Shown: piece by piece, positions 1-64,000 of the stretch
Layout of the letters: each line of letters opens with the position of its first letter
Numbering within the stretch: the first letter of the stretch is position 1
Origin: an uncultured Lentisphaeraceae bacterium
Lineage (GTDB): Bacteria > Verrucomicrobiota > Kiritimatiellia > RFP12 > UBA1067
Length of the DNA stretch: 64,000 bases
Direction: 5' to 3'
Assembly: GCA_964386865.1 (NCBI GenBank)
Contig: CAYLUN010000011.1
Coordinates: 12,058 to 76,057, forward strand
The notes under the pieces: generated by a model
Database searches by the model: none
What the model was told of the DNA's origin: nothing
Seen by the model: only the letters and a program-made list of their open reading frames with translations
Program-made: the position numbers and the translations under genes

Positions 1-166
1 GATCATAGATTTTAGACGTGGGATTTGGGAGAATGGGAACTCGCGAGCGGGGAAGGTTCAAAGAGAGAGGAACGCTCGACGTTCAGGTTGGGAAGCGCCT
101 GACGGCGCCACTACGAACGAGAGAACGCACGAGGTTAAACGCGAGACGCAAGTGAGGGACGAAGCC

Positions 167-3022
167 ATGCGGAAGTGTGTGATTGGGGCGGTTGTCGGAT
201 TGCTTCAGGCGGGCGCCTTCGGCGCGCCGATCAGCACGGCGGTGACGAACAGCGCGGCGCCGATCGCGTTCGAGCGCGCGGGCGCGCTGGTGGGCGCGGC
301 GGTGTTCGGCCATCCCGGCACGTATGACGGGATCCCGTTCGCCGAGTGGCGCCCGTCGGGCCGGTCGCCGTTTGCTCTCGGCGACGGCGTGTACGTGGTC
401 ATGGACTCCAACGGGTACCCGGTGACCGACCTCGGCGGAGGCGGGCCGTATCAGACGGAGCTGTACGCGAGCGGGGACGGCGCGCAGACGCTGACCTTCA
501 CGGGCCTGGCGACCAACAAGACCTACGCCTTTCAGTTCGCGCACTTCGAGAAGCGCGCGGGCGACTGGTCCCGCTATGAAGGCGACCAAGTCTTCATGAC
601 CGCCGACAGCTGGTCAGCCAAGCAGCGGCTCGTGTTCGGGCCGGGCAAGACCGGCGAAGCGGCGTGCAACTACGCGCTGCTCACGGTCACCGTGACGGAC
701 ACGCCCAGCCTGTGCTACACGATGCCGAGGCCCGGCGCGCGCGGCCCGTCGATGAACGGGTTCAGCGTTCGCGTGGTCGGCGTGCAGCCGCCGTCCTCGG
801 CGGTGCCGCCGCGCGCGCTGCCCGCGCGTACGGCGAACCTGAAGCTGCCGGCCGACATCAGCGAGGTGCTGTTTGTCAAGCGCCTCACGTACTCGGCCAA
901 CCACTACTACACCGAGTATGTGAACAGCGCGTGGACGCCGGGCGGCAACCTGTGCCTGCTGGACGTGAAGAGCGGCGCGGTGCGCGAGCTGGTTCCGGCA
1001 ATGGCCTCGGGCGTGTTCGAGCGCTTCGACCTTTCGTTCGACGCCAAGCGCGTGGTGTTCGCCTGGAAGAAGGGGCCGCAGGACGGCTACCGGATCTACG
1101 AGGTCGGCGTGGACGGCAAGAACCTGCGGCAGCTCACGTTCCCGCCGCCGGAGGAGGCTGAGCTGGAGCGTCGGTATCGGGTCGACCCCAACTATCACCA
1201 CGGGACCGATGATTTGTCGCCCTGCTACGTGCCTGACGGCGGCATTGTCTTCATCTCCACGCGCTGCCAGTTCGGCATCCTGTGCGACGCGCCCGACAAT
1301 TTCACGACCACGGTGCTCTACCGCATGGACGGCGACGGCAAGAACCTGGTGAAACTGAGCAACAGTTCGGTCAGCGAGACCGGGCCGTCGATGCTGCCGG
1401 ACGGCCGCGTCCTGTACACGCGCTGGGAGTACGTGGACAAGGGGGCCGTCAGCGTGAAGGGGCTGTGGGCGATGCGGCCCGACGGGACGGCGTCGGTCGA
1501 GGTCTACGGCAACGACATCGCGCTGCCGCCGACGCTGAACTTCGGGCGGGCCATTCCGGGACTGTCGCAGGGCTACGTGGTGATGGGCGTGCCGCACTAT
1601 CCGCAGAGCAGCGTGGGCACCGTGATCCGGCTGGACCTCACCAAGCCGATCCGGTCGCGCGAGCCGATGACGTGGATGACGCCGTACGTGGACATCCGGA
1701 CTGAGGGCGGATTCCATTTCGAGGACGCGGCGGGCACGTGGGACAAGGACGCCAAGGGGGTCGGCCCGCTGTTCGCGGACGCGTATCCGCTTTCGGCCGC
1801 GCTCTTCCTCGTGGCGCACAAGCCGAAAGGGCCCGCGTGGAACGCCGCCGCCGGCTACGGCCTCTACCTGCTCGACGAGAGCGGCGCGGTGTGCGAGCTG
1901 TACCGCGACCCCGCGACCTCGTGCTGGCGGCCGGTGCCGCTGCGCGCGCGGCCGGTGCCGCCCGTGCCCTCGACGCCCGTGAACGCGGAGCTGGCGGCGC
2001 GCGGCGAGGCGGCGTGCATGGTGGCTGACGTGTACCACGGGCTCGAAGGCGTGCCGCCCGGCACGGTTAAGTACCTCCGCGTGCTGGAGCAGGTGCCGCG
2101 GCCGTGGGCGGCGCAGAACAAGGACAACAGCGACGAGTACGATCAGCAGCACATCGTGGTCTCCAAGGACACGCATCTGGGGCTCAAGGTCCAGCACGGG
2201 GTGGTGCCGGTCGAGGCCGACGGGTCGGCGCACTTCGTGGTTCCGGCCGACGCGAACATCGTCCTGCAGGCGCTCGATGAGAACGGGTTCGCGCTGCAGA
2301 CCGAGCGCACCTTCGTGAACTACCGGCCGGGCGAGGTGCGGGCGTGCATCGGCTGCCACGAGACGCCCGAGAGCGCGATGGCGCAGGGCGACAAGGTGCG
2401 CGAGAACCGGCTCGCGTTCCGGCGCGCGCCCTCGCGGCCCGGGCCGCAGGCGGGCGAGGCGCGGGGGCCGCGGCCGCTGCACTACGCGACGGACGTGCAG
2501 CCGCTCTTCGACCGGCGCTGCGTGTCGTGCCACGGCGGCGGAGAGAAGCTGGCGGGCGGGCTGGACTTGCGCGGCGCGCCGACGCAGAAGTTCTGCGTCT
2601 CGTACGAGTCGCTGGTGCCCGAGCGCCGCAAGGGCAAGGACAACCGCGACCGCGGCCTGCTGGGGCTGGTGATCGGCGAGAACCACCCCAAGACCGGCAA
2701 CGTCGACTACCTGCCGGCGGGCTCGCTCGGCGCGCGCACGAGCGTGCTGGGCGCGCTGCTGAGCCGGGGGCGGATCGCGCTGGCCGACCCGGCGCAGCGC
2801 GCGCGGGCGGAGCGGCTGGCCAAGGGCCACGCGCAGGTTTTGGCGAAGCTGACGGACGCCGAGACGCTGCCGGTGATGAATTGGATTGACACCAACTGCC
2901 AATATTACGGAAGCTATTGGGGAAGGCGGGACTTGCGCCATCAGGGCGCGCCGGATTTCAGGCGCGTGCCGACCTTCGAGGAGGCGCGGAGCCAGCGGCC
3001 GCCGGAATGGGCCGTTCGGTAG
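167..3022 (+). CDS. Secreted beta-propeller (TolB/PD40-like) protein with two C-terminal CxxCH heme-c motifs; hypothetical
   Basis: Long ORF 152..3022. ATG at 167 is preceded by GAGGGA, and MRKCVIGAVVGLLQAGAFGA reads as a signal peptide. Propeller-like repeats are present (WTPGGNLCLLDVKSG, DGKNLRQLT, DGDGKNLVKLS). Two CxxCH motifs occur (ACIGCHE, CVSCHGG), typical of planctomycete/verrucomicrobial cytochrome-like domain proteins. Confidence 0.6.
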   Translation: MRKCVIGAVVGLLQAGAFGAPISTAVTNSAAPIAFERAGALVGAAVFGHPGTYDGIPFAEWRPSGRSPFALGDGVYVVMDSNGYPVTDLGGGGPYQTELYASGDGAQTLTFTGLATNKTYAFQFAHFEKRAGDWSRYEGDQVFMTADSWSAKQRLVFGPGKTGEAACNYALLTVTVTDTPSLCYTMPRPGARGPSMNGFSVRVVGVQPPSSAVPPRALPARTANLKLPADISEVLFVKRLTYSANHYYTEYVNSAWTPGGNLCLLDVKSGAVRELVPAMASGVFERFDLSFDAKRVVFAWKKGPQDGYRIYEVGVDGKNLRQLTFPPPEEAELERRYRVDPNYHHGTDDLSPCYVPDGGIVFISTRCQFGILCDAPDNFTTTVLYRMDGDGKNLVKLSNSSVSETGPSMLPDGRVLYTRWEYVDKGAVSVKGLWAMRPDGTASVEVYGNDIALPPTLNFGRAIPGLSQGYVVMGVPHYPQSSVGTVIRLDLTKPIRSREPMTWMTPYVDIRTEGGFHFEDAAGTWDKDAKGVGPLFADAYPLSAALFLVAHKPKGPAWNAAAGYGLYLLDESGAVCELYRDPATSCWRPVPLRARPVPPVPSTPVNAELAARGEAACMVADVYHGLEGVPPGTVKYLRVLEQVPRPWAAQNKDNSDEYDQQHIVVSKDTHLGLKVQHGVVPVEADGSAHFVVPADANIVLQALDENGFALQTERTFVNYRPGEVRACIGCHETPESAMAQGDKVRENRLAFRRAPSRPGPQAGEARGPRPLHYATDVQPLFDRRCVSCHGGGEKLAGGLDLRGAPTQKFCVSYESLVPERRKGKDNRDRGLLGLVIGENHPKTGNVDYLPAGSLGARTSVLGALLSRGRIALADPAQRARAERLAKGHAQVLAKLTDAETLPVMNWIDTNCQYYGSYWGRRDLRHQGAPDFRRVPTFEEARSQRPPEWAVR

Positions 3023-3072
3023 GGACGTTGCCTCGTCGCGGGCGCGGACGGCAGGGGCTGCCGTCCCTACCG
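3017..3072 (+). terminator. GC-rich hairpin overlapping the stop codon of the upstream gene (putative intrinsic terminator, no T-run)
   Basis: CGGTAGGGACG (3017-3027) is the exact reverse complement of CGTCCCTACCG (3062-3072). An inner stem GACGGCAG/CTGCCGTC is also present. Confidence 0.3.
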
Positions 3073-3204
3073 GGCGGGGCTGGGGCGCTGCGGCTTCGGC
3101 TCGCGCTGGAGGGCCCGCCTCCGTGCGGGCCGCGGACGCGTCAGGCCGCCGGTTCTTGGAGCCGAGAAGACTGTGTGTAACGAACAAACAAAGGAAGAAC
3201 AGAG

Positions 3205-3906
3205 ATGAATACGAGAGCGATGATGGGTGCTTTGGGTGTGGCGGCGGCGCTGGCGCTGGCGGGCGGGTGCGCGTGCCCGATGAAGTCGTGTTGCCCGATG
3301 GCGGCGAAGAAGGGTTCGGTCGCCTTCGATAACGCCTCGTTCTACGGCAAGGACGGCAAGTTCGACGCCGAGAAGGGCAAGGACGCGGTGATGGCGCTGG
3401 CCGCCTATCACGGGTATCCGACCTTCCCGGGGATGCGCGAGCAGATCTGGGTCTCGGACTACAACACCGGGCAGTTTATGAAGCTCGGGCTCGCGGCGAT
3501 CATGTTCAAGAACAACGAGGAAGACCGCTACATGCTGATGGACCTGTTCCTGATGCCCGGGCAGATGCTGCCGGAGCACTGGCATGAGGACGGCGACAAG
3601 AATCCGGCCAAGCGCGAGGGCTGGCTGGTGCGTTGCGGGCTCTCGCACATCGTGGGCGAGGGCGAGCCGAACCTGGGCGCCGGCGTCACGGTTCCTGCGA
3701 TCCACATGAATGGGACGGTGACGGTGAAGCACGAGACCGTGGCTAAGGCGGGCACCTTCGTGCCGCTGTCGCGCGTCTACTCGCGCCACTGGCAGCTGGC
3801 CGGGCCCGAAGGCGCGATCATCACGGAGGTCGCGAACGTCCACACCGACAGCGCCGTGCGCCACTCGGACAAGGCGCTCAACGACTTCTTCCTCGGCAAG
3901 AAGTAG
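3205..3906 (+). CDS. Cupin-like lipoprotein, hypothetical
   Basis: RBS AAAGGAAG precedes the ATG. There is a lipoprotein signal (LALAGGCA). A cupin-like metal motif PEHWHEDGD...E is present. Confidence 0.5.
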   Translation: MNTRAMMGALGVAAALALAGGCACPMKSCCPMAAKKGSVAFDNASFYGKDGKFDAEKGKDAVMALAAYHGYPTFPGMREQIWVSDYNTGQFMKLGLAAIMFKNNEEDRYMLMDLFLMPGQMLPEHWHEDGDKNPAKREGWLVRCGLSHIVGEGEPNLGAGVTVPAIHMNGTVTVKHETVAKAGTFVPLSRVYSRHWQLAGPEGAIITEVANVHTDSAVRHSDKALNDFFLGKK

Positions 3907-3960
3907 GCGGCCTAGAAATGGGCGATTCTCTGGCGAGCGTCCACGCGAGCCGTATCGCTA

Positions 3961-4089
3961 CAGCAATTCTAAATTTGACCCGCCGCGCGCTGTGAGAAGG
4001 CTCTCACGAGCCCACAAACGGAAACGCCTCGCTTTCGCACGTTTGTAGTGGCGCCGTGAGGCGCTTTCTAGTCAAATTCAGAATTGCTG
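3961..4089. repeat. Structured intergenic element: 19-bp inverted repeat (1 mismatch) enclosing three internal hairpins, between convergent genes
   Basis: CAGCAATTCTAAATTTGAC (3961-3979) pairs with GTCAAATTCAGAATTGCTG (4071-4089). Internal stems are GTGAGA/TCTCAC, ACAAACG/CGTTTGT and GCGCC/GGCGC. Confidence 0.45.
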
Positions 4090-4213
4090 GTGTCGCAGGG
4101 CCATGCCGGCCGCACATCAGGTAAAACCGATTTCGCGTGTCGGCGGGCTCGTCGCGCCCGACGTACTGTGCGCGGGCCGTCCGTCCGATCGCCAACCTCC
4201 GGGTGCCCGATTC

Positions 4214-7200
4214 TCAGCGAAGCAAGAGCAGCGTGCGGGGCGAGGGCGGCCACTGGGTGCGGAGGAAGCCGGCGCCGGTCAGGTAGGGCGAGAGGCGGCT
4301 CGCGCCGTAGACGCCCTCCAGCTTCTGGTTGCCGTTGACCGTGAGCGTGTGGACGGTCTGCGTGCCGACGTAGGCGAGGTCGACGGAGGCTCCGCTTAGG
4401 ATCGACACGTTTGCGGCGGGCGGCAGGACGGCGGGGCCGGCGAGGCGCAGGACGCCGTTGCTGGCGACCGTCGTGCCGGTGTAGGCGTTCGTGCCGGCCA
4501 AGACGAGTGTGCCGACGCCGGTCTTGACGAGCGAGGCGCCGTTGTTAAACTGGCCCAGGTTCATCAGCGTGCCGGCGCGCGCGTTGAGGACGTCGATGCG
4601 CTGTGTGGCCGTGCCGATCACGTGGCCGGTCATGTCCAGCGTTCCGCCGTTGAGGTTGATCGTGCTGAGGCTGTTGCTGCCGAGGTCGCGTATGTCGGCG
4701 TTGCAGGCGAAGGTGCCTCCGTTGACATTGAGAGTGCCGGTAGCGGAGCCGCCCCCGCTTTGGGAGGCGAGCGAGAAGGAACCGCCGGAGAGCACCGTGA
4801 AGACGCCGCCGCTGACCGTCAGCGTAGCCGTGGCCGCACCGGTGCGGATGCCGCTCTTGGCCGCCATGAGGAGGTTGCTCGCGGTGAACGTGCCGCCGTC
4901 GAAGGAGAGGTTGCCGGTGGCTCCGCCGTTGTAGTTTGTCACCGACGTGTTGTTGTCTTCCTTGCCGAGGATCAGCGTTCCTGCAACGACCGTGGCGAGA
5001 TGACCCCGCAAGTCGAGCGTGCCGACCGGCGTGGCGGAGGTGCCGGTGGCGGTCTTGGCGCCGAGCGTGAGATCGGCGGCGGGCCTGGTGCGGCCAATGA
5101 GCGTCAGCGTGCCCGGCGAGCCGGCGGCCTGCGAGGCGAACTTGAGGGTGCCGCTCGACTTGGAGAGGCCGATGTTGACGGTGTTGGCGGCGATCACGTT
5201 CGCGCCCGCGCCGAGGACGACCGTGCTCGTGCCGCCATTGCTGCCGCTGGAGTGGCCGATCTGCACGGCGGTGGACGCGACGGCGTTGCTGGTGTCGGAG
5301 AGCGTGAGCTGGCCCGACGTCGTCTGCCCGAAGCCGACGCGCAGCTCGCTGAGCGGCGCGTCGGGGGTGCCGAACGACACGCAGGCGAGCCCCGCGAGGT
5401 CGAGCCAGCAGGCGTTGTAGTAGTTCTGCGTGGACTGGGCCTTGCCGACTGTGACCAGCGCGGCGGCGTTCGTCACGAGCAGGCTGCCGCCGCCGAAGAT
5501 GCGGCAGCGCGTGGTGCTGTTGGTGCCGGAGTCGGTGCCGACGGTGAGCCCGCCAAGGCCGGTGAGCGCAAGCGTCTGGCCGGGCGCGACGGAGACGAGG
5601 TTGGTGAGGGCCGCGTTGGTGCTGGCGACCAGGACGGTGGCGAGGGTCTGGCTGAAGGCGCCGAGCGCGAGGGCGCCCGCGCCGGCGGTGGTGCCGAGGG
5701 TCACGGCGCCGGACACGGGGAGGGCGTCGGTCGCGCCGAGCAGCAGCGTTCCGCCGCTGACGGTCGTCGCGCCGCTGTAGGTGCTCGCGCCGGAAAGGGT
5801 CAACGTGCCGCGCGTCTGCGCCAGCGCGAGGCGGCCGCCGTTCGGTCCGTCGGCGAGCGCGCCGCTGATCGTGCAGCCTGCGGCCGAGGCGGCGGTGCCC
5901 TGCGCGAGCGTCTGGGTGGCGCCGGTGCCGGCGGTGCCGGCGATGGGGCCGGTGAAGGTCGCGCCCGCCGCGTCGCCGGCGAGGGTGGTGTCGGCCAGCA
6001 GCGTGAGCGGGGCCGAAAGGGTGGCGGAGGCTGTGGCGAGGCGCAGGGCGCCGCGGCCTTCGGCGTTGCCGGAGCCCCGGACGGAGACGCCCGCGAAGCT
6101 GGCCGCCGCGTTGGAGAGCATGAGCGTGGTGCCAGCGTCGATCTGCACCGTCGCGGCGGGCGCGAGGACGCCGCCCGCGTCCCACTTGTCGCCGGTGGCG
6201 CCCGCGCCCGCGAGCTGGACAATGCCGGCGAAGCCAGTTGCGCCGGGCAGCGCGGTGGCGCGGGCCGTGGCGCCGGAGGAGAAGTTCAGGCGGAGCGTGC
6301 CGGTGCCGGAGAAAGCGTTTGTCTTTGCGACGAGGCCGGCGACGGTGCTGACGTTGTCCAACTGCAGGGTTGCGCCGGGGCCGATCGCGACGGGGCCGGT
6401 GCCGAGGCCGCTCTGGCTGGCGGAAAGGGTGGCGTAGGTGGTGCCGGCGCCGCTGGCGAGGGCGAGGCCGCCGCCGTAGGTGTTCGCGCCGGTGAGGCTG
6501 AGCGAGGCGGCGCCGGATTTGGCGAGCCCGCCGCCGCCCTGTAGCGGGCCGCTGAGGAGGAAGGCGGCCGAGCCGTCGCCCTCCACGGAAACGGTCGTGA
6601 CGAGCGTGGCGGCATTGGCGAGCGTGTAGGTGAGCCCGTCCGGGCCGGCTTCGGCGTCGAGCCTGAGCGCGGGCGCGACGGAGCCGTTGCCGAACGCGAG
6701 CGGCTGCCCGACGAGCGCGACGGCGGCCGCGCCGCTCGCGGGGCCTGTGCCCGCGAGGCGCAGGATCGCGAGCTGGAAGGTGCCTGCGTTGTTATTGGTG
6801 GCGGTGAGGGTGCCGGGCTCAAGGGCCTGGCCGGGCAAGAACTCCACGGCGCCATTGGTGTGCGAGAAGGCGGGCGTGCCGGCGAGCCAGCTTGCGCCTT
6901 GCGTCCACGGGAGCGCGGCGCCGGCGGCGGTGTTCGTCCAGACGCTTGAGGCGACGACGGAGAGGACGAACGAGTCGCTGGCGGTGTCGATGCCGTCGCT
7001 GACGGTGAGCGTGACGGTGGCGGTGCCGGTCTGGTTCGAGGCGGGTGTGAGCGTGACGGTGCGTTCCGCGCCGCTGCCGCCGAAGAGGATGCGGTTGGTG
7101 GGCATGAGCGTGGCGTTGGATGACGCGGCCGAGAGGGTCAGCGCGGCGGCGTCTGTCTCGGCGTCGCCGACGGTGAAGGGGATTGGCCCCGTGGAGGTGT

Positions 7201-10200
7201 TGGCCGCGACGGTTAGGTTTGTGACGTCGCTGAGCACGGGCAGCGACGCGAGCGCGAGCACGACGTCGTTGCCGGTGCCGCCTGCGTAGGTGATGCGCCA
7301 CCGGTAGCCGTCTTCGACAAAGGCGCTGTTGTTCGGCTTGTTCGTGAAGGTGCCGCTGACAGCGCCCGCGCCCGTGCTGTTGATGAGGGTGAAGGCGCTG
7401 GCGGAGGGAAGGCCCGTGCCGGCCTGGAGGTCGAGCGCGCCCGCGAGGGTGACGGCGCCTGCCACGGCGAGCGTGTCGTACTGCGTGCCCGCCGCGGGGC
7501 CGTCGATGCGGACGGAGAGCCGTCCGCCCGCGTGGACCGCGAGGCTGCCCGCGATGCTCGGTGCGCCAGAAGGCGCGAGGGTGCCTGTCGCGACGGTGAG
7601 GTTGCCCGCCAGGTTGCTGAGGAGCGCGAGGGTGCCGTTGCTGACGGTGGTCGCGCCGCTGTAGGTGTTGGTGCCGGCGAGCGCGAGCAGGCCTGCGCCG
7701 ACCTTGGTGAGGGCGTACGAGCCGGAGACCGGCGCGCCGATCTGGATGTCGCCGCTGCCGCCGACCACGGTGTTCGCGCCGAGGGCCATGCTGGAGAGGT
7801 GCGCCGTGGCAAGCGTGCCCGCGCCGCTGCCGAACGAGACGGAGGGGGCTGCTGTGTAGCCGGAGCCGGAGGAGGTGAGCTGGAGGCCGCTGACGGTGAA
7901 GTTCGTGGCGTTGCCGACGCCGCTCGGGGCGACGCCAGGGGTGAGGATTGTCCCGCCGGAGAAGGCGAGGGCGGGGGCGCTCGAGTAGCCGGTGCCTGCG
8001 CTGGTGATCGTGATGCCGCTGAGCACGCCGTTGGTGAGCGTGGCGGTGACGGCTGCGCCGCTGCCGCCGCCACCGCTGAGGGAGACGCTGGGGGCAGCCG
8101 AGTAGACGGTCGTGCCGGGCGAGAGGGTAAAGCTGGCGGCGGTGAGGCCGAGCGTGGCGACGGCGGACGCGCCCGAGCCGGGGCCGCTGAACGAGACGGA
8201 AGGCGCCGCGCTGTGCGTGCCGCCGGAGGTGACCGTCACAACCGAGACCGCGCCGCCGGCAAGGCTGGCGGGCTCTGCGGCCGTGTTCACCAAGGCGCCC
8301 GCGCCGCCGACGCCGCTGCCGCGCACGGTCAGGATCTCGGTGACGTCCGCCTGGCCGCCGAGGTCCAGCGTCGAGCCGGAGGCGAGCGTACAGGCGCCGT
8401 TGTTGTTGCCGTACACGAGGCCGCCGCGTCCGAGCGCAAAGGGGTGGCCGAGGGCGAGCGTGCCGGCGTTGAGCGAGGTCGCGCCGGAATACGTGTTGGA
8501 GCCTGCCAGCAGCCAGCGCCCCGCGTCGCTCTTCGAGGCCGAGAGCAAGTTGACGCCGCCGTTGGTGATCGCGCCAAAGATGGCGCCGTTGCCTGTGCCG
8601 GCGAGCTGCAGCGTGCGGCTCGTGGTGTTGGGCCCGAGCGTGCCGGTCAGGGTAAGCGTGCCCGCAGAGGACGTGATCTTCGTGTCGCCGCCGCCGCCGG
8701 TGAGGGTGATGTCGCCGCGCAGCGTGTTGTCGCCGGCCTCGTTGATGATCGCGCCGTCGGCGTGGCTGGTTCTGTACGTGATCGCGGCGGGCAGGTCGAT
8801 GGGCGTGGACGAGCCGTCAAGGCGCAGCTGCGGCGCGCCGGCGGTGCCGTTGTAGAGGCTGATCTGCTTTTCGCCGTCGCCGAGCGCGGCGCTCCCGGTG
8901 ATGCGCAGCGCGCCGGAGTTGACGGTCACACCGCCGGTGAACGTGTTGGTGCCGCTCAGCACGACGGTGCCGCCGTTCTTCGGGCAGTCGACGTAGAGGC
9001 TGCCCGCGCCGCTGATGGCGTTGGGCACCGCGAGCGTGCCGGTGCGGTCAAAGCGGAGCTGGCCGTCGTTTTCCACCGGCCCCGCGCCGAGCGTGCCGGT
9101 GGCGCCGTCAGCACCGATCTGAAGGGTGCCCTCTTGGATGACCGTGTCGCCGGAGTAGGTGTTGGTGCCGGACAGCGTGAGCGTCTTGTTGCCCGCCTTG
9201 ACGAGTCCACCGGGGCCGGAGACCGGCCCGCCGATGCGGAAGGTCGCGGTGCCGGCGCCGTCGACGGTCGTGTCGGCGCTGAGCGTAACGGGCATGGCCA
9301 GCAGGTAGGTCAGGCCGGAGCCGGCAGTGGCGTCCAGGCTCAGGCTGGGCGCGGTCAGCCCGTTGTTCTGGAAGGCCAGCGGGCCGCCCGTGAGCGTGAC
9401 GGTCGCAGCGGAGCTGGCCGTGCCGGCGAGCGAGAGCGCGTTCAGCGTGAAGTCGCCGGCGCTGTCGTTGCGCGAGGTGACCGCGCCGCCGGCCAGGGTC
9501 TTGGCGGTGAAGAACTGCAGCGTCGCGCCGCGGCTGGCGGTGGGGGTCGCGTTGCCGGACCAGCTTGAGGCCGTGCTCCACGGCAGGGTGGCGCCGGCCG
9601 CCGCGTTCGTCCACACGTAGGTGCTGGGCGCGCTGGCGAGCGTGATCGTGCCGGTTGCGGTGAGCCCGCCGAGGTGGCGGGCGGTGAGTCCGCTGGCCAG
9701 CGCGGCGATCTCGGTCGCGGTCAGTGCGGCCTTGTGGACGGCGAGATCGTCGAGCCGGCCGTCGAGCCAGCGCGGGGCGTAGGCCGCGTTCGTATCCGTG
9801 TGGCCGCCGAAGATGAGCGGGTACGTCTGGTTGAGCGACAGCGAGTAGGAGGCGTCTTCGCCGGCCAGCGCCCCGTTGAGGTAGAGCCTCATCGTCGTGC
9901 CGCTGCGGACCACGGCGACATGGTGCCATACGCCGGGCGCGGCGTTGGTGACGATGTTCACGTCAGGGCCGGGGAAGTGCTGGAGCGAGAGGGATGACGC
10001 GCCGTCCGCCACGAGATAGAGCTCCTCGTTCGTGCCGTAGCCATCGCCGTTGTTGAGGTGCCAAACCATGTCCTCGTTCGCGCTGTCGCGGCGTTTGAAC
10101 CAGCCGGAAATCGTCCAGTTTCCGGTACTGAAATTGAGTTCGTTGGAGGCCACGACACGGCTGAGCCGGGCCGCGTTGGCGCCACCGTTCTCGGCGAGGT

Positions 10201-13200
10201 CGAGGCTGCGCCCGTCGCGGGCGAAGGCCGCGGGGGTGTCGGCCTGGAGCGTCGCGGCGCCGGTGCCGACCGCGTCGAGCGTGCCGTCGCGGCCGAGGCC
10301 CGACGCGTCGGCGACCGCGTTGGTGGCTGTGGCGTCGGGCGGCTCGAAGTCGTACACGAGCAGCGTGCGCGTGTCGGGGCCGGCGTCGGTGGCGGCGAAG
10401 CTGAAGAGCGGCACCCCGGTGAAGCCGGGGGTGGGGGTGAAGCGGGCGGTGTGGCCGTCGGCCAGCAGGGCCACGGTGCCGTTGACGGCGCCTGAGACGG
10501 TGAAGCGCAGGTGTTCGGGCGGGGTGGCGTCGTCGGTGGCATAGCCGCGCAGATCGACGTCCACGTAGCCTGCGAGGTCGCCGAAGGCGTTGCCGTCCGC
10601 GGCGACGGGCGCGTCGTTGGCGGCCGCGAGGTTCCAGGCGCTCAGGGCGGTCAGAGCCGGCGGCGCGGCCGGGGCCGACTCTCCGCTGGCCAGCGGCACG
10701 AACCAGACGGCGAGCGTGGTGTTCGTCACGCCGGCCAGCTTGATCGCGAGCTTCTTGAAGCCCGTATTGGCGTTCTGGTTGGTCGGGTTCGGCGACGTAG
10801 CCAGCGGCACGGCGTTCGTGATCAGGAAGGTGCCGCCGCCGCTGAGGATCTTGCACCAGAGGCGGTCCGAGCCCTGGGTCATCATCGCCGAGGTGCCCCC
10901 GGGCTCGATCTCCACGGTGGTCGCGGGATAGGCGTAGTGCGCGAACCACCAGACGGTCTTGCCCGTGGACGCCTGGATCTCGTCCTGGAGCAGCATTTCG
11001 TTGCGTGCGCCGAGCAGGCGGGTGCCGCGCCAGACGCGCGTCATGCCGCTGTAGACGGGCGTGAGGTCGTGGATCGCGAAGCTGCCGGAGCCGCCGGGCT
11101 CGCTCGCGTAGGCGACGAGCGGCGCGACGGCGTTAAGCACCATGTCGGCGTTCGCGCTGGGATTGATGGTCAGCGTGTTTTGACCCTCGGGGCGCATGCG
11201 GTAATAGTCCCAGCGGTCGATGCCTGTGCTCGGCGTGTCGCTGAAGTAGCCGGGGAGCGCGTAGTTATCGCCGCCGAGGTCGTGGAACCAGCGCTTGCCG
11301 AGCGCGTCGAGCACGAAAGTTCCGGCGTCGAGGTTGCCGTGCGACGCGCCCATCTCGCCGCCCTTGCAGCCGATGAATGTCGTGCGGCTGCCGCTCCACG
11401 TGCCGCGCAGCGTGACCATCTCCTGCGGCTGGAAGGCGGTGCCCGACTCGCCGTGGAAAGCCATATCGGGCTGCGTGTCGAGGTCGGTGAGCGAGGCGGC
11501 CTGGCCGTCCCACCAGAGCGCGTCCAGCGCGCCGCCGCTGCCTTGGTTCTCCCACCACGCGTAGAGCGGCTGGCCATAACGCCGGGCGAACCACTGGTAG
11601 ACGGGGCCGCGCGAGGCGCCGCCCGCGCTGGCGTCGGCATAGTTGAAGATCTTGCCCGAGGGGCCGAGTGCGAAGATGGGGGCGAGGCCCGTCTCGGAGA
11701 GGTCGACGGTGGCGCCGATGCCGAAGTCGCTGCCCAGCGCCCACTCGAGCGCGGCCAGCATGCGGATGCCGTACTCGGTGGTGTAGCCCCAGTAGCCCGG
11801 GCCCTCGTACCACGCGCCGTTGTCGGTGGTGAAGTGCTTCCAGACGGGCCGCGTGGAGTTGATGGCGCGGTTGAGGATGTTCTCGACGAGGGACTCGCTC
11901 TCGGTGCCCAGCGCGAGCGCGCCCATGGAGAGGCCGCCGTTGCAGACCATGTTCCAGTTGTTGCCCGAGCTTTGCGACCAGCCGACGTTGGCGGTGTACT
12001 GGGATAGCCCCGCGTTGAGGCCGTTGGTGATGATCGCGCCGCGGATTACGGCGCGGCGGTCGGCGGTCCAGTAGTGGTAAAACCAGTCGTAGCCGATGGC
12101 GCAGGCGTGGGTCATCTCGGCCGTGTCGAGGAAGTGCGCGGGGTGCCAGTCCGGGAAGGCGGCGACCGCGCTCAGCTCCTCCCACGCGCGCTCGGCGTAC
12201 TGGCTGTCGCCGGTGAGCTGCCAGGCGACGCCGAGCTTGTATAGGCGGTCTTTCGCGGTGCGCGACTGGTCGAGGATGGTGTCCCGCACATCCTGCGTGT
12301 AGGTGACGGGGTCTTGCGTGAGGATCGTGTTCGCGCCGCTGATGGCGCTCTGCGCCCAGGTCTTGGGCTGGCTGGCGGCGGCGCTCTGCCAGGAGTCGCG
12401 GAGGCGCGCGAAGCGCTCGGTGGTGGCAAAGAGGCGGGGGTGCCCTTGCGCCAGGGTGTTCAGCAGCGCGGCCTCAGACGGCTGCGCGTTGGTCAGCCCC
12501 GGCTGCACGAGCGCGCTGCCGGGCACGACGCTGAACGCGGCGTCGCCGGGCTTCATCCAGCCCACGCTCCAGTGGTCGGAGCCGGTGCTCTCTTTGTGCA
12601 GCAGCTCCACGTAGTAGCGCTGGCCCTGCGTCAGCGTCCGCGGCGCGGACTGCTGCGAGGGTTGGGCGTCCCACACGCGGAAGCTGGTGGCGTTGGTCAC
12701 GCTGGCGATGAGAGCCTTGTTGTTCGTGGTCGAATCGGCGCTCAGGTAGAGCTGAGCGACGTCGTCGCCGCTGACGGCAAAGGTGTAGCTGCCCGACTCA
12801 GGCGGCACGATGTAGCCGGTGACGCGCGTGCCGTAGGCGTTGGTCCAGCTCTGCGCCAGGCACTCGAAGGTGGTGATGAACTCGCGGCCGCTAGGCTTGC
12901 TCGGGTAGTTCGCGTTGGCGGTGAGCGAGGTGATGGCGCCACCGGAGATCCCGGCCCAGTGCTCCTTGAGGAGCGCGCCGCCGGCCTTCTCGACGCGGGC
13001 GGAGAAGAGCCGCTCCGCTGGGATCACCTCGCGGGCGCGTGAGGCGCAGGACCACTCGAGTTTGGCTCTGGCGCTGCCGGACTGCTCCACGAGCTCGAGC
13101 CGAATGTTGACGCGCTGGCCGGCGTGGAGCGCGACCTGCCCGCGGAACTCCTGCGACGTGTAGAAGGTGCGCAGCGCGACGAGCTGGTCGTTCACCCAGA

Positions 13201-13534
13201 GGCGCGCGCTGTCGTCGGCCGCGACGATGAAGGTGTAGAGCTCGGAGAACGCCGGCTCGATCTGGCCAGACCACACAACGGAGAAGGTGTCGCCGCTGGT
13301 CAGGGCGGTGCCGGAGGGGATGGACGTGCCCCAGTCGAAGTTCACGGTTGCGTCGACGCGCGTGGTCTTCAGCGTTCCGAAGGTCGCGGTGTCGTAGTAC
13401 TGCCCAGTCAGGCCGCTCGCGGCGTGAAGGCGCGGCGCGGCAAGCAGGCACGCAGCAGCAAGCAGGAGTCGCGTGCAGCATACGAGCGCCGCGCACGTGG
13501 GGCGCGTCACAAATCGGTCGGATAACACTCTCAT
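4214..13534 (-). CDS. Giant (about 3100 aa) secreted surface/adhesin-like protein: 2x PA14, heparinase II/III-like domain, cadherin-like, LamG, long array of autotransporter-associated beta-strand (PATR) repeats
   Basis: ORF track 4214..13918. The signal peptide begins at internal Met (MRVLSDRF...LLAAPRLHAASG), which corresponds to the ATG at 13534. PA14 motifs are present (GLTGQYYDTATF..., SGSYTFAVSGDD). A heparinase II/III-like region is present (HACAIGYDWFYHYW, NNWNMVCNGG). LamG is present (NWTISGWFKR...VWHHVAVV...LYLNGA). Dozens of repeats follow of the form TLSGTNTYSGxT...GTL.L. Confidence 0.85.
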   Translation of the reverse strand: MRVLSDRFVTRPTCAALVCCTRLLLAAACLLAAPRLHAASGLTGQYYDTATFGTLKTTRVDATVNFDWGTSIPSGTALTSGDTFSVVWSGQIEPAFSELYTFIVAADDSARLWVNDQLVALRTFYTSQEFRGQVALHAGQRVNIRLELVEQSGSARAKLEWSCASRAREVIPAERLFSARVEKAGGALLKEHWAGISGGAITSLTANANYPSKPSGREFITTFECLAQSWTNAYGTRVTGYIVPPESGSYTFAVSGDDVAQLYLSADSTTNNKALIASVTNATSFRVWDAQPSQQSAPRTLTQGQRYYVELLHKESTGSDHWSVGWMKPGDAAFSVVPGSALVQPGLTNAQPSEAALLNTLAQGHPRLFATTERFARLRDSWQSAAASQPKTWAQSAISGANTILTQDPVTYTQDVRDTILDQSRTAKDRLYKLGVAWQLTGDSQYAERAWEELSAVAAFPDWHPAHFLDTAEMTHACAIGYDWFYHYWTADRRAVIRGAIITNGLNAGLSQYTANVGWSQSSGNNWNMVCNGGLSMGALALGTESESLVENILNRAINSTRPVWKHFTTDNGAWYEGPGYWGYTTEYGIRMLAALEWALGSDFGIGATVDLSETGLAPIFALGPSGKIFNYADASAGGASRGPVYQWFARRYGQPLYAWWENQGSGGALDALWWDGQAASLTDLDTQPDMAFHGESGTAFQPQEMVTLRGTWSGSRTTFIGCKGGEMGASHGNLDAGTFVLDALGKRWFHDLGGDNYALPGYFSDTPSTGIDRWDYYRMRPEGQNTLTINPSANADMVLNAVAPLVAYASEPGGSGSFAIHDLTPVYSGMTRVWRGTRLLGARNEMLLQDEIQASTGKTVWWFAHYAYPATTVEIEPGGTSAMMTQGSDRLWCKILSGGGTFLITNAVPLATSPNPTNQNANTGFKKLAIKLAGVTNTTLAVWFVPLASGESAPAAPPALTALSAWNLAAANDAPVAADGNAFGDLAGYVDVDLRGYATDDATPPEHLRFTVSGAVNGTVALLADGHTARFTPTPGFTGVPLFSFAATDAGPDTRTLLVYDFEPPDATATNAVADASGLGRDGTLDAVGTGAATLQADTPAAFARDGRSLDLAENGGANAARLSRVVASNELNFSTGNWTISGWFKRRDSANEDMVWHLNNGDGYGTNEELYLVADGASSLSLQHFPGPDVNIVTNAAPGVWHHVAVVRSGTTMRLYLNGALAGEDASYSLSLNQTYPLIFGGHTDTNAAYAPRWLDGRLDDLAVHKAALTATEIAALASGLTARHLGGLTATGTITLASAPSTYVWTNAAAGATLPWSTASSWSGNATPTASRGATLQFFTAKTLAGGAVTSRNDSAGDFTLNALSLAGTASSAATVTLTGGPLAFQNNGLTAPSLSLDATAGSGLTYLLAMPVTLSADTTVDGAGTATFRIGGPVSGPGGLVKAGNKTLTLSGTNTYSGDTVIQEGTLQIGADGATGTLGAGPVENDGQLRFDRTGTLAVPNAISGAGSLYVDCPKNGGTVVLSGTNTFTGGVTVNSGALRITGSAALGDGEKQISLYNGTAGAPQLRLDGSSTPIDLPAAITYRTSHADGAIINEAGDNTLRGDITLTGGGGDTKITSSAGTLTLTGTLGPNTTSRTLQLAGTGNGAIFGAITNGGVNLLSASKSDAGRWLLAGSNTYSGATSLNAGTLALGHPFALGRGGLVYGNNNGACTLASGSTLDLGGQADVTEILTVRGSGVGGAGALVNTAAEPASLAGGAVSVVTVTSGGTHSAAPSVSFSGPGSGASAVATLGLTAASFTLSPGTTVYSAAPSVSLSGGGGSGAAVTATLTNGVLSGITITSAGTGYSSAPALAFSGGTILTPGVAPSGVGNATNFTVSGLQLTSSGSGYTAAPSVSFGSGAGTLATAHLSSMALGANTVVGGSGDIQIGAPVSGSYALTKVGAGLLALAGTNTYSGATTVSNGTLALLSNLAGNLTVATGTLAPSGAPSIAGSLAVHAGGRLSVRIDGPAAGTQYDTLAVAGAVTLAGALDLQAGTGLPSASAFTLINSTGAGAVSGTFTNKPNNSAFVEDGYRWRITYAGGTGNDVVLALASLPVLSDVTNLTVAANTSTGPIPFTVGDAETDAAALTLSAASSNATLMPTNRILFGGSGAERTVTLTPASNQTGTATVTLTVSDGIDTASDSFVLSVVASSVWTNTAAGAALPWTQGASWLAGTPAFSHTNGAVEFLPGQALEPGTLTATNNNAGTFQLAILRLAGTGPASGAAAVALVGQPLAFGNGSVAPALRLDAEAGPDGLTYTLANAATLVTTVSVEGDGSAAFLLSGPLQGGGGLAKSGAASLSLTGANTYGGGLALASGAGTTYATLSASQSGLGTGPVAIGPGATLQLDNVSTVAGLVAKTNAFSGTGTLRLNFSSGATARATALPGATGFAGIVQLAGAGATGDKWDAGGVLAPAATVQIDAGTTLMLSNAAASFAGVSVRGSGNAEGRGALRLATASATLSAPLTLLADTTLAGDAAGATFTGPIAGTAGTGATQTLAQGTAASAAGCTISGALADGPNGGRLALAQTRGTLTLSGASTYSGATTVSGGTLLLGATDALPVSGAVTLGTTAGAGALALGAFSQTLATVLVASTNAALTNLVSVAPGQTLALTGLGGLTVGTDSGTNSTTRCRIFGGGSLLVTNAAALVTVGKAQSTQNYYNACWLDLAGLACVSFGTPDAPLSELRVGFGQTTSGQLTLSDTSNAVASTAVQIGHSSGSNGGTSTVVLGAGANVIAANTVNIGLSKSSGTLKFASQAAGSPGTLTLIGRTRPAADLTLGAKTATGTSATPVGTLDLRGHLATVVAGTLILGKEDNNTSVTNYNGGATGNLSFDGGTFTASNLLMAAKSGIRTGAATATLTVSGGVFTVLSGGSFSLASQSGGGSATGTLNVNGGTFACNADIRDLGSNSLSTINLNGGTLDMTGHVIGTATQRIDVLNARAGTLMNLGQFNNGASLVKTGVGTLVLAGTNAYTGTTVASNGVLRLAGPAVLPPAANVSILSGASVDLAYVGTQTVHTLTVNGNQKLEGVYGASRLSPYLTGAGFLRTQWPPSPRTLLLLR

Positions 13535-13898
13535 ATTTTGCAATCCTGTCGCAGGCCCTAAGCAGCAGCACACCCCGTCAACGCATACGTTACACCACGC
13601 GCGCGCGCGGCGTCCAGCGAAACAGCGATTCTCACCAGGGCCTAAATGCCAGAGACGGACTGAAGGCAGGCCTCCCCGCGTTTCATTCCGTGCTCGTAGT
13701 CCGGGCTTCGGCCCGCTTCTTCCGGAATCGGGCTGGCCAGAATGAGAATGGCGGCCCGCGAAGCCCTCGCGGCTCCAGCAGGTCGGCGCCACGAAACGCG
13801 GTGCGCCCGGGTGTTTCCTGCGTGTTTCCGTTGACGTTAGGCGTGCGGAGAGATAAACTATTATCACCTGACAAGATTCTATTGGAAAGGAACGCAAG

Positions 13899-14432
13899 AT
13901 GAAAAACCTGTTCTTCATAGCTGCCTGTATCGTCGGCGGTCTTCTGTCCGGCTGTGTGGTGTCCGATCCGTGGGCTCCGCAGTATACGAGTCCCGTTGTG
14001 GTGGATCCGACTCCGACTTATGTCACGCCGGCACCGCGCGCGCCGAAACCGATTGTGGTGGATCCGGTGCCGTTCATCGTTCCGCCGGTTGATCTCCGCC
14101 CGGGAAGGCCTGCCGATCCGATTCGTATTACGCCAAACCCGCACGGAACACCCCACTTTAACCCCGGCCGGGGCCAGCATGGGATTCCCCAGCATCAACC
14201 GTCGCCTCAGCTCCAGCATCAGCCCTCGCACCAGCCTGGGCATCAGCCCTCGCATCAGCCCTCGCATCAGCCTGGCCAGCAGCTCCAGAAGCAGCCTGGG
14301 CAGCAGATCCAGAAGCAGCCTGGGCAGCAGATCCAGAAGCAGCCTGGGCAGCAGCAACAGCAGCAGCAGCCTGGGCAGCAGCAAAAGCCTAAGCAGGAGC
14401 AGCAACTTCAGACGCAGCCGAAGCACCCCTGA
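13899..14432 (+). CDS. Pro/Gln-rich tandem-repeat lipoprotein, hypothetical
   Basis: RBS GGAAAGGA precedes the ATG. Lipobox LLSGC is present. The C-terminal half is made of HQPS/HQPG and QKQPGQQI peptide repeats, encoded by near-perfect nucleotide tandem repeats at about 14190-14400. Confidence 0.7.
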   Translation: MKNLFFIAACIVGGLLSGCVVSDPWAPQYTSPVVVDPTPTYVTPAPRAPKPIVVDPVPFIVPPVDLRPGRPADPIRITPNPHGTPHFNPGRGQHGIPQHQPSPQLQHQPSHQPGHQPSHQPSHQPGQQLQKQPGQQIQKQPGQQIQKQPGQQQQQQQPGQQQKPKQEQQLQTQPKHP

Positions 14433-14631
14433 TTCGTGCGAGGAGGGGGCGGTGGGCTGAAGCGCAGAGCCGCGACTGCATGCAGGCTCGTGACGAAACG
14501 CGCGTCGTCGTGCCGTCCGGTCATGCCGGCGGCGCGACGAGTTCGTTTGCGAGCGGGGGGCTGGGCGGCCGTGAAGAAGCGCGTTCTGAGGAATGTGAGC
14601 CAGTGACACTAAACCGTTGAATGGGGGGGAT

Positions 14632-16179
14632 ATGAAACAGTCCGCGTCTGCATCCGTCGTGTGTGCCCTGCTTCTCTGTTCAGCCGCTGTCCGTGCGGAC
14701 GTCATGCTTCCGCCGGCCATTTCCGACCACATGGTGATCCAGAGCGGGGCTGCCGCGCCGATCTGGGGCAAGGCTTCGCCGGGCGAGGCGGTAACGGTCT
14801 GCATCGCCGGACAGACGAAGACGGCGACCGCCGACGCGCAGGGCCAGTGGAAGGTGACGCTCGACCCGCTGAAAGTCGCCGAGGGGCTCACGCTCACCGT
14901 GAAGGGCAAGAACGCGATTGAGGTTCAGGACGTGCTGGTCGGCGAGGTGTGGCTGGGCTCCGGCCAGTCGAACATGGACATGCACGTCAACAGCTACACC
15001 AACAACGACCCCGTTCTGGCTCAGGCGGCCGCGACGAGCTATCCGAAGCTACGCCTGCTCCACAAGGGCCGCAAGGGGTGGGAAGAGGCTACGCCCGCTA
15101 ACAACGCCCAGTTCTCGGCGCTGCTCTTCGCGTTCGGGTTCCGCCTCCAGCAGGAGCTGGGCGTGCCGGTCGGCATCATGGTCGGCGCGGTGGGCGGCAC
15201 GCCGTCAGGCTACTGGCTGACGGAGGAGATGTACCGCGGCGACGCGGCCTGCCGCGCGCAGGCGGAGGAGTTCGCGAAGACGTATGATTTTGCCGCGGCT
15301 CAGAAGAAGTACGAGGAGCAGCTCGCCGCGTGGAAGGTGGAGGCGGGGAAGGCGAAGCAGGAGAAGGTCAAGGTGCCTCGGCAGCCCGCCGCTCCGGCGA
15401 AGGCGGGCGAGTCCTCCGGCCGCATCGGCAACCTCTACGAGGCCCACGTGCGACCCTACGCGCCCTACGCGATCCGCGGCGTGCTGTGGGACCAGGGCGA
15501 GAGCGGCACGGCCATCACGGGCGTGGACCAGTTCAACGTCATGGGCGCACTGATCAAGGGGTGGCGCAAGGAGTGGGGCCAGGAGTTTCCCTTCCTCTAT
15601 GTGCAGAAGACCAGCGGCGGCGGCGCGGCGTGGGATCCGGCAGACCCGGTGACGAAGAACGCGAGCACGTTCAGCCCGCTGCCCGCTCAGGTGCCCGGAG
15701 CGGGCGACGGCCTCTACCGCGAACTGCACATCAAGATCCAGCAGCATCCGAAGACCGCGATGGTCACAAGCACCGACCTCGGCAGCGGCGTGCACCCCAT
15801 CAGCAAGTCGGGGTACGGCGCGCGCGCCGTGCGCGTGGCGCTGGGCTTCGTCTACGGCAAGCCGGTCGAGATCAGCGGCCCGGCCTACGCGTCGCACGCG
15901 GTGGAGGGAAACAAGGTGCGCGTCAAGTTCGCGCATGTCGGCCAAGGCCTCGCGGCCCGCCACAGCGACAAGCTGCAGGGCTTCATGGTCGCGGGCGCGG
16001 ACAAGAAGTTCGTGTGGGCCGACGCGGCGATCGACGGCGACAGCGTGGTCGTGTCGAGCGCGGCGGTGCCGAGCCCGGTGGCGGTGCGCTACGCGTGGTC
16101 CGGCAACGCGCCGTGGGCGAACCTGTTCAACAAAGACGGCCTGCCCGCGCTCACCTTCCGCACCGACGACTGGAGGTGA
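14632..16179 (+). CDS. Sialate O-acetylesterase (SASA/DUF303 carbohydrate esterase family)
   Basis: Signal peptide present. The GDS-type motif VWLGSGQSNM is characteristic of SASA-family esterases. The ATG at 14632 follows a GGGGGGA RBS; the track start at 14617 is TTG. Confidence 0.8.
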   Translation: MKQSASASVVCALLLCSAAVRADVMLPPAISDHMVIQSGAAAPIWGKASPGEAVTVCIAGQTKTATADAQGQWKVTLDPLKVAEGLTLTVKGKNAIEVQDVLVGEVWLGSGQSNMDMHVNSYTNNDPVLAQAAATSYPKLRLLHKGRKGWEEATPANNAQFSALLFAFGFRLQQELGVPVGIMVGAVGGTPSGYWLTEEMYRGDAACRAQAEEFAKTYDFAAAQKKYEEQLAAWKVEAGKAKQEKVKVPRQPAAPAKAGESSGRIGNLYEAHVRPYAPYAIRGVLWDQGESGTAITGVDQFNVMGALIKGWRKEWGQEFPFLYVQKTSGGGAAWDPADPVTKNASTFSPLPAQVPGAGDGLYRELHIKIQQHPKTAMVTSTDLGSGVHPISKSGYGARAVRVALGFVYGKPVEISGPAYASHAVEGNKVRVKFAHVGQGLAARHSDKLQGFMVAGADKKFVWADAAIDGDSVVVSSAAVPSPVAVRYAWSGNAPWANLFNKDGLPALTFRTDDWR

Positions 16180-16185
16180 GAGGCT

Positions 16186-17076
16186 TTGGCTGACGGAAGT
16201 CCGAGAGCAGCTAGGCTTCTGGCCGCGTTAGCGGTTGCGTTCGCTTGTCCGCCCGTGCGTGAGGCCTGCGCGGATGATTTGACGTGCGGCGCGCAGCGCT
16301 CCGGGAAAGTTCCCGCGGAGGTTCGGATCGCCTACGGTCTGGGCGAGTTCTACCAGAAGCACGCGGCGGTCGGCGAGCTGTCGGTGGTGGCCTCCGCGCG
16401 GGTGTCGGACTTCGCGCTGCACGAGGCGGCGTGGATTCTGGGACGCGTGATGGACGGGCGGGGGGACTTGCTGCGGACGATGGCCAGCAACGGCTGCCTG
16501 GTGGCTGTGATGGCGTGGAGCGAGTACACGACCGACCTGCCGCAGCAGCGGGGCCTGAAGCCGAAGGCGTACTGGGACAAGCGTGCGCGCGGGCTGGGCG
16601 GGGCGCTGGTCAGTTGCGGCGAAGAGAACCTGCTGGCCTATCCAGGCGACCCCTATCCGGACGAGAACATTCTGATCCACGAGTTTGCGCACGCGGTCTA
16701 TGAGCAGGGGCTCCGCGCGGCCGATCCGACGTTCGACGCCCGGCTGAAGGCTGCCTACGCGCAGGCGATGGAGCGTGGCCTGTGGAAGGGCACGTATTCG
16801 GCGGAGAACCCCTCCGAGTATTGGGCTGCGGGGTCGCAGGACTGGTTCGGCCGCAAGCGGGAGAACGACGCCGCGACCAACCACGTCAACACCCGCGAGG
16901 AGCTGAAGGCGTACGACCCGTCGCTCGCCGCGCTGTGCAAGGAGGTGTACGGCGACCGCGCGTGGCGTTACCGCGCGCCTGCGGAGCGTGCGCCCGAGGG
17001 ACGCGCGCATCTGGTCGGCAATGACTCCGCGAAAGCGCCGCGCTTCCGCTGGCCCGAGGAGGGGCAAGATGAATAG
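16186..17076 (+). CDS. Secreted putative zinc metallopeptidase (HEXXH motif)
   Basis: TTG start 6 nt after GGAGGTGAG. Signal peptide AARLLAALAVAFA. HEFAH zincin motif (ILIHEFAHAVYEQG). Confidence 0.55.
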   Translation: MADGSPRAARLLAALAVAFACPPVREACADDLTCGAQRSGKVPAEVRIAYGLGEFYQKHAAVGELSVVASARVSDFALHEAAWILGRVMDGRGDLLRTMASNGCLVAVMAWSEYTTDLPQQRGLKPKAYWDKRARGLGGALVSCGEENLLAYPGDPYPDENILIHEFAHAVYEQGLRAADPTFDARLKAAYAQAMERGLWKGTYSAENPSEYWAAGSQDWFGRKRENDAATNHVNTREELKAYDPSLAALCKEVYGDRAWRYRAPAERAPEGRAHLVGNDSAKAPRFRWPEEGQDE

Positions 17077-18103
17077 ACTGCTGTTTGTGAGCATGGGCGT
17101 CATCTGCACGCTGGCAGCGGTAGAGACGCCCGGGCGCGAGGTTACCTTTCTCTCGACCTCGGATTGCCATTACCGCGAGCCGGATCATCCGCTCGGCTGT
17201 CATAACGACCAGAACCGCTTCACGATTGAGGCGATGAATAGCATCACGAATGTGGCGTGGCCTGCGTCGCTGGGCGGCGGGCTGGTCGCCGCGCCGCGCG
17301 GCGTGGTGGTGCTGGGCGACTGCATCGACGACGGCGACAAGAAGGTCGGCGGGCGGGTGTTCAGCCGGGAGCAGTACGACCTGTTTGTCGGCGATTTCGG
17401 TCTGGTCGGCAACGACGGCTTGCTGAAGTTCCCCGTCTTCGAAGGGTGGGGCAACCACGACGGGCCGCCCGAGGGAAAAGAGAAGTCGGGCTTCAGTTAT
17501 CAGGCGAACCTCAAGAAGCGCAACGTGATCCGCAAGGGCAAGGGGCTGATCTCCAACCTCGCGAACAACGGTTTGCACTATTCGTGGGAGTGGGACGACG
17601 TCCATTTCGTGCACCTGAATTTTTATCCGGCCGACTCGCAGCGGGCCGGTGTAAAGTACTCGCCGGTGTGGCATGACCCGCAGGCTGCCCTGAGCTTCCT
17701 GAAGAGCGATCTGGCTGAAAAGGTAGGTGCGAGCGGCCGGCCGGTCGTGCTGCTCAGCCACTGTGGGTTTGACACCGACTGGTGGACGGCCGAGGACTGG
17801 AAGGCGCTCTACGAGGCGGCGCGGCCTTACCGGGTGGTGCTGTATCTCTACGGGCATACGGGCACGGGGCTCGTTCAGTGGGCGCCTGCGGGCGAGCCGG
17901 CGAAGTGGACGTGCATCAACGACGGCCAGACCGAAGCCGGTTTCTTTGTGATCCAGATACAGGGCGACCGCCTCCGCGCCGCCTATCGCCGCAAGGCGGG
18001 GTCGACCGTCGTGAAAGATCCCGGCGGTAAGGCGCGCCGCGAGTGGGCGGGAAAATGGGAGTGGCAACACGCGATGGAGTGGCCGTTGCGGGCAGGTGAG
18101 TAG
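17069..18103 (+). CDS. Calcineurin-like metallophosphoesterase
   Basis: The internal ATG at 17069 is preceded by GAGGGG and overlaps the upstream stop. Motifs GDCIDDGD, GNHD and GHTG are present. Confidence 0.75.
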   Translation: MNRLLFVSMGVICTLAAVETPGREVTFLSTSDCHYREPDHPLGCHNDQNRFTIEAMNSITNVAWPASLGGGLVAAPRGVVVLGDCIDDGDKKVGGRVFSREQYDLFVGDFGLVGNDGLLKFPVFEGWGNHDGPPEGKEKSGFSYQANLKKRNVIRKGKGLISNLANNGLHYSWEWDDVHFVHLNFYPADSQRAGVKYSPVWHDPQAALSFLKSDLAEKVGASGRPVVLLSHCGFDTDWWTAEDWKALYEAARPYRVVLYLYGHTGTGLVQWAPAGEPAKWTCINDGQTEAGFFVIQIQGDRLRAAYRRKAGSTVVKDPGGKARREWAGKWEWQHAMEWPLRAGE

Positions 18104-18117
18104 GAGATCGGATTCTC

Positions 18118-19017
18118 ATGACGGGTACGATTTTCGACATCAAGCGGTTTTCGATGCATGACGGCCCCGGAATACGCACCACGGTTTTCCTGAAGGGCTG
18201 TCCGCTGTCGTGCGTCTGGTGCCACAATCCGGAGAGTCAGGCTGTTGCGCCTAGCCTGCTGTATCGGCCGGAGCTGTGCCTGCGGTGCGGGCGGTGCGTG
18301 GCGCAGTGCCCGCAGGGCGCGTGGGTGGCGGGTGAGGGTGAAGCGCCCGTGCGGGACGGGGCGCGCTGCCACGCCTGCGGCGGGTGTGCGGAGGCTTGCC
18401 CGGCGGAGGCGATCACCCGCGTGGGGCGCGAGATCGGTGCCGACGCGCTCGTCGAGGTTTTGGCCAAGGACCGGCTGTTCTTTGACGAGTCCGACGGCGG
18501 AGTGACGTTTTCGGGAGGCGAGCCGCTGGGCCAGCCGGCGTTCTTGAAAGCGGTGCTGGAGCGTTGCCGACAGATGGGTCTGCACAGCGCGGTGGATACG
18601 TGCGGGTTCGCGTCGCGGCAGACGATGCGAGAGGTGGCCGAGCGCGCCGACCTGCTGCTGTACGACCTGAAGCTGCTCGACCCGGAGGCACACCGCCGCT
18701 ACACGGGCGTTTCGAACGAGGACATCCTCGCGAATTTGCGCATGCTGGTCGCGGATGGCCAGCGCGTGGAGATCCGCATGCCGATGATCCCGGGCATCAC
18801 GGATACGGCGGAGAATGTGACGGCTGCTGCGGCGTTTGTCGCGTCTCTGCCGTCGCCGCCGCGCGTGCGGCTGCTGGGTCACCACCACGCGGCGATGTCG
18901 AAGTACCGGCGCTTCGGCATGGAGCACCAGCTGGGCGAGATGGAAGATCCCTCGCCCGACCATATGGCGGAACTCGCGGCGCGCATGCGGGGCCTGGGCG
19001 TTGATGCGTTTGTGTAG
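18118..19017 (+). CDS. Glycyl-radical enzyme activating enzyme (radical SAM, with extra ferredoxin-like clusters)
   Basis: N-terminal CPLSCVWCHN (CxxxCxxC) is present. Two additional clusters follow: CLRCGRCVAQCP and CHACGGCAEACP. RBS AGGAGA. Confidence 0.9.
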   Translation: MTGTIFDIKRFSMHDGPGIRTTVFLKGCPLSCVWCHNPESQAVAPSLLYRPELCLRCGRCVAQCPQGAWVAGEGEAPVRDGARCHACGGCAEACPAEAITRVGREIGADALVEVLAKDRLFFDESDGGVTFSGGEPLGQPAFLKAVLERCRQMGLHSAVDTCGFASRQTMREVAERADLLLYDLKLLDPEAHRRYTGVSNEDILANLRMLVADGQRVEIRMPMIPGITDTAENVTAAAAFVASLPSPPRVRLLGHHHAAMSKYRRFGMEHQLGEMEDPSPDHMAELAARMRGLGVDAFV

Positions 19018-19153
19018 GATTGCGGCGGCGATGGGCGCGGCATCCGCTTGACGGACAAGCCTCGACACTGCTGGGGCGGGTCAGTCAGCACGCGGGTAGC
19101 GCGTCGGGCGTCTTTAAGCGGAACCCGTTCACGGGGCCAAGAAGAGGCGCACA

Positions 19154-19179
19154 TTTCTCACACCTCCGGAGGTGTGAGA
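19154..19179. promoter_or_regulatory. Perfect 26-bp palindrome TTCTCACACCTCCGGAGGTGTGAGAA (copy 1), about 143 bp upstream of the GRE start
   Basis: Exact palindrome read directly from the sequence. An identical copy lies at 24962-24987, upstream of the 25115 gene. Confidence 0.5.
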
Positions 19180-19321
19180 ATGGGATACATCACGTCATGT
19201 GCAGAGGGAGTGGGGGCAACGGCCCTCCTGGTGTATTTCTCTCTTTCCGGCTTCGGCCGGGCGTTTACAAGCGGCGGCGAAACGTGTACTCTAGTGCTCC
19301 AGTTCAGAAAGAAGGTGTGTG

Positions 19322-21682
19322 ATGAATGATCGGGTTGCCAAGCTGCGCCAGGCCAGTTTCGAGGCCGAGCCGACTATTTCAACGGAGCGCGCCGTGTGGA
19401 TCACGCGCTTCTACCGCGAGCACATCGGTAAGCACTCCGTGCCGGTCATGCGGGCCAAGGCCTTCGAATATCTCTATGCGAACCAGAATCTGTACATAGG
19501 CGGCGGCGAGCTGATCGTCGGCGAGCGCGGGCCGAAGCCCAAGGCGGTCTCCACCTATCCTGAGCTGACCTGCCACAGCGAAGAGGATCTGCGCATCCTG
19601 GGCAGCCGTAAGAAGACGCACTATGGAACCACGGAGGAGGACGTGCGCGTCTACCGCGAGGAGGTCATCCCCTTCTGGCGCGGCCGCACCATGCGCGAGC
19701 GGCTCTTCGCGGGGCTCTCGGACGCGTGGAAGGCGGCTTACGAGGCCGGGCTCTTCACCGAGTTCATGGAGCAGCGAGCCCCGGGCCACACCACCTTCGA
19801 CGGCAAGTTCTACCAGAAGGGCCTGCTGGGCTTCAAGGCCGATATCGCCGCCGCGCGCGCCGCGCTCGACTTCCTGAGTGACCCCGAGGCCGCGCCCAAG
19901 CGCGAGGAGCTGACGGCCATGGCCATCGCCTGCGACGCGGTGATGACCTTCGCGCGGCGCCACGCCGAGCTGGCGGAGCGGATGGCCGCGGCCGAGCCCT
20001 GCCCGCAGCGTAAGGCCGAGCTGCTGCAGATCGCGGCGACCTGCCGCCGCGTGCCGGCCGAGGCCCCGCGCGATTTCCGCGAGGCGCTGCAGATGTACTG
20101 GTTCATGCACCTGGGCACCATCACGGAGCTGAATGGCTGGGACGCCATGAACCCCGGCCACCTCGACCGCTACTTCTATCCGTTCTATCAGCGCGACCTC
20201 GAGGCGGGCGCGCTGACGCGCGAGCAGGCCAAGGAGCTGCTGGAGTGCTTCTGGATCAAGTTCAACAACCACCCGGCTCCGCCCAAGGTGGGCGTGACGG
20301 CCGAGGAGAGCGGCACCTACAACGACTTCACCAACATCAACCTCGGCGGCATCCTGCCCGACGGCGGCGACGGCGTGAACGAGCTGTCCTACCTGATGCT
20401 CGAGGTCATCGACGAGATCCACCTGCTGCAGCCGCAGGCCAACCTCCAGCTCAGCCGCAAGAACCCGGATCGCTTCCTCAAAGCCGCCTGCGAGGTGATC
20501 CGCAAGGGCTACGGCTACCCCTCGGTCTTCAACGCCGACGGCGTGGTCGAGCAGATGGTGCGCTGCGGCAAGCGGATCGAGGACGCGCGCGAGGGTGGCA
20601 CCAGCGGCTGCGTCGAGACGGGCGCCTTCGGCAAAGAGGCGTACGTGCTGACCGGCTACCTCAACACGCCCAAAATCTTGGAGCTTGCGCTGAACAACGG
20701 GCGCGACCCGCGCACCGGCAAGCAACTGGGGCCCGAGACGGGCGACCCGCGGCAGTTCGCGTCGCTGGACGACGTCTTCGCGGCGTTTGAGCGCCAGCTG
20801 CGCCATGTCGTGGATCTGAAGGTGGCGGGCAACGCCTTCATCGAGAGGATGTACGCCGCAGAGATGCCCGCCGTCTTCCTCTCCGTGCTGATCGACGACT
20901 GCATCAAGACCGGCAAGGACTACAACGCGGGCGGCGCGCGCTACAACACGAGCTACATCCAGTGCGTGGGCATCGGCACCATCACGGACAGCCTGTCCGC
21001 CATCGGAAAGCATGTGTTTGAGACGCATGCGCTCACGATGGGGCAGATGGCAGACGCTCTGGTGGCTGATTTCGCCGGCAGCGAGCCGCTGCGCCTGACG
21101 CTTTGGAACAAGACGCCGCGCTACGGCAACGACGACGACGCGGCCGACGGGCTCATGAAGCGGGTTTTCGAGGCGCTCTACTCGGCCATCGACGGCCGCC
21201 CCAACCTGCGCGGGGGCCAGTACCATGTCGACATGCTGCCGACCACTTGCCACATCTACTTCGGCTCGGTCCTCGGCGCGACGCCGGACGGCCGCAAGGC
21301 GGGCACGCCGGTTTCGGAGGGCATTTCGCCGGTGCAGGGCGCGGATCGCCAGGGGCCCACGGCCGTGGTCAAGTCAGCCGCCAAGATAGATCAGCTCCGC
21401 ACGGGCGGGACGCTGCTGAATATGAAGTTCCTGCCCGGCACGCTGCGCGGGCAGGAGGGCATCGACAAGCTGACTAGCCTGGTGCGCAGCTACTTCCGCA
21501 TGGACGGCCACCACATCCAGTTCAACGTCGTGGACGCGGACACCCTGCGCGAGGCGCAGCGGCGACCGCAGGAGTACCGCGACCTGATCGTGCGCGTGGC
21601 GGGCTACAGCGACTACTTCTGCGACCTGGGTCGCGAGCTGCAGGACGAGATCATCTCCCGCACCGCGCAGAGCGAGTTCTGA
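19322..21682 (+). CDS. Glycyl radical enzyme, pyruvate formate-lyase family, 1,2-eliminase/dehydratase class (glycerol/propanediol/hydroxyproline dehydratase-, CutC- or IslA-like)
   Basis: C-terminal glycyl radical motif VRVAGYSDYF. Cys-loop GTSGCVETG carries the Glu two residues after Cys, as in the eliminase GREs. Length 786 aa. The ATG at 19322 follows GAAGG. Confidence 0.9.
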   Translation: MNDRVAKLRQASFEAEPTISTERAVWITRFYREHIGKHSVPVMRAKAFEYLYANQNLYIGGGELIVGERGPKPKAVSTYPELTCHSEEDLRILGSRKKTHYGTTEEDVRVYREEVIPFWRGRTMRERLFAGLSDAWKAAYEAGLFTEFMEQRAPGHTTFDGKFYQKGLLGFKADIAAARAALDFLSDPEAAPKREELTAMAIACDAVMTFARRHAELAERMAAAEPCPQRKAELLQIAATCRRVPAEAPRDFREALQMYWFMHLGTITELNGWDAMNPGHLDRYFYPFYQRDLEAGALTREQAKELLECFWIKFNNHPAPPKVGVTAEESGTYNDFTNINLGGILPDGGDGVNELSYLMLEVIDEIHLLQPQANLQLSRKNPDRFLKAACEVIRKGYGYPSVFNADGVVEQMVRCGKRIEDAREGGTSGCVETGAFGKEAYVLTGYLNTPKILELALNNGRDPRTGKQLGPETGDPRQFASLDDVFAAFERQLRHVVDLKVAGNAFIERMYAAEMPAVFLSVLIDDCIKTGKDYNAGGARYNTSYIQCVGIGTITDSLSAIGKHVFETHALTMGQMADALVADFAGSEPLRLTLWNKTPRYGNDDDAADGLMKRVFEALYSAIDGRPNLRGGQYHVDMLPTTCHIYFGSVLGATPDGRKAGTPVSEGISPVQGADRQGPTAVVKSAAKIDQLRTGGTLLNMKFLPGTLRGQEGIDKLTSLVRSYFRMDGHHIQFNVVDADTLREAQRRPQEYRDLIVRVAGYSDYFCDLGRELQDEIISRTAQSEF

Positions 21683-21700
21683 GGCGCGGCTGCGTGGGGG

Positions 21701-21866
21701 CGAACGCTGAACGGCAAAGTGAAGGCCAGGCTGGTCAGGCTCGCGCTGGGGGGCGAGGCTGCGCCGAGCCGCGGACCGAACGCTGAACGCCGAACGCCGA
21801 ACGGCGAAGTGATGTCCAGGCTGGTCAGGCTCGCGCTGGGGGGCGAGGCTGCGCCGAGCCGCGGAC
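21701..21866. repeat. Tandem duplication, about 90-bp unit x2, immediately downstream of the GRE stop
   Basis: Unit 21701-21776 and unit 21791-21866 share an identical 50-bp core CCAGGCTGGTCAGGCTCGCGCTGGGGGGCGAGGCTGCGCCGAGCCGCGGA. A partial third head copy GAACGCTGAACGC lies between them. Confidence 0.7.
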
Positions 21867-22432
21867 GGCGGAGACGCCGTCCATCTCCGCCTTTGCCTAA
21901 ATGGTGGCTGTCCATCAGCAGGCGGCCCGCACGGAGACGGGCCCTCCAACGCGAGAATAGCCGTTTCGAATCACCTCGCGCTGGAGGGACGACCTCCGTG
22001 ACGTCCTTGCGCTCCAGGCCAAATACATTTCGGCGGTGGTATGAGGGCGCACCGGCGTTCCGTTGTCCCGTCGCCAGATAACGTAAGGATAGCCGACCTG
22101 TAGCTCCGCCGCTTCTGTCGGCGGAGAGGAGGCGTGTTTCCGGCGACACCGGAACTACAGAGCCAGCGGCCCATGGTCTAAGGCTAGCGTAGCGAGGGTT
22201 CTCGCGCCATTTGATTCACAGACGCTTGATACATGAATAAGTGCGAGCACTTGGCGAATAGCGTGGGTGAAGTGCTGTGCTGACAAGAATTTAGACGCGT
22301 CGGCCCTGTAGCGAGGGCTTGACCCCGTACAGCTCCTCCGTGTACGCTTCTAAATATTGGTATCCTGCGCCAGTTCATCTGTCGGGCCGGTGGATTGCGT
22401 CTGGACGCCTATAGTCGTTGGCGGAAGAAGAA

Positions 22433-22837
22433 ATGATGGAAATCCGGATCAAAGGGAATGACCTTCCACAGACAGTCTTGGAGGAGATCGGCCGCGTGGC
22501 CGATCACGCAGGGCTTCAAGTGGACGAGGTCCTGCATGATCCCGTCACGGGAACAGTGACCATTCCGTTTAACCGTTTTCCCATCATAGGGAAGTCAGTG
22601 CTCGGTATCACGCGCCACACCGTTGCACCGGTCAGGAGCAGATTGACGATTCGCAAAGTAACTGATTGCCAGATTAATCAAACGCCAGAGCCCGGACTGA
22701 GAGTGACCATCATCTTCGGTCTGAAGGTCGAGAAGAACACGGTCTTCATGTGCTCTGCGGAGGAAGATAAAGGGCAGCAAATGTTCTCAATGACGTGCCG
22801 AGTCGCGGAACTCGACATCGAAATCAAAGATGAATGA
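22433..22837 (+). CDS. Hypothetical small protein (134 aa), atypically low GC, translationally coupled to the downstream MFS permease
   Basis: The ORF has roughly 50% GC against 68% for the window. It ends in ATGA, overlapping the start of the next gene. No recognisable motifs. The track start at 22418 is TTG; the ATG at 22433 is preferred. Confidence 0.5.
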   Translation: MMEIRIKGNDLPQTVLEEIGRVADHAGLQVDEVLHDPVTGTVTIPFNRFPIIGKSVLGITRHTVAPVRSRLTIRKVTDCQINQTPEPGLRVTIIFGLKVEKNTVFMCSAEEDKGQQMFSMTCRVAELDIEIKDE

Positions 22838-24303
22838 CAGCGCCAACCACCGTAGGCAGGGTACGCTGCGCGCCCCTGCTGCGGGACGTTCGCATGCCGA
22901 TTTGTTCTGAGAGACGGTTGAAGTCAAAAGACGAGGAAGGGCGGTTCTTGGATCGTGAGAACAATAGGCGCTGGTGGCACCCGCGCCATAACCTGCTGGC
23001 GACCCGGCGCGGGCGTCTGACGGCCTTTTTCCTGCTCTACGTGACCGAGGGCATTCCCAACGGTTTCGCGCTGGTGGCGATGGTGACGCAGATGAGGCGG
23101 TTGGGTGTCAGCCCCGAGAACATCGGGCTGTTCTCGGCGTCCTTTACGCTGCCATGGGCCTTCAAGTGGGCGATGGGCCCTTTTGTGGACCTGTTCTACA
23201 TCGACCGGTGGGGGCGGCGGCGGGTCTGGATCGTCGCGGCGCAAGTGCTGATGTGCCTGACGCTGATGGCCGCGCTGGCCGTTGACCTGAAAACGCAGAT
23301 CCAGACGCTCACGGCCCTGATCATTTTGCACAACGTGTTCGCGGCGACGCAGGACGTGGCCATCGACGCGCTGGCCTGCGGCACGCTGCCTGAGCATGAG
23401 CGTGGCACGGCCAACGGACTGATGTTCGGGGGCGCCTATCTGGGGCAGGCCGTGGGCGGAGCGGGCGTCTTGTGCTTGTTGGATTGGGGCGTGCCGCTAG
23501 CCTCCACCTACTTCTTCGTTACAGGGGCGATCCTGTCGGTCACGGTGCTCGTCAGTTTGCGTCTGCGCGAACCGCTACACGGTCACGCCTCTTATGCGGA
23601 AGGGCCGCGCTGGCGGGCGTTGGCGCAGGCTGTTCACGGGTATTGGAGAGACGCGCTGCGGGCTTTCTTTGGGCGGCGCGCGGCTGCCGTGGGCCTGCTT
23701 GTCGCGCTGTTCCCGCTGGGCCCCTATGCGCTGTCGCTGGCGCTTTGCAACAACCTGGCCGTCGAGATGGGGATGTCGGACGGACTGATCGGACGGCTGA
23801 TGCTGCTCGGAACCATACTGGCCGCCGTGTTCTGTGTGGTGGGCGGGTACGTGTCCGACCGGCTCGGGCGGCGTCAGACGCTGTCGTTCGCCGCAGTCGG
23901 AATGGCGCTCACGACGGTCGCGCTGGCGTGGGGCCTGCACCGGCAGGGCTGGCTGTTTCCGGTGGCGATGGATGCGGCGGTCAAGCCGGTGGCTTCGGCG
24001 TTCCTGCTGCATCTGTACATCGGAGCCGGGCTGGCGTATTCGGTCTTCCAGGGGCTGATGTACGGATCACGGACGGCGCTGTTCATGGACGTCTGCAACC
24101 CTGCGGTGGCGGCCACGCAATTCACGGCCTACATGGCCTTGCTGAACGTGGTCATCAGCTACTCGACGTACTGGCAGTGCCGGTTTGTTTCGACGCTGGG
24201 CTATCCGCTGACGCTCGTGCTAGACTCCTGTTTAGGCCTCGTGTGCCTGGCACTGTTGCCGTTCATGACGAAGCATACTGAGCATACGGTCGGGGGGGAT
24301 TAA
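22834..24303 (+). CDS. MFS transporter, AmpG/PAT-family-like permease
   Basis: 12 predicted TM segments. AmpG-like motifs are present (ILHNVFAATQDVAIDALA). The true start may be at an internal Met. Confidence 0.7.
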   Translation: MTAPTTVGRVRCAPLLRDVRMPICSERRLKSKDEEGRFLDRENNRRWWHPRHNLLATRRGRLTAFFLLYVTEGIPNGFALVAMVTQMRRLGVSPENIGLFSASFTLPWAFKWAMGPFVDLFYIDRWGRRRVWIVAAQVLMCLTLMAALAVDLKTQIQTLTALIILHNVFAATQDVAIDALACGTLPEHERGTANGLMFGGAYLGQAVGGAGVLCLLDWGVPLASTYFFVTGAILSVTVLVSLRLREPLHGHASYAEGPRWRALAQAVHGYWRDALRAFFGRRAAAVGLLVALFPLGPYALSLALCNNLAVEMGMSDGLIGRLMLLGTILAAVFCVVGGYVSDRLGRRQTLSFAAVGMALTTVALAWGLHRQGWLFPVAMDAAVKPVASAFLLHLYIGAGLAYSVFQGLMYGSRTALFMDVCNPAVAATQFTAYMALLNVVISYSTYWQCRFVSTLGYPLTLVLDSCLGLVCLALLPFMTKHTEHTVGGD

Positions 24304-24307
24304 TCCA

Positions 24308-24913
24308 ATGGCTGAGTCGTTCCTGTTTGTGGTTCGGGTGTGGCTGAAGATCCTGTTCATCTTCACGCCGTTTCTCATCCTATCGATCTTTCTCGGCATG
24401 ACGCGCGAGTTCGACACGGCTCGGCGCCGCGCGTTCGCGCTGCGGGCGACCGTCGCCGTGGCGGTCATCTGCTTCGTGGTCTACTTCTTCGGCTCGGTCA
24501 TCTTCGCGCTCTTCGGCATCACGCTTGACGCGTTCCGTATCGGCGCGGGCGCGCTGCTCTTCCTGTCGTCGATCGGCCTGGTGCAGGGAAAGGCTCCGCC
24601 GACGCCCAACGGACAGGAGGACCTTGTGGTCGTGCCGTTCGCCATGCCGATCATCGTCGGGCCGGCCGTGATGGGCGTGCTGTTCGTGCTCGGCGCCGAC
24701 GTGGCAAACCTGAAGGAGCGGCTGCTGGGCGCGCTCGCGCTCGGGCTGGCGGTCGCCTGTCTCGGCGCGCTTCTGCTGGTGGCGACGCAGGTGGAGCGCT
24801 GGGTCGGCAAGGACAAGTTGGAGATCATCAGCAAGGTGACCGGGCTGATCCTCGCCGCGCTGGCGGCCCAGATGATCTTCACCGGGGCGCGACACTTCCT
24901 CGTCGGCCCGTGA
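24308..24913 (+). CDS. MarC-family (UPF0056) integral membrane protein
   Basis: Six TM helices. The sequence is typical of the MarC/NAAT family (FTPFLILSIFLGMT...). Confidence 0.75.
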   Translation: MAESFLFVVRVWLKILFIFTPFLILSIFLGMTREFDTARRRAFALRATVAVAVICFVVYFFGSVIFALFGITLDAFRIGAGALLFLSSIGLVQGKAPPTPNGQEDLVVVPFAMPIIVGPAVMGVLFVLGADVANLKERLLGALALGLAVACLGALLLVATQVERWVGKDKLEIISKVTGLILAALAAQMIFTGARHFLVGP

Positions 24914-24961
24914 GGGCGCGGCAGTCGGGGTCACGGTATGGGCGGTATGGGCGTTTCGGCC

Positions 24962-24987
24962 TTCTCACACCTCCGGAGGTGTGAGAA
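24962..24987. promoter_or_regulatory. Perfect 26-bp palindrome TTCTCACACCTCCGGAGGTGTGAGAA (copy 2), about 128 bp upstream of the 25115 start
   Basis: Identical to copy 1 at 19154-19179. It lies in the non-coding leader, which the track mis-annotates as an N-terminal extension of ORF 24938. Confidence 0.5.
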
Positions 24988-25114
24988 CGTGTTGGCGAGC
25001 GCCGGGCAGCGGCAGGATAGGCTCGTCACGCAGCCGGTTCAGGAGCGCCGGGCGAGGGCTGCGGGGTCAAGCCGCCTGAGCGGGCCGGCGGAGTGTGTTC
25101 GAAAGGGGGCTCTG

Positions 25115-28100
25115 ATGGTTGAAGGAAGGCGACGCGACGGGCGGCGGGTTGTGGCTGCGACCGGGATGTGGCTGGCGCTATCCGGCGCCGGGCTGGCCCT
25201 GGAGAAAGAGGTCTCGCTGGTGACCGGGCAGCCGGTCGGCGAGCTGGCGGTGGCGGGACGGCTGTCCATCGACCTCCACGCGGTGTTCATGGTGTCGCGC
25301 ACGTACGACAAGGACACGGTGCTCAACTGGTACAGCTGCGGCTACTCAGGCGGCGGGCAAGGCGGCACGAAGGTGGGAGGCGCGTTCGGGGACTTCGGCT
25401 TTCAGGTGCCCTTCAAGGAGCGCGATGCGCGCTATCCGCACGCGGTGACCGTGGACAAGGTGCCCGTGGTGCGGTTCGACGGCAACGACGTGCTCAAGGG
25501 CAACATCGTCGCTGAAGCCGACGTGGCCGGGCGGCAGGACTGGGCGCTGGAGGTCTGGGTGCGCGCCGCCGGGCCGGACGCCGGCACGATTCTCGGGTGG
25601 CAGTCGAAGGATGGCCGCTCGGCCTCGGCGCCGCTGGCCTTCCCGAAGCGGGCGGCCTCAGGGGCGTGGCGCCACCTGGTGCTGAACTGCACGGCCGAGA
25701 GCGAGGCTTGCTACCTCGACGGCGCCAAGGTCTCAAGCGCCAGGCGCGAGACGGTCATCGGCGAGGGGCAGCTGATGGTGCTCGGCGGAGCGGCGGCGGA
25801 CAGGCCCTCGTTCAAGGGCGACCTGGCCGCCGTGCGCCTGCACGACCGGGCGATGACGGAGGCGGAGATCGCGCACAACTTCGCGGGCGGCGCAATGTTG
25901 GGTACGGAGATGCACAGCTGGTGGCGGACGGATCCGGGCACGTGGTGGAGCCAGGAGTCCGAGCACTTCCGGCACTGCGTCGGCCTCGCGGAGATGAAGA
26001 AGTGGGGCGAGCGGCAGCGCAAGGAGTTCGACGCGCGCGTTCCGCAGATGTTCGACATGGCTGAGCTGATCTACCGCACCTACTCGGAGCGGCTGGCGCT
26101 GAGGAGCTCGGTCGTGAGCCGGCGTCCGGAGAAGCGGGGCGACGGCATCAAGTACAAAACGCCGATCCAGCCGGCGGACGGCAGCTGGATGGGCGTGGAC
26201 GACGACTTCGGCTGGGCCTGCCAAGGGGCGGGCCACATCAACCCGCACGAGCTGGCTCACGGGTGGCAGGCGATGACTGGCGGCATGGCCGGTAACTGGT
26301 GGGAGGCGCACGCCAATTTCCCACAGACTTACAACGGCATCTACCAGACCGTCCCGATCATCCTGTCCGAGTGCTCGGCCTTTCCCGCCAGCGGCCGCAC
26401 CTACTACCACGACCGGCTGATGTTCGAGCACCTGGCCCAGACACCAGAGTACGGGCCGATGTTCATCTCCAAGCTCTGGTACGACGGCCCGACTGAAGCG
26501 GACAAAGATCCGTACCCGTGGGCGACGTTCGCGCGTATCAACCCGCTACCGGAGCGGACGCTGGCCGACGAGTACGCGCGCATGGCGATGCGGAACGTGA
26601 CGTGGGACTACACGACCTTCAAAGAGCGCCAGCCCGGCGAGCAGGGCAACACGCCGTACGGCAATGACGGCGCTGTCAGGGAGGAGAACCTCTATGCGGC
26701 GGCCGCCGCGAGCATGCGGGCGGAGATCGAGAGGTACTCGCGGATCCTGCTCGAGCCGATCGCCGGTGAGCCGGGCTGGTGGCGCGTGCCGAAGGAGCAG
26801 GCGCCCCAGCAGCTCGGCTGGAACATCTGCCCGCTGGCGTGCACGGCGGGCCGCGTGTCGGCTGCGCTCTCAGGGTACGTCAATCCGGCGCGCGGGCCGG
26901 ACTGGCGGGCCGCGTTCGTCGGCGTGGACGCAGGAGGAAAGCCGCGTTACGGGGAGATCTTTGCACCGGGCACGCTCAGTCGGTTTGAGGTGACGCGCGA
27001 CATCAAGGAGCTCTATCTCGTTGTCTGCGCCACGCCCACCAACATGCTCAACATCGACATGGTGGGCGACTTTCGCTCATTCGAGCAGGAGCCGTTCCCT
27101 TACCGAGTCAGGCTCGAGGGGTGCGCGCCGCTGGACCTGCTGACGCCGCAAAAGCCCACGGTGGCCGGCGCGCAGCACGCGAACGGCGGCGGCTTCGTCG
27201 AGAAGACGGCGCAGGTCGAGGCGAGCGCCTACGTAGGCCCGCACGCGCAGGTGCTGGGCCACTCCAAGGTGCTCGGAAGCGCGCGGGTTGAGGATTTCGC
27301 GGTCGTTCAGGACGCTACGGTGAAAGACCGCGCGGTGGTCTCGGGGCATGCGCGAGTCGCGGAAGCATCCACCGTGGCAGAGGACGCCAAGGTTCGCGAC
27401 TATGCGGTGGTAAAGGGGCAGACGACGGTGCGGGGGCGGGCCAAGATTCTCGAGCACGGCGCGATCTTTACCCATAAGACGTGCAAGGATCAGGTGGTGG
27501 TCAAAGGCGTGGCGTCCGTCTACGGCGGCAATCAGAGCGGCAGCGCCATGCTCGACGGGTACTATGCCAAAGGCAACGAAATCACCAAGGGCAAGTGGTT
27601 CACCTGGAGCTGGGGCCAGGGCAAGAACGTGGGCGAGGCGGATGAGGAGTTCGGCGGGCTCTACCTGCGGATGGACTTCGAGCGGCCACACCCCTGGATG
27701 GCGCCCGACGACTTCGGCGTCACGTGGGGGTGGCTGGCGGGCGGGGCGACGTGCGCCACCGAGCCTTCGCTGGTCAGCTACCGGAGCGCCCTGCTGCGCG
27801 CCGAGGAGGCGGCGCCGGCGCTGGAGAGCGGCCACCTCGACGACAAGCCGGTCGCGGAGCTGTTGGCCGGCTATCTGCGGCCGCCGGAGACGGGCGACTA
27901 CGTGTTCTGGATCTCGGCGGACGACGAGGGCGAATTCTGGCTGGGCCAGGCGGGCGGCACGACGGCCGACACGCTGCTGTGCGGCAACCCGTTCTGGGCG
28001 GGCCACAAGGAATTCACGCGCTTTCCGTCGCAGAAGTCCTCTCCGGTGCGCCTCGAGAAGGGGAGGTTCTACCCGCTCAAGGCGCTGCACGCCAACAGCC

Positions 28101-28753
28101 ACATGGCGGGCTCGCTGGCTGTCGCGTGGACGGCGCCCGGCGCGGCGGCGCCCGTGATCATCGGCGCGCCGCACCTGTGGGCGGACCGCGAGGGTCGGCG
28201 CCCGGGCGTGGCGCGCCGCATCTGGGGCGACGTGGCCAAAGTCGCTGACCTCGTGAAGCGCCCGGACTATCCTGAGGGCCGCGTGCGCACGGCGGGCGGC
28301 GCGCTGGCGCTGAACGGCAAGGACCAGTACGTGGAGCTTCAGAAGGATGTCGCCGACATGGCCGCTTGCACCTATACGGCCGCGTTCCGCTGGGACGGCG
28401 GAGAGGAAGGGGCCCGCGTGTTCGAGTTCGCCAATCCCAATGGCGATGCGCTGTGGCTAAGCCCCTCCGACAAGGGGCGCCTCGTGTTCGCTATCCGCAA
28501 GGGTCAGACCCTCGAGCAGGCGGCCGCCGCAAAGCCGCTCAAGCAGGGTGTCTGGGTCACCGTGCAGGTGTCGCTGAACGGGCCGGTCTGCTCGGTGTCC
28601 GTCAACGGGCAGGCGGTGGCGGAGAACCGTCGCATGACCTTGCGCCCCGACAGCGTCCGCGCCACGCGGTGCTACCTCGGGCGCGGCCTGCAAGGCCGGC
28701 ACTTCGGCGGCCGGGTCGATCAGTTCTCCGTACGCGTCGGCGCGGGCGGATAG
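25115..28753 (+). CDS. Large secreted multidomain protein (1212 aa): LamG-like, central HExxH-containing region with repetitive V/A-rich segment, PA14, LamG-like
   Basis: ATG 25115 follows AAAGGGGG, with signal peptide MWLALSGAGLA. LamG_3-like region (DLAAVRLHDRAMTEAEI). HELAHGWQ motif. PA14 (GDYVFWISADDEGEFWLG...). Second LamG (LNGKDQYVEL...VTVQVSLNG). Confidence 0.75.
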   Translation: MVEGRRRDGRRVVAATGMWLALSGAGLALEKEVSLVTGQPVGELAVAGRLSIDLHAVFMVSRTYDKDTVLNWYSCGYSGGGQGGTKVGGAFGDFGFQVPFKERDARYPHAVTVDKVPVVRFDGNDVLKGNIVAEADVAGRQDWALEVWVRAAGPDAGTILGWQSKDGRSASAPLAFPKRAASGAWRHLVLNCTAESEACYLDGAKVSSARRETVIGEGQLMVLGGAAADRPSFKGDLAAVRLHDRAMTEAEIAHNFAGGAMLGTEMHSWWRTDPGTWWSQESEHFRHCVGLAEMKKWGERQRKEFDARVPQMFDMAELIYRTYSERLALRSSVVSRRPEKRGDGIKYKTPIQPADGSWMGVDDDFGWACQGAGHINPHELAHGWQAMTGGMAGNWWEAHANFPQTYNGIYQTVPIILSECSAFPASGRTYYHDRLMFEHLAQTPEYGPMFISKLWYDGPTEADKDPYPWATFARINPLPERTLADEYARMAMRNVTWDYTTFKERQPGEQGNTPYGNDGAVREENLYAAAAASMRAEIERYSRILLEPIAGEPGWWRVPKEQAPQQLGWNICPLACTAGRVSAALSGYVNPARGPDWRAAFVGVDAGGKPRYGEIFAPGTLSRFEVTRDIKELYLVVCATPTNMLNIDMVGDFRSFEQEPFPYRVRLEGCAPLDLLTPQKPTVAGAQHANGGGFVEKTAQVEASAYVGPHAQVLGHSKVLGSARVEDFAVVQDATVKDRAVVSGHARVAEASTVAEDAKVRDYAVVKGQTTVRGRAKILEHGAIFTHKTCKDQVVVKGVASVYGGNQSGSAMLDGYYAKGNEITKGKWFTWSWGQGKNVGEADEEFGGLYLRMDFERPHPWMAPDDFGVTWGWLAGGATCATEPSLVSYRSALLRAEEAAPALESGHLDDKPVAELLAGYLRPPETGDYVFWISADDEGEFWLGQAGGTTADTLLCGNPFWAGHKEFTRFPSQKSSPVRLEKGRFYPLKALHANSHMAGSLAVAWTAPGAAAPVIIGAPHLWADREGRRPGVARRIWGDVAKVADLVKRPDYPEGRVRTAGGALALNGKDQYVELQKDVADMAACTYTAAFRWDGGEEGARVFEFANPNGDALWLSPSDKGRLVFAIRKGQTLEQAAAAKPLKQGVWVTVQVSLNGPVCSVSVNGQAVAENRRMTLRPDSVRATRCYLGRGLQGRHFGGRVDQFSVRVGAGG

Positions 28754-29718
28754 AAGCGCCTGGTGTACCAAAGGTAGCCAAGCAGCGCGGCGAACCAGAG
28801 GGCGCTCATGGCCGCGAAGTGGACGGAGTGGGCGTCCCAGACGGGCTTCATGAGTGCGACCTGCTCCTCGGGAATGTTCATCGACGCGTAATAGTCGAAC
28901 ACGCTGTGGCGCGTGAAGGTGGCGCCGATTGAAACCGCCCACGCGGTGACCACGGCGATCGAGCAGGCCCACGCCCGCCGGTCGAGCCGACAGGCGCCCC
29001 ACGCGAGGTAGGCGGTGAGGGCGGCAGTCGCAAGCGCCACGGCCGCGCCCGCCGGCCCGCTCACGATCGCGCCGAAGAACGGCAAGGCCCAGCCGTAGCA
29101 CCCGACAGCTGGCATGGAGATGGCCGACAGGCCGAACAGCAGGCTCACGCCCAGCACGGGCAGGGGGCAGGAATCGGTCCAAGAGGGGGCCGGGTTTCGG
29201 CTCTCGCAGGTCGCCTTGACGTTCTGGCCGCCGTAGAACAGCGCGAACGTCAAGGGCAGAGCCACGTAAATGATGGCCATGAAGCCTAGCATGAACACCT
29301 TGATCATCGTTACCATCGGCACGGGTAGCTGGCCTTGCGCGCTCAGTTGCGAAAACAGATCCGGCAGGGTGATCCACGTGGCGATGAGCGCGCTGACGCC
29401 GCACACGAGCCAGAGCCAGGAGGCGGCCACGGTCAGCGCACGCGCCCAGCGCCGCGCCAGCATGGATCCGACGCCCATCCAGATGAACCAGGCCGCGCCC
29501 GCCCCGTAAATCAAGAGGGCCGGTGCCAGCGCCTTCGTGTCCAGCTGCGGGCCGCCCTCGGCGCCGGCGGCACGCGACAGCGCGGCGCCCGCCCAGATGA
29601 GCGGCACAAAGAGGGCGCAGAGGCCTCCGATCGCCACCTGAAGCAGGCCGAACGCAATCAGGCCGGTCTTACGGTCGTGACAGGGCGCGGCGACTGCCGC
29701 GAAGGCTGTATCGCTCAT
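28720..29718 (-). CDS. Polytopic integral membrane protein, hypothetical
   Basis: About 9 hydrophobic helices. ATG at 29718. The 3' end overlaps the convergent 25115..28753 gene by 34 bp. Confidence 0.55.
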   Translation of the reverse strand: MSDTAFAAVAAPCHDRKTGLIAFGLLQVAIGGLCALFVPLIWAGAALSRAAGAEGGPQLDTKALAPALLIYGAGAAWFIWMGVGSMLARRWARALTVAASWLWLVCGVSALIATWITLPDLFSQLSAQGQLPVPMVTMIKVFMLGFMAIIYVALPLTFALFYGGQNVKATCESRNPAPSWTDSCPLPVLGVSLLFGLSAISMPAVGCYGWALPFFGAIVSGPAGAAVALATAALTAYLAWGACRLDRRAWACSIAVVTAWAVSIGATFTRHSVFDYYASMNIPEEQVALMKPVWDAHSVHFAAMSALWFAALLGYLWYTRRFYPPAPTRTEN

Positions 29719-29725
29719 GCCGGCC

Positions 29726-30400
29726 TCACTTCGACGTGATGGTGATTTTGCCGTCGCGCACAGAAACCGACTCCAGCTTTTCGAGAAGCGCGGCCGACTC
29801 CGGCTTCTCGGCGGCTTCCTCCGCCAGATTCTTGGCGCGAAGCCCCGCCATGAAGCTGTCGGGCACAGGCTTATCCCGCACGCTCAGCGAGTCCATGAAC
29901 ACGAGCAGCCTGCCCGCCGCCATCTCGACGCGGAAGGTGGCGGAACCGTTTAGCCAGCGGCCTTTGAACGACGCGAACATCTTCCCGAGCGCGTCCAGCG
30001 GGATGCTCGCGTCGCCTTTGATGCTGTCGCCTTCCACCGTGACATAGACTTTGCCGCTCATGGTCGACCACGAGGGGTGGTTCTGGATCAGCAGGTTGAT
30101 GTCGCGCGAGTCGAGCGACAGCACCTGTCCGCCTTGGCCCTCCTTAACCGCTTTTGCGAAGGCGCCGACACGCGCCTTGAGGTCGGAAACATCCTGCTCC
30201 GCGGCCTCGACCGTCGGCAGTTGGCTCGGCGCGTCCGTCGTGTATTCGGAGGTGACGACCGCGACGAGCTTCGAGATGTTTCGGTAGGCGACGAAACCGC
30301 CCACAGCGATCAGCAGGACGACCGCCAAACAGCCGATTCCTACGGCCTTGCCGCAGCCGCCCTTCTTTTTCCGCTCAACCTCGCAGGGATACTCGTTCAT
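29726..30400 (-). CDS. N-terminally membrane-anchored hypothetical protein
   Basis: The internal ATG (MNEYPCEVERKKKGG...LAVVLLIAVGG, a TM anchor) is the likely start. It sits immediately upstream of, and on the same strand as, the 28720..29718 gene. Confidence 0.5.
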   Translation of the reverse strand: MNEYPCEVERKKKGGCGKAVGIGCLAVVLLIAVGGFVAYRNISKLVAVVTSEYTTDAPSQLPTVEAAEQDVSDLKARVGAFAKAVKEGQGGQVLSLDSRDINLLIQNHPSWSTMSGKVYVTVEGDSIKGDASIPLDALGKMFASFKGRWLNGSATFRVEMAAGRLLVFMDSLSVRDKPVPDSFMAGLRAKNLAEEAAEKPESAALLEKLESVSVRDGKITITSK

Positions 30401-30594
30401 GCGTGCGCTCCTTTGCCAAGCTACGATCACTTCCGCTTTAAACAGCATTACGTTCGCACACTCTCCGTTCCCGGTCAAGATGGATAAACGACCACAGGTT
30501 TGGTTTTGCGAACGAGCAGGGCAAACGGCTATACTATGAGGTTGACTATGGCGTGCCGCGTGCGGAGACGCGTGCCGCGAGGGCGGTGACACGG

Positions 30595-33500
30595 ATGGCA
30601 GATATTCAGACAGGCGGGTTGGCGGGTTCTTGTCCGGCGCGTTGGACGGCGTTTGCGGCCGCGCTGACCCTGGTTCAGTTGGCCTGTGCGGCCCAGGCGC
30701 TTGAGCAGGTGACGCGGCAGGCGGAGGACGCGTCGCGGATCGCCGCGCCGGTCGAGACCGCTCTGGCCGGTTATCGCGGCTCGGGCTACGTGAACGTTCC
30801 CGCCAGCGGCGGCTCGGCCACCTGGACGGATTTCGACGGCGGGCCCGGCGGCGGGGTGAACATCCAGATCCGTTACCAGCTGGCGGGTACCCTCACGCGC
30901 GAGGCGCCGCTGACGGTTAACGGCGTGACGCGCCGCGTGCGTTTCGCGCCGACCGGCTCGGGCGTGTGGGGCACGGTCACGGCGTTCGGGTGGCTGGCGG
31001 CCGGCGAGACGAACGCCGTGACGCTCTCCACAGACGGCGCGGACATCGGCGCGGTCGACGAAATCACGGTGTCGCAGCCCGCGCCGGTGCGCGTCCCGGC
31101 GCGCGTGTACTGGGGCGGCTACAAGAACATGTCGCAGCTCGTCGGCGCGGGCACGTCGCAGTGGACGTGGGTGCAGGCGCACCAGGACGGGCTGCTGCTG
31201 CACGGCGCGTACTGGGGCAACCCGGCGATGTTGCCCGCGCCCTCCAACGTGGCGCCGGCGCTGGCGGCGCTGCTCGCGCCCCGCAAGCCCCACTACATCT
31301 ACGAGGCCGGTTTTCCGGGCGAGTACCCGCGCATCGACACGGCTCTCGGCACGAGCAACGCCGACGCCGCCATCCAGGACATCGACCAGCTGAAGGCGTG
31401 GGGCTTCTCGCAGCCGGACGTCTCGACGGACTATCACATGTTCGCGTGGCAGGAGTCCATGCGCTACCACCCGGAGTGGGGCCACGACGACTTCTTCGCT
31501 GCCCTCTGCGGCAACTGGTCGACCTACACCGGCGTCGTCGTCAGCGCAGGCACCTACGGGTGGTACCGGCAGTGGACGGAAAAGCTGGCGCAGCGTTACG
31601 CCGGCATCCGCGTGACCGCCTGCGATTCGCCGGTCTACTTCAGCTGGAACGACCTGCGCGAGCTGGGCGACGGCAACAACGCGTACGAGGCGTGGGTCAA
31701 GCTCGAGCGGCGCGGCACGAACGTCACGGCGCTGTGGTCGGCGACCGGCAAGTCGTGGCTGACGCTCGGCGTGACCACCTCCTCGCTGCCTGCGGCCGCC
31801 TACGCCGGGCTGGCGGTGACCAGCCGCAACAACGCGCGCCTCGCCGCGGCCGCGTTCGGCTCGGCCCAGGTCTACAACTACTTCTTCGACGACGTCGGCC
31901 GGCCCGGCCGCGGCGGCTCGCTGTCCACGGGCTCGGGCACCTTCACGCTCACGTCCTACGGCGACAACTCCAACGGCACCGACGAGGACGCGCACTTCTT
32001 CGTCTACCGCGAGCAGGCGGGCGACGGCGCCTTCGTGGCCCGCGTCGCGTCGCTGACCAACAACGCCAGCGCCACGCGCGCCGAGACGTCCGCCGGCCTC
32101 GAGCTGCGCGAGTCGCTCGCCGCCAACGCCCGGGTGGTCTCGCTGTCGCTGCGCAACGACAACAAGGTGCAGTTCCAGACGCGCACCAGCGCGGGCGGCG
32201 CCCTCGCTACAGTCGCCAGCCCTGCCGCCTCCGAGCCGGCCTGGCTCAAGCTGGTGCGCAGCGGCAACAGCTTCTCCGCCTGGATCTCCACCAACGGCAC
32301 GAGCTACGCGCAGGTCGGCACGACTCAGACCGTCGCGCTGGCCAGCGCCACAAAGCTCGGGCTCTTCTGCGACAGCGGCGTCTATTGGGAGGACGCCGCC
32401 GCCCAGTTCTCCCACGTGGACTTCTTGGACGCCACGGCCCACTCGGCCTCGTGGAGCGGGCGGGACATCGGCGCGCCCGGCGTGGCCGGCTCGCACAGCG
32501 GCACCTCGACGATCACAGTCGAGGCCAGCGGCGCGGATATCGGCGGCGCGTCCGACCAGTTCCGCTTCGTCTACAAGCCGCTGACGGGCGACGGCACCGT
32601 GCTCGGGCAATGTTCCACCTTCGCCGACAAGGCGAGCCCGGCGACGGCGCTGGACGCGCTCGCGAAGATGGGCGTGATGCTGCGCGCCTCCACGAACGCG
32701 AACGCGCGGCACGCCGCCGCCGTCTTCACGCCGCAGCAGGGCATCCGCCACCTGAGCCGCGCCGCGGACGGCGCGCCGACGGCCACCGGCGGCGTCTGGG
32801 GCGTCGGCGAGGCGGCGATCGTGCCCAGCCTGACCGGCGCCCGCCGCGCGCTGGCGCACTACCTGACGGGCAACGATTTCTTCGCCGCGCTGCGCGACGC
32901 CTTCCCCAGCACCTACAAGACAAACGGCGTGGGCTTCACCACCGACTCGCCCTACCGCAGCTACATGTGCTGGGGCGGCAGCGAGACGCACGGCGACGCG
33001 CAGAAACACCGGCAGAAGATCCGGCTCTACGAAGCGTGGCTGCAGGCAAACGGGATGGAGCACCAGCTCATCGCCAACAGTAACGTCGGCGGCGCGACCG
33101 GCACGCAGGCCGAGCGCGACGCGTGGGACTCGGACTACGCCGACGAGTCGCTGCGCAGCATCGCGCTGCACCAGCTCGAGGGCGGCCGGCCCGACCGCGT
33201 GATCTTCGAGTCGTGGTACGACGGGCCCTACACGCTGGTGCCAGAGACGAAGTCCGGCTCGTTCGCCAACCTCGCCCTGCGCGGCCTCAAGTATCTGAAA
33301 GGCGAGGGGCAGACGCTGGATCTGACGGTGAAGGCCAATCCGGCCTCATTCTTCTTCGGCGGCGGCCTCCAGCAGAGCGTGCCTGCGGGCGAGCAGGCGC
33401 GGAGCTGGCGCGCCGCCACGACCAACGCCGCGCAGACCTTCACGGTCCGCCTCAGGAACGCCGGCGAGGTCGAGGCGCTGCCCGTGCTGCACGCGTACGC

Positions 33501-36111
33501 CAGCGGCGGCGAAGGCTGGACGGTCTCCTACTTCAGGGGCACGACCAACGTGACCGCCCTGATGACCGCCTCGGAGGGCTACGCGCTGACGGACTCCGCA
33601 GTTCAGGGCCAGGAGCTGATCGCCTCCAACGCGGCCGTCGAGCTGACGGTGCAGGTGGCGGCCGCATCGCCGGTGGCCGCGCGGACGCTCCTGCTCCGCG
33701 CCTTCTGGAACCCGCAGGATCCGAACCTCGAGGTGAAAGACGCGCTGCGCCTCGACCTACTGCCGCCGAACACCGCACCCAGCGCCACGAACAGCTTCGC
33801 GACCGTCGCGCCCGGCGGCAGCGTGGACGTGGATCTGTGGCCGTTGGCGTCGGACACCGAAACGCCGGCGTCCAACCTCTGGTTCGCGGTAACGGGCGCC
33901 GCGAACGGCACCGCCGTGCTGCTGGCCGACGGGCACACGGTGCGCTTCACGCCCGCCGCCGGCTACAACGGCCCTGCGACGTTCAGCTATACGGCGCGCG
34001 ACGAGTCGGACGACGCACGCCTGCTGAGGCATTACGACTTCGAGCCGCCGGACACCGTCGCGGACGCGCTGGCCACGGATCAGGCGGGCCGCAGCGACGG
34101 CGCGCTGCTGCGCGTCGGCGCGGGGGCTTACGCGTACGAGGCGAACGCGCCGCTGCGGCGGCAGGCGCAGAGCCTGCGCCTGGTCGAGGTCAGCGCGGGG
34201 ACGAACGCGGAGCTGCGGACCGCGCTGCCGGTCGCCGAGTTGAATCTGACGAACGCGTCCTGGACGATGTCGATGTGGCTCAAGCGGGCGGCGCGGAACA
34301 CGACCGACATGGCCTTCTACATCGGGAGCGGCAACGGGTCGAGCGGCGACGGCCACGAGCTGGAGCTGTGGGGCGGCGCCAACGAAGACCGGCTGAACCT
34401 GCGCTATTGGGATGCGGCGAACACGCAGCGCGCGATGTTCAGTTCCCCCGCCACCGTGACCACGGGCACGTGGCATCACGCGTCCGTCGTCTGGGCTGCC
34501 GCCGGCGGGGGTGCCGGCACCCTCGCGCTCTACGCGGACGGCTCGGCCTGCGGCAGCACGAACCTGACGGCGGGGTTCAAGCAGGCCCAGGATCTGATTT
34601 GGGGGGGCATCGCCTCCTCGGCGGCCGACGCGAGGGAGCTCAGCGGCTGGGTGGACGAATGCGCGCTCTACTCGGCGGCCCTGGGCGCAGACGAGGTCGC
34701 GCGGCTGGCCCAGATGCCCGTCCGCCACAACGCCGGCCTCGCGTGCGGTGGCAGCGTCACGATCAACGTCGACGATTCCGCAAACGAGTTGCTGGCCCGC
34801 TGGCCCTTCGACGGCGTGCTGGCCGATGTGACGGGCCACGGCTGGAACCTGGCCTCTGCGGGGGACGCCGCGCCGACGGCCGCCGCTTACAAGCAGGGCT
34901 CTCACAGCCTGGCGCTCGACGGCGCCGGCGACTACGTCTACACCGCGCCGCTGCCGCTCGGCAGCGCCTTCACGCTGGCCACGTGGATCTACGTGCCCTC
35001 CAACGCGCCCAACATTCAGACTGTGGCGGCGAACTCGGGCGGGGGCAACGCGAGCGGGTTCCGGTTCTATGTGAACGGCTACAACAGCAACCCCGGCGAC
35101 GGCAAGCTCGTGCTCGAAACGGCCAACGGCTCGGTCAGGCTCGACGTCGCCAGCGCAGCGGGGGCGGTGGCCAAAGACCGGTGGCAGCACGTCGCGGCGG
35201 TCGTCAACCGCGCCGCAGGGACGGCTACGCTCTACCGGAACGGGACGGCCGTGGGCGGGGGCAGCATCCGCACGGACTTCACCAACACCACGGCGCTCTA
35301 TCTGGGCGGCATGAGCGGCAACACGTATCCGTTCCGCTCGAACCTCGACGACGTCCGCGCCTACGGCCGCGCGCTCACCTCCAACGAACTGGCGGTGATC
35401 GTCAACGCCGTCAACGCGCCGCCGGCCCTCGGCGACGTGACGAACCGCGCGGTCGCGGTCAACGCCGGGACGGGGGCCGTCGGGTTCACCGTCTCCGACG
35501 ACGAGACCGCTCCGCAGCACCTGGCGCTCGCCGCGAACTCGTCCGACACCGGGCTCGTGCGGCAGGCGGCCATCGTGTTCGGCGGCAGCGGAGCGAACCG
35601 CACGGTGACGGTTACGCCCGTGAGCAACCGCCTCGGCAGCGCCGTCATCACGCTGACTGTGAGCGACGGCACGCGCGCCGCGAACGACGCCTTTACGGTG
35701 ACCGTCGCGGGAACGTCCCAAGAGGCGTGGCGCTTCGACCGCTTCGGCACGACCGCAAACAGCGGGGCTGCGGCTGACGGCGCGAACCCCGACGGCGACG
35801 ACTGGGACAACGCGCAGGAGTACGTGCTCGGCACCGACCCGTGGACGCTCAGCCCCGGCCTGACGGTAGATTCGGCCACGGTGACGGGGGGCTGCCTGCG
35901 GGTGACCTTCTATACGCGCCAGGCGTCGGGCGTGGGGTACGCCGGCCTCTCGCGCCGCTACGACGTGGAGTCAGCCGCCGCCCTGAGCGACTCTCCATGG
36001 TTCAGCGTGGCCGGCCTCACCGGCCTCGTGGGCAGCAACCGGACGGTTACGGTCAACGTGCCCTTCGACGGCCCCCGCCGCTTCTACCAGCTCAAGGTGC
36101 GGCTGCAGTAA
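30595..36111 (+). CDS. Giant (1838 aa) secreted surface protein: N-terminal beta-sandwich/glycan-binding-like regions, cadherin-like, 2x LamG, cadherin-like, C-terminal possible sorting domain
   Basis: Signal peptide after Met 30595 (track start 30553 is GTG). Two LamG_3 domains (WTMSMWLKR...TWHHASVVW...LYADGS and FTLATWIYV...WQHVAAVVN...LYRNGT). Cadherin-like modules are homologous to those in the 4214..13534 protein. The C-terminal 90 aa ends ...RRFYQLKVRLQ. Confidence 0.8.
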   Translation: MADIQTGGLAGSCPARWTAFAAALTLVQLACAAQALEQVTRQAEDASRIAAPVETALAGYRGSGYVNVPASGGSATWTDFDGGPGGGVNIQIRYQLAGTLTREAPLTVNGVTRRVRFAPTGSGVWGTVTAFGWLAAGETNAVTLSTDGADIGAVDEITVSQPAPVRVPARVYWGGYKNMSQLVGAGTSQWTWVQAHQDGLLLHGAYWGNPAMLPAPSNVAPALAALLAPRKPHYIYEAGFPGEYPRIDTALGTSNADAAIQDIDQLKAWGFSQPDVSTDYHMFAWQESMRYHPEWGHDDFFAALCGNWSTYTGVVVSAGTYGWYRQWTEKLAQRYAGIRVTACDSPVYFSWNDLRELGDGNNAYEAWVKLERRGTNVTALWSATGKSWLTLGVTTSSLPAAAYAGLAVTSRNNARLAAAAFGSAQVYNYFFDDVGRPGRGGSLSTGSGTFTLTSYGDNSNGTDEDAHFFVYREQAGDGAFVARVASLTNNASATRAETSAGLELRESLAANARVVSLSLRNDNKVQFQTRTSAGGALATVASPAASEPAWLKLVRSGNSFSAWISTNGTSYAQVGTTQTVALASATKLGLFCDSGVYWEDAAAQFSHVDFLDATAHSASWSGRDIGAPGVAGSHSGTSTITVEASGADIGGASDQFRFVYKPLTGDGTVLGQCSTFADKASPATALDALAKMGVMLRASTNANARHAAAVFTPQQGIRHLSRAADGAPTATGGVWGVGEAAIVPSLTGARRALAHYLTGNDFFAALRDAFPSTYKTNGVGFTTDSPYRSYMCWGGSETHGDAQKHRQKIRLYEAWLQANGMEHQLIANSNVGGATGTQAERDAWDSDYADESLRSIALHQLEGGRPDRVIFESWYDGPYTLVPETKSGSFANLALRGLKYLKGEGQTLDLTVKANPASFFFGGGLQQSVPAGEQARSWRAATTNAAQTFTVRLRNAGEVEALPVLHAYASGGEGWTVSYFRGTTNVTALMTASEGYALTDSAVQGQELIASNAAVELTVQVAAASPVAARTLLLRAFWNPQDPNLEVKDALRLDLLPPNTAPSATNSFATVAPGGSVDVDLWPLASDTETPASNLWFAVTGAANGTAVLLADGHTVRFTPAAGYNGPATFSYTARDESDDARLLRHYDFEPPDTVADALATDQAGRSDGALLRVGAGAYAYEANAPLRRQAQSLRLVEVSAGTNAELRTALPVAELNLTNASWTMSMWLKRAARNTTDMAFYIGSGNGSSGDGHELELWGGANEDRLNLRYWDAANTQRAMFSSPATVTTGTWHHASVVWAAAGGGAGTLALYADGSACGSTNLTAGFKQAQDLIWGGIASSAADARELSGWVDECALYSAALGADEVARLAQMPVRHNAGLACGGSVTINVDDSANELLARWPFDGVLADVTGHGWNLASAGDAAPTAAAYKQGSHSLALDGAGDYVYTAPLPLGSAFTLATWIYVPSNAPNIQTVAANSGGGNASGFRFYVNGYNSNPGDGKLVLETANGSVRLDVASAAGAVAKDRWQHVAAVVNRAAGTATLYRNGTAVGGGSIRTDFTNTTALYLGGMSGNTYPFRSNLDDVRAYGRALTSNELAVIVNAVNAPPALGDVTNRAVAVNAGTGAVGFTVSDDETAPQHLALAANSSDTGLVRQAAIVFGGSGANRTVTVTPVSNRLGSAVITLTVSDGTRAANDAFTVTVAGTSQEAWRFDRFGTTANSGAAADGANPDGDDWDNAQEYVLGTDPWTLSPGLTVDSATVTGGCLRVTFYTRQASGVGYAGLSRRYDVESAAALSDSPWFSVAGLTGLVGSNRTVTVNVPFDGPRRFYQLKVRLQ

Positions 36112-36230
36112 GCGCTCGCCTGGCCCCGCGAGGGAAACGCCCAACAAAGGCCGGCTGCGGGCGCTGCGGGTGGGCGCGGCGAGCTGCCCGCCTGCCACCT
36201 GACGACCCGCGCAAAAAAATAGGAGTTGGC

Positions 36231-36266
36231 GTGGGTTGACCACAGGCAGTCCGTGTGATATTCTGA
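36231..36266 (+). promoter_or_regulatory. Putative sigma70-like promoter for rpmH-rnpA-yidD-yidC
   Basis: TTGACC, then 17 nt, then TATTCT, about 40 nt upstream of the rpmH RBS. Confidence 0.3.
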
Positions 36267-36304
36267 AATACTCTTTTTTGACGAGAAAGGTAGGAGATTC
36301 CGAA

Positions 36305-36442
36305 ATGAAGATGATGTGGCAGCCTTCGAAGATCAAGCGCGTTCGCAAGATCGGTTTCCGCGCGCGCATGTCCACCAAGGGTGGCCGCGCGTTGCTCAAC
36401 GCCCGCCGCCGTAAGGGCCGTCTGCGCCTGACTCAGGTGTAA
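36305..36442 (+). CDS. rpmH: 50S ribosomal protein L34
   Basis: [45 protein letters not shown] matches the L34 consensus. RBS AGGAGA. The track ORF starts at an upstream non-conserved Met. Confidence 0.95.
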
Positions 36443-36454
36443 CGGCAGGCTCCG

Positions 36455-36871
36455 GTGCATGACGTCATGAACGGTTCTGCCCAGATCCGGGATGGCGGCG
36501 AGCTGTTGCCGGGCCCTTTCCGGCTCGACTCTTCCAAATACAAAGCCGTATTTGCCGAAAAGACGTCGTTCTACGGGCAGACCTTGGTGATCTGGGTAGC
36601 GATCACGCCCGACGCCGGCCGCAGGGCCGGCGTTGTCGTTTCCAAGCGGACGTTCCGGCGGGCGGTGGATCGCAACCGCGCCAAGCGGCTGATGCGCGAG
36701 GCGTTCCGCCTGAGCCGGCACCGGCTCAAGCCGGACGTGGCCCTGATTCTGATCGCCCGCGGCGGCATCGCGGGCAAGCGGTGTCAGGACGTGAAGATCG
36801 ATTTCGAGCGGATCTGCCGGCGGGCCAAGGTCTGGCAGACGGCGGCGGCTCCCGGCGCGGCGCCGGCCTGA
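36455..36871 (+). CDS. rnpA: Ribonuclease P protein component
   Basis: RNase P protein motif VSKRTFRRAVDRNRAKRLMREAFR. The start is ambiguous: GTG at 36455 or ATG at 36467. Confidence 0.85.
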   Translation: MHDVMNGSAQIRDGGELLPGPFRLDSSKYKAVFAEKTSFYGQTLVIWVAITPDAGRRAGVVVSKRTFRRAVDRNRAKRLMREAFRLSRHRLKPDVALILIARGGIAGKRCQDVKIDFERICRRAKVWQTAAAPGAAPA

Positions 36872-36882
36872 CGGAGGTGAGG

Positions 36883-37140
36883 ATGCGGCGGATCGTGGCC
36901 CTCGTCAGCCGGGCCGTGTGCGGCGTGCTGATTCTGTTTGTGCGGGCTTATCAGGTGACGCTCTCGCCGCACATCGGAAGCTGCTGCAGGTTCGAGCCGA
37001 CCTGCTCGGCTTACTGCATCGAGGCGCTGAAGACGCACGGCGCGTGGCGGGGCGGCTGGCTGACGCTTCGGCGCATCCTGCGCTGCCGCCCCTTCGGGCC
37101 TTCGGGCTACGATCCGGTGCCGCCCAGGAAAGGCTGTTAG
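36883..37140 (+). CDS. yidD: Membrane protein insertion efficiency factor YidD
   Basis: Conserved CRFEPTCSAY motif. RBS GGAGGTGA precedes the ATG at 36883. 85 aa. Confidence 0.9.
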   Translation: MRRIVALVSRAVCGVLILFVRAYQVTLSPHIGSCCRFEPTCSAYCIEALKTHGAWRGGWLTLRRILRCRPFGPSGYDPVPPRKGC

Positions 37141-37222
37141 GCAGAAGGCTGTTAGACTGTTAGGCAACCTCGCAACCGCTGAACCGTGAACCGTAGAACC
37201 TTTTCAACCTGAGCATTTACCC

Positions 37223-39046
37223 ATGAATAAACAAGAAAAACTCATTGCGATCCTGCTCGGCGCCCTGCTGGTCGGGTGGATGTTCTATACGCAGCGCCAA
37301 GCGGCGAAACAGGCGGCCGCACAGGCCGAGGCCCGTTCCGCCACACAGGCCGAAATCGCCGGGCCTTCTGTGAAGGATGCGGTTCTCACGGCGCCCACGC
37401 GCGAGCCCGCGCAGCCGGAGCCAGCCCAGCCCGCCGTGGAGGCGCAGGCGGCCGCGCTGCCGGAGACACCCGAAGAGGTGGTCGAGCTGGCGAGCGACGA
37501 CATGACGCTCGCCGTGTCCTCCCACGGCGCGGTGCTCAAGCGCGCGACGCTCAGCGGGTACACGTCCCTTCCCGGCAAGCCGGGCGAGGGCAACCCGCCC
37601 GTGACGTTCGACTTCGCCGCCGCGCCGGGGCTTGAGCTGACCGGGCTCCCCGGCCTTGCCGCAAATGCGGCGTACCGCGTCGAGCGCGACCCCGCGGGCC
37701 GCGCGGTCACGCTGACCGCCTCCACGGCGCAGGGGCTGACCATCGTGCGCCGCATCGAGCTGCTGAAGGACTACCAGGTCAAGGTCTCGGACGCCGTCAA
37801 GAACGCCAGCGACAACGTGGTCGTGCTCGGCACCAACGCCGTCTGCCTCGGCGCGATGGCCAAGGGCGCCTCGAAGAACGAGGTGCTTTCCGTCGACTCG
37901 CTGCCCGCCGTCGCCGGCGCGAAGGCCCGCTATTGGGGCTCCGAGAAGGCGACCAAGCAGTACCTCGTGGGCGGGAACGCCACGGGCATGGGCTGCGGGG
38001 GGGCGCCGGCGGCGACCGGGATGCCGGACCACATGACCCTGCCGGTCTTCGAGCCCCAGGCGTGGGTCGCGCTGAAGTCGCGCTTCTTCGTTGCCGCCCT
38101 CTCCTCGTCGGAGACCAACTGCGGGTTCACGGTTCGCACCACGCGCGACACCTCGAAGCCGATCTACGAGCTTAGCTGCGTTTCGGCTCGCGTCCTCTTC
38201 CCCGGCCGCGTGCTGGCCCAGGGCGAGACCCTGAGCCGCGACTACTCGCTCTTCGTGGGGCCGAAGAAGCTCTCGCTCTTGCAGGAGATGGGCAACGGCA
38301 TGGACGCCGTGATGGAGTTCGGCTTCTTCGCCTGGTTCTGCAAGCTGCTGGTGCCGACGCTCAACTTCTTCCACCGGCTCCTGCCCAGCTACGGCGTCGC
38401 GATCATCCTGCTGACCTTCCTCGTGCGCATCATCTTCTGGCCGCTGACCCACAAGAGCACGGTGAGCATGCGGAAGATGCAGGAGCTGCAGCCCAAGCTG
38501 AAGGAGATCCAGGCCAAGTTTAAGGACAATCCGCAGAAGATGCAGCAGGAGACGTGGGCCGTCTACCGCGAGAACAAAGTCAACCCGATGTCGAGCTGCC
38601 TGCCGATGCTGATCCAAATACCGGTCTTCATCGCGCTCTTCACGGTTCTGCGCAGCGCGGTGGAGCTGCGCTACGCGCCGTTCCTGTGGATCGCCGACCT
38701 GAGCGAGCCGGAGAACCTGTTCGCCGGCGTGCTGCCGATGCCGCTGAACATCCTGCCGTTCCTGATGTCCGGCACCATGGCGCTGCAGAGCTATCTCACG
38801 CCGTCGATGGGCGACCCGGCGCAGCAGAAGATGATGATGATCATGATGCCGATCATGATGCTCTTCATGTTCTACAGCTTCCCGGCGGCGCTCTCGCTCT
38901 ACTGGACGGTGAGCCAGGTGCTGTCGATCGTGCAGATGCTGATGATACGTCAGAAGATCGCGCACAAGCACGACTCGGACGGAAGCGTGACGGTTGAGGC
39001 GCCTCAGACCCGCCAGCAGCGCCGCTCGGCCGCCCGCACCGATTGA
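37223..39046 (+). CDS. yidC: Membrane protein insertase YidC
   Basis: N-terminal TM segment with a large periplasmic domain. A conserved C-terminal 5-TM core is present (PLTHKSTVSMRKMQELQPKLKEIQAKFKDNPQKMQQE...). Confidence 0.95.
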   Translation: MNKQEKLIAILLGALLVGWMFYTQRQAAKQAAAQAEARSATQAEIAGPSVKDAVLTAPTREPAQPEPAQPAVEAQAAALPETPEEVVELASDDMTLAVSSHGAVLKRATLSGYTSLPGKPGEGNPPVTFDFAAAPGLELTGLPGLAANAAYRVERDPAGRAVTLTASTAQGLTIVRRIELLKDYQVKVSDAVKNASDNVVVLGTNAVCLGAMAKGASKNEVLSVDSLPAVAGAKARYWGSEKATKQYLVGGNATGMGCGGAPAATGMPDHMTLPVFEPQAWVALKSRFFVAALSSSETNCGFTVRTTRDTSKPIYELSCVSARVLFPGRVLAQGETLSRDYSLFVGPKKLSLLQEMGNGMDAVMEFGFFAWFCKLLVPTLNFFHRLLPSYGVAIILLTFLVRIIFWPLTHKSTVSMRKMQELQPKLKEIQAKFKDNPQKMQQETWAVYRENKVNPMSSCLPMLIQIPVFIALFTVLRSAVELRYAPFLWIADLSEPENLFAGVLPMPLNILPFLMSGTMALQSYLTPSMGDPAQQKMMMIMMPIMMLFMFYSFPAALSLYWTVSQVLSIVQMLMIRQKIAHKHDSDGSVTVEAPQTRQQRRSAARTD

Positions 39047-39278
39047 TCGTTCGTTTTGTGTCAGCTTGCTGATCGTTCACAAACCCGCCCGTCACGCTCG
39101 GTGCGAACGCACGAGTCATGTGTAAAGCGGACGCGCAGACGCGCGTCCCTCCCCGCGACAGCTGTGTCAGCAGGGCGGGGGCGAGCGTCTGCCCGCCACA
39201 CTGTGTATTGCGTGCAGAGGCCCGCTGAGCGTATAATCCCGCCACAGTTACAGAATACGAGGCGGAGGGAGACTGTCT

Positions 39279-41561
39279 ATGCATAGGGCGTTCTGGGCGG
39301 CGGTCGGTGTCTGCGTGGCAGGAGCGGTTGCGGCGGAGCCGGTGGGCGACCCGGTCGCGTACGCGCTGCCGCTGATGGGCACGGACAGCAGCCACAAGCT
39401 GTCCGCGGGCAACGTCTACCCCGCGATCGCCCGGCCGTGGGGCATGAACGTCTGGACGCCGCAGACGGGCAAGATCGGCGACGGCTGGGCCTACTCCTAC
39501 GACGCCGACAAGATCGCGGGCATCAAGCAGACGCACCAGCCCAGCCCGTGGATCAACGACTACGGCCAGTTCGCCGTGCTGCCCGTGGCGGGCAAGCGCG
39601 TCTTCCATCAGGACGACCGGCCGAGCTGGTTCTCGCACAAGGCCGAGCAGGCCCTGCCGCACTACTACCGCGTCTACCTGGCGGACTACGACACCACGGT
39701 AGAGGTTACGCCGACCGAGCGCGCCGCGCTCTTCCGCGTGACCTATCCCGCGACCGACCAGGCCTACGTGGTCATCGACGCCTTCGACAAGGGCTCGTAC
39801 GTCAAAGTCATCCCCGAGCAGCGCAAGGTGGTCGGCTGGACCACGCGCAACAGCGGCGGCGTGCCAGCGAACTTCAAGAACTACTTCGTGCTGGTGTTCG
39901 ACCAGCCCTTTGTCTCGGCGCACGTCTGGAAGGACAAGGAGCTGCGGGAAGGCCAGCTCGAGATTCAGGACAACCACGTCGGCGCGCTGGTGCAGTTTAT
40001 GGCCGCCGCGCGCGGCGACCGCGTCCACTTCCGCGTCGCGTCGTCGTTCATCAGCCCCGAGCAGGCCGAGCTGAACCTGAAGGAGCTCGGCGGCGATTCG
40101 TTCGACGCGCTCTGCGAGAAGGGGCGGCAGGCGTGGAACCAGACCCTTGGCCGCGTCGCGGTCGAGGGCGGCACGCTCGACCAGACCCGCGTCTTCTATA
40201 CCTGCCTCTACCGCTCGCTGCTCTTTCCCCGGGCGTTCTACGAGATCGACGCGGCGGGCAAGCCCGTCCACTACAGCCCGCACACGGGCGAGGTGAATCC
40301 CGGCTACTATTTTACCGACAGCGGCTTTTGGGACACCTTCCGCTCGCTCTTCCCGCTGCTGAACTTCCTCTACCCCTCGATGAACGCCAAGATGACCGCC
40401 GGCCTGGAGGCCTGCTACCGCGAGAGCGGCTGGCTGCCGGAGTGGGCGAGTCCGGGCCACCGCGGCTGCATGGTCGGCAACAACTCCGCGTCGGTCGTGG
40501 CGGACGCGTGGCTGAGCGGCGCGCGCGGCGGGTACGACATGGCCGCGCTCTACGAGGCCGTCGTGCACGGCGCGGAGAACGCGCACCCGAGCATCCAGTC
40601 GGTCGGCCGCGCGGGCGCCAAGGAGTACCTCGAGCTCGGCTACGTGCCGCGCGACATCGGGATCAACGAGAGCGCCGCACGCACGCTGGAGTACGCCTAC
40701 GACGACTGGTGCGCGTGGCGGCTGGCGGTCGACCTCAAGCGGCCGCAGGCGGAGGTCGACCGCTTCGCCACGCGCTGCCAGAACTACCGCAACCTCTTCA
40801 ATCCGGCCGCCGGCCTGATGTGCGGGCGCAACAAGGACGGCTCGTTCGACAAGGACTTCAACCCCTTCAAGTGGGGCGGCGACTTCACCGAGGGCAACAG
40901 CTGGCACTACTCGTGGTCGGCCTTCCACGACGTGCAGGGGCTGATCGGCCTGATGGGCGGACGGCAGGCCTTCGCGGCCAAGCTGGACGAGGTCTTCACG
41001 CTGCCGCCGGTCTTCGACGAGAGCTACTACCGCGCGGTGATCCACGAGATCCGCGAAATGCAGATCATGAACTTCGGGCAGTACGCGCACGGCAACCAGC
41101 CGATCCAGCACATGATCTACCTCTACGCCTACGCGGGCGAGCCGTGGAAGACGCAGCGCTGGGTGCGCGAGGTGATGGACCGGCTCTACGCGCCCGCGCC
41201 GGACGGCTACTGCGGCGACGAGGACAACGGCCAGACCTCGGCGTGGTACGTCTGGTCCGCGCTCGGCTTCTATCCGGTCTGCCCCGGCAGCGGCGAGGTC
41301 GTGCTCGGCGCGCCGCTCTTCAAGAAGGCCACGGTGACTTTCGAGAACGGCCAGGTGCTCGTGATCCGCGCCCCGCAGAACAACGCCGCAAACCGCTACA
41401 TCGGCAAGATGGAGCTGAACGGCAAGACGTACACGAAGAATTTCCTCGTGATCGACGCGCTGAAGAAGGGTGCGGAGATCGACCTCGACATGGCCGACGT
41501 GCCCAACGCGACGCGCGGCGCGGCGGCCGGCGACGCGCCGTACTCGTTCTCGCGGAAATGA
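39279..41561 (+). CDS. Glycoside hydrolase family 92-like alpha-mannosidase
   Basis: Signal peptide present. GH92-like motifs include PLMGTD...GNVYPAIARPWGM and GDEDNGQTSAWYVWSALGFYPVCPG. 760 aa, RBS GGAGGGA. Confidence 0.75.
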   Translation: MHRAFWAAVGVCVAGAVAAEPVGDPVAYALPLMGTDSSHKLSAGNVYPAIARPWGMNVWTPQTGKIGDGWAYSYDADKIAGIKQTHQPSPWINDYGQFAVLPVAGKRVFHQDDRPSWFSHKAEQALPHYYRVYLADYDTTVEVTPTERAALFRVTYPATDQAYVVIDAFDKGSYVKVIPEQRKVVGWTTRNSGGVPANFKNYFVLVFDQPFVSAHVWKDKELREGQLEIQDNHVGALVQFMAAARGDRVHFRVASSFISPEQAELNLKELGGDSFDALCEKGRQAWNQTLGRVAVEGGTLDQTRVFYTCLYRSLLFPRAFYEIDAAGKPVHYSPHTGEVNPGYYFTDSGFWDTFRSLFPLLNFLYPSMNAKMTAGLEACYRESGWLPEWASPGHRGCMVGNNSASVVADAWLSGARGGYDMAALYEAVVHGAENAHPSIQSVGRAGAKEYLELGYVPRDIGINESAARTLEYAYDDWCAWRLAVDLKRPQAEVDRFATRCQNYRNLFNPAAGLMCGRNKDGSFDKDFNPFKWGGDFTEGNSWHYSWSAFHDVQGLIGLMGGRQAFAAKLDEVFTLPPVFDESYYRAVIHEIREMQIMNFGQYAHGNQPIQHMIYLYAYAGEPWKTQRWVREVMDRLYAPAPDGYCGDEDNGQTSAWYVWSALGFYPVCPGSGEVVLGAPLFKKATVTFENGQVLVIRAPQNNAANRYIGKMELNGKTYTKNFLVIDALKKGAEIDLDMADVPNATRGAAAGDAPYSFSRK

Positions 41562-41865
41562 GCGCACGCTCCACGGCTGAACAGGTGTTTGGGCAGGGAC
41601 GCCGCCCCGTCGGCGTCCGCCCTTCGGCTGGCTCGGGACTGGCGGATGGCAGGGGCTGCCTTCCCGACCACGCCATGCGCGATCACGGGTCTCATGCCGC
41701 GGCCGAAAAGTATCTAGACCCTGTGACAGGCACAATACACACGGGAGGGCCGGGTTCCACCCCGGCCGCGGACGGCGTGGAAGGCGTCCTTCCCTGTGTG
41801 TGTGGCGCCCGTTTAGTCCATTTACTTTTCGGCAGCGGTATTATATTAGGACAGGAGGTAATCGA

Positions 41866-43902
41866 ATGATGCGTTTGTTTGCGTTTTCTCTAACGGTTGC
41901 GCTCGCAGGTGCTCTCCCGGCGGCGTCTCGGGAGCGTCTGTCATATGCGGACTTGGTCGGGCGCATGACCGACCTCGAGCATTTAGCCGTGCTTCCGGAG
42001 CCGGGCGAGCGCGCCGCGATGTGGTCCAGCTGGGACCGCAGGGCGCGCTACGACGAGCAGGCTGCCCAGTACGTCGACTGGTCTGCGAACGGCGACGGAG
42101 ACGGTAAGATCCGCATGGAGGGCGAAGCGCAGGTGCTCGCCGAGATGGACGGCCCCGGCGTCATTTGGCGCATCTGGTCGGCCAAGCCCGAGCAGGGGCA
42201 GCTCAAGGTCATTCTCGACGGACAGGTCGCAATCGATATGCCCTTCGCGCACTACTTCGACGCCCAGCACGCGCCGTTCCTCTACCCGGCGCTCGGGTAC
42301 GAGTCGGCCCGCGGCAAGAATCTGTACGTTCCCATTCCGTATCAGAAGTCCTGCAAGGTTCTCGCCGAGAAGGGCTGGGGCAAGTACTACCAGATCACCT
42401 ACACGACCTATCCCAAAGACGCCGCGCTGCCGACATTCAACGTCGCGCTGTCGGAGGAGTCCGCTGCGGCGCTGAAGCGCGCGAACGAGTTTTTCGGCGC
42501 GCGTCTCGGAAACGACCCCGCCGGCGCCCGGGACGGCGAGAAGACCCTGCGCGCGAGCGTGAAGGTTAAGCCCGGAGCGGCCGTGACGGTCCTTGAACTC
42601 GGCGGACCGCGCGCAGTCACGGCGCTTCGCGTGAAAGCGTCCTTCGCCGGCCGCGAGGACGAGATGGCGGCCCTCCGGCAGATGGTTCTGCGCATCACGT
42701 GGGACGGGGCGGACACGCCCGCAGTCTGGTGCCCGCTCGGCGACTTCTTCGGGTCGGCGCCGGGCGTCAACCCGTACCTGTCGCTTCCGGCGGGGATGAC
42801 GCCGACGGGCGGGTACGCGCTCTGGTACATGCCCTTCGCCAAGCAGGCGCGGATCGAGCTGCTCAACGAGGGTGACGCGGAGCGCGAGGTCAGCTTCGCC
42901 ATCACCCACGCGCCGCTGGCGCGCCCCGTCGAAACCTACGGCCGCTTCCACGCCAAGTGGCACCGCGACGTGATGCCCGTGGCCCCCGCGCGCTGGCCCG
43001 ATTGGACGGTCGTGAAGACCGAAGGCCGCGGGCGGTTCTGCGGCATGATGGTGCATGTCTGGAGCCCGCGCGGCGGACAGTGCGAGCGCGTGAAAGAGGC
43101 CCACGGGCACTACTGGTGGGGCGAGGGCGACGAGAAGTTCTTCGTCGACGGCGAGAAATATCCGTCCACCTTCGGCACGGGCACGGAGGACTACTTCGGG
43201 TACGCCTGGGGCAACGGCACGCTTTTCGCCAAGCCCTACCACAGCCAGACCGTGTGCGAGGGTAACGCCGGGCACATTTCGCTGAACCGCTGGCAGATCG
43301 CGGACCAGGTGCCGTTCCAGACGTCGTTCGAAGGGTGCTTGGAGAAGTACTGGCCGAACGACTGGCCGGCCCTCTACGCGGCCGTGGCGTACTGGTATCT
43401 GTCTGCGGACGGCGAGGATCCGCACGGCGCGACGCCGGCGGCAGACCGCCACGGCTACTACTACCGCCCGCCGCAGTCTGCGGCCGGCTTCACCGTGCTC
43501 AAGAAGACCAAGGGCAACGTTCAGGGACAGGGGATGGGGCAGTACGGCGCTTCCACGTGGTCCAACGACGACCAGCTCTGGTGGACCGGCGCGGCGCCGG
43601 GCGACAAGCTGGATCTGGCTGTGAAAGTCGAGAAGGCTGGGCGGTACGCCGTCGGCGTGAACCTGACCCGGGCCGCCGACTACGCCGTCGTGCAGTTCCA
43701 CGTGGACGGCAAGGCGCTGGGCGAGCGGGCCGACCTCTTCAACAACGGCGTGATCCGCACGCCGCTCCTGCCGCTCGGCACGCTGGACCTTGCCGCCGGC
43801 GACCACGTGCTGACGGTCGAGATCGTCGGCGCGAACGACCAAGCGAAGAAGGCCTACATGTTCGGGATCGACGAGCTGTCGCTGAAGCCGTCCGAGCAGT
43901 AG
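41866..43902 (+). CDS. DUF2961 / GH172-like secreted glycoside hydrolase
   Basis: RBS AGGAGGT precedes the ATG at 41866, followed by a signal peptide. The N-terminal region (WDRRARYDEQAAQYVDWSANGDGDGKIRMEGEAQVLAEMDGPGVIWRIWSA) matches the DUF2961 consensus. Confidence 0.65.
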   Translation: MMRLFAFSLTVALAGALPAASRERLSYADLVGRMTDLEHLAVLPEPGERAAMWSSWDRRARYDEQAAQYVDWSANGDGDGKIRMEGEAQVLAEMDGPGVIWRIWSAKPEQGQLKVILDGQVAIDMPFAHYFDAQHAPFLYPALGYESARGKNLYVPIPYQKSCKVLAEKGWGKYYQITYTTYPKDAALPTFNVALSEESAAALKRANEFFGARLGNDPAGARDGEKTLRASVKVKPGAAVTVLELGGPRAVTALRVKASFAGREDEMAALRQMVLRITWDGADTPAVWCPLGDFFGSAPGVNPYLSLPAGMTPTGGYALWYMPFAKQARIELLNEGDAEREVSFAITHAPLARPVETYGRFHAKWHRDVMPVAPARWPDWTVVKTEGRGRFCGMMVHVWSPRGGQCERVKEAHGHYWWGEGDEKFFVDGEKYPSTFGTGTEDYFGYAWGNGTLFAKPYHSQTVCEGNAGHISLNRWQIADQVPFQTSFEGCLEKYWPNDWPALYAAVAYWYLSADGEDPHGATPAADRHGYYYRPPQSAAGFTVLKKTKGNVQGQGMGQYGASTWSNDDQLWWTGAAPGDKLDLAVKVEKAGRYAVGVNLTRAADYAVVQFHVDGKALGERADLFNNGVIRTPLLPLGTLDLAAGDHVLTVEIVGANDQAKKAYMFGIDELSLKPSEQ

Positions 43903-43933
43903 CCCCTGATGGGCGTGCCTCGCTGAGCAGGCT

Positions 43934-44338
43934 CTAAGCCGCGAAGGCTTTCTTGATGCGTGCGACGAGCTGCCGGTTCGTCATCTTGTCCGCCGTCAGC
44001 ACGGCGAAGACCCGCTTGGCCAGATGCCGTTTCTCCAGGCGCTTCATCAGCTCCTTCTTGGCCTCTCCGGGGCCCAAGACCACGATCTCGTCGGCCTGGG
44101 CGAGGCCGGCGATAACCGCATCGTAGAACGCGTTCAGGTGATTCTGGAAGGCTCGCAGGCGAACGCCGTCGGCGGGCACTTGATAGTCGTCGAAGGCGCC
44201 TTTGCGGGGCGCAGCTCCTGAGCGGCTCGGGTGTCTTTCCGTGGCCGAGATCGTCAGGCGGGCGCCGACCTCGTGACCCGTGGCGGACACGATGAGCGCT
44301 TTGCGATGATCGATCCACAAACCGACTCGGTTGTTCAT
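43934..44338 (-). CDS. Host-attachment-protein-like (PF10116) hypothetical protein
   Basis: AGGAGG RBS precedes the ATG at 44338. 134 aa. The family assignment (PF10116) is tentative and rests on overall resemblance only. Confidence 0.5.
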   Translation of the reverse strand: MNNRVGLWIDHRKALIVSATGHEVGARLTISATERHPSRSGAAPRKGAFDDYQVPADGVRLRAFQNHLNAFYDAVIAGLAQADEIVVLGPGEAKKELMKRLEKRHLAKRVFAVLTADKMTNRQLVARIKKAFAA

Positions 44339-44460
44339 GGGCTCCTCCTTTCCGAAGGTCACCACAGCGGTGGCCCATGATTAACGACTCACTTGACAGA
44401 TGATAGTGTAGGGCGCGGCGCCGGTTTCGTCAAGGAAACACGGCCTGAATAGGGGCATTC

Positions 44461-44692
44461 GGGTGCGATTGCAAACTATTGCAATCGCACAGAATTCAGA
44501 AGCCAGAAGCCAGAATTCAGGAGTTGGATGCCAACGAGTTATGTCCGATTCGCGCGAGATTCTTCCTGTCTCCTCTTTGGGAGACACCTTTTTGGGCGGC
44601 GCTTTCGTATGTAAGTCGTTGCGAAGCAATTCTGAATTCTGACTCCTGAATTCTGACTTCTGGGTGCGATGCAACGAAGTAAAATCGCACCC
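44461..44692. mobile_element. MITE-like element copy A (232 bp) with 10-bp terminal inverted repeats GGGTGCGATT/AATCGCACCC and 9-bp target-site duplication GGGGCATTC
   Basis: Near-identical to 45667-45898. The flanking 9-mer GGGGCATTC appears at 44452-44460 and again at 44693-44701. Internal palindromes are GCGATTGCAAACTATTGCAATCGC and GTCTCCTCTTTGGGAGAC. Confidence 0.75.
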
Positions 44693-44767
44693 GGGGCATT
44701 CTTGGCGCGCGGCCGGTTTTCGGCAAAAGGCTGTTCGGCGCCCCGGCCGCCTTGCGCCCGCTCCGCT

Positions 44768-45604
44768 CTACTCTGAGCCTGAGAGGTAGAGGAGCAGGCT
44801 GGTGGCGTTGAAGAGGGCGTGCATGACGATCGGCGTGAGGAGGGAGCCGGTTGAGGCGTAGGCGGCGGAGAGGGCGGCGCTGAGCGCCAGCAGCGGCAGC
44901 AGCGAAATCGCGTGGAGGTGAACGAGGCCGAAGTAGAGGCCCGTCAGCAGGGCGGCAGAGGCGAAGGCGCGGCCTTTGAGCAGCGCCGGAAAGAGGATGC
45001 CGCGAAAGAGGGTCTCCTCCACCAGCGGCGCGACGACTATCGCCGTGGCCATCAGGAACAGCCGCGTGCCGTTCGACACGCCGCTGTCGCTGAGCCAGTC
45101 GAACACCTCCTGCATCTTGGGCGCGTAGCCCAGGCCGTCGGCGACCGCGGCCATCACATGCGAGAGCAGCATCACCGGCGGGATGACCGCCAGCCCGTAG
45201 AGGACGCCCTTGCCCACCGCCCGGCGCGCCGTGCACGCCGCCGAGCCGAAGGCCTCCCGGACGGTCGACCGCGCGAGGTAGAGGCAGAGCGAAGCGGTCA
45301 GCAGTCCGGCCAGCGCGTAGACCACCGGCCCGAGGACGAGGGCCGTCTCCGTGGGAGTCGGCGGGTTCGGCTTCTGGAACAGCGCGGGCAGCACGAAGAA
45401 CAGCGTCGTGAACAGCGTCAGCTGGACGTGCGGGGCGGCGAAGGGCCGGCGCTCCAGTTCGGCGCGGGCCGGCAGGCTGGGATTCGTCAGGCGGCGCTGG
45501 AACAGGAACGCGAGGTAGAGGTCGATGGTTGCGCCCGCGAGCAGGATGAGCCCGGCCGTGGCGAAGGCCAAGAGGCGCAGCAGGTCGTGAGCGGTGTCGG
45601 TCAT
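44768..45604 (-). CDS. CPBP-family intramembrane metalloprotease (CAAX protease/Abi, PF02517)
   Basis: Motifs EETLFRG, FGLVHL and MHALFN sit in TM helices. The start is at the internal Met 45604 (MTDTAHDLL...). The upstream part of track ORF 44768..45907 runs through the MITE and is non-coding. Confidence 0.8.
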   Translation of the reverse strand: MTDTAHDLLRLLAFATAGLILLAGATIDLYLAFLFQRRLTNPSLPARAELERRPFAAPHVQLTLFTTLFFVLPALFQKPNPPTPTETALVLGPVVYALAGLLTASLCLYLARSTVREAFGSAACTARRAVGKGVLYGLAVIPPVMLLSHVMAAVADGLGYAPKMQEVFDWLSDSGVSNGTRLFLMATAIVVAPLVEETLFRGILFPALLKGRAFASAALLTGLYFGLVHLHAISLLPLLALSAALSAAYASTGSLLTPIVMHALFNATSLLLYLSGSE

Positions 45605-45666
45605 GCGGGTATTGTGCCCGGAGCGGGCGCGCGGGGCAATCAAAAACCGCAGGGGCGCATTTGCAA

Positions 45667-45898
45667 GGGTGCGATTGCAAACTATTGCAATCGCACAGAA
45701 TTCAGAAGCCAGAAGCCAGAATTCAGGAGTTGGATGCCAACGAGTTATGTCCGATTCGCGCGAGATTCTTCCTGTCTCCTCTTTGGGAGACACCTTTTTG
45801 GGCGGCGCTTTCGTATGTAAGTCGTTGCGAAGCAATTCTGAATTCTGACTCCTGAATTCTGACTTCTGGGTGCGATGCAACGAAGTAAAATCGCACCC
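45667..45898. mobile_element. MITE-like element copy B (232 bp), same TIRs, different 9-bp TSD CATTTGCAA
   Basis: Essentially identical to copy A. The TSD appears at 45658-45666 and 45899-45907. It lies in the divergent promoter region between the CPBP gene and the phosphomannomutase gene. Confidence 0.75.
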
Positions 45899-45963
45899 CA
45901 TTTGCAAGAGCCTGCCGTTTAGGCTACAATTGAGCTTTCAACAGACAACAAAGGAGCTGACGC

Positions 45964-47289
45964 ATGGCCGGTATTTTTAAGGCATACGACATCCGGGGAA
46001 TTTACGGCAAGGACCTGACCGACGAGATCGCCTACAAGATCGGCCGGGCCTTCGCGACCTTCACGGGCTGCAAGAAGGTGGTCGTGGCCCGCGACATCCG
46101 CCCGCACTCGGAGCCGCTCTTCGCGGCGCTGGCCAAAGGGCTGGCCGAGCAGGGCGCGGACGTGATCGACATCGGCTACGGCTCGACGCCCATGTCGTAC
46201 TTCGCCAACGGCACGCTCGGCGCGGACGGGAGCGTGATGATCACCGCGTCGCACAATACGGCCGAGTGGAACGGCTTCAAGCTCTGCCGCGCGCAGGCCG
46301 TGCCCATCAGCGGCGCGACCGGCATCCTGGATATTGAGAAGATCGTGGCCGAGGGCAGCTTCGCGCCCGCGGCCGCGAAGCCGGGCACGGTCTCGAAGGT
46401 CGACGTTCTGGCGCAGTACGCGCAGCACGTGGCGACCTTCGCGCATCTGAAGCACCCCGTGCACGTGGCGATCGACTTCGCGAACGGCATGGGCATCTGG
46501 GAGGTCAAGGCGCTCAAGGGCCTCATCACGTGGGACGGGCTCTTCGAGGAGCCGGACGGACGCTTCCCGAACCACGAGGCGAACCCGCTGCACCACGCGA
46601 CGCTGAGGGATCTGCAGGAGAAGGTGCGGGCGGGCACGTACGCGTTCGGCGTGGCGTACGACGGCGACGCGGACCGCGCGGGGTTCATCGACGAGAGGGG
46701 CGAGATCATTCCCATGGACCTGATCACGGCGCTGATCGCTCAGGACGTGCTGGCCACGCGCAAGGGCGCGATCTTCTACGACCTGCGCAGCAGCTGGGTG
46801 GTGAAGGAGGTCATCGAGGCCGCCGGCGGCACGCCGCTGATGAGCCGCGTGGGCCACGCCTTCATCAAGCAGCAGATGCGCGCGCACGACGCGCTCTTCG
46901 CGGGCGAGCTGAGCGGCCACTACTACTTCAAGGACAACTTCACGGCCGAGAGCTCCGCCCTGGCGATCCTCTCGCTGGCGAACATCGTCAGCAAGTCCGA
47001 CAAGCCCCTCTCGGCGCTGATCGCCCCGCTGCGCAAGTACTTCGCAAGCGGCGAGATCAACACGCACGTGCGCCGCGACCCCCAGACGATCCTGGACGAG
47101 ATCCGGGCGAAGTACACGGACGGCCGGATGTTCGAGCTGGACGGCGTGAGCGTCGAGTACGCGGACTGGTGGTTTAACGTGCGCTGCTCCAACACGGAGC
47201 CGCTGGTGCGCCTGAACCTAGAGGCGAAGACGAAGGCGACGATGGAAGCCAAGCGCGACGAACTGCTCGCGATCATCCGGAGGGGATAG
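45964..47289 (+). CDS. Phosphomannomutase/phosphoglucomutase (alpha-D-phosphohexomutase)
   Basis: N-terminal FKAYDIRG. Active-site loop TASHNTAEWNGFK. RBS AAGGAG. Confidence 0.85.
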   Translation: MAGIFKAYDIRGIYGKDLTDEIAYKIGRAFATFTGCKKVVVARDIRPHSEPLFAALAKGLAEQGADVIDIGYGSTPMSYFANGTLGADGSVMITASHNTAEWNGFKLCRAQAVPISGATGILDIEKIVAEGSFAPAAAKPGTVSKVDVLAQYAQHVATFAHLKHPVHVAIDFANGMGIWEVKALKGLITWDGLFEEPDGRFPNHEANPLHHATLRDLQEKVRAGTYAFGVAYDGDADRAGFIDERGEIIPMDLITALIAQDVLATRKGAIFYDLRSSWVVKEVIEAAGGTPLMSRVGHAFIKQQMRAHDALFAGELSGHYYFKDNFTAESSALAILSLANIVSKSDKPLSALIAPLRKYFASGEINTHVRRDPQTILDEIRAKYTDGRMFELDGVSVEYADWWFNVRCSNTEPLVRLNLEAKTKATMEAKRDELLAIIRRG

Positions 47290-47291
47290 CC

Positions 47292-48461
47292 ATGGTTAAC
47301 GAGAGCGTGTATAACGAGCTGCTGAAGAAGTACCGCGCGCACTTCGGCCGCGACCCGGAGGTCGTGTCGTATGCGCCGGGTCGCATCGAGGTGCTGGGCA
47401 ACCACACCGACTACAACGAGGGCTTCGTCTTCTCGGCGGCGATCAACTTCGGCACCTTCTTCGCGGCGTCGAAGAGCGCGTCGAACGCCTGCCGCCTCGT
47501 GGCGGGCGACCTGATGAAGGAGGTCGCCTTCGACGTCGCGGGCATCGAGGCCTCGACGAGTGACACCTGGCAGAACTATGTCAAGGGCACGCTGGCCGGA
47601 CTCTCGGCGGTCAAGGCGCCCGCGTGCGGGTTCGACGGCATGTTCTTGGGCAACATTCCCCTCGGCAGCGGGCTCTCCAGCTCGGCCGCGCTCGAGATGT
47701 GCACGGGCCTCGCGCTCAGCAAGCTTTACGGCATATCGGTCGACACCGTGACGCTGGCGAAGATCGGCCAGAAGGCGGAGCACGTCTACGCGGGCTGCAA
47801 GTGCGGCCTGCTCGACCAGATTTCGAGCCTCGCGGGCCAGGCCGGCAAGCTGGTCAAAACCGATTTCCGCTCCGTGGTCTACGAGACCGTCGAGATGGGC
47901 GCGGACGCCTGCTTCCTGATGTGCAACACGCACGCGAAGCACGCGCTGGTGGACGGCGCGTACAACAAGCTGCGCGAGGCGTGCGAGACCGCGGCCGCGC
48001 ACTTCGCCAAGGCCCTGCGCCACCCGGTGACCGCGCTGCGCGACGTGAGCATGGCCGAGTGGGCGATTTACAAGCGCGGCTTGCCCGAAGCGGTGGCGAA
48101 CCGCGCGGCGCATCCGATCGGCGAGGACGAGCGCGTGCTCAAGGGCGCGGAGCTGCTGGCCGCGGGCGACCTCGCGGGCTTCGGCCTGCTGATGTTCGAC
48201 TCGCACGAAAGCTCGCGCACGCTGTTCGAGAACTCCTGCGAGGAGCTGGACGCGGTGGTCGACGCGGCGAAGAAGATTCCCGGCGTGCTCGGCGCGCGCC
48301 TCTCGGGCGGCGGCTTCGGCGGCTCGGTGGTGGTGCTGGTGCACCCGCGCGACGCGGAGACGGCCTCGGCCGCGCTGGCCAACGCCTACGCCGCGAGGTT
48401 CGGCAAGCCGTGCGACGTGAGCGTGATCAAGCCCGCGGCCGGTGCGCACATCGTGAAGTGA
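47292..48461 (+). CDS. galK: Galactokinase (GHMP kinase)
   Basis: Galactokinase signature APGRIEVLGNHTDYN. GHMP ATP-binding motif PLGSGLSSSAA. Confidence 0.85.
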   Translation: MVNESVYNELLKKYRAHFGRDPEVVSYAPGRIEVLGNHTDYNEGFVFSAAINFGTFFAASKSASNACRLVAGDLMKEVAFDVAGIEASTSDTWQNYVKGTLAGLSAVKAPACGFDGMFLGNIPLGSGLSSSAALEMCTGLALSKLYGISVDTVTLAKIGQKAEHVYAGCKCGLLDQISSLAGQAGKLVKTDFRSVVYETVEMGADACFLMCNTHAKHALVDGAYNKLREACETAAAHFAKALRHPVTALRDVSMAEWAIYKRGLPEAVANRAAHPIGEDERVLKGAELLAAGDLAGFGLLMFDSHESSRTLFENSCEELDAVVDAAKKIPGVLGARLSGGGFGGSVVVLVHPRDAETASAALANAYAARFGKPCDVSVIKPAAGAHIVK

Positions 48462-48483
48462 GCGCGTCAGCGTCCGCAGGACG

Positions 48484-48550
48484 GTATGTTGTGCCGCCTT
48501 CAGGCGGCCCGAAGCTGTGACCGGGGCCGGCTGAAGGCGGTACAACATAC
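48484..48550 (+). terminator. Very long GC-rich hairpin (20-bp stem with one G-U pair, about 27-nt loop) downstream of galK; putative terminator/RNA structure (no T-run)
   Basis: GTATGTTGTGCCGCCTTCAG (48484-48503) pairs with CTGAAGGCGGTACAACATAC (48531-48550). Confidence 0.4.
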
Positions 48551-48595
48551 AGAGTCGCACGTGAGCGAAGACGTTCTGTTTGTTCAACAAAGGGA

Positions 48596-50035
48596 ATGGG
48601 GGCTGGCATGGGGCGTCGGGCATTGGGGGTCTGCTGCCTGCTGGCGGCGTGGGTCGCGGGCGCGGCGGATGCGCCGTTCATGGCTCTGCGTTTGGATGGC
48701 GGCCTCGCCGACAAACCCGAGTCGCTCAAGCCGGTTCTCGATGCGCTGGCGCGGTATCCGGCCTGTTTCGACGCGGTCGGGTTCGCCAAGGCGCCGGATA
48801 AGCCGGCCGTCGACGCCCTCCAGAAGCTGGGCCTGGCGACCGTGACGGCTGCAAGCCGTGCGAAGCCGGCCTTCCCGTTCAGCGACGATCATGCTCCGCG
48901 CGGCATGATCGGCAGCGCGCTGCTCTTCGCCGCAGGCCCGTCGCAGGACGTCGCGGCGCTCGGAGTCGGCCGCCAGTGCGCGTCGGGCAAGAGCGCCCAC
49001 GGGCTGTGCGTGGAGTCGATGCTGTCGCTGGCTTACGGTGCGGTCGGCCTCGAGTACGACTTGCTCTCCTACGGGCACGAGCCGGCGTCGTGGGTGGCGA
49101 ACACCTACCTGAGCGAGCTGACGCTGTGGCGGCCGTTCTATCTGGCGTACGCCCGGTACAATGCTGAGACCAAGCCCGGCGGCGTCTTGCCGTTCTGCGG
49201 CAAGCAGGGCCAGCCCGAACTCGCGGGCACGCTCAAGGCGGCCGACGCGCTCGCGCCGTCCGGGATGCCGCTGTGTCCCGGCTCGCCGTGGCCGGTGTGT
49301 TACATCCTGAATGCGGCGTCGGCGCAGAGCATGACCGCGGTGGACGTCCAGCGCGTGCTGTCGGGCGGCGTGCTGCTCGACGGCGGGGCGGTGGCGACGC
49401 TCCAGGCGCGCGGCTTCGGCGCGGCGCTGCAGCTGACCGCCGCGGCGCGCGAGCCGGACGTGTGCGAGGTCTTCACGGACGACGAGCTGAACCTCAACCG
49501 GGTCAACTACGTGTGGCGTCCGGATGCGCCGAAGGAGGAGACGTTCGCGCTCTGCCCGTCCAACGAGTCGGCGCGGGTGATCGGGCGCTACCAGCGGGCG
49601 GACGGCAGCTCGGCCGAGGCCGCGTCGGTGGTGTACGAAACCCCGGCGGGCGGCCGCATCGCGGCGTTCGGGTTCGCGGGGTTCGGCGCGGAGGTCAGCG
49701 CGGCTCGGCGCCGGCAGCTGCTGCTGGCGGCGGACTGGGTGGCGCAGAACCGGCTGCCGGTGTTCGTCGAGACCGCGTCGCAGGCGGTCGTGGTGCCGCG
49801 CGTGACCCTGGCGGGCGACCTGCGGAGCGTGACGGTGCTGAACGCGAGCATCGACGCGCAGCAGCCGGTGACCCTGCGCCTGCGCGGCTGTCCCGAGGGC
49901 CTCGAGCGCATGGAGTGGCTGATGCCCAAGGAGAAGCCGGTCACGGTCGCCGTGCGCTGGGAGGCGAAGGACGCGCTGGTGACCCTGCCCGCGGTCGGCC
50001 CGTGGCAGATCGGCTGGCTCCGCGCGGCGGAGTGA
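48596..50035 (+). CDS. Secreted hypothetical protein
   Basis: Signal peptide RRALGVCCLLAAWVAGAADA. No recognised motifs. The alternative start ATG 48608 has better RBS spacing. Confidence 0.5.
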   Translation: MGAGMGRRALGVCCLLAAWVAGAADAPFMALRLDGGLADKPESLKPVLDALARYPACFDAVGFAKAPDKPAVDALQKLGLATVTAASRAKPAFPFSDDHAPRGMIGSALLFAAGPSQDVAALGVGRQCASGKSAHGLCVESMLSLAYGAVGLEYDLLSYGHEPASWVANTYLSELTLWRPFYLAYARYNAETKPGGVLPFCGKQGQPELAGTLKAADALAPSGMPLCPGSPWPVCYILNAASAQSMTAVDVQRVLSGGVLLDGGAVATLQARGFGAALQLTAAAREPDVCEVFTDDELNLNRVNYVWRPDAPKEETFALCPSNESARVIGRYQRADGSSAEAASVVYETPAGGRIAAFGFAGFGAEVSAARRRQLLLAADWVAQNRLPVFVETASQAVVVPRVTLAGDLRSVTVLNASIDAQQPVTLRLRGCPEGLERMEWLMPKEKPVTVAVRWEAKDALVTLPAVGPWQIGWLRAAE

Positions 50036-50182
50036 GCGCGTGCGCGGGCTGAAAGCTGAACGCAAGGGCGCTAGGATGCAAGGGTGCTAGGGGTGCGGTT
50101 TAGGCGGGATTCGACAGGGCATGATTCTTGACGGGGTACGGGCGATCTGATATTTTTTGACATGTTAAAAACGGGGGTCAAG

Positions 50183-53100
50183 ATGGCGCGACAGATCGGG
50201 TGGGGCGTGGCGGTTCTGCTGGGGGTTGTGGCTGCGTATGCGCAAGAGCGGCGCGAGACGGCGCTGGAAGGCGCCTGCGCGTCGGTTGCCTATACCGGCG
50301 GCGGCGAGGTCGACGCGCTCAAGCCGGGCGCGGTGCTCTTCACGGACAGGGCGTACACCCTCAAGGAGTGTCCCGCGTGGCTGGTCGGCAAGCCGTTCCT
50401 GCGCAGCAGCATCGAGTCGGGCAGCCTGCGCATAACGGCCGACGGCGTGCTCACCGTGCTCACGCCCGAGCCCGTGCACCCGCGCGCGGCCACGCAGGCC
50501 AAGTCGCTGGAGCGGCGCGGGTTCGCGTGGATCGCCAGCCCCGAGCGCTTCCAGCTCTTCGGGGCGCAGCCGTTCGACCTGACCCGCGCCTATCAGAGGC
50601 ACGTCAAGAAGGGCGAGCGCCTGCGGCTGGGCAAGTGGGCCGTGGTCGCTGGTTTCGCGCAGGCCGAGCCGCTCGCGCCGCCCGCACAGGCCTGGGGTGC
50701 GAACACCGGCGAGCGCCTCTACAACGGCATCGTGCTGCCCGAGGAGTGGCCGCCGTCAGACATCGACCCGCGCGACGCCGCGCCCATGGCCGTTCCGTAT
50801 TTGGCCTGCCCGCCCCCGGTCATCCCCATCGACGTCGGCCGCCAGCTCTTCGTGGACGACTTCCTGATCGCGACCAGCACGCTGGCGCGCGTCTTCCACC
50901 TGCCCAAGAAATACGCGGGCAACCCGGTTCTCAAGCCGGAGACCAAACTGGAGCTGAACGGAGAGAAGAACGACGCGGCCGTGCCCAAGAGCGGCGGCGT
51001 GTGGTGGGATCCGGCCGAGAAGCTCTTCAAGATGTGGTACGAGGCGGGGTGGATCCACACCATCTGCTACGCCACGAGCAAAGACGGGCTCACGTGGGAG
51101 CGGCCGACGCTGGACGTGGTGCCCGGCACGAACCAGGTGCTGCCTCCGGATCTTACGCCCGACTCCTGGACCGTCGTGCCCGACTGGGAGGCGGCTGACC
51201 CGCAGCAGCGCTACAAGATGTACATGCGCCCGCCGGGCGGCCAGATGCCAGGAATCAGTATGACGTCGCCAGACGGCGTCCACTGGACGAACCGCGTGAT
51301 GAGCGGCGACACGGGCGACCGCAGCACGATGTTCTATAATCCGTTCCGCAAGAAGTGGGTCTACAGCTTGCGCTCGGGCTTCCGCGGCCGCTCGCGCCAC
51401 TACTGGGAGTGCGACGACTTCCTCGCCGGAGCGACGTGGAGCCCGGACGGCCCCGTGGTGTGGGCGGCGGCAGACCGCGACGACCCGAAGGACTGGGTGA
51501 CGCGGCGCATGCCGCAGCTCTACAACCTCGACGCCGTGGCCTACGAGAGCCTTCTGCTCGGCTTCTACCAGATCCACCACGGCCCGGAGAACGACGTGTG
51601 CGAGAAGACCGGCATCCCGAAGATCACGGAGCTGAACTTCGCCTACAGCCGCGACGGGTTCCACTGGAACCGGCCCGACCGCCGCATCGCCATCACGTCC
51701 GAGCGGCGCGACGTGTGGGACCGCGGCTACGTGCAGTCCATCGGCAACCTCTGTTGCGTGCGCGGCGACACCCTGTGGTTCTACTACACGGGCTTTCAGG
51801 GTGACACCGCCGCGACCAACCGCAACTGGATGACGAACGGCATGTACCACCGCGGCGCGACGGGCGTCGCCTTCCTGCGGCGCGACGGCTTCGCCTCGCT
51901 GGAGGCCGGCGCCGAGGGCGGCGAGCTGACCACGCGCCCCGTGACGTTCGGCGGCAGCCGTGTCTTCGTGAACGCCGCCGCCGCTGGCGGCGAAGTGCGC
52001 GTCGAGATTCTGGACGAGGCCGGTCAGGCGATCGCCCCGTACACGCTCGCGAACTGCCGTCCGGTGGCGGCGGACAGCGCGCTCGCGCCGGTCGCGTGGG
52101 AAGGCGCCGAGGACGTGTCGGCGCTGCGCGGCCGCACGGTGCGCTTCCGCTTCGCGCTGCGCCAGGCCGCGCTCTACGCCTTCTGGGTCAGCCGCGACGC
52201 GACGGGTCGCAGCGACGGCTACGTGGCGGGCGGCGGGCCGGGCTTCACCGGTCCGCGCGACACCGTGGGGCGCGCGGCGCTGGAGGCCGAGACGAGCGCC
52301 TTCGGCGGCGCCGCGCAAAGCGTGTTGCCGGCGGGCTGGAGCGCGCAGGCGGCCGGCGACCGGGTGCTGGCGGGGCTGGTGGCGGCGACCGCGCCGCAGG
52401 TGAGGGGCGCGCACGACGCCGAAATGGCGCTGGTCGGTGACCGCGCCTACGTCGTGGCCGAGGTGAACGACCTCCGTCCGGGCGAGGGGGCGGGGTGGCC
52501 GGAGATCTACTCCGCACTGTCGGTCGTGAACCTCAAGACGCTGGCCGTCGAGACGGTCATCCCCTTCGCCCGGGGCGGGCAGGCCTTTGAGAACGAGACC
52601 CTGCCGACGGGAGCCTGCTTCGTGCCGCGCATCCTCCAGAAGGACGCGTCTACGCTGCGCTGCTACTTCGCCAGCGAGCAGCCGGGGAAGCGGCAGGCGC
52701 AGACGTGGTTCCTCGACTTCGACCTCGCGTCGCAGACCTTCGGGAAGCAGCTCCAGCGCGCCAAGCTCAAGACGGCGGCGGGCGTGTTCGACATGCAGCC
52801 GCAATACCTTCATGCTGACGCGGCTGCGCAGGGCTTCGCGCGCAAGCCGGAGGATTTCGGCCTCTACGTTTTCGATTCGTTCAAGGTTTTCGACGGCAAG
52901 ACCTACGTGGCGCTCAACAACTATCCAGGCGGGCAGAACGCGCTGGCGGCGGTGAACGACGCGAAGGACACCTTCGAGGTGCTGGGACATTATAACGGCT
53001 CGGCCGAAACGAAGCTGACGGAGTCGGCGGTGAACCGCCTGCCCGACGGCACGTGGCTGGCGGTGTGCCGCCAGGAGGGAGGCACGCGCAACTACGCGTT

Positions 53101-53437
53101 CACGCAAAGCAAGGACGGGCGGGTCTGGACGCCCGGCGAGACTCGCAACGTGATCCCCAACGGCACGTCGTCCAAGCCCACCTTCGACAGGATCGGCGGG
53201 CTCTACTGGCTCGGGTGGCAAGAGGCCGAGGGGACGGGCATGGTGAGCCGCTCGGTCTTCAATGTCGAGGTCTCGCGCGACGGAGCGAACTGGGAGCGCA
53301 AGTACCGGTTCGTTACAGACAAGTCGTTCCAGTATCCGACTTTCCGCGAGCACGGCGGGCGCGTCTATGTGTGCGTGACGCAGGGCGACAGCTCCCCGTG
53401 CCGCAAGGAGCGGATCATGTTCGGGCGCGTGGAGTAG
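50183..53437 (+). CDS. BNR/Asp-box repeat protein, putative exo-glycosidase (sialidase-like beta-propeller) with N-terminal accessory domain
   Basis: Signal peptide present. There are at least five Asp-box motifs of the form SxDxGxTW (SKDGLTWERP, SPDGVHWTN, SRDGFHWNRP, SKDGRVWTP, SRDGANWERK). RBS GGGGG precedes the ATG at 50183. Confidence 0.7.
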   Translation: MARQIGWGVAVLLGVVAAYAQERRETALEGACASVAYTGGGEVDALKPGAVLFTDRAYTLKECPAWLVGKPFLRSSIESGSLRITADGVLTVLTPEPVHPRAATQAKSLERRGFAWIASPERFQLFGAQPFDLTRAYQRHVKKGERLRLGKWAVVAGFAQAEPLAPPAQAWGANTGERLYNGIVLPEEWPPSDIDPRDAAPMAVPYLACPPPVIPIDVGRQLFVDDFLIATSTLARVFHLPKKYAGNPVLKPETKLELNGEKNDAAVPKSGGVWWDPAEKLFKMWYEAGWIHTICYATSKDGLTWERPTLDVVPGTNQVLPPDLTPDSWTVVPDWEAADPQQRYKMYMRPPGGQMPGISMTSPDGVHWTNRVMSGDTGDRSTMFYNPFRKKWVYSLRSGFRGRSRHYWECDDFLAGATWSPDGPVVWAAADRDDPKDWVTRRMPQLYNLDAVAYESLLLGFYQIHHGPENDVCEKTGIPKITELNFAYSRDGFHWNRPDRRIAITSERRDVWDRGYVQSIGNLCCVRGDTLWFYYTGFQGDTAATNRNWMTNGMYHRGATGVAFLRRDGFASLEAGAEGGELTTRPVTFGGSRVFVNAAAAGGEVRVEILDEAGQAIAPYTLANCRPVAADSALAPVAWEGAEDVSALRGRTVRFRFALRQAALYAFWVSRDATGRSDGYVAGGGPGFTGPRDTVGRAALEAETSAFGGAAQSVLPAGWSAQAAGDRVLAGLVAATAPQVRGAHDAEMALVGDRAYVVAEVNDLRPGEGAGWPEIYSALSVVNLKTLAVETVIPFARGGQAFENETLPTGACFVPRILQKDASTLRCYFASEQPGKRQAQTWFLDFDLASQTFGKQLQRAKLKTAAGVFDMQPQYLHADAAAQGFARKPEDFGLYVFDSFKVFDGKTYVALNNYPGGQNALAAVNDAKDTFEVLGHYNGSAETKLTESAVNRLPDGTWLAVCRQEGGTRNYAFTQSKDGRVWTPGETRNVIPNGTSSKPTFDRIGGLYWLGWQEAEGTGMVSRSVFNVEVSRDGANWERKYRFVTDKSFQYPTFREHGGRVYVCVTQGDSSPCRKERIMFGRVE

Positions 53438-53477
53438 CGAAGGGCGAAAGGTCGGATAAGTTCAGCGGGAGGGTCTC

Positions 53478-54323
53478 ATGCGTGTGGCTCGGGTTGCTGC
53501 TGCGGCTGCGGTTCTTGTGGCGGCGATGATCGTGGGTGGATGCGCGTACCTGCGCGTGCCGAAGACGTCGTGGGGCGGCGGCGAGGTGTCTGCTGCCGAC
53601 GATCTAAAGGCCAAAGCCGAGGCGGGCGAGGCGGCGGCGCAGTATGCGTTCGGCTTTTCGCTGCTCTACGGCGAGGGCCTGCCGCGCAACGTGCCGGCAG
53701 GGCTGGAGTGGCTGCGCCAGTCGGCCGAGGGCGGCTATGTTCAGGCGCAGGCGGCGCTGGCGATCATGTATCGCAAAGGCCACGTGGTCGCGCAGAACGA
53801 CGAGGAGAGCGTTCGCTGGTACCGCAAGGCCTCCGAGCAGGGCCATGCGGACGCGCTGACCCAGCTCGGCATCGCGTACTACCGCGGCAAAGGCGTCGCA
53901 CAGTCGTTTGACGAAGCCAGGCGGTTCTTCGAGGCCGCCGCAGCGAAGGGCGATGCGCTGGCGATGGCGAATCTGGGTGTGCTGGCTAGTCGCGGCGAGG
54001 GCCTGCCCAAGGACGAGGCGCAGGCGGCGGCATGGTTCCGTAAATCCGCCGAACTCGGCAACGGCGACGGGCAGAGCAACCTCGGCACCGCCTACTACAA
54101 GGGCAGCGGGGTGAAGCAAGACTACGTCGAGGCGCTAAAGTGGTTTCAGGCCGCGGCCGCGCAGGGGAACGCAGCCGCCCAGTTCCGCGTGGGCTACATG
54201 TATGCGCACGGACAAGGCGTCGCGGCGGACGAGGCCAAGGCCGCCGAGTGGATCGGCAAGGCGGCGGCGCAAGGCCAGCCGCTGGCGGTCAAATGGCTGC
54301 AGGAGCGCGAGAAGCATCCCTAG
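53478..54323 (+). CDS. Sel1-repeat (TPR-like) lipoprotein
   Basis: Lipobox IVGGC. Seven Sel1-like repeats are present (AQYxxGxxYxxGxGVxxDxxxAxxWxxKAA). Confidence 0.8.
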   Translation: MRVARVAAAAAVLVAAMIVGGCAYLRVPKTSWGGGEVSAADDLKAKAEAGEAAAQYAFGFSLLYGEGLPRNVPAGLEWLRQSAEGGYVQAQAALAIMYRKGHVVAQNDEESVRWYRKASEQGHADALTQLGIAYYRGKGVAQSFDEARRFFEAAAAKGDALAMANLGVLASRGEGLPKDEAQAAAWFRKSAELGNGDGQSNLGTAYYKGSGVKQDYVEALKWFQAAAAQGNAAAQFRVGYMYAHGQGVAADEAKAAEWIGKAAAQGQPLAVKWLQEREKHP

Positions 54324-54343
54324 ACGACGGGCTCAAGTTCCGC

Positions 54344-54370
54344 TTTACAGACCGCCTCGGATTTTATAAT
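54344..54370 (+). promoter_or_regulatory. Putative sigma70-like promoter of the sulfur-assimilation operon
   Basis: TTTACA, then about 15 nt, then TATAAT (54365-54370), upstream of the AAGGAGGG RBS at 54414-54421. Confidence 0.3.
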
Positions 54371-54509
54371 CTACTCTCTCCATCGACTAAGTTTAGTTTA
54401 CGTGGGCTGAGTCAAGGAGGGCGCTTTCATCACACCGACACACACACGACTGACGACGCTGCTCGCGCAGGCGGGTAACCGCTGCGACCCCGCGACCGGC
54501 GCCATCTCG

Positions 54510-55577
54510 GTGCCAATCTACCAGACCGCCTCGTTCGGCCATCCGGCGCTGGGGCAGAGCACCGGGTTCGACTACTCGCGCTCCTCCAACCCGACGCGCC
54601 TCGCCCTGGAGCAGACCCTGGCGGCGGCCGACGGCGGCCACCGGGGCTTCGCCTTCGCCTCCGGCATGGCGGCCATCGACTGCGCGCTGCGGCTTTTCGC
54701 GCCCGGCGAGCGCATGGCGGTGACCGAAGACCTCTACGGCGGCACGTTCCGGCTCTTTGACAAGGTGTTCCGGCCGCTCGGAATCGAGGCGGTCTATGTG
54801 GACACGTCGGACGCAGAGGAGGTGCGCCGCGCCCTGGCAGACCCGCGCGTGAAAGGGCTCTTCGTCGAGTCGCCCACGAACCCGCTGCTCAAGGTCGCCG
54901 ACCTGCGCGCCCTGTCGGAGCGGGCGCGCGCGGCGGGCGCGCTGCTGATCGTGGACAACACCTTCCTGACGCCCGTCCTGCAGCGGCCTTTGGAGCAGGG
55001 GGCCGACCTCGTGGTCTACAGCGCCACCAAGTACCTCGCGGGCCACAACGACGTGGTTGCGGGCGCGGTGGTCACCCGCACCCCGGAGCTGTCGGAGCGG
55101 GTCGGTTTTCTCCAGAACGCGGTCGGCGGCATCCTCGGCCCGCAGGACGCCTGGCTCACCTTGCGCGGCCTCAAGACGCTGGCCTTGCGCGTCGAGCGGC
55201 AGCAGGCGAACGCGCAGGTCATCGCGGAGTGGCTGTGTCGCCACCCGCACGTGCGCCGCGTCTTCTACCCCGGTCTGCCCGGCCACGCGGGCCGCGACAT
55301 TCTCTTGCGCGAAAAGAGCGGCTTCGGCGGCATGATCGCGTTCGAGGTCGACGAGCCGGGACGCATTCCCGGCATCCTTTCGGGCGTGCGCGTCTTCCTG
55401 TTCGCCGAGAGCCTCGGCGGCGTGGAGTCGCTCATCACCTATCCCGCGGTGCAGACCCACGCGGACCTCGACGCGGCGACGCGCGAGCGCCTCGGCATCA
55501 ACGGACGCCTGCTGCGCCTCTCGGTCGGCATCGAGGACGTGCGGGATCTGATCGGCGATTTGGAGGGCGTGCTGTGA
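54510..55577 (+). CDS. PLP-dependent Cys/Met-metabolism enzyme (O-acetylhomoserine sulfhydrylase / cystathionine gamma-synthase family, PF01053); true start probably upstream at a non-canonical codon near 54429
   Basis: The conserved N-terminal motif (T..LLAQAGN..DPATGAISVPIYQTASF) is encoded in-frame upstream of the first canonical start (GTG 54510), back to the stop at 54408. A strong RBS AAGGAGGG lies 7 nt before ATC 54429. Downstream PLP-enzyme motifs are present (SATKYLAGHND). Confidence 0.8.
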   Translation: MPIYQTASFGHPALGQSTGFDYSRSSNPTRLALEQTLAAADGGHRGFAFASGMAAIDCALRLFAPGERMAVTEDLYGGTFRLFDKVFRPLGIEAVYVDTSDAEEVRRALADPRVKGLFVESPTNPLLKVADLRALSERARAAGALLIVDNTFLTPVLQRPLEQGADLVVYSATKYLAGHNDVVAGAVVTRTPELSERVGFLQNAVGGILGPQDAWLTLRGLKTLALRVERQQANAQVIAEWLCRHPHVRRVFYPGLPGHAGRDILLREKSGFGGMIAFEVDEPGRIPGILSGVRVFLFAESLGGVESLITYPAVQTHADLDAATRERLGINGRLLRLSVGIEDVRDLIGDLEGVL

Positions 55578-56710
55578 ACGACTGGACACGCGTGATACAC
55601 AGCGGGCGCGACCGCGACCCGCACACGGGCGCGTCGAGCGTCCCGATCTACCAGGTCTCGACCTTCGACCAGCCCGACCCCGAGCACCTCGGCGCGTACG
55701 ACTACGCCCGCAGCGACAACCCGACGCGCGAGGCGCTGGAGCACACCGTTGCGCAGCTCGAGGGCGGCGCGCGCGGGCTGGCCTTCGCCTCGGGCATGGC
55801 GGCCACCTCGTCGGCGCTGCTGCTCTTTCAGGCGGGCGACCACCTCGTCGTCGGCCGCGACATCTACGGCGGCACCTACCGCGTGCTGACCACGATCTTC
55901 AAGCGCTGGGGGCTCGACGTGACCTTCGCCGACAGCGCCGACCCCGAGGCGGTTCGCCGCGCGATCAAGCCGTCGACGCGCGGGCTCTTCGTGGAGAGCC
56001 CGGCCAACCCGCTGCTGCAGGTCACCGACCTGCGCACCATGGCCGAGATCGCCCGCGCGCACGGGCTGCTGGCCGTCACGGACAACACCTTCATGACGCC
56101 GCACCTGCAGCGTCCGCTCGACCTTGGCTTCGACCTCGTGGTTCACAGCGCCACCAAGTTCCTGGGCGGCCACAGCGACCTGATCGCCGGCGTGGCGGTG
56201 GCGCGCGACGCCGAGCTGGGCAAGCGGCTCAAGGCGATCCAGAACAGCTTCGGCGCGATCCTCGGGCCGCAGGACGCGTGGCTCGTGCTGCGCGGCATCA
56301 AGACCCTCGCCGTGCGGCTGGAGGCTCAGCAGCTGACGGCGGGCGTGCTTGCCCGCTGGCTGCACGCGCGCCCGGAGGTCCGGCGCGTGTTCTATCCCGG
56401 ACTCGACTCGCATCCCGGCCACGCCGTGCACGCGCGGCAGGCGCGCGGGGCGGGAGCCGTGCTATCGTTCGAGTTGGCGGACGGCCCGACAGCCGTGGCG
56501 TTCATGAAGCGCGTCAAGCTCCCGCTCGTGGCGGTGAGTCTCGGCGGCGTGGAGAGCATCCTCTCCTACCCCGTGACGATGTCTCACGCGGCCATGCCGC
56601 GCGAGGAGCGCTTGGCGCGCGGCATCACGGACGGGCTGGTGCGGCTCTCCGTCGGGCTCGAGAGCGCCGACGACCTGATGGCGGATTTGAAGCAGGCGCT
56701 GGAGGAGTGA
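55574..56710 (+). CDS. Second PLP-dependent Cys/Met-metabolism enzyme (MetB/MetC/MetY family paralogue)
   Basis: GTG start overlaps the upstream stop (GTGA) and is preceded by GGAGGG. Motifs DPHTGASSVPIYQVSTF and SATKFLGGHSD are present. Confidence 0.8.
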   Translation: MNDWTRVIHSGRDRDPHTGASSVPIYQVSTFDQPDPEHLGAYDYARSDNPTREALEHTVAQLEGGARGLAFASGMAATSSALLLFQAGDHLVVGRDIYGGTYRVLTTIFKRWGLDVTFADSADPEAVRRAIKPSTRGLFVESPANPLLQVTDLRTMAEIARAHGLLAVTDNTFMTPHLQRPLDLGFDLVVHSATKFLGGHSDLIAGVAVARDAELGKRLKAIQNSFGAILGPQDAWLVLRGIKTLAVRLEAQQLTAGVLARWLHARPEVRRVFYPGLDSHPGHAVHARQARGAGAVLSFELADGPTAVAFMKRVKLPLVAVSLGGVESILSYPVTMSHAAMPREERLARGITDGLVRLSVGLESADDLMADLKQALEE

Positions 56711-56714
56711 GCAC

Positions 56715-58298
56715 ATGCAGAGACAGTTGACGATGTTACGGCTGAGCGAGGAGGAGGAGGTCAAGGCCGCAGGCCTGCACCTCGACTTCGACGAGATGGC
56801 CAAGCGCGGCGGCATGACCCGCGAAGAGGGCCTGATCGCCAAGTGGTACGGCATCTACGGGTCGCGCCAGCCGGGCAGCAACATGGCGCGGGTGGTCATT
56901 CCCGGCGGTGTCTTCACGGCGGTCCAGGCGCGGCGCATCGCGGACGTCGCCGACCGCTACGGGCGCGGGCTCATCTGCGTCACGACCCGGCAGGCGCTCC
57001 AGTTCCACCACCTGAAGGTGGCCGACCTGCCCGGCCTGCTGCGCGAGCTGGCGCTGGACGGCGTCTCGACCTTCCACGGCTGCGGCGATGTGACGCGCAC
57101 CGTCGCCGCCTGCCCCTGCGCCGAGGAGTGCCCGCACCGGCGGTTGGACGTGCGCCCCTACGCCCGCGAGACGGCCCGCGCGCTGACCGCCATGCGCGAC
57201 CTCGACAACCTGCCGCGCAAATACAAAATCACCTTCTCGGGCTGCGAGGCCGGTTGCGCGCAGCCGTGGATGAACTGCGTGGGCGTCATGGCCGTGCGGG
57301 CCGCGGTCGCGGGCGCGGAGCGCGCCGGATTTCGCATCGTGATCGGCGGCGGCATGGGCTGGAAGGCCTTTGTGGCGCAGCCGCTCTTCTCCTTTGTTCC
57401 GGCCGAGCGCGTGGCGGCGGTCTGCCGCGCGATCGGCCTGCTTTTCCGCGACCACGGCGACCGCTTCAACCGCGCCAAGTCGCGCCTGAAGTTCGTGGTC
57501 GACCGGCTGGGTGTCGAGGCCTGCCGCGAGCTGGTGCTCGGCTACCTGTGGCAGGAGGGCGTGCCCGTCGCGGATTTGAAGTGGGGCGAGCTGGCTTACG
57601 CCGGACGCCCTGTGCCGGAGCGCCCCCTGACGGACAGCGAAGTCGCAGGCTGGAAGGACGGCGGAGGAGTCGTCCGCATCCGCATCCCCAAGGGAGAGCT
57701 GAGCGGCGCGCAGCTGCGGCGCATCGCCGAACTGTCCGAGCTGTTCGGCAGCCAGCGCGTCTACTCCACCAACCGGCAGAACCTCGAGCTGCACGGCGTG
57801 GCGCCGGACAAGCTCGCTGAGGCGCGGGCCGAAGTCGAGCGGCTGGGGTTCGCCACCGACGGCGTCCACGGCCTGCGCGACATGGTCTGTTGCGTCGGCA
57901 CGGAGCATTGCCCTAAGGCGGTCTCCTCGACGCGCACGCTGTTCGACCTCCTGCAGCCCGTGGTCGGAAGCCCCGCGTACCGCGCGGTCGAGGAGCGGGC
58001 CGCGATCCACATCACCGGCTGCCCCAACTCCTGTTCGCCGTACCGCATCGCGGACATCGGTTTCCGCGGCTTGCGGCTGCGGCTGGAGCAAGGCTCGGCC
58101 GAGGGCTTCGAGGTGCTGATCGGCGGCGACCAGCGCGCGCACGGCCACACGCTCGGCGAGTTTCGCAAGGAGGACTGCCCCGCCGTTGTGGCGGCTATTC
58201 TGGACACGTTCCTCGCGCGGCGCTGCGGCGACGAGACGCTGGCCGCCTGCGTGGCCCGCGTCGGCGTGGAGCCCTTCAAACAGGCGGTGTTCGCATGA
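56715..58298 (+). CDS. Sulfite/nitrite reductase hemoprotein (siroheme-[4Fe-4S], NIR_SIR domains)
   Basis: Two pseudo-symmetric halves. Siroheme/4Fe-4S cysteine motifs are present (CGDVTRTVAACPC and TGCPNSCSPYRIADIGFRG). RBS GGAGGAG. Confidence 0.8.
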   Translation: MQRQLTMLRLSEEEEVKAAGLHLDFDEMAKRGGMTREEGLIAKWYGIYGSRQPGSNMARVVIPGGVFTAVQARRIADVADRYGRGLICVTTRQALQFHHLKVADLPGLLRELALDGVSTFHGCGDVTRTVAACPCAEECPHRRLDVRPYARETARALTAMRDLDNLPRKYKITFSGCEAGCAQPWMNCVGVMAVRAAVAGAERAGFRIVIGGGMGWKAFVAQPLFSFVPAERVAAVCRAIGLLFRDHGDRFNRAKSRLKFVVDRLGVEACRELVLGYLWQEGVPVADLKWGELAYAGRPVPERPLTDSEVAGWKDGGGVVRIRIPKGELSGAQLRRIAELSELFGSQRVYSTNRQNLELHGVAPDKLAEARAEVERLGFATDGVHGLRDMVCCVGTEHCPKAVSSTRTLFDLLQPVVGSPAYRAVEERAAIHITGCPNSCSPYRIADIGFRGLRLRLEQGSAEGFEVLIGGDQRAHGHTLGEFRKEDCPAVVAAILDTFLARRCGDETLAACVARVGVEPFKQAVFA

Positions 58299-60058
58299 AA
58301 TACGACTATCCCCAAGCGCCCGCGTTCCGCGAGTACAGCACGCTCGACGGCGTCGGTCACACGGACAAAGACCGCAAGGCCATCGCCCGCCACATCCCCT
58401 GCCAGGAGGCCTGCCCGGCAGCCACGAACGTGCCGCTCTACATCGAGCGGGTTGCGCAGGGCGACTGGGCCGGCGCGTACGCGGTCAACCTGGCGTGCAA
58501 CGTCTTTCCCGGCGTGCTCGGCCGCATCTGCACGCGGCCCTGCCAGGCGCGCTGCCGCCACCAGTGGACCAACACCAGCGGCCCGGTCACGATCTGCCAC
58601 CTCAAGCGCGCGGCTGCAGACCGCGCGGCGGGCGCGGCAGCAGCGCCCAAGCCGTGGTTCGGCCCGACGGGCAAGCGCGTGGCCGTCGTCGGCGGCGGGC
58701 CGGCCGGGCTGGCCGCCGCGCGCGACCTGCGCCGCCTCGGCCACAGCGTGACGCTGTTCGAGCGCGAGTCGCACCTCGGCGGCATGCTGGTCGACGGCAT
58801 CCCGCGCTTCCGGCTGCCGCTTTCGGTCGTAGAGCGCGAGATCGGCTTCGTCGTGGACACGGGCGTAGACGTGCGCCTCGGCGAGGAGGTCGGCGCGGCC
58901 AGGCTTCGCGAGCTCTCCGCCGCGTTCGACGCCGTGCTCGTCGCGGCGGGCAACGCCGTCGAGGGGCGGGTCTCGATTCCCGGCGTGCCGGAGGAGGCCA
59001 TGCTCTCCGGCCTCGCCTTCATGCGGCGCTACAACGCGGGCGAGGTCGGCCAGCTCGAGGGCGACGTGATCGTGCTCGGCGGCGGGTTCACGGCGGTGGA
59101 CTGCGCCCGCGCCTCGGCGCGCGCCGCGCGCAAGCTGCTCGGCGCGGAGGGCTCGGTCAGCGTGATGTACCGCCGCACCGAGCAGTACATGGCCGCGCAC
59201 CCCGAGGAGCTGGAGGAGATGGAGCGCGAGCGCATCGGCGTGCGCACGCTCGTGACTGCGGTGTCGGGGACGGCGCGGGACGGTCGGCTGGAGTCGGTGA
59301 CGTTTCGCCGCAACGTGCTCGCATCCGGCGGCGCGTCGGGCAAGCCCGCCATCGAGCCGGTGCCGGGCAGCGAGTTCACGGTGCCGTGCTCGACGCTGAT
59401 CATCGCGGTCGGACAGTCGCGCGACGCCGCGCTGCTGCCGCCCGAGGGGTTGCCGAATCTCTTCGAAGCGGGCGACTTCGCCGGAGGCGCGAATGTGATT
59501 GAGGCCGTGGCGAGCGGCAAGCGCGCCGCGCGCGCGATCGACGAGCGCCTCATGGGCGCGCGCCGGCTCGAAGACGCCGTGGCGGTCGAAACCGTTGAGC
59601 GCGACGGCGAGACCGGGCGCGTGCGCGACCACGACCTGGTCGCGCCGGCGGCCATGCCGGTGATCCCCGTGGCCGCGCGCGCGGCGGGCGACGCCGAGGT
59701 CGAGGCTGGGCTGGACGACGCGCAGGCTGCGGCCAACGCCCGCCGCTGCTACCTCTGCCACTACACCTTCGAGATCGACCCCGACGCCTGCATCCAGTGC
59801 GGCTGGTGCATCGACGCTGCGCCGCGCCGCTGCATCAAGCGCCTGTCCCGTGTGAGCTTCGACGCCGACGGCGCCGTGGCGGAGACCGTCGAGGCCGCGG
59901 CGTCCGACGACACGACCTACATCTGGATCGACCCCGACGCGTGCATCCGCTGCGGCAAGTGCCTGCGCGTGTGCCCAACCGGCGCGATCAGCATGAAGCG
60001 CTCGGAGCGCGTGACGCGGCCCTGCGGCGGGAGCACGTGCGAGGCTTCACCGATTTGA
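58295..60058 (+). CDS. GltD-like NAD(P)H-dependent FAD/Fe-S oxidoreductase with C-terminal 2x[4Fe-4S] ferredoxin domain
   Basis: ATGA overlap with the upstream gene. N-terminal Cys cluster (CQEACPAAT, CTRPCQARC). Rossmann motif VAVVGGGPAGLAAA. C-terminal CIQCGWC and CIRCGKCLRVCP motifs. Confidence 0.8.
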   Translation: MKYDYPQAPAFREYSTLDGVGHTDKDRKAIARHIPCQEACPAATNVPLYIERVAQGDWAGAYAVNLACNVFPGVLGRICTRPCQARCRHQWTNTSGPVTICHLKRAAADRAAGAAAAPKPWFGPTGKRVAVVGGGPAGLAAARDLRRLGHSVTLFERESHLGGMLVDGIPRFRLPLSVVEREIGFVVDTGVDVRLGEEVGAARLRELSAAFDAVLVAAGNAVEGRVSIPGVPEEAMLSGLAFMRRYNAGEVGQLEGDVIVLGGGFTAVDCARASARAARKLLGAEGSVSVMYRRTEQYMAAHPEELEEMERERIGVRTLVTAVSGTARDGRLESVTFRRNVLASGGASGKPAIEPVPGSEFTVPCSTLIIAVGQSRDAALLPPEGLPNLFEAGDFAGGANVIEAVASGKRAARAIDERLMGARRLEDAVAVETVERDGETGRVRDHDLVAPAAMPVIPVAARAAGDAEVEAGLDDAQAAANARRCYLCHYTFEIDPDACIQCGWCIDAAPRRCIKRLSRVSFDADGAVAETVEAAASDDTTYIWIDPDACIRCGKCLRVCPTGAISMKRSERVTRPCGGSTCEASPI

Positions 60059-60068
60059 GGATGCCGCC

Positions 60069-60311
60069 ATGAAACGCTTCTGGCCCCTGTTATTGCTGGT
60101 TGCCGGTGTGCTGCTCGTCCTGGGCGGCTTCGCTTACGATGTGCTGTGCGCCGGCATTCCCTATCAGGATCCCACGCCGGAGCAGTCGGCGCGCTACGCG
60201 TACCATGCCCGCGTCGCGTCGTGCCTTCGCGGCGCAGGCCTAGCCGCCTTGCTGGCCGGGGCCGTCGCGGGTCTCGTCCGCCGCATGACCCGCAAGCCGC
60301 GCGGCGGATGA
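60069..60311 (+). CDS. Small two-TM membrane protein, hypothetical
   Basis: RBS GAGGA. 80 aa, with two hydrophobic helices. Confidence 0.45.
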   Translation: MKRFWPLLLLVAGVLLVLGGFAYDVLCAGIPYQDPTPEQSARYAYHARVASCLRGAGLAALLAGAVAGLVRRMTRKPRGG

Positions 60312-60523
60312 CGACAGCGCGGGCGGACGAGCCTCGTCCGGCTCGTAGCGCCGGACGTACTGTTTCATCTCGGATGCCGCGGCTTATCTGCTTCCGAACG
60401 TCGGTCCGCGCGCAGGTGAGTTCCCCGTCACGAACCGAAGGCTACGCGCCGGCTGAACGGCATGGACAGAAGCAGAACGGCGTGCTACGGTATCCTGTGC
60501 GTACGGTATACGGGAGGTGCGGC

Positions 60524-61522
60524 ATGCGTGTGATGAACTGGACGGTCGTTGTTTGGGGTGCGGCGTTTGCGCTGGCGGCGGCGGGAGCGGAGCCCGCGAT
60601 GAAGTGGGCGGATGAGACGCGGCTCGGGCGGCCGTTCTCGAAAGACCCGTCGGTGATCCGCTTCAAAGACCGCTACCTGATGTATTTCTCGCTGCCGCCG
60701 TTCGACGCGAAGCTCGCGCCGACGAACGCGCCCAAGGGCTGGTCGATCGGCATTGCCGAAAGCAAAGACCTGCTGGCCTGGAGCAAGGTCACCGAGCTGC
60801 GCCCGGAGCAGCCGTGCGACGCGAAAGGCCTGTGCGCGCCCGGCGCGCTGGTGCTGGAGGGCCGCGTGCACATCTTCTACCAGACCTACGGCAACGGCCC
60901 CAAGGACGCGCTCTGCCACGCGGTGTCTGACGACGGCGTGACCTTCACGCGGCACCCGCAGAACCCGGTTTTCCGCCCGCACGGCGCGTGGACCTCGGGC
61001 CGAGCGATCGACGCCGAGGCCTTCCCGCTCAACGGCAAGCTGCTGCTCTACTTCGCGACGCGCGACCCCAACATGGTCACGCAGATGGTCGGCGTGGCGT
61101 CGGCCGACCTGACGTCGGACTTCGGCCCCGCGGCGTGGACGCAGCTGCGCGACGGGCCGGTGCTGCGGCCCGAGCTGCCGTGGGAGAAGAAGTGCATCGA
61201 GGCTCCGACCGTGCTCCGGCGCGGCGACACGCTCTTCATGTTCTACGCGGGCGGCTACAACAACGAGCCGCAGCAGGTGGGCGTGGCCTCCAGCGCGGAC
61301 GGCGTCACGTGGGCGCGCCTCTCGGCCGAGCCGCTGCTGCCGAACGGCAAGCCGGGGGAGTGGAACGCCTCCGAGTCGGGCCACCCCGGCATCTTCGGCG
61401 AAGCCGACGGCCAGACGTGGCTCTTCTTCCAGGGCAACGCCGACAAGGGCAAGACCTGGTTCCTCTCGCGCGTCGGCATCGAGTGGAAGGCAGGCCGTCC
61501 GGCGGTGAAGAGGGGTCGTTAG
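60524..61522 (+). CDS. Secreted 5-bladed beta-propeller glycoside hydrolase (GH43/GH130/GH32-clan-like)
   Basis: RBS GGGAGGTG precedes the ATG at 60524, followed by a signal peptide. The motifs SKDPSVIRFKDRYLMYFS and ESKDLLAWSKV are typical of this propeller clan. Confidence 0.6.
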   Translation: MRVMNWTVVVWGAAFALAAAGAEPAMKWADETRLGRPFSKDPSVIRFKDRYLMYFSLPPFDAKLAPTNAPKGWSIGIAESKDLLAWSKVTELRPEQPCDAKGLCAPGALVLEGRVHIFYQTYGNGPKDALCHAVSDDGVTFTRHPQNPVFRPHGAWTSGRAIDAEAFPLNGKLLLYFATRDPNMVTQMVGVASADLTSDFGPAAWTQLRDGPVLRPELPWEKKCIEAPTVLRRGDTLFMFYAGGYNNEPQQVGVASSADGVTWARLSAEPLLPNGKPGEWNASESGHPGIFGEADGQTWLFFQGNADKGKTWFLSRVGIEWKAGRPAVKRGR

Positions 61523-61619
61523 CCGGTGACAAATACATTTGACTAGTGCTAGGTTATTATAGAAACTAGAATGCAATAGTGGGTTTGTATTGTTTTGGGT
61601 TAGATAAGGAGTCGGAAAC

Positions 61620-63758
61620 ATGCCTCAGAGAACTGCCGTTGTCAATGGAATGACGCTCACGTTCGATGCCCGCCCGGATCGGCTCGACCTGCGGGATTTG
61701 CCGTATCGTCCGCCGGTCGAAAACCTGCCGCCCGCATATCCCGATGACGAGCTTGTGAAGGATTTGCTTCCCGGTTATCTGAAGGCGGGGCTGATCCTCG
61801 ATCAGGGAAAGGAGGGCGCCTGCACGGGTTTCGGCCTGTCGGCGGTCGTCAACTTCCTGCGCTGGACGACCGCGTTCGAGAACAAGCAGCCGATGAGTTC
61901 GGCGGATCTGGTGAGCCCCCGTATGCTCTACCACCTGGCCCGCTTCTACGACGAGTGGCCCGGCGAGGATTACGACGGGTCGAGCTGCCGGGGGGCGCTG
62001 AAGGGGTGGCAGCGGCACGGCGTCTGCCTGGAGAGGCTCTGGCCGTACAACAGAGGCCGCTTTGTGCGGCCTTCCGAAGGCTGGGAGGTAGATGCCGTCG
62101 CCCGCCCGCTCGGTGTGTATTACCGGATCCAGCGGGATTCTGTTGTGGACATGCAGTCGGCCATCCTTCAGGCGGGCGCGATCTACGTCTCGGCCGACGT
62201 TCACGCAGGGTGGACGATCGACGGGAGGGCGAGGGGGCTACCCACGCATGCGAAGCTGCCGGTGATCAAGCCCAGCACGAAGATACTGGGCGGGCACGCC
62301 TTCGCGATCATCGGCTATAACGATGTCGGCTTTGTCGTCCAGAATTCGTGGGGTGCCGACTGGGGCTGGTCGGGCTTCGCCGTGTTGCCCTATGAGGACT
62401 GGGTGGCCCACGGGACGGACGCGTGGGTTGCCGGGCTGGGGGCGCCGGTCACCCGCACGGTGCCGGTTGCGCAAGGGAGCAAGGTGCACAAGGCGCCGCA
62501 GTACTTCGTTCGACACGGGGGGCGCGTTGCGGCGGCCGGTCAGCTGCCGGGCTGGACCGGGTCGGCAGGCGATCCATTAGGACATCGCGCAGGCGTATGG
62601 GACGAGCAAGCCGCCTATTGGCATACCTTGGTGTCCGGCAATGACGGCTGCGTGCTCAATCGTCTGCCTCAGGCGGAGAATGAGAGAGACAACCTGAAGA
62701 TCGTTGCCTTGGAACAGCCGCAGGCGTGGTTCAAGGCGCGAGGGCAGGCGGAGCCGGCTCGGGTTGTGATCTATGCTCACGGGGGGCTGAATTCGGAGCA
62801 AGCGTCCGTCTCGCGGATACGGGTTCTCGGCCCCAACTTCGAGGCAAACGGCATCTATCCGATCTTTGTGACGTGGAAGAGCGGCTGGGCGGAAACGCTC
62901 GGCAATATGGTCGAGGATGCCGCGAAAGAGGTCTTTGGCGGGGCCTTGCCGCCGGCCAAAGGGTTGGGCGACGTCATCGCCGAGGCGACGGACCGCGCGC
63001 TGGAGGCCATCAGCCGCACCGTCCTTGTGCGCGGCATGTGGTCGGAGATGAAGGAGAACGTCTCCCGGTCCTCCGGCACGGGCCGGGGCGTCGACGGTCT
63101 GGCCGAGCAGCTGAAGCGGCTCTCCGTCGCCCTGGGCGGCAAGCTCGAGATTCATCTGGCCGGGCATTCGGCCGGTTCGTTTGTCTGCGGCCACCTGCTG
63201 AGCGAGTTCAAGGGTCGGAGGCTTGCGGCCTCCAGCTGCACGCTGTTTGCGCCGGCTTGCGATCTGGGCTTCGCGTTGGAGCACTATGCGGCCGCGATTC
63301 GCGCTGGACGCCTCGACCGGAGCCGCTTCCACATTCACGCCCTCGCCGACTCCTTGGAGCAGGGCGATACGGTTGGGCCTTATCGGAAATCGCTGCTCTA
63401 CCTCGTGAGCCGCGCGCTGGAGCGCTGGCACAAGACCCCCTTGCTCGGGCTGGCCACGGCGTTCGACCCCCGCTACGCGTCCGACGAGTTTTGGCACAAG
63501 GACGCCTTGGCGGATATCAAGGCCTGGCAGAAGTTCTTTTGGCAGGGCCAGACCCCGCCGAGCGGCTTTGCCAAGGCGGGGCAGGCTGCCGGGCTCCGGA
63601 CGCTGGCGGTTTGGAGTAAGCCGCAGATCGACACGGGGGCGGGGCCCGCCAAGAGCACGCATGGCTCGTTTGACAACAGCGTCGCCCATATCACGGGCGC
63701 GATCGCGTCCATTCGCGGCGGCCCCTTGACAAAGAAGGTCTCGCCTCTCAACTACTGA
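61620..63758 (+). CDS. Cytoplasmic two-domain protein: N-terminal papain-like C1 cysteine peptidase fused to C-terminal alpha/beta-hydrolase (GHSAG nucleophile elbow)
   Basis: C1 catalytic residues are present: QGKEGAC (Gln/Cys), GGHAFAIIGY (His), QNSWGADWGWSGF (Asn). The C-terminal half carries VVIYAHGGLN and HLAGHSAGS. No signal peptide. An AT-rich 80-bp leader with a TAAGGAG RBS precedes it. Confidence 0.75.
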   Translation: MPQRTAVVNGMTLTFDARPDRLDLRDLPYRPPVENLPPAYPDDELVKDLLPGYLKAGLILDQGKEGACTGFGLSAVVNFLRWTTAFENKQPMSSADLVSPRMLYHLARFYDEWPGEDYDGSSCRGALKGWQRHGVCLERLWPYNRGRFVRPSEGWEVDAVARPLGVYYRIQRDSVVDMQSAILQAGAIYVSADVHAGWTIDGRARGLPTHAKLPVIKPSTKILGGHAFAIIGYNDVGFVVQNSWGADWGWSGFAVLPYEDWVAHGTDAWVAGLGAPVTRTVPVAQGSKVHKAPQYFVRHGGRVAAAGQLPGWTGSAGDPLGHRAGVWDEQAAYWHTLVSGNDGCVLNRLPQAENERDNLKIVALEQPQAWFKARGQAEPARVVIYAHGGLNSEQASVSRIRVLGPNFEANGIYPIFVTWKSGWAETLGNMVEDAAKEVFGGALPPAKGLGDVIAEATDRALEAISRTVLVRGMWSEMKENVSRSSGTGRGVDGLAEQLKRLSVALGGKLEIHLAGHSAGSFVCGHLLSEFKGRRLAASSCTLFAPACDLGFALEHYAAAIRAGRLDRSRFHIHALADSLEQGDTVGPYRKSLLYLVSRALERWHKTPLLGLATAFDPRYASDEFWHKDALADIKAWQKFFWQGQTPPSGFAKAGQAAGLRTLAVWSKPQIDTGAGPAKSTHGSFDNSVAHITGAIASIRGGPLTKKVSPLNY

Positions 63759-63804
63759 GCCCCCCCCCCGCCCGCTGAAAGCAGAGGGCGATGAAAACGA
63801 GCGA

Positions 63805-63838
63805 GGCGTCGCGCCACAGGCGCCACGCCTCGCCTCTG
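63805..63838. terminator. Bidirectional hairpin between convergent genes (12-bp interrupted stem, 3-nt loop), preceded by a C10 homopolymer tract
   Basis: GAGGCGT-C-GCGCC-ACA-GGCGC-C-ACGCCTC. The poly-C tract lies at about 63769-63780. Confidence 0.4.
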
Positions 63839-63843
63839 CCACG

Positions 63844-64000
63844 ATAGCGGCGACTACTCGCCGTACACGGTCGTGATGGTCTCGTTATAGATGAACAGAA
63901 TGTTCTTCACGTTGTAGTCCACATGGTGGACTTTGTTGATTCCGCCGTTGCGCATGGCGGCGCCGATGGAGGCGTCTCCCGTGTTGAAGCAGATGATGCC
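63844..64000 (-). CDS. Partial CDS (C-terminal 52 codons, runs off window end); product unknown
   Basis: The open minus-strand frame ends with a TAG stop at 63844-63846. It translates ...GIICFNTGDASIGAAMRNGGINKVHHVDYNVKNILFIYNETITTVYGE. Confidence 0.35.

Follow-up and report, generated by a model that had tools for sequence, protein, structure and literature searches.

Polysaccharide lyases of family PL35 act by β-eliminative cleavage of uronic acid polysaccharides (HA, chondroitin, HS or alginate), and their founding member is VvPL35 of Victivallis vadensis. The biochemistry and structures of the family date from 2024-2025 and concern small single-module enzymes of 624-648 aa, mostly from glycosaminoglycan (GAG) utilisation loci of Bacteroidota, that act on animal GAGs. 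GAGase II of Spirosoma fluviale (8KHV), GAGase VII of Bacteroides intestinalis (8KHW) and BcPL35 of Bacteroides caccae (9O3Q) are built from a DUF4962 toroid and a Hepar_II_III_C sandwich, as is the module described here. Heparinase II (PL21), heparinase III (PL12) and the PL15/PL17 alginate lyases have the superfold and the Tyr/His chemistry of β-elimination in common with this module, and the epimerases and lyases of the superfold share the first catalytic step. In GAGase II catalysis depends on Tyr246, His401 and Asn192, each alanine mutant of which is inactive (PMC12088678). Two GAGase crystal structures contain an Mn2+ site formed by His403, Asp405, Asp421 and His457, whose alanine mutants cripple GAGase II (PMC12088678); this site is a feature of characterised PL35 members and lies outside the CAZy family definition.

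In contrast to these single-module enzymes, the PL35-type module analysed here lies within a mosaic protein of 3106 aa, encoded on the minus strand of the window, the whole stretch of 64,000 nucleotides that was analysed (Table 1); the first-pass annotation had given no strand. The reading frame is single and unbroken (4214..13918), and the gene begins at an internal Met at position 13534 (MRVLSDRF...LLLAAACLLAAPRLHA|AS); the ~3100-aa protein placed at 4214-13534 by the first-pass annotation is confirmed as a real ORF. This start is supported because in all orthologues a Sec-type signal peptide immediately precedes the conserved mature N-terminus GLTGQYYDT. Cleavage of the signal peptide is predicted after LHA, a site read from the sequence and from the orthologue N-termini, and the mature protein would have, from its composition, a mass of ~308 kDa and a pI of ~5.2. 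The coding status of 4214-13534 is not in doubt, given a GC3 of 0.92 against a GC2 of 0.59, and GC3 is uniform. Neither a scan of the complete window against Rfam nor a permissive search of the 3' region gave a match.

Table 1. Features of the giant lyase gene, with positions in the window.
Feature	Residues (aa)	Nucleotides	Strand	Evidence or remark
Whole gene	1-3106	4214..13534	-	3106 codons + stop; ORF list and translation, GC3, collinear orthologues L001/L037
Sec signal peptide	1-38	13421..13534	-	Basic n-region, LLLAAACLLAA core; read from the sequence
PA14 domain 1	39-174	13013..13420	-	Pfam PF07691, E 2.6e-19, 69.9 bits
PA14/GLEYA domain 2	~235-329	12548..12832	-	PF07691 E 1.2e-10; PF10528 E 8e-9
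PL35-type lyase module	~351-947	10694..12484	-	phmmer vs PDB, Pfam, AF2, Foldseek, residue mapping
Catalytic N526	526	11957-11959	-	Equivalent of GAGase II Asn192
Catalytic Y581	581	11792-11794	-	Equivalent of GAGase II Tyr246
Catalytic H732	732	11339-11341	-	Equivalent of GAGase II His401
Big_9 Ig-like ('cadherin-like') spacer	973-1057	10364..10618	-	PF17963 E 1.4e-6, 29.5 bits
Laminin_G_3 / concanavalin-A-like lectin domain	1128-1277	9704..10153	-	PF13385 E 1.2e-23, 84.3 bits
PATR block A	~1286-2110	7205..9679	-	PF12951 and TIGR02601 matches
Second Ig-like domain (Big_9/Cadherin_5-like)	~2106-2186	6977..7219	-	Between the PATR blocks; weak assignment
PATR block B	~2191-3093	4256..6964	-	PATR profile matches; only in long-form orthologues
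C-terminal tail WPPSPRTLLLLR	3095-3106	4217..4252	-	12 residues; pattern P-x(3)-T-hydrophobic(4)-[RQ]-COOH

On the strength of sequence comparison and structural models, the product is probably a carbohydrate-active enzyme of modular build, exported by Sec in a bacterium of Verrucomicrobiota-like (PVC) type, with a PL35-lectin head, predicted to cleave uronic acid polysaccharides, borne on a PATR stalk. The head (aa 39-1290) consists of two lectin-type PA14 domains, the PL35 lyase, an Ig-like domain as spacer, and LamG, again of lectin type. Retained in the lyase are the Asn that neutralises charge and the Tyr and His that serve as acid and base in characterised PL35 enzymes, so that β-elimination of a uronic acid-containing polysaccharide is predicted. 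The flanking lectin modules would hold the substrate for the lyase, and the C-terminal 1800 residues, with their two PATR β-solenoid blocks, would project or tether the head outside the cell. Catalytic activity, the class of substrate, the role of the stalk and retention at the cell surface are the parts of this reading that we infer.

The domain order given in the first-pass annotation holds in profile searches, which returned PA14, PA14/GLEYA, the lyase, Big_9, LamG_3 and a PATR-rich β-solenoid; these matches also support its placement of a polysaccharide lyase catalytic-type domain between lectin-like PA14 and LamG modules. The scores of the two PA14 domains (69.9 and 41.8 bits; cut-off 24) and of Laminin_G_3 (84.3 bits; cut-off 27.6) are above the curated thresholds, and by profile match these are modules of carbohydrate-binding type. 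The lyase module itself comprises an (α/α)6 toroid (DUF4962; 31.2 bits) and a β-sandwich (Hepar_II_III_C; 29.0 bits), each over its Pfam cut-off, with the profile region at aa ~351-907.

The sequence and the predicted fold of the module are by far closest to PL35, to which we assign it. In phmmer searches against the PDB, 8KHV (2.7e-69), 8KHW (2.2e-66) and 9O3Q (1.5e-59) were matched across the full module, the alignment with 8KHV spanning residues 31-627 of the query and 2-587 of the chain, and identity to the characterised PL35 enzymes is 27-29%. The next-best match was PL33 at 5.8e-5, PL33/heparinase entries lying at 6e-5 or worse; among the PDB sequences PL12, PL21 and PL15 chains gave no match at E<=10, and the sole PL17 match was marginal (8BDD, E 0.38). 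AF2 modelled aa 321-960 (10655-12574 of the window) with a pLDDT of 90 and a pTM of 0.87, residues 34-365 of the segment being helical and 371-628 β. When this model was searched with Foldseek, the top three hits were PL35 crystal structures, with PL15, PL33, PL17, PL21 and PL12 ranking behind. The TM to the PL35 structures was 0.76-0.78 (query-normalised) or 0.84-0.86 (target-normalised) at an rmsd of 3.8-4.0 Å, whereas heparinase II/III and PL15/PL17 reached a query-normalised TM of 0.54-0.72 at 5-10 Å; PL12 and PL21 ranked 24th or lower (TM 0.54-0.59). Of the original description of the module as heparinase II/III, the lyase-type superfold stands, and the specific family is PL35 instead of PL12, PL21 or PL17.

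The catalytic residues N526, Y581 and H732 are unchanged in 51 of 51 aligned homologues, and in the giant orthologues the motifs that surround these residues (NNWN, EGPGYWGY, xHG[ND]LDAGTF and EGQNTL) hardly vary. Because the Asn, Tyr and His are invariant in the homologues, the lyase domain is predicted to be catalytic, and a role in binding only is unlikely. The checks proposed with the first-pass annotation, structure prediction and conservation of the catalytic Tyr/His, thus gave a model of pLDDT 90 and residues that are kept. His136, Arg87, Arg94, Asp405 and Asp421 of GAGase II are retained as well, and the position of Asn191 is Asn in the query, as in the GAG-only GAGase II, and His in the alginate-active GAGase III. 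The equivalents of the Mn2+ site are N734, D736, D752 and Q785, in which both Asp are kept and the two His replaced (His403 by Asn734, His457 by Gln785), and the substrate-binding Arg88 is replaced by Thr. Across the family the positions of His403/His457 read HH in 16, NH in 13, NQ in 11 and HQ in 5 sequences. Since Mn2+ ligands and Arg88 are substituted, the metal use and specificity of the lyase may differ from those of GAGase II, or its activity may be lower.

The replacement of Arg88 and of half the Mn2+ ligands would suit a binding-only adhesin, in which the lyase-like domain, its catalysis lost, would be a further lectin module of a fibre at the cell surface, and the remaining modules (PA14, LamG, Ig-like domains and PATR solenoid) are adhesin-like. 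Loss of the catalytic Tyr/His, which had been named as the mark of a binding-only module, was however not seen: the triad is present and invariant, the active-site motifs are nearly unchanged among orthologues that are 45-70% identical overall, and the N/Q metal-site variants are widespread beside H/H, which suggests a plastic site and not a decayed one. We regard such an adhesin as quite improbable. Very improbable is a catalytic module that is no lyase but, as a uronate C5-epimerase or through a different activity with the same proton abstraction, remodels exopolysaccharide made by the cell itself. The fold is indeed shared by human dermatan-sulfate epimerase 1 (6HZN; Foldseek rank 9, E 7e-22, TM 0.69), but PL35 is far closer (E 1e-69; target-normalised TM up to 0.86 against 0.60), and every characterised PL35 member is a lyase.

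The preferred reading, a lyase-lectin head on a stalk, assigns the stalk to PATR repeats. The PATR/TIGR02601 motif and the predicted β-solenoid also occur in the passengers of type Va autotransporters such as antigen 43, fusolisin and ShdA; those proteins have a C-terminal β-barrel translocator, whereas the query is without one and its functional head is made of enzyme and lectin modules. Block A contains four PATR motifs (cores near aa 1438, 1510, 1660 and 1936) and 4-5 Gly/Ser-rich repeats of ~40 aa (aa ~1770-1930, nt ~7745-8227; repeat family D4), and block B three motifs (near aa 2331, 2564 and 2996). The Ig-like domain that separates them was weakly matched by PF17963 (E 1.9e-4, 22.7 bits, just under the cut-off of 23.6) and PF17892 (E 7e-4). 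The long PATR β-strand region described after the head is therefore present, not as a contiguous array but as seven motifs irregularly spaced over 1800 aa. Blocks A and B, of ~800 aa each, align at 30% identity over 808 columns (E 5e-65) and are, judged from this alignment, ancient duplicates. AF2 modelled the last 330 aa as an all-β solenoid (pLDDT 83.5); Foldseek found nothing significant for this model in the PDB (best E 0.04), and its structural likeness to Ag43, TibA and fusolisin was insignificant (E > 2). The PATR blocks most plausibly form a rigid stalk outside the cell.

At the DNA level, the internal nucleotide repeats reported earlier do not exceed chance: no stretch longer than 18 nt recurs exactly within the 9.3 kb of the gene, where 20 codon-shuffled controls have maxima of 15-19 nt, TRF found nothing longer than 57 nt, and the members of the best dispersed repeat family measure 56 nt and are 60-80% identical. 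The orthologue L037 is collinear over its full length at 70% identity, the alignment of 3072 columns having 3 gap positions. Given repeats at the control level and this collinearity, neither the hotspot of recombination and length variation nor the assembly collapse feared at first is supported.

The C-terminal ending had been read correctly, as translation gives exactly ...WPPSPRTLLLLR*, and profile searches bear out that it carries no PEP-CTERM, Por/T9SS or autotransporter barrel. Models of the PEP-CTERM, the T9SS C-terminal domain (CTD) and the autotransporter barrel had no match at E<=10 in the last 60, 200 or 806 aa, and barrel models of Pfam and NCBIfam had none in the whole protein. Where a classical autotransporter has a 12-strand C-terminal β-barrel, the last 330 aa are a solenoid ending in coil; for the ~80-aa CTD of T9SS (Por) cargo no model matched; and in place of the PEP motif, ~20-residue hydrophobic helix and basic cluster of a PEP-CTERM, the tail PPSPRTLLLLR has 4-5 hydrophobic residues and one Arg. 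The tail occupies the position of the PEP-CTERM in relatives, right after the last G-x-G-x-L strand, and is similar to the opening ~10 residues of a PEP-CTERM (P-x-x-G/R-T-L-L-L against PEPGTVVSLL in P0130), but the PEP tripeptide, the membrane helix and the Arg cluster are absent and there is no TIGR02595-type match. Genuine PEP-CTERM ends occur on other proteins in related genomes. The tail and the exact stop position are kept in eight relatives, including L001, L037 and P0121-P0125, so the protein is not truncated; at this divergence the adjoining residues vary, whereas tail and stop are conserved.

Several explanations of the tail were considered. A frameshifted or truncated PEP-CTERM is rejected, as none of the frames in the 150 nt past the stop gives a hydrophobic helix and the stop is kept in the eight relatives. 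A packed capping strand does not agree with the AF2 model, in which aa 3094-3106 are low-confidence coil and the last five residues have a pLDDT below 50. A general sorting signal is not supported, the tail being on no other ORF of 694 in 1.36 Mb of related DNA, a small sample.

The PA14-PA14-PL35 giant architecture recurs in >25 Verrucomicrobiota genomes and in many metagenome proteins, the N-terminal 1300 aa being 65-79% identical in >25 species-level genomes, and many of the best 150 representatives are proteins of 1400-3300 aa with the PL35 module at aa ~305-950. L001, from a Verrucomicrobia MAG, is 79% identical over the N-terminal 1300 aa and 66.5% over the full length, and the HZS-alpha neighbour is 81% identical in L001. 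Such long-range conservation in >25 genomes, together with the collinearity of L037, indicates from sequence comparison that the architecture is under selection. Short PA14-PA14-PL35-Big_9-LamG-PATR orthologues (~2000-2400 aa) of Verrucomicrobiaceae/Chthoniobacteraceae, including Chthoniobacter flavus Ellin428, L028, are collinear with the first ~1800-2190 residues of the query at 44-68% identity and have the same active-site motifs. They end after block A in a different conserved module of ~110 aa (...D.DGDG.SNLLEYA...RRFVRLRVTRP*), without a match in Pfam, whereas the query continues with the second Ig-like domain, block B and the short tail. The ~110-aa module is also found on a neighbouring 1852-aa protein.

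It is hardly credible that collapsed or chimeric repeats in the assembly produced the giant ORF or its repeat region. The one point in favour of such an artefact is the a priori worry that repeat-rich genes misassemble, for which no supporting evidence was found, whereas nucleotide repetition is at chance level, GC3 is uniform, and the independent assemblies L001 and L037 code for proteins that are collinear, equally long and end in the same way. Somewhat unlikely, on the other hand, is a free extracellular enzyme that is not anchored to the cell, its PATR solenoid serving as spacer, for binding to a matrix or as a scaffold for solubility and its tail being the structural end of the solenoid. 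It would explain that profile searches found no known anchor domain, that the hydrophobic stretch of the tail is too short for a membrane helix and that the tail, unlike a general sorting signal, is absent from the 694 other ORFs; but the tail is modelled as unpacked coil and not as a capping strand, its sequence and stop position are conserved while the flanking residues vary, and the different conserved module in the shorter orthologues suggests a specific role for the C-terminus. A further idea, speculative and unlikely as it stands, is that the two kinds of C-terminal end, the 12-residue tail and the ~110-aa module, can replace each other as cassettes in a surface-display pathway, so far undescribed, that works without a barrel, with the PATR solenoid as stalk, the PL35-lectin head as cargo and the tail as a minimal signal for sorting or processing that descends from PEP-CTERM. 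Under the preferred reading of a stalked lyase, the head would be retained at the cell surface.

According to their record titles, the relatives originate from groundwater, lakes, ponds, soil and sludge, and GAG is one possible substrate only. Carbohydrate esterases (SASA, GDSL/CE2) or the uronate-pathway UxaE adjoin the gene in several genomes; these hints are scattered, and no conserved neighbourhood or PUL-like cluster that could guide the search for a substrate was found in the relatives' genomes compared. Our literature searches returned no paper on PATR proteins in Verrucomicrobia and catalogue mentions only for PL35 in Verrucomicrobia. The protein belongs to a known enzyme family as an uncharacterised variant, its design is common but unstudied in such bacteria, and it would cause little surprise to a CAZyme specialist. 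In Verrucomicrobiota of freshwater, groundwater, soil and sludge, PL35-type modules with intact catalytic residues typically lie within lectin-decorated proteins of 2000-3300 residues. If active, these giant proteins would likely be major extracellular tools against acidic polysaccharides in such habitats, with algal, cyanobacterial or bacterial exopolymers, possibly acetylated, among the candidate substrates, and through them PL35 would gain in its range of substrates and metal sites. That such abundant proteins are without a known anchor points to a gap in the understanding of protein export and surface attachment in Verrucomicrobiota.

Exact-sequence look-ups of the lyase protein and of its GH92 neighbour in public assemblies gave no match, and the source organism is therefore placed from its relatives. 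Besides L001, a Chthoniobacteraceae fragment, P0001, is among the nearest relatives. The taxon labels of the relatives' MAGs are inconsistent, L002 being labelled Kiritimatiellia and L019 and L037 Lentisphaeraceae. In the window, a GH92 gene neighbours the lyase gene.

The lyase-type module of the 3106-residue secreted protein (minus strand, 4214-13534) is assigned to polysaccharide lyase family 35 (PL35) by every sequence, fold and catalytic-residue test that we ran, and is predicted to be active. Its phmmer matches in the PDB were GAGase II (8KHV, 2.7e-69), GAGase VII (8KHW, 2.2e-66) and the Bacteroides caccae PL35 chondroitinase (9O3Q, 1.5e-59), all aligned over essentially the entire module, and the next matches, PL33 'heparinase' entries, reached 6e-5 or worse. 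An AlphaFold2 model built with 51 homologues (pLDDT 90, pTM 0.87) retrieved three PL35 crystal structures at Foldseek ranks 1-3 (E ~1e-37; TM 0.76-0.78 query-normalised, 0.84-0.86 target-normalised), with PL15, exo-heparinase, DS-epimerase, PL33, PL17, PL21 and PL12 well behind. The first-pass annotation of a heparinase II/III module was right about the polysaccharide-lyase type, but in both searches its similarity to PL35 far exceeds that to either heparinase. The PL35 founding member comes from Victivallis and the present protein is likewise from a PVC bacterium; the characterised PL35 enzymes are all single-module proteins of 624-648 aa, whereas here the module lies within a 3106-aa mosaic.

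In GAGase II, the Ala mutant of each catalytic residue (Tyr246, His401, Asn192) is inactive, and Mn2+ is liganded by His403, Asp405, Asp421 and His457 (eLife 2025, PMC12088678). The 8KHV chain index equals this numbering minus 22, as verified on His136, the mature start after Ala23 and all motifs. With this offset applied to the phmmer alignment, the catalytic residues correspond to N526, Y581 and H732 of the target. These positions are invariant in the 51-sequence alignment, and the motifs NNWN, EGPGYWGY, xHG[ND]LDAGTF and EGQNTL are nearly unaltered in genomic orthologues of 45-70% overall identity; the loss of the catalytic Tyr and His, envisaged earlier, is therefore not seen. The metal site corresponds to N734, D736, D752 and Q785, in which N734 and Q785 replace His403 and His457 of the GAGase II crystal structure. 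Across the family this pair is HH (16), NH (13), NQ (11), HQ (5) or DQ (3), and the site appears plastic, perhaps suited to a harder metal, rather than dead. Position 525 is Asn, as in the GAG-only GAGase II; GAGase III needs His, not Asn, at the equivalent position for alginate (PMC12088678). Arg88 of GAGase II is Thr in the target.

The GC content of 0.92 at third against 0.59 at second codon positions, in a genome of ~70% GC, shows that the target is a real gene. It occupies a single unbroken minus-strand frame (4214..13918 in the window ORF list) with an internal Met at 13534, and translation from there starts with MRVLSDRFVTRPTCAALVCCTRLLLAAACLLAAPRLHA followed by ASGLTGQYYDT. As a short Sec-type signal peptide directly precedes the mature N-terminus GLTGQYYDT in more than 20 orthologues, this Met is the sensible start; the 128 in-frame codons upstream begin in AT-rich, non-coding-looking sequence. 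Pfam and NCBIfam profiles reproduced the domain order of the first-pass annotation. The ~1.08-kb lower-GC (~0.64) gap between the target and the SASA-esterase gene (13535-14616), where the target frame stays open for those 128 codons to the ATG at 13918 and is overlapped by a weak ORF, had no Rfam match and may be a large regulatory region.

Features of the target gene, its neighbourhood and related loci (aa, residues of the target; other positions in the window unless a locus is named)
Feature	Position	Strand or orientation	Basis or remark
PA14	aa 39-174	minus	Pfam/NCBIfam
PA14/GLEYA	aa ~235-329	minus	Pfam/NCBIfam
DUF4962 + Hepar_II_III_C	aa ~351-907	minus	Pfam/NCBIfam
Big_9	aa 973-1057	minus	Pfam/NCBIfam
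Laminin_G_3	aa 1128-1277	minus	Pfam/NCBIfam
Seven PATR / TIGR02601 motifs	C-terminal to Laminin_G_3	minus	Pfam/NCBIfam
PATR block A	aa ~1286-2110
4-5 Gly/Ser-rich ~40-aa repeats	~7745-8227 (aa ~1770-1930)		inside block A
Second Big_9/Cadherin_5-like domain, weak match	aa ~2106-2186	minus	Pfam/NCBIfam
PATR block B	aa ~2191-3093
956-aa protein with HZS_alpha (hydrazine-synthase-alpha middle domain)	152-3022	plus	E 2e-23; downstream of target
233-aa lipoprotein, D-lyxose-isomerase-like cupin	3205-3906	plus	PDB 2Y0O, 1.4e-15; convergent to target
19-nt AT-rich inverted repeat	3961-4089 (arms 3961-3979, 4071-4089)		95% complementary, 91-nt spacer
Weak 177-aa ORF	13899-14432		GC3 0.70
SASA-family esterase	14617-16179	divergent from target
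1271-aa secreted mosaic	24938-28753	plus	DUF6055 + Laminin_G_3 x2 + PA14/GLEYA
1852-aa secreted mosaic	30553-36111	plus	Laminin_G_3 x2 + Cadherin_5/Big_9
Esterase-type gene	L005/L017 16666-18351
Esterase-type gene	L005 5208-9578
Esterase-type gene	L078 1168-2373

What had been described as a very long PATR array consists of seven dispersed motifs, none tandem (cores near aa 1438, 1510, 1660, 1936, 2331, 2564 and 2996), in two ~800-900-aa blocks separated by an Ig-like domain. The 30% identity between blocks A and B (E 5e-65) indicates an old internal duplication. The proposed hotspot of recombination and length variation was not borne out at the nucleotide level: exact repeats in the 9.3-kb gene reach at most 18 nt, compared with 15-19 nt in codon-shuffled controls, TRF found no array above 57 nt, and among dispersed repeats the best family has a length of 56 nt and an identity of 60-80%. 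The long-form orthologues L037 and L001, from independent assemblies, are collinear with the target, L037 at 70% identity over 3072 columns, of which 3 are gap positions, and L001 with only a few unit-sized indels within block A, which argues against assembly collapse as the origin of the repeats; module gain and loss have occurred only on long evolutionary timescales. The Gly/Ser-rich repeats of block A (pattern '..GYSSAPSVSFSGGGGSGA.ATA.L..') have no Pfam model; L001 is about one unit short at the equivalent place, and the metagenome protein P0129 has a similar repeat.

The target C-terminus reads ...WPPSPRTLLLLR before the stop. Barrel, PEP-CTERM and T9SS models gave no match there even at E<=10, in agreement with the first-pass annotation, and the readings as autotransporter, PEP-CTERM protein and T9SS cargo were rejected, each for lack of its defining C-terminal element (for an autotransporter, the barrel). 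Most orthologues are 1990-2430 aa long and end after block A in an unannotated ~110-aa module without a Pfam match (e.g. L003, L005, L011, L024 and L028: 'QW[RQ]..FG...D.DGDG.SNLLEYA..NP...RRF[VM][RH]L[RK]VTRP', then stop). The 1852-aa LamG/cadherin protein of the window ends similarly (~35700-36108, '...RRFYQLKVRLQ'), and an FxRLxV-like C-terminal motif occurs in 29 of the ORFs >600 aa in the 77 loci and the window. The ~110-aa module may be a sorting or anchoring domain peculiar to the phylum.

In the target, L001 and L037, a second Ig-like domain stands instead of this module, followed by block B and then by a tail of 12 residues; the tail also occurs, together with the C-terminal portion of block B, in the metagenome fragments P0121-P0125. 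The stop position is identical in all of these, so the tail was rejected as a truncation; the eight versions are WPPSPRTLLLLR, WPPSAATVIMLR, WPPSARTLLMVQ, WPPSSRTVFLLQ, LPQQATVILLR, MPSLGTLLLMQ, LPLSGTLLQVR and LPYTGTLLRLR. The tail resembles the first ten residues of PEP-CTERM but lacks the PEP tripeptide, helix and Arg cluster, and no helix remnant is encoded downstream of the target stop. More distant relatives carry in its place a true PEP-CTERM (P0130, P0132) or else a domain of ~80 aa whose end reads 'FYRLVYP', and the tail was found on 0/694 other ORFs in 1.36 Mb of related DNA. In an AlphaFold2 model covering the final 330 residues (pLDDT 83.5), 'LTGAGFLRT' (aa 3085-3093) forms the last strand of the solenoid, and the 13 residues after it are coil of low confidence; the solenoid had no significant match among PDB structures, the weak matches all being beta-helices. 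The tail may be vestigial, or may act as a minimal signal or as a peptide for recognition.

One genome per species was scanned, which yielded 77 loci. The N-terminal 1300 residues (PA14-PA14-PL35-Big_9-LamG) are 65-79% identical in >25 Verrucomicrobiota genomes labelled Verrucomicrobiaceae, Chthoniobacteraceae, Prosthecobacter, Luteolibacter and Brevifollis, and 44-60% identical in further genomes including the cultured Chthoniobacter flavus Ellin428 (L028); PA14-PA14-lyase heads are also present in Planctomycetota-labelled MAGs. The closest relatives (L001, L002, L019 and L037; 77-79% identity) are variously labelled Verrucomicrobia, Kiritimatiellia and Lentisphaeraceae MAGs, and homologues occur in MAGs labelled 'Akkermansia muciniphila' (L026), 'Bifidobacteriaceae' (L045) and 'Kuenenia' (L046); several such labels seem to result from faulty binning or classification. 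An exhaustive search of representative proteins returned 2803 clusters (50% identity) at E<=1e-30. Among the best 150, many are 1400-3300 aa long and have the module at aa ~305-950; in a few it lies at aa ~1600-2500. Its position far from the N-terminus in P0139 (aa 1858-2505 of 3316), P0151 (1587-2172 of 3123, two matched stretches) and P0159 (1818-2471 of 2656) shows that the PL35-like module has been shuffled into several different giant architectures. The literature search found giant PL35 forms in no paper, and the target, a member of a large, conserved, unstudied group, is useful for CAZyme and freshwater/soil carbon-cycling research.

The target is probably an exported PL35 lyase on a PATR stalk, with lectin modules holding the substrate. 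It would be exported by Sec and then cross the outer membrane; the PA14 and LamG modules would bind a polysaccharide, which the PL35 module would cut by beta-elimination, N526 with N525 neutralising the carboxylate and H732 and Y581 serving as base and acid, a scheme also proposed for GAGase II (PMC12088678). Architecture, family and residue conservation were observed directly; we infer activity, substrate and surface retention, as well as the role of the ~1800-residue PATR solenoid as stalk or tether. A released rather than anchored enzyme is a possible but doubtful alternative. A binding-only adhesin is improbable given the retained, invariant catalytic Tyr and His, epimerase-type chemistry in the module is more improbable still, and an assembly artefact is scarcely credible beside the collinear proteins of L037 and L001. 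Within a known enzyme family the protein is a variant whose architecture is uncharacterised: it is giant and lectin-decorated, and it combines a PATR stalk with a changed metal site and a conserved tail of unusual sequence. Though the protein is no surprise in kind, it points towards an anchoring route of Verrucomicrobiota that is not yet known.

No polysaccharide-utilisation cluster was found around the target gene. Beyond the SASA esterase lie a metallophosphoesterase and then PFL activase and PFL. SASA or GDSL/CE2-type esterases adjoin the orthologue in L005, L017 and L078, and carbohydrate-esterase-type genes (SASA, GDSL/SGNH, CE2_N) lie at a distance of one to three genes from the gene for the PL35 giant in several genomes that are otherwise non-syntenic. 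In Chthoniobacter flavus, UxaE (tagaturonate epimerase; hexuronate catabolism) is immediately upstream of the orthologue; neighbourhoods otherwise differ between genomes. The esterases and UxaE hint weakly at an acetylated uronic-acid polymer as substrate. The HZS-alpha protein is 81% identical and adjacent in L001 (19006-21270, minus), and L037 has two 30%-identical paralogues upstream. The cupin lipoprotein has a lipoprotein-type signal (LAGGC) and resembles D-lyxose/D-mannose isomerase (Pfam Lyx_isomer below threshold); it is absent in L001 and L037, and an 80% identical copy holds the same convergent position in L078 (439-1143, minus), a tail-bearing orthologue fragment. Such an exported sugar-isomerase-like cupin is unusual. 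Besides the two secreted mosaics, the window encodes GH92, DUF2961, a GH43/32-like protein and a C1 peptidase, and the genome is rich in extracellular glycan-directed proteins. The inverted repeat lies in the 307-nt gap between the target stop and the cupin gene; it has no other copy in the window (0 expected by chance) or the 77 loci and no Rfam match. The 151-nt region around it gives a fold in which a long stem encloses two hairpins (-69 kcal/mol, z = -5.9; equalled by 0/200 shuffles). A bidirectional terminator is one possibility for this repeat, a small element of unknown kind another.

Follow-up and report, generated by a model that had tools for sequence, protein, structure and literature searches.

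A very probable trans-4-hydroxy-L-proline dehydratase and its radical-SAM activase beside transporter and Svx-like peptidase genes in a probable member of the Verrucomicrobiota

The window, that is, the whole 64,000-nucleotide stretch of DNA analyzed here, carries on its forward strand two co-oriented genes, which encode a glycyl radical enzyme (GRE) activating enzyme of 299 aa (18118–19017) and a GRE of 786 aa (19322–21682), with a spacer of 304 nt between them (19018–19321). This confirms both ORFs of the activase–GRE pair that an earlier note on this DNA had placed at 18118–21682. We designate the GRE gene hypD, as evidenced below. Its start may be a GTG at 19319 (787 aa) or an ATG at 19322 (786 aa), with the end at 21682; the ATG is preferred because the N-termini of homologues and the Shine–Dalgarno spacing match it better. 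The activase gene starts 14 nt past the stop of a metallophosphoesterase ORF (Metallophos, 16988–18103; weak family match, 26 bits), which is preceded by a gene for a HEFAH-motif protein (16186–17076; no family match) and a SASA-like gene (14617–16179; weak family match, 37 bits).

Just 3′ of the hypD stop lie two direct copies of a 76-nt unit (21701–21866), 95% identical and spaced 90 nt from start to start, of which one copy follows hypD in the related locus L091. These repeats open a variable gap of 1.15 kb (21683–22833), which also holds a low-GC ORF. Beyond it, on the forward strand, an AmpG-like MFS transporter (22834–24303; MFS_1, 98 bits; TIGR00901, 125 bits, below the cut-off) has orthologues of 50–80% identity 3′ of hypD in L001, L090, L091, L093, and L096, and a small membrane transporter of the MarC/NAAT family (24308–24913, forward strand; PF01914, 129 bits) passes the "NAAT family transporter" model TIGR00427 with 108 bits (cut-off 99) and has orthologues after hypD in L001, L018, L093, and L096. 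Both transporter genes are syntenic with hypD in the clade. The MFS protein is a candidate importer of peptides or glycopeptides containing hydroxyproline (Hyp), and the MarC/NAAT protein a candidate amino-acid transporter. The neighbors named in the earlier note (SASA-like, HEFAH protein, Metallophos, AmpG-like MFS, and MarC) are as it described them, with weak family matches. The next gene (25115–28753, forward strand) encodes a gluzincin metallopeptidase (DUF6055) of Svx/AvrXca-like type, secreted and bearing LamG and PA14 domains: PF19527 is matched with 127 bits (cut-off 27), the zinc motif HELAH stands at residues 378–382 with Glu397 further downstream, the Svx/AvrXca model NF040510 stays under its cut-off of 625 with 168 bits, and weak acyltransferase-like matches cover residues 689–788. 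Svx-like homologues adjoin hypD in L001, L090, and L096.

Among the window genes scanned there were no microcompartment, cut, pdu, or isethionate/sulfonate genes, as the earlier note had also stated for the neighborhood, and no proC or P5C dehydrogenase/aldehyde dehydrogenase. No Xaa-Pro peptidase and no recognized proline/hydroxyproline transporter stands beside hypD in the window. The host genome is rich in glycan-degrading genes.

The GRE comprises the Pfam domains PFL-like and Gly_radical, and both motifs reported for it earlier are present: RVAGYS at residues 758–763, with the radical-bearing Gly761, and GCVE at 429–432, with the thiyl Cys430 and the CXE glutamate Glu432. Its earlier placement among the eliminase/dehydratase GREs, and not with the pyruvate formate-lyases, holds, the model for the latter (TIGR01255) reaching 124 of the 994 bits that its cut-off demands. 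The NCBIfam exact-function model for HypD, NF043068, is passed with 1227 bits (cut-off 1100), residues 2–784 of 786 aligning with profile positions 1–783 of 784. Other exact-function models score far less: sulfopropanediol dehydratases reach 564 (NF048011, next best) and 504 bits (NF048009; cut-offs 1000), and further models 499 and 498 bits, the latter score being that of choline TMA-lyase CutC (TIGR04394; cut-off 1050). Against the Clostridioides difficile HypD structures (PDB 6VXC/6VXE), the GRE aligns over residues 3–784 in a single ungapped stretch with 1035 bits, the next-best structure giving 530 bits. Clostridial HypD homologues are ~60% identical to the window GRE, and relatives of 86% and 74–78% identity carry the NCBI or JGI name trans-4-hydroxy-L-proline dehydratase.

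To compare active sites, we aligned the GRE with C. difficile HypD (CdHypD) at the 15 catalytic and substrate residues singled out by structural and mutagenesis work (F152, R156, H160, W277, D278, K326, S334, D339, F340, C434, V435, E436, Y450, T645, and G765), every one of which is kept; 14 of them (V435 left out) were checked in 195 family sequences and are invariant throughout. The window enzyme thus retains the catalytic network His156, Asp274, and Asp335 (CdHypD His160, Asp278, and Asp339), the substrate-binding set Ser330, Tyr446, Thr641, and Phe336 (Ser334, Tyr450, Thr645, and Phe340), and Phe148, Trp273, Arg152, and Lys322 (Phe152, Trp277, Arg156, and Lys326), together with the Cys loop Cys430-Val431-Glu432 (Cys434, V435, and Glu436) and the glycyl radical site Gly761 (Gly765). 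Mutagenesis of HypD found His160, Asp278, and Asp339, a catalytic network that distinguishes HypD, to be essential; its two Asp residues are described as HypD-specific and not conserved among other eliminases, and Ser334 stands where other eliminases have Phe (PMC7077986). The earlier note had looked to the Glu of the GCVE loop as a general base: The residue is kept, but in HypD the CXE-loop Glu, essential as it is, is not proposed as a classical general base, the proposed acid/base being Asp278 (PMC7077986).

The GRE is therefore a member of the HypD family, and the two genes very probably encode a trans-4-hydroxy-L-proline dehydratase and its dedicated radical-SAM activase, judging from sequence. 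The substrate, called unknown in the earlier note, can accordingly be named with the HypD model score, the gapless 6VXC alignment, and the complete set of Hyp-handling residues; of the candidates listed there, hydroxyproline stands, whereas a fucose- or rhamnose-derived diol and a sulfonated product do not agree with the sub-cut-off models and the HypD pocket. An eliminase for some other small molecule, be it a fucose-/rhamnose-derived propanediol, glycerol, choline, isethionate, or sulfopropanediol, would share the GCVE Cys loop and the overall fold, would explain the 430–530 bits against structures of CutC, glycerol dehydratase, propanediol dehydratase, and IslA, and would suit a host with many glycan-degrading genes. 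We consider it highly improbable, as the exact-function models of those enzymes all remain below their cut-offs, the pocket has the HypD-specific Asp274, Asp335, and Ser330 instead of the Phe and other residues of those enzymes, and microcompartment, cut, pdu, or sulfonate genes were not found nearby.

Closer to the preferred reading is a substrate related to hydroxyproline, such as trans-4-hydroxy-D-proline (as for the C–N lyase HplG), another isomer, or a Hyp-containing or glycosylated extensin product. HplG is a homologous GRE (7VUA, 416 bits), unusual Hyp derivatives are plausibly available where hypD sits with arabinofuranosidases and peptidases in the clade, and at ~60% identity to the tested HypD enzymes an altered stereo- or substrate preference is conceivable. 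The HypD score is, however, 2.5 times the HplG score, and the contacts to the carboxylate, amine, and hydroxyl of Hyp are all identical to those of CdHypD, which leaves a peptide or glycan no obvious space; as characterized HypD is moreover reported to be specific to the trans-4-L isomer (PMC6219649), such a substrate seems very unlikely.

By analogy with C. difficile HypD, S-adenosylmethionine and the [4Fe-4S] cluster of the activase (C28/C32/C35) would serve to generate a stable radical at Gly761 in the dehydratase, from where it would be transferred to Cys430. The Cys430 thiyl radical would then take a hydrogen from C5 of bound hydroxyproline, whose carboxylate would be held by Ser330, Tyr446, and Thr641 and whose ring also by Phe336, Phe148, and Trp273. 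Asp274, with His156, Asp335, and Glu432, would deprotonate the nitrogen and protonate the 4-OH as it leaves; water would be lost and the hydrogen returned to C4, yielding Δ1-pyrroline-5-carboxylate (P5C), a reaction expected to work under anoxic conditions only. What becomes of P5C cannot be read from the genes of the window. A P5C dehydrogenase occurs in the hypD operon of one relative, L093 (TIGR01236, 788 bits against 614), which suggests oxidation of P5C to glutamate, and suggests that hydroxyproline serves as a carbon and nitrogen source and not for Stickland-type reduction.

The activase combines the Pfam domain Radical_SAM with ferredoxin-type clusters: a radical-SAM CX3CX2C motif at C28/C32/C35, a GGEPL motif, and two ferredoxin-type CX2CX2CX3C motifs at residues 54–64 and 84–94. 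It passes the GRE activase model TIGR02494 (340 bits, cut-off 174), and among exact-function models the one for the Hyp-dehydratase activase (NF043069) fits it best, with 339 bits where the cut-off is 425. The activase-first order, pointed out before as a feature of this pair, is present but not distinctive: The activase lies directly 5′ of hypD in ~68 of 80 family loci, and this order is the family norm.

The spacer is unusual in its length, since relatives of 86–92% HypD identity have 94, 62, 64, and 3 bp there. Most of it, ~19018–19263, is an insert missing from the closest relatives; the activase and hypD, apparently split by this insert, may belong to different transcription units, which would be atypical in the family. 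The whole spacer folds no better than shuffled sequences (z = −0.85), and a terminator-like hairpin at 19211–19240 is not significant (z = +0.3). Rfam gave no match over the whole window at gathering thresholds, a permissive scan of 18900–22900 returned chance-level matches only, with no riboswitch or known leader RNA, and no tRNA or tmRNA genes were found in the window. An ORF of 49 codons (19180–19329), which starts at the edge of the palindrome described below and overlaps the hypD ATG, was judged probably noncoding because of its GC3 of ~61%, compared with 82–95% in window genes.

A promoter-like motif, read from the sequence on the forward strand at 19264–19292, consists of TTTACA (19264–19269), 17 nt, and TACTCT (19287–19292). 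The locus L087 (92% HypD identity) has identical hexamers at identical spacing, with a different 17-nt sequence between them, and also conserves the Shine–Dalgarno sequence of hypD. It is this conservation that makes the motif, proposed as a leader promoter in the earlier note, a candidate promoter of hypD; a generic sigma-70 scan did not include it among its reported sites, as the −10 hexamer matches at just three of six positions.

The long spacer, an outlier, together with the absence of the M24 Xaa-Pro peptidase gene that occupies the post-hypD position in five relatives (L001, L089, L090, L093, and L096), a position filled in the window by the repeats and the low-GC ORF of the 1.15-kb gap, could be read as a pair that is decaying or uncoupled, in a locus heading to inactivation; a remnant of the M24 gene was sought in this gap and in the window, and none was found. 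Against this, both reading frames are complete and uninterrupted and retain every catalytic residue, their coding GC3 (0.84 and 0.92) is typical of the genome, and the promoter-like motif and Shine–Dalgarno sequence are conserved with L087, so that decay is hardly credible.

Within the window-specific insert, 141 nt before the hypD ATG, lies a perfect 26-bp palindrome, TTCTCACACCTCCGGAGGTGTGAGAA (19155–19180), whose presence in the leader had been noticed before. It is not specific to hypD: A second, identical copy (24962–24987) stands between marC, whose stop is 48 nt away, and the Svx-like gene, whose ATG follows 127 nt later, with flanks unrelated to those of the first, and seven more intact copies, again with unrelated flanks, were found in six metagenome contigs. 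The palindrome was not found in 90 related hypD loci with up to six mismatches allowed, and no comparable palindrome pairs were seen among ten close relatives scanned. Its hairpin is predicted at −18 kcal/mol (z = −4.3), and we regard it as a candidate operator or else a hairpin element that recurs. On one of the metagenome contigs (L083) a gene for an ArsR-like double winged-helix protein lies between two copies; this gene is a lead only as a candidate regulator, as neither the window nor any hypD locus contains a homologue of it.

Family-wide, hypD neighbors include an M24 Xaa-Pro peptidase, the proline racemase family, OCD/mu-crystallin, and oligopeptide ABC transporters, which fit the catabolism of hydroxyproline and proline peptides. 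Loci of close relatives add DPP-IV, an S28 peptidase, and P5C dehydrogenase; at identities of at least 78%, hypD is flanked by the MFS and MarC genes known from the window, together with an Xaa-Pro peptidase, an Svx-like peptidase, and arabinofuranosidases. GH127, GH43, and Svx-like genes adjoin hypD in close relatives, and for the GH127 of L093 an aceric-acid hydrolase model scored best, at a value short of its cut-off. Extensins are the predicted target of Svx peptidases (PMC10815107). The flanking genes in relatives suggest a cluster for the use of extensin-type glycoproteins, and it is possible, rather than likely, that hypD is the terminal step of an undescribed anaerobic locus using arabinosylated Hyp-rich glycoproteins (plant or algal extensins) in a probably verrucomicrobial clade. 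In such a pathway, cleavage of the protein would fall to the secreted Svx-like glycopeptidase, which bears lectin domains, removal of Hyp-linked arabinose to GH127, GH43, and GH51-type arabinofuranosidases, and release of hydroxyproline to DPP-IV and M24 Xaa-Pro peptidases; MFS and MarC/NAAT proteins would transport the intermediates, and HypD and P5C dehydrogenase would lead through P5C to glutamate. Of this pathway the window would hold a shortened form, made up of the activase, hypD, MFS, MarC, and Svx-like genes; here the identical palindromes, 141 nt 5′ of hypD and 127 nt 5′ of the Svx-like gene, would, with the same tentativeness, act as operators of a shared regulator.

HypD, reportedly discovered in 2017, has been structurally characterized and reported in many phyla, and work on it has centered on collagen-derived hydroxyproline and clostridial Stickland fermentation. 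The window enzyme is an ordinary member of this known family and as such nothing new; the genomic context is the sole fresh element, and would matter if confirmed. Within the literature that could be searched, no paper was found connecting a hydroxyproline dehydratase with arabinofuranosidases. If true, the extensin reading would mean anaerobic mineralization of plant and algal Hyp-rich cell-wall glycoproteins by probable Verrucomicrobiota, and the hypD-linked genes would be a testable set for this little-known side of carbon and nitrogen cycling in anoxic settings.

Compared with known systems, the window pair shares with C. difficile HypD and HypD-AE the length class (gapless over 782 residues), the Gly loop, the CXE Cys loop, identical catalytic and substrate-binding residues, and an activase immediately 5′, as in most family loci. 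It differs from clostridial HypD in its ~60% identity, its high-GC host (about 66–73% GC; probably Verrucomicrobiota), its 304-bp spacer, its neighbors (transporters and a secreted Svx-like peptidase), and the lack of a Stickland context and of an adjacent proC (P5C reductase), which is a common but not defining feature beside hypD in Clostridia. CutC, the B12-independent glycerol dehydratase, propanediol dehydratase, IslA, and the sulfopropanediol dehydratases have the fold, RVxG, and GCVE in common with the window GRE and likewise need a radical-SAM activase with auxiliary clusters, whereas the window GRE has the HypD pocket (Asp274, Asp335, and Ser330) and scores below their cut-offs. The hypBA1-hypBA2-hypAA system of Bifidobacterium longum and Xanthomonas handles Hyp-linked beta-L-arabinooligosaccharides (GH127, GH121, and GH43); this system and Pectobacterium Svx act on sugars or the protein backbone only, and no hydroxyproline-catabolizing enzyme is known from them. 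In the window, GH127, GH121, and GH43 are not adjacent to hypD, and the GH127 and Svx-like specificities are putative here. The likeness to these systems lies in the relatives, where GH127, GH43, and Svx-like genes stand beside hypD, and in the Svx-like gene that the window keeps.

The activase (18118-19017, forward strand, 299 aa) and the glycyl radical enzyme (GRE) gene hypD (forward strand, from 19319 with a GTG or 19322 with an ATG start, to 21682) were confirmed where the earlier note had placed them, by the ORF call, the positions of the RVAGYS (residues 758-763) and GCVE (429-432) motifs, and Pfam matches to the PFL-like and Gly_radical domains. The ATG start at 19322 gives a protein of 786 aa and agrees with the N-termini of homologues and the site of the ribosome-binding site AGAAGGTG. 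The activase matches Radical_SAM and ferredoxin-type cluster domains and contains one CX3CX2C motif (C28/C32/C35) and two CX2CX2CX3C motifs. Third-position GC is high in both ORFs, as is typical for genes of this window of 61-73% GC.

The pair very likely represents a trans-4-hydroxy-L-proline dehydratase (HypD) and its activase, given the model score, the structure match, the residue identity and the names of relatives. The GRE scores 1227 bits against a cut-off of 1100 on the exact-function NCBIfam model for this enzyme (NF043068), with the whole protein covered; the runner-up exact-function models, sulfopropanediol dehydratase (564 bits) and formate C-acetyltransferase (NF007437, 499 bits), as well as those for CutC (498 bits) and PFL (124 bits), all remain at or below about half of their own cut-offs. 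The best solved-structure match is HypD of C. difficile (6VXC/6VXE; 1035 bits), in a single gapless alignment over residues 3-784, and the second-best structure scores 530 bits. In C. difficile numbering, offset by 4 from that of the window GRE, the Cys loop of HypD consists of Cys434 and Glu436, and His160, Asp278 and Asp339 are its essential acid-base residues, the two aspartates being kept in HypD and not in other eliminases (PMC7077986). The substrate carboxylate is bound by Ser334 (a Phe in GD, CutC, PD and IslA), Tyr450 and Thr645, the ring packs against Phe340, Phe152 and Trp277, and Arg156 and Lys326 balance charge (PMC7077986). The window GRE is identical to the C. difficile enzyme at every active-site residue named in that study, and the 14 active-site residues checked are invariant across 195 family sequences. 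NCBI or JGI already lists relatives with 86% and 74-78% identity as trans-4-hydroxy-L-proline dehydratase. The activase reaches 340 bits against a cut-off of 174 on the general GRE-activase model; its best match is the HypD-activase exact-function model, at 339 bits and under the 425 cut-off of that model. The substrate, listed as unknown from the sequence alone, is thus very likely hydroxyproline (Hyp).

By analogy with the characterized enzyme (PMC7077986), the activase would cleave S-adenosylmethionine to place a radical on Gly761, which would pass to Cys430 and from there abstract a hydrogen from C5 of the bound hydroxyproline. Asp274 would deprotonate the amine and protonate the departing 4-hydroxyl, positioned by His156 and Glu432; loss of water and return of the hydrogen to C4 would then release delta1-pyrroline-5-carboxylate (P5C). 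The CXE glutamate of HypD is essential, yet not a classical general base (PMC7077986), so the earlier suggestion to judge the enzyme by whether this Glu is placed as a general base is misleading.

A survey of one genome per species found relatives of the GRE encoded at no fewer than 587 loci, of which we inspected the best 80. The activase lies immediately upstream and co-oriented in about 68 of these 80 loci, and in most of the others a contig end is too near hypD; the activase-first order named in the earlier note is therefore the family norm. Only the activase-hypD pair is conserved family-wide. Recurrent neighbors are M24 Xaa-Pro peptidases (11 loci), proline-racemase family proteins (8), OCD/mu-crystallin proteins (7), oligopeptide ABC transporters and assorted regulators, which fit the catabolism of proline and hydroxyproline peptides.

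The closest clade comprises 13 loci including the window, with HypD proteins 78-92% identical. The locus L096 (HypD 80%) encodes, close-packed on a single strand, an Svx-like protein, DPP-IV, a GH51-like arabinofuranosidase, GH43, activase, HypD, M24, MFS and MarC. The order activase, hypD, M24, MFS, MarC recurs in L093 (81%), preceded by a P5C dehydrogenase (TIGR01236, 788 vs. a cut-off of 614) and followed by GH127, and in L001 (80%), where GH127 and an Svx-like gene stand further upstream. L090 (86%) has AraC, activase, hypD, M24, MFS and an Svx-like gene; L089 (88%) has GH127, AraC, GH43, activase, hypD and M24; and in L095 (78%) S28 and M24 peptidases and AraC adjoin the pair. The window retains the activase, hypD, the MFS gene (22834-24303, forward strand; 50-80% identical to clade orthologues), marC (24308-24913, forward strand) and the Svx-like gene (25115-28753, forward strand); it has no M24 gene, and a variable gap of 1.15 kb lies at that position.

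Directly after the hypD stop, this gap starts with a direct repeat of a 76-nt unit (21701-21776 and 21791-21866; 95% identical, 90 nt from start to start). Since a single copy also follows hypD in the relative L091, the unit is a conserved 3' element, duplicated in the window. A lower-GC stretch (61% vs. about 67%) of the gap holds an ORF of 139 aa (22418-22837, forward strand) without a match in Pfam or NCBIfam, and the counterpart gap of L091 holds a 71-aa ORF resembling, by eye, a HicB-type antitoxin and a 225-aa membrane protein; the hypD-MFS interval seems to be an accessory-gene hot spot.

Bifidobacterium and Xanthomonas strip arabinose from the Hyp-linked arabinooligosaccharides of hydroxyproline-rich glycoproteins via GH127, with GH43, and Svx peptidases, a group of gluzincins, have glycosylated extensins as their predicted targets (PMC10815107); the window's Svx-like protein has a HELAH...E motif. 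Together with the neighbors found in the clade, this suggests a locus for the anaerobic use of extensin-type glycoprotein, in which HypD would carry out the final committed step and glutamate would be the product. Some of the adjacency between hypD and glycoside hydrolases may be due to chance, because the genomes of the clade are rich in glycoside hydrolases. The neighbors are unrelated in two of the closest relatives, and the GH127 of L093 matches best an aceric-acid hydrolase model, under its cut-off. Our literature search found no paper joining hydroxyproline dehydratase with arabinofuranosidases; one review names extensin solely as a possible dietary source of hydroxyproline.

The spacer between activase and hypD is 304 bp in the window, and 94, 62, 64 and 3 bp in relatives with 86-92% identical HypD; alignment with relatives marks approximately 19018-19263 as a window-specific insert. 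The final 55 bp or so show DNA-level conservation with L087, the closest relative retrieved (GCA_022704145.1; hypD DNA 87% identical). The promoter proposed earlier (TTTACA, 17 nt, TACTCT) gains modest phylogenetic support there, as both hexamers and their spacing are kept in L087 with a different intervening 17 nt; however, a generic sigma-70 promoter scan did not report the site, and the -10 hexamer has three of six consensus bases. The activase starts 14 nt past the end of the upstream metallophosphoesterase ORF, and a plausible layout is one in which the activase is transcribed together with the genes before it and hypD from a promoter of its own. An Rfam search of the spacer gave no family match, and its overall fold is unremarkable. 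A GGAGG lies 8 nt ahead of an ORF of 49 codons (19180-19329, forward strand) that begins at the last base of a palindrome and overlaps the start of hypD with its terminal ATGAATGA. With a GC3 of about 61% (counted manually from the sequence) the ORF is probably non-coding, although its layout would allow translational coupling.

This palindrome, the perfect 26-mer TTCTCACACCTCCGGAGGTGTGAGAA (19155-19180), ends 141 nt before the hypD ATG. It is present in the hypD leader, as the earlier note described, but is not a hypD-specific element: an identical second copy (24962-24987) ends 127 nt before the ATG of the Svx-like gene, further copies lie in unrelated metagenome settings, and it is absent from the 90 related hypD loci searched. 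No second identical copy is expected by chance, and the flanks of the two copies are unrelated. Searching metagenome contigs for exact matches to the central 20 nt returned seven further sites on six contigs of 60-68% GC, each a complete palindrome of 26-28 bp with unrelated flanks; most lie 0-150 nt 5' of a start, one between convergent and two between divergent genes. On one of these contigs (Ga0172375_10235074), copies at 316-341 and 911-936 flank the gene of an ArsR/MarR-like protein of 185 aa that has two winged-helix domains; the ATG of this gene abuts the first palindrome, whose right arm contains a GGAGG in the position of its ribosome-binding site. The protein is a candidate for the cognate regulator; the window has no homologue of its gene. 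The palindrome, whose hairpin folds at -18 kcal/mol, may serve a lineage-specific regulator as operator, and would in that case link hypD with the Svx-like gene; alternatively, it may be a repeated element of the REP type. Another pair of identical palindromes, unrelated to this one, the 28-bp GTGCGATTGCAAACTATTGCAATCGCAC (44463-44490 and 45669-45696), shares the extension GG...AGAATTCAGA. One copy lies about 100 nt upstream of a 143-aa ORF without a family match (43934-44365, reverse strand), and the other precedes, by about 65-90 nt, what is probably the true start (near 45604) of an Rce1/CPBP-like gene (44768-45907). The arrangement resembles a pair of operators serving the two adjacent genes.

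The description of the host as a glycan-degrading PVC bacterium is reasonable, given the Amuc_1100- and Amuc_1102-family genes of L087, the Akkermansia, Verrucomicrobia or PVC labels of other close HypD matches, and the GH92, GH43, DUF2961 and giant LamG/PA14 surface proteins encoded in the window. In L087 (HypD 92% identical) a set of four genes (1930-8874, reverse strand; DUF2397, DUF2398, an SMC-like ATPase and JetD_C/DUF2399), which we take to resemble a Wadjet-type defence system, adjoins activase-hypD, and this shows that the pair moves between unrelated contexts. A protein with an HZS_alpha domain (956 aa, 152-3022) and a 233-aa protein with a weak cupin/D-lyxose-isomerase-like match (3205-3906), both on the forward strand, form a conserved pair (75-81% identity) found directly upstream of activase-hypD in L092 and a few genes upstream in L089. 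In the window about 14 kb separate them from the activase, including the gene of a 3234-aa surface protein (4214-13918, reverse strand; PA14, GLEYA, LamG, a heparinase II/III-like domain and PATR autotransporter repeats), whose homologue in L092 is convergent with hypD. The co-oriented gene string of the activase also includes a 296-aa protein (16186-17076, forward strand) with a HEFAH zinc-peptidase motif and, by eye, a hydrophobic, signal-peptide-like N-terminus; apart from a chance-level Peptidase_M90 hit, it had no match among protein families or solved structures. Adjacent rnpA (RNase P protein) and yidC genes, a pair that often marks the chromosomal origin region, lie at 36455-39046 (forward strand); GC skew climbs steadily over the whole window with no switch.

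The pair as first reported is of low interest, with modest added value in the clade-level tie to glycoprotein-degrading genes and in the duplicated 26-bp palindrome. The window enzyme itself is an ordinary, intact orthologue of the known hydroxyproline dehydratase, and current annotation pipelines would give it the right name.

Follow-up and report, generated by a model that had tools for sequence, protein, structure and literature searches.

A recurrent 26-bp palindrome beside a glycyl-radical enzyme gene is probably a recognition site of an undescribed double-ArsR protein family

We analysed a 64-kb stretch of DNA, hereafter called the window, in which a 26-bp palindrome, TTCTCACACCTCCGGAGGTGTGAGAA, is present in exactly two exact copies. 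The surrounding genes lie on the plus strand, and Pfam assignments agreed with the calls made for them in the original prediction. A gene for a radical SAM enzyme that activates glycyl-radical enzymes (activase; 18118..19017) lies upstream of copy 1 and is followed by the gene for the glycyl-radical enzyme itself (GRE; 19322..21682), which carries PFL-like and Gly_radical domains and whose close homologues carry the name trans-4-hydroxy-L-proline dehydratase in their source records. Further along are the genes for an MFS transporter (22834..24303) and MarC (24308..24913) and, downstream of copy 2, a gene for a secreted LamG/PA14/DUF6055 protein (25115..28753). The GRE-MFS-MarC block (MFS-MarC at 22834..24913) is in this way bracketed by the two palindromes. 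The same GRE-MFS-MarC gene order was found at another locus, L042, where a different gene directly follows MarC and the palindrome is absent. The stretch of ~1.1 kb behind the GRE gene, where L042 has a Peptidase_M24 (prolidase-like) gene, contains a 76-nt unit repeated at 95% identity (21701-21776 and 21791-21866, the first starting 19 nt past the GRE stop codon) as well as an ORF (22418-22837) that gave no Pfam match.

Each copy of the palindrome is a perfect 12-2-12 inverted repeat, TTCTCACACCTC-CG-GAGGTGTGAGAA, and is assigned to neither strand. Copy 1, originally placed at 19154-19179, lies at 19155..19180 after a correction of 1 bp, and the identical 26-mer of copy 2 lies at 24962..24987; the reported exact recurrence was otherwise confirmed. 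The activase stop codon is 138 nt before copy 1, with 84 nt between the palindrome end and the GRE -35 element described below and 141 nt between the palindrome and the GRE ATG. Copy 2 follows the MarC stop codon by 49 nt and precedes the LamG/PA14 ATG by 127 nt, and the two distances to start codons agree with the 128-143 bp reported earlier. No third copy of the 26-mer was found in the window with up to 3 mismatches allowed, and the half-site was confined to copies 1 and 2, while the relaxed pattern CACAC-N8-GTGTG gave a single extra match, with 1 mismatch, which is about the number expected by chance. Zero matches to the 26-mer were obtained in 100 dinucleotide-preserving shuffles, confirming that its recurrence is far beyond chance.

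The similarity between the two copies ends with the palindrome. Outside the 26 bp we found none, and when both intergenic regions were compared by short-word BLAST with the window and all fetched loci, the palindrome alone matched. An extended repeat or MITE was thereby ruled out, as only the 26 bp are held in common and the flanks have no matches at other loci. A plus-strand ORF of 49 codons (19180..19329), whose first base is the last of copy 1 and whose 3' end overlaps the GRE start, was not accepted as a gene, given a GC3 of 0.61 vs ~0.89 in the long ORF of the LamG protein and no match to a Pfam family. A tblastn search of the window found no encoded homologue of the regulator described below. 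We also looked for a remnant of such a gene beside the window copies, where alignments did not rise above shuffled controls.

In either strand the palindrome can form a stem of 11 bp capped by a CCGG loop, with dG at ~-17 to -21 kcal/mol and z at ~-3 to -3.7. Stable folding of each strand is in keeping with a structural hairpin acting at the level of RNA or single-stranded DNA, as a terminator that lacks a U-tract, an mRNA 3'-end stabiliser or a processing site where genes border on each other, in which case the link to a regulator would be secondary. However, a terminator scan found no T-tract after the stems and made no terminator call at either window copy, and a search of the whole window against Rfam returned zero matches at the gathering threshold, so that a known RNA family was rejected as a candidate.

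By-eye comparison of the window with L041, an orthologous locus that lacks the palindrome, revealed a sigma-70-like putative promoter upstream of the GRE gene (19264..19292, plus strand). It consists of a -35 hexamer TTTACA (19264-19269), a 17-nt spacer and a -10 hexamer TACTCT (19287-19292), and both hexamers as well as the spacer length are the same in L041; a simple consensus promoter scan did not list TTTACA-17-TACTCT. Copy 1 would lie ~130 nt upstream of the corresponding GRE transcription start. Near copy 2 no promoter was recognised.

The spacer between the activase and GRE genes measures 304 nt in the window vs 94, 39 and 36 nt in orthologous loci. The orthologous loci whose GRE is 92% and 81% identical have spacers of 94 and 39 nt and no palindrome, and no palindrome was found in orthologous activase-GRE loci wherever their DNA could be read. 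Comparison with these loci places the expanded spacer at 19018..19263 (plus strand), and copy 1 is held within the extra ~200 nt, which have no similarity to other loci or to the surroundings of copy 2, no defined boundaries and no repeats. Because the orthologous loci are without the site, regulation of the GRE gene by copy 1 is not conserved and may not occur. The original prediction had the GRE and LamG genes co-regulated from matched positions in their leaders; with the GRE promoter lying downstream of the palindrome and the orthologous loci being free of it, this claim found no support, and for the window one should not presume that the hydroxyproline-dehydratase-like enzyme and the LamG protein are regulated together. 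L041 belongs to assembly GCA_022704145.1, which has the closest GRE orthologue readable as DNA (92% identity). Just upstream of its activase-GRE genes L041 carries Wadjet/JetABCD-like genes (DUF2397, DUF2398, SMC_N and JetD_C; 164-5874), and the matching position of the window is occupied by a Metallophos gene; the neighbourhood is therefore not conserved.

We then turn to the distribution of the palindrome outside the window. When 185,579 species genomes were searched for exact matches to the 20-mer core, 8 copies turned up, confined to two GTDB metagenome-assembled genomes (MAGs), five in one labelled 'uncultured Lentisphaeraceae' and three in the other. A metagenome scan with the 18-mer core returned 22 loci, 10 of which are on contigs of 60-67% G+C (the window has 68%) and carry the form ATTCTCACACCTCCGGAGGTGTGAGAAT or its symmetric variant AATTCCACACCTCCGGAGGTGTGGAATT. 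The other 12 (L008-L011, L014-L017, L023, L026, L028 and L029), mostly of low G+C, were set aside as unrelated hairpins containing the core by chance. Since exact cores were searched, perfect copies are over-represented in this sample. The names of neighbouring proteins identify the lineage of the palindrome loci as Kiritimatiellia, and a phage or viral origin was discarded after zero matches in a collection of viral contigs.

At three of the loci (L001, L019 and L012) two palindromes ~600-680 bp apart bracket the gene of a ~188-200-aa protein. This protein consists of tandem ArsR/SmtB-type winged helix-turn-helix modules within a single chain (~185-205 aa across lineages). NCBIfam model NF033788 matched it in two stretches with 75.7 bits (cut-off 55), Pfam assigned HTH_5, MarR_2 and TrmB to both halves, and its sequence matches in the PDB were YgaV, ArsR, SmtB, NolR, HlyU and BigR. 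An AlphaFold model based on 74 homologues (pLDDT 93.9, pTM 0.87) has two winged-helix domains, and each half superimposes on ArsR/SmtB structures with a TM score of 0.6-0.72; structure comparison found no solved chain that matches the whole tandem. Within a chain, the sequences of the two winged-helix domains are not the same. The double-ArsR family has more than 300 members in a collection of 5.8 billion proteins, and in the literature searched (open-access papers and preprints) we came across neither tandem ArsR proteins nor the motif.

Two cysteines, C12 and C23, are nearly invariant in the family (WRTCR ... RLxCL; numbering of P0003, family alignment A2) and belong to helices one and two of the N-terminal ArsR module. 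The pair hints at a sensor of redox state, thiols, persulfides or metals, and no verified match of the conserved pair to a known sensing motif was found. Most of the family members P0001-P0120 come from very short contigs of ~0.7-2 kb, and one contig, L037, ends exactly at a palindrome. This suggests that repeated palindromes or paralogous gene copies break metagenome assemblies.

The context of eight further family members was fetched, and related palindromes were present at the gene in all eight. Altogether, the same or a related palindrome is found at the 5' end of the double-ArsR gene in 11 of 11 lineages, and a second copy follows the gene in nine of these (L001, L019, L012, L030, L033, L035, L039, L043 and L045); at L038 and L040 the related sites are restricted to the upstream region or the start codon. 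The assembly with the closest readable GRE orthologue, GCA_022704145.1, also encodes a family member with flanking sites (L043). None of the remaining fetched loci encodes the regulator gene.

The sites share the general form CACAC-N8-GTGTG, commonly CACACNTC-NN-GANGTGTG, and their centre and outer bases vary by protein lineage. For DNA of this G+C we estimate the chance frequency of CACA[CT]-N8-[AG]TGTG at ~2.6e-6 per base. The centre CCTC(C/T)GGAGG accompanies the proteins that share 55-66% identity with the L001 protein, and those that share 49-58% go with different centres: CTTCCGGAAG in L035, CATCATGACG in L039, CATCACGATG in L040 and yet another variant in L038. In L030, TTCTCACACCTCTGGAGGTGTGAGAA ends at the ATG and is repeated 13 nt after the stop codon. 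L033 has ATTCTCACACCTCCGGAGGTGTGGGAATG at the start and CTCCCACACCTCCGGAGGTGTGGGAG immediately past the stop codon, with a perfect 46-bp palindrome 88 nt beyond, and L035 has ATTCCACACTTCCGGAAGTGTGGAAT once upstream and twice downstream. L043 and L045 carry TTGA(C/T)ACACCTCTGGAGGTGTGTCAATG at the start and CTGACACACCTCC(G/A)GAGGTGTGTCA at the 3' end. Sites of the form CACAC-N8-GTGTG with still other centres (CTTCCAGAAG, CTTCATGAAG, CGTTGTAACA, TGTCATGACA and CTTCTGGAAG) were observed at L003 3595 and 4135, L020 9704, L033 12922 and L035 6028, on contigs that also hold the CCTCCGGAGG or CTTCCGGAAG type, which implies that there are several regulator/site specificities per genome.

At the regulator gene of L019 the element TTGCGC-17-TACGAT abuts the palindrome, and similar -10-like hexamers are present in L001 and L033. 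The called start ATG lies 3 nt past the right-hand GTGTG in 7 lineages, so that the right arm, GGAGGTG, constitutes the ribosome-binding site; in L040 and L038 the ATG lies 1-2 nt past it. This geometry suggests an autorepressed promoter. Sequestration of the Shine-Dalgarno sequence was rejected as a general function of the palindrome: GGAGGTG is a ribosome-binding site at regulator genes only, few of the other copies are close to the start of an ORF, and in L035 GGAGG is replaced by GGAAG. One and the same conserved gene, for a ~461-aa secreted alpha/beta-hydrolase-like protein, comes next after the downstream copy in L019, L043 and L045.

The palindrome is thus physically associated with the regulator gene and co-varies with it, the encoded protein is made up of DNA-binding domains, and the architecture of the site is operator-like. 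The explanation that we consider probable, on the strength of these sequence comparisons, is that the 26-bp palindrome is the high-affinity 12-2-12 recognition site of an undescribed family of single-chain double-ArsR proteins, with the member that would bind the window sites being encoded elsewhere in the genome. The original prediction of a transcription-factor operator is supported as far as a site-like 12-2-12 palindrome linked to an ArsR/SmtB-type gene in 11 of 11 lineages is concerned, with the encoded protein a strong candidate for the factor that the prediction had left unnamed, but not with respect to promoter-bound co-regulation. With two unlike winged-helix domains, a single chain is asymmetric and would not be expected to read a perfect palindrome, so the explanation has to suppose two chains at each site. 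At its own gene, where the copy adjoins a -10-like hexamer and reaches as far as the start codon, the protein would repress by occlusion, and the second copy present in most lineages, past the stop codon and before the next gene, could serve as an operator or roadblock for that gene. The few further copies per genome would be additional targets, among them both window sites, where the bound protein would sit off the core promoters. Any effect on the GRE or LamG gene might then be that of a repressor, a roadblock or an insulator, or might come about by looping between the two sites.

Among known systems the closest likeness is to the ArsR/SmtB family (SmtB, ZiaR, CzrA, AztR/AzuR, BigR and SqrR), to which both halves of the protein correspond by sequence and fold. 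A 12-2-12 layout is typical of ArsR/SmtB operators, and sites of this family have been reported 'upstream or within' genes (PMC8790569). The window palindrome has exactly this 12-2-12 layout, and the placement of a site between the -10 hexamer and the regulator start codon resembles the zia and smt operator-promoters. However, known ArsR/SmtB proteins are homodimers of ~100-120-aa chains, whereas here two non-identical modules are joined in one ~188-aa chain. ArsR/SmtB half-sites follow a TGAA/TTCA-type consensus, from which CACACNTC differs, and their operators are imperfect, in contrast to the perfect palindromes found here, which often extend to 32-46 bp. Furthermore, the system described here usually has a second copy after the gene and conserved in-frame sites inside unrelated genes, and it has no adjacent metal- or sulfur-resistance genes.

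A characterised precedent for operators on either side of a regulator gene is the winged-helix repressor CapS (PMC13373217). As here, palindromic sites are present on both sides of the CapS gene, one being autoregulatory and the other located at the promoter of a downstream operon (PMC13373217). CapS nevertheless differs in its domains, a STAS domain and one winged helix, and in its TTAA half-sites; no orphan sites elsewhere in the genome are reported for it, and its downstream operons are immune operons, unlike the neighbours found here.

Not all sites are located where a promoter operator would be expected. Sites lie between convergent genes in L003/L021 and L024, as do downstream copies in L035, and others are situated in frame inside coding sequences. 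In neither position does a promoter operator have an obvious role, and with copies found in both, the purely promoter-bound operator of the original prediction was not upheld. In a D-aminoacylase gene the palindrome is in frame in L007, L006 and L027 and encodes PSHTSGGVRISE; in the L006 version a symmetric C>A/G>T substitution replaces two residues and leaves the palindrome intact. An alignment of 120 D-aminoacylase homologues revealed no indel at the site and a conserved loop length, which ruled out a clean insertion. Orthologues of at least 77% identity (77-87%) retain x-H-T-x-x-G-V-x, which corresponds to CACAC-N8-GTGTG, amid varying surrounding residues, and more distant homologues are without it. 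Such a pattern in the aligned sequences speaks for prolonged selection on the motif as DNA and makes a recent insertion less likely. Two further genes contain such sites: a 34-bp palindrome lies in frame inside an Aas-like gene in L033, and in L039 three different CACAC-N8-GTGTG palindromes occur within 150 nt (19441-19588), all of them in frame and encoding HHTSRGVV, FHTSGSVE and CHTSESVT. The L039 sites fall in the central loop of an MFS protein, in a stretch of ~270 nt over which GC3 drops from ~1.0 to ~0.7.

In-frame copies such as the three in the low-GC3 MFS loop and the one in the Aas-like gene are what a selfish or mobile palindromic element, similar to REP/RAYT or to the Rickettsia palindromic elements and inserting between genes and into tolerant loops of proteins, might leave behind, in which case the bracketed double-ArsR gene would belong to a mobile cassette. 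Such mobility would also agree with regulator gene neighbourhoods that differ between lineages, with the bracketing of the gene on both sides in 9 of 11 of them, with copies identical over 26-28 bp in unrelated contexts, with the presence of copy 1 in ~200 nt that are missing from orthologous loci, and with the many regulator contigs that are very short, as if repeats broke their assembly. Nonetheless, we regard it as quite improbable. The bracketed gene encodes DNA-binding domains only, with no transposase or recombinase domain, copy number is low, the window contains no degenerate copies, nothing past the palindrome is common to the copies, and no target-site duplications were seen. In addition, the D-aminoacylase site shows no clean indel, its loop length is conserved and it is kept across many orthologues, and the collection of viral contigs gave no match.

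REPs are imperfect palindromes that bear a conserved GTAG head; a genome has tens to hundreds of degenerate copies of them outside genes, and the gene associated with them encodes a Y1 transposase. The sites described here share with the REP/RAYT system short palindromes that are dispersed mainly between genes and a gene for an associated protein that is flanked by copies; however, they are perfect and small in number, certain copies lie in frame within coding sequences, and the associated protein has DNA-binding domains only. No Y1 (IS200/IS605-like) transposase was found in the flanked gene, for which Pfam and NCBIfam gave winged-helix families only. A REP-like hairpin terminator, which the original prediction had offered as an alternative, accordingly lost its footing: exact copies number 5 and 3 in the two MAGs, the window has no degenerate copies and no T-tract or terminator call, and the flanked gene is not a RAYT transposase. 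In contrast to Rickettsia palindromic element-like insertions, the sites here do not combine sporadic presence with a clean indel.

The ParB-binding parS sites are few, conserved, long palindromes that are independent of gene context, partly intragenic, and found beside the gene of their binding protein. Here, likewise, sites are few and highly conserved, some are intragenic with conservation at the nucleotide level, and some lie beside the gene of the putative binding protein. Few, very conserved, long palindromes per genome that disregard gene context, together with sites conserved in frame inside genes and sites adjoining the binding-protein gene, would fit chromosome-organising sites in the manner of parS, matS or Noc-binding sites, with the double-ArsR protein as an architectural or segregation factor and not a gene regulator. 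We consider this very unlikely, however, as the protein belongs to a different family, being ArsR/SmtB-like with no features of ParB, MatP or Noc, and several site types with different centres are present in one contig (L003, L033 and L039). P0113 and P0120 are, moreover, both listed with a longest contig of 108,977 bp, and this, like the mixture of site types, fits a diversifying family of transcription factors better than one architectural system; a local conserved target gene also exists in the form of the ~461-aa hydrolase-like gene.

The self-complementarity of the sites extends beyond what recognition of a 26-bp site would call for. Among 49 sites, perfect pairing most often continues 4 bp past the 18-bp core, and in 12 of them it continues 7-14 bp past the core, giving perfect palindromes of 32-46 bp with site-specific outer arms; about one such long palindrome would be expected by chance if the protein read only ~26 bp. 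The long perfect palindromes are not explained by protein recognition alone. They point to selected hairpin or cruciform potential, or to a mutational process of the template-switch or palindrome-generating kind.

Outer arms that vary, even within one contig, and are still self-complementary (32-46 bp in those 12 sites) count in favour of the structural hairpin introduced above, as do the many copies located 1-170 nt past stop codons, some of them between convergent genes, and the T-G mismatches in the 5' sites of L033 and L045, which would be G-U pairs on the sense strand. However, it is the sequence of the 18-bp core, and not its pairing alone, that is identical across unrelated contexts and genomes, the site centres in L039 carry A-C and C-T mismatches, and copies also face the 5' ends of genes (L001, L018, L019, L025 and L030). 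Furthermore, a hairpin would leave the association with the ArsR-type gene, in 11 of 11 lineages and with co-variation of sequence, unaccounted for. As the sole explanation it thus seems unlikely to us, and a structural RNA hairpin may be a further role of what is probably the recognition site of the double-ArsR protein.

A more far-reaching version of the double-ArsR explanation, which we put forward tentatively and hold to be considerably less probable than site recognition as such, is an undescribed cis/trans system in Kiritimatiellia and PVC bacteria related to them. In it, diversifying double-ArsR proteins would each have their own long perfect palindrome, with a CACAC-N8-GTGTG core, that brackets transcription units such as the regulator gene and, in the window, the GRE-MFS-MarC block. 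In-frame sites in conserved enzyme and transporter genes would be maintained, and the sites would be protein-dependent roadblocks, insulators or loop anchors that also need cruciform or hairpin potential, not classical promoter operators.

Kiritimatiellia and their relatives are abundant anaerobic degraders of glycans, and in the literature searched we found no papers on Kiritimatiellia transcription factors or operator motifs. The analysis links a striking motif to a candidate factor and to a family of more than 300 members whose lineage-specific operators are predictable, and the protein-DNA pair, 26 bp and ~188 aa, is directly testable. If the intragenic and gene-end sites are functional, they would offer a clear natural example of selection at the nucleotide level prevailing over protein sequence, and regulation would operate via roadblock, insulation or looping and not via promoter occlusion.

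The window contains further repeats away from the palindrome. Two direct repeats of 232 nt (44461-44692 and 45667-45898) are 100% identical, non-coding and of low G+C (~50%), and flank a high-GC coding stretch of ~0.9 kb. Each contains hairpins (GGGTGCGATTGCAA...TTGCAATCGCAC) and short AGAATTCAG/AGAAGCC tandem motifs, and the pair may represent a regulatory region that was duplicated, the boundary of a cassette or an artefact of the assembly. A long hairpin at 48484-48550, with 27-nt arms that are 93% complementary and a 13-nt loop (GTATGTTGTGCCGCCTTCAGGCGGCCC / GGGCCGGCTGAAGGCGGTACAACATAC), lies between two plus-strand ORFs (47292-48461 and 48596-50035). Finally, coding-like tandem repeats with a periodicity of 12/24 nt (CAGCAGxxCCAGAAGCAGCCTGGG...) are found at 14193-14419 and suggest a low-complexity, Q/P-rich repeat protein.
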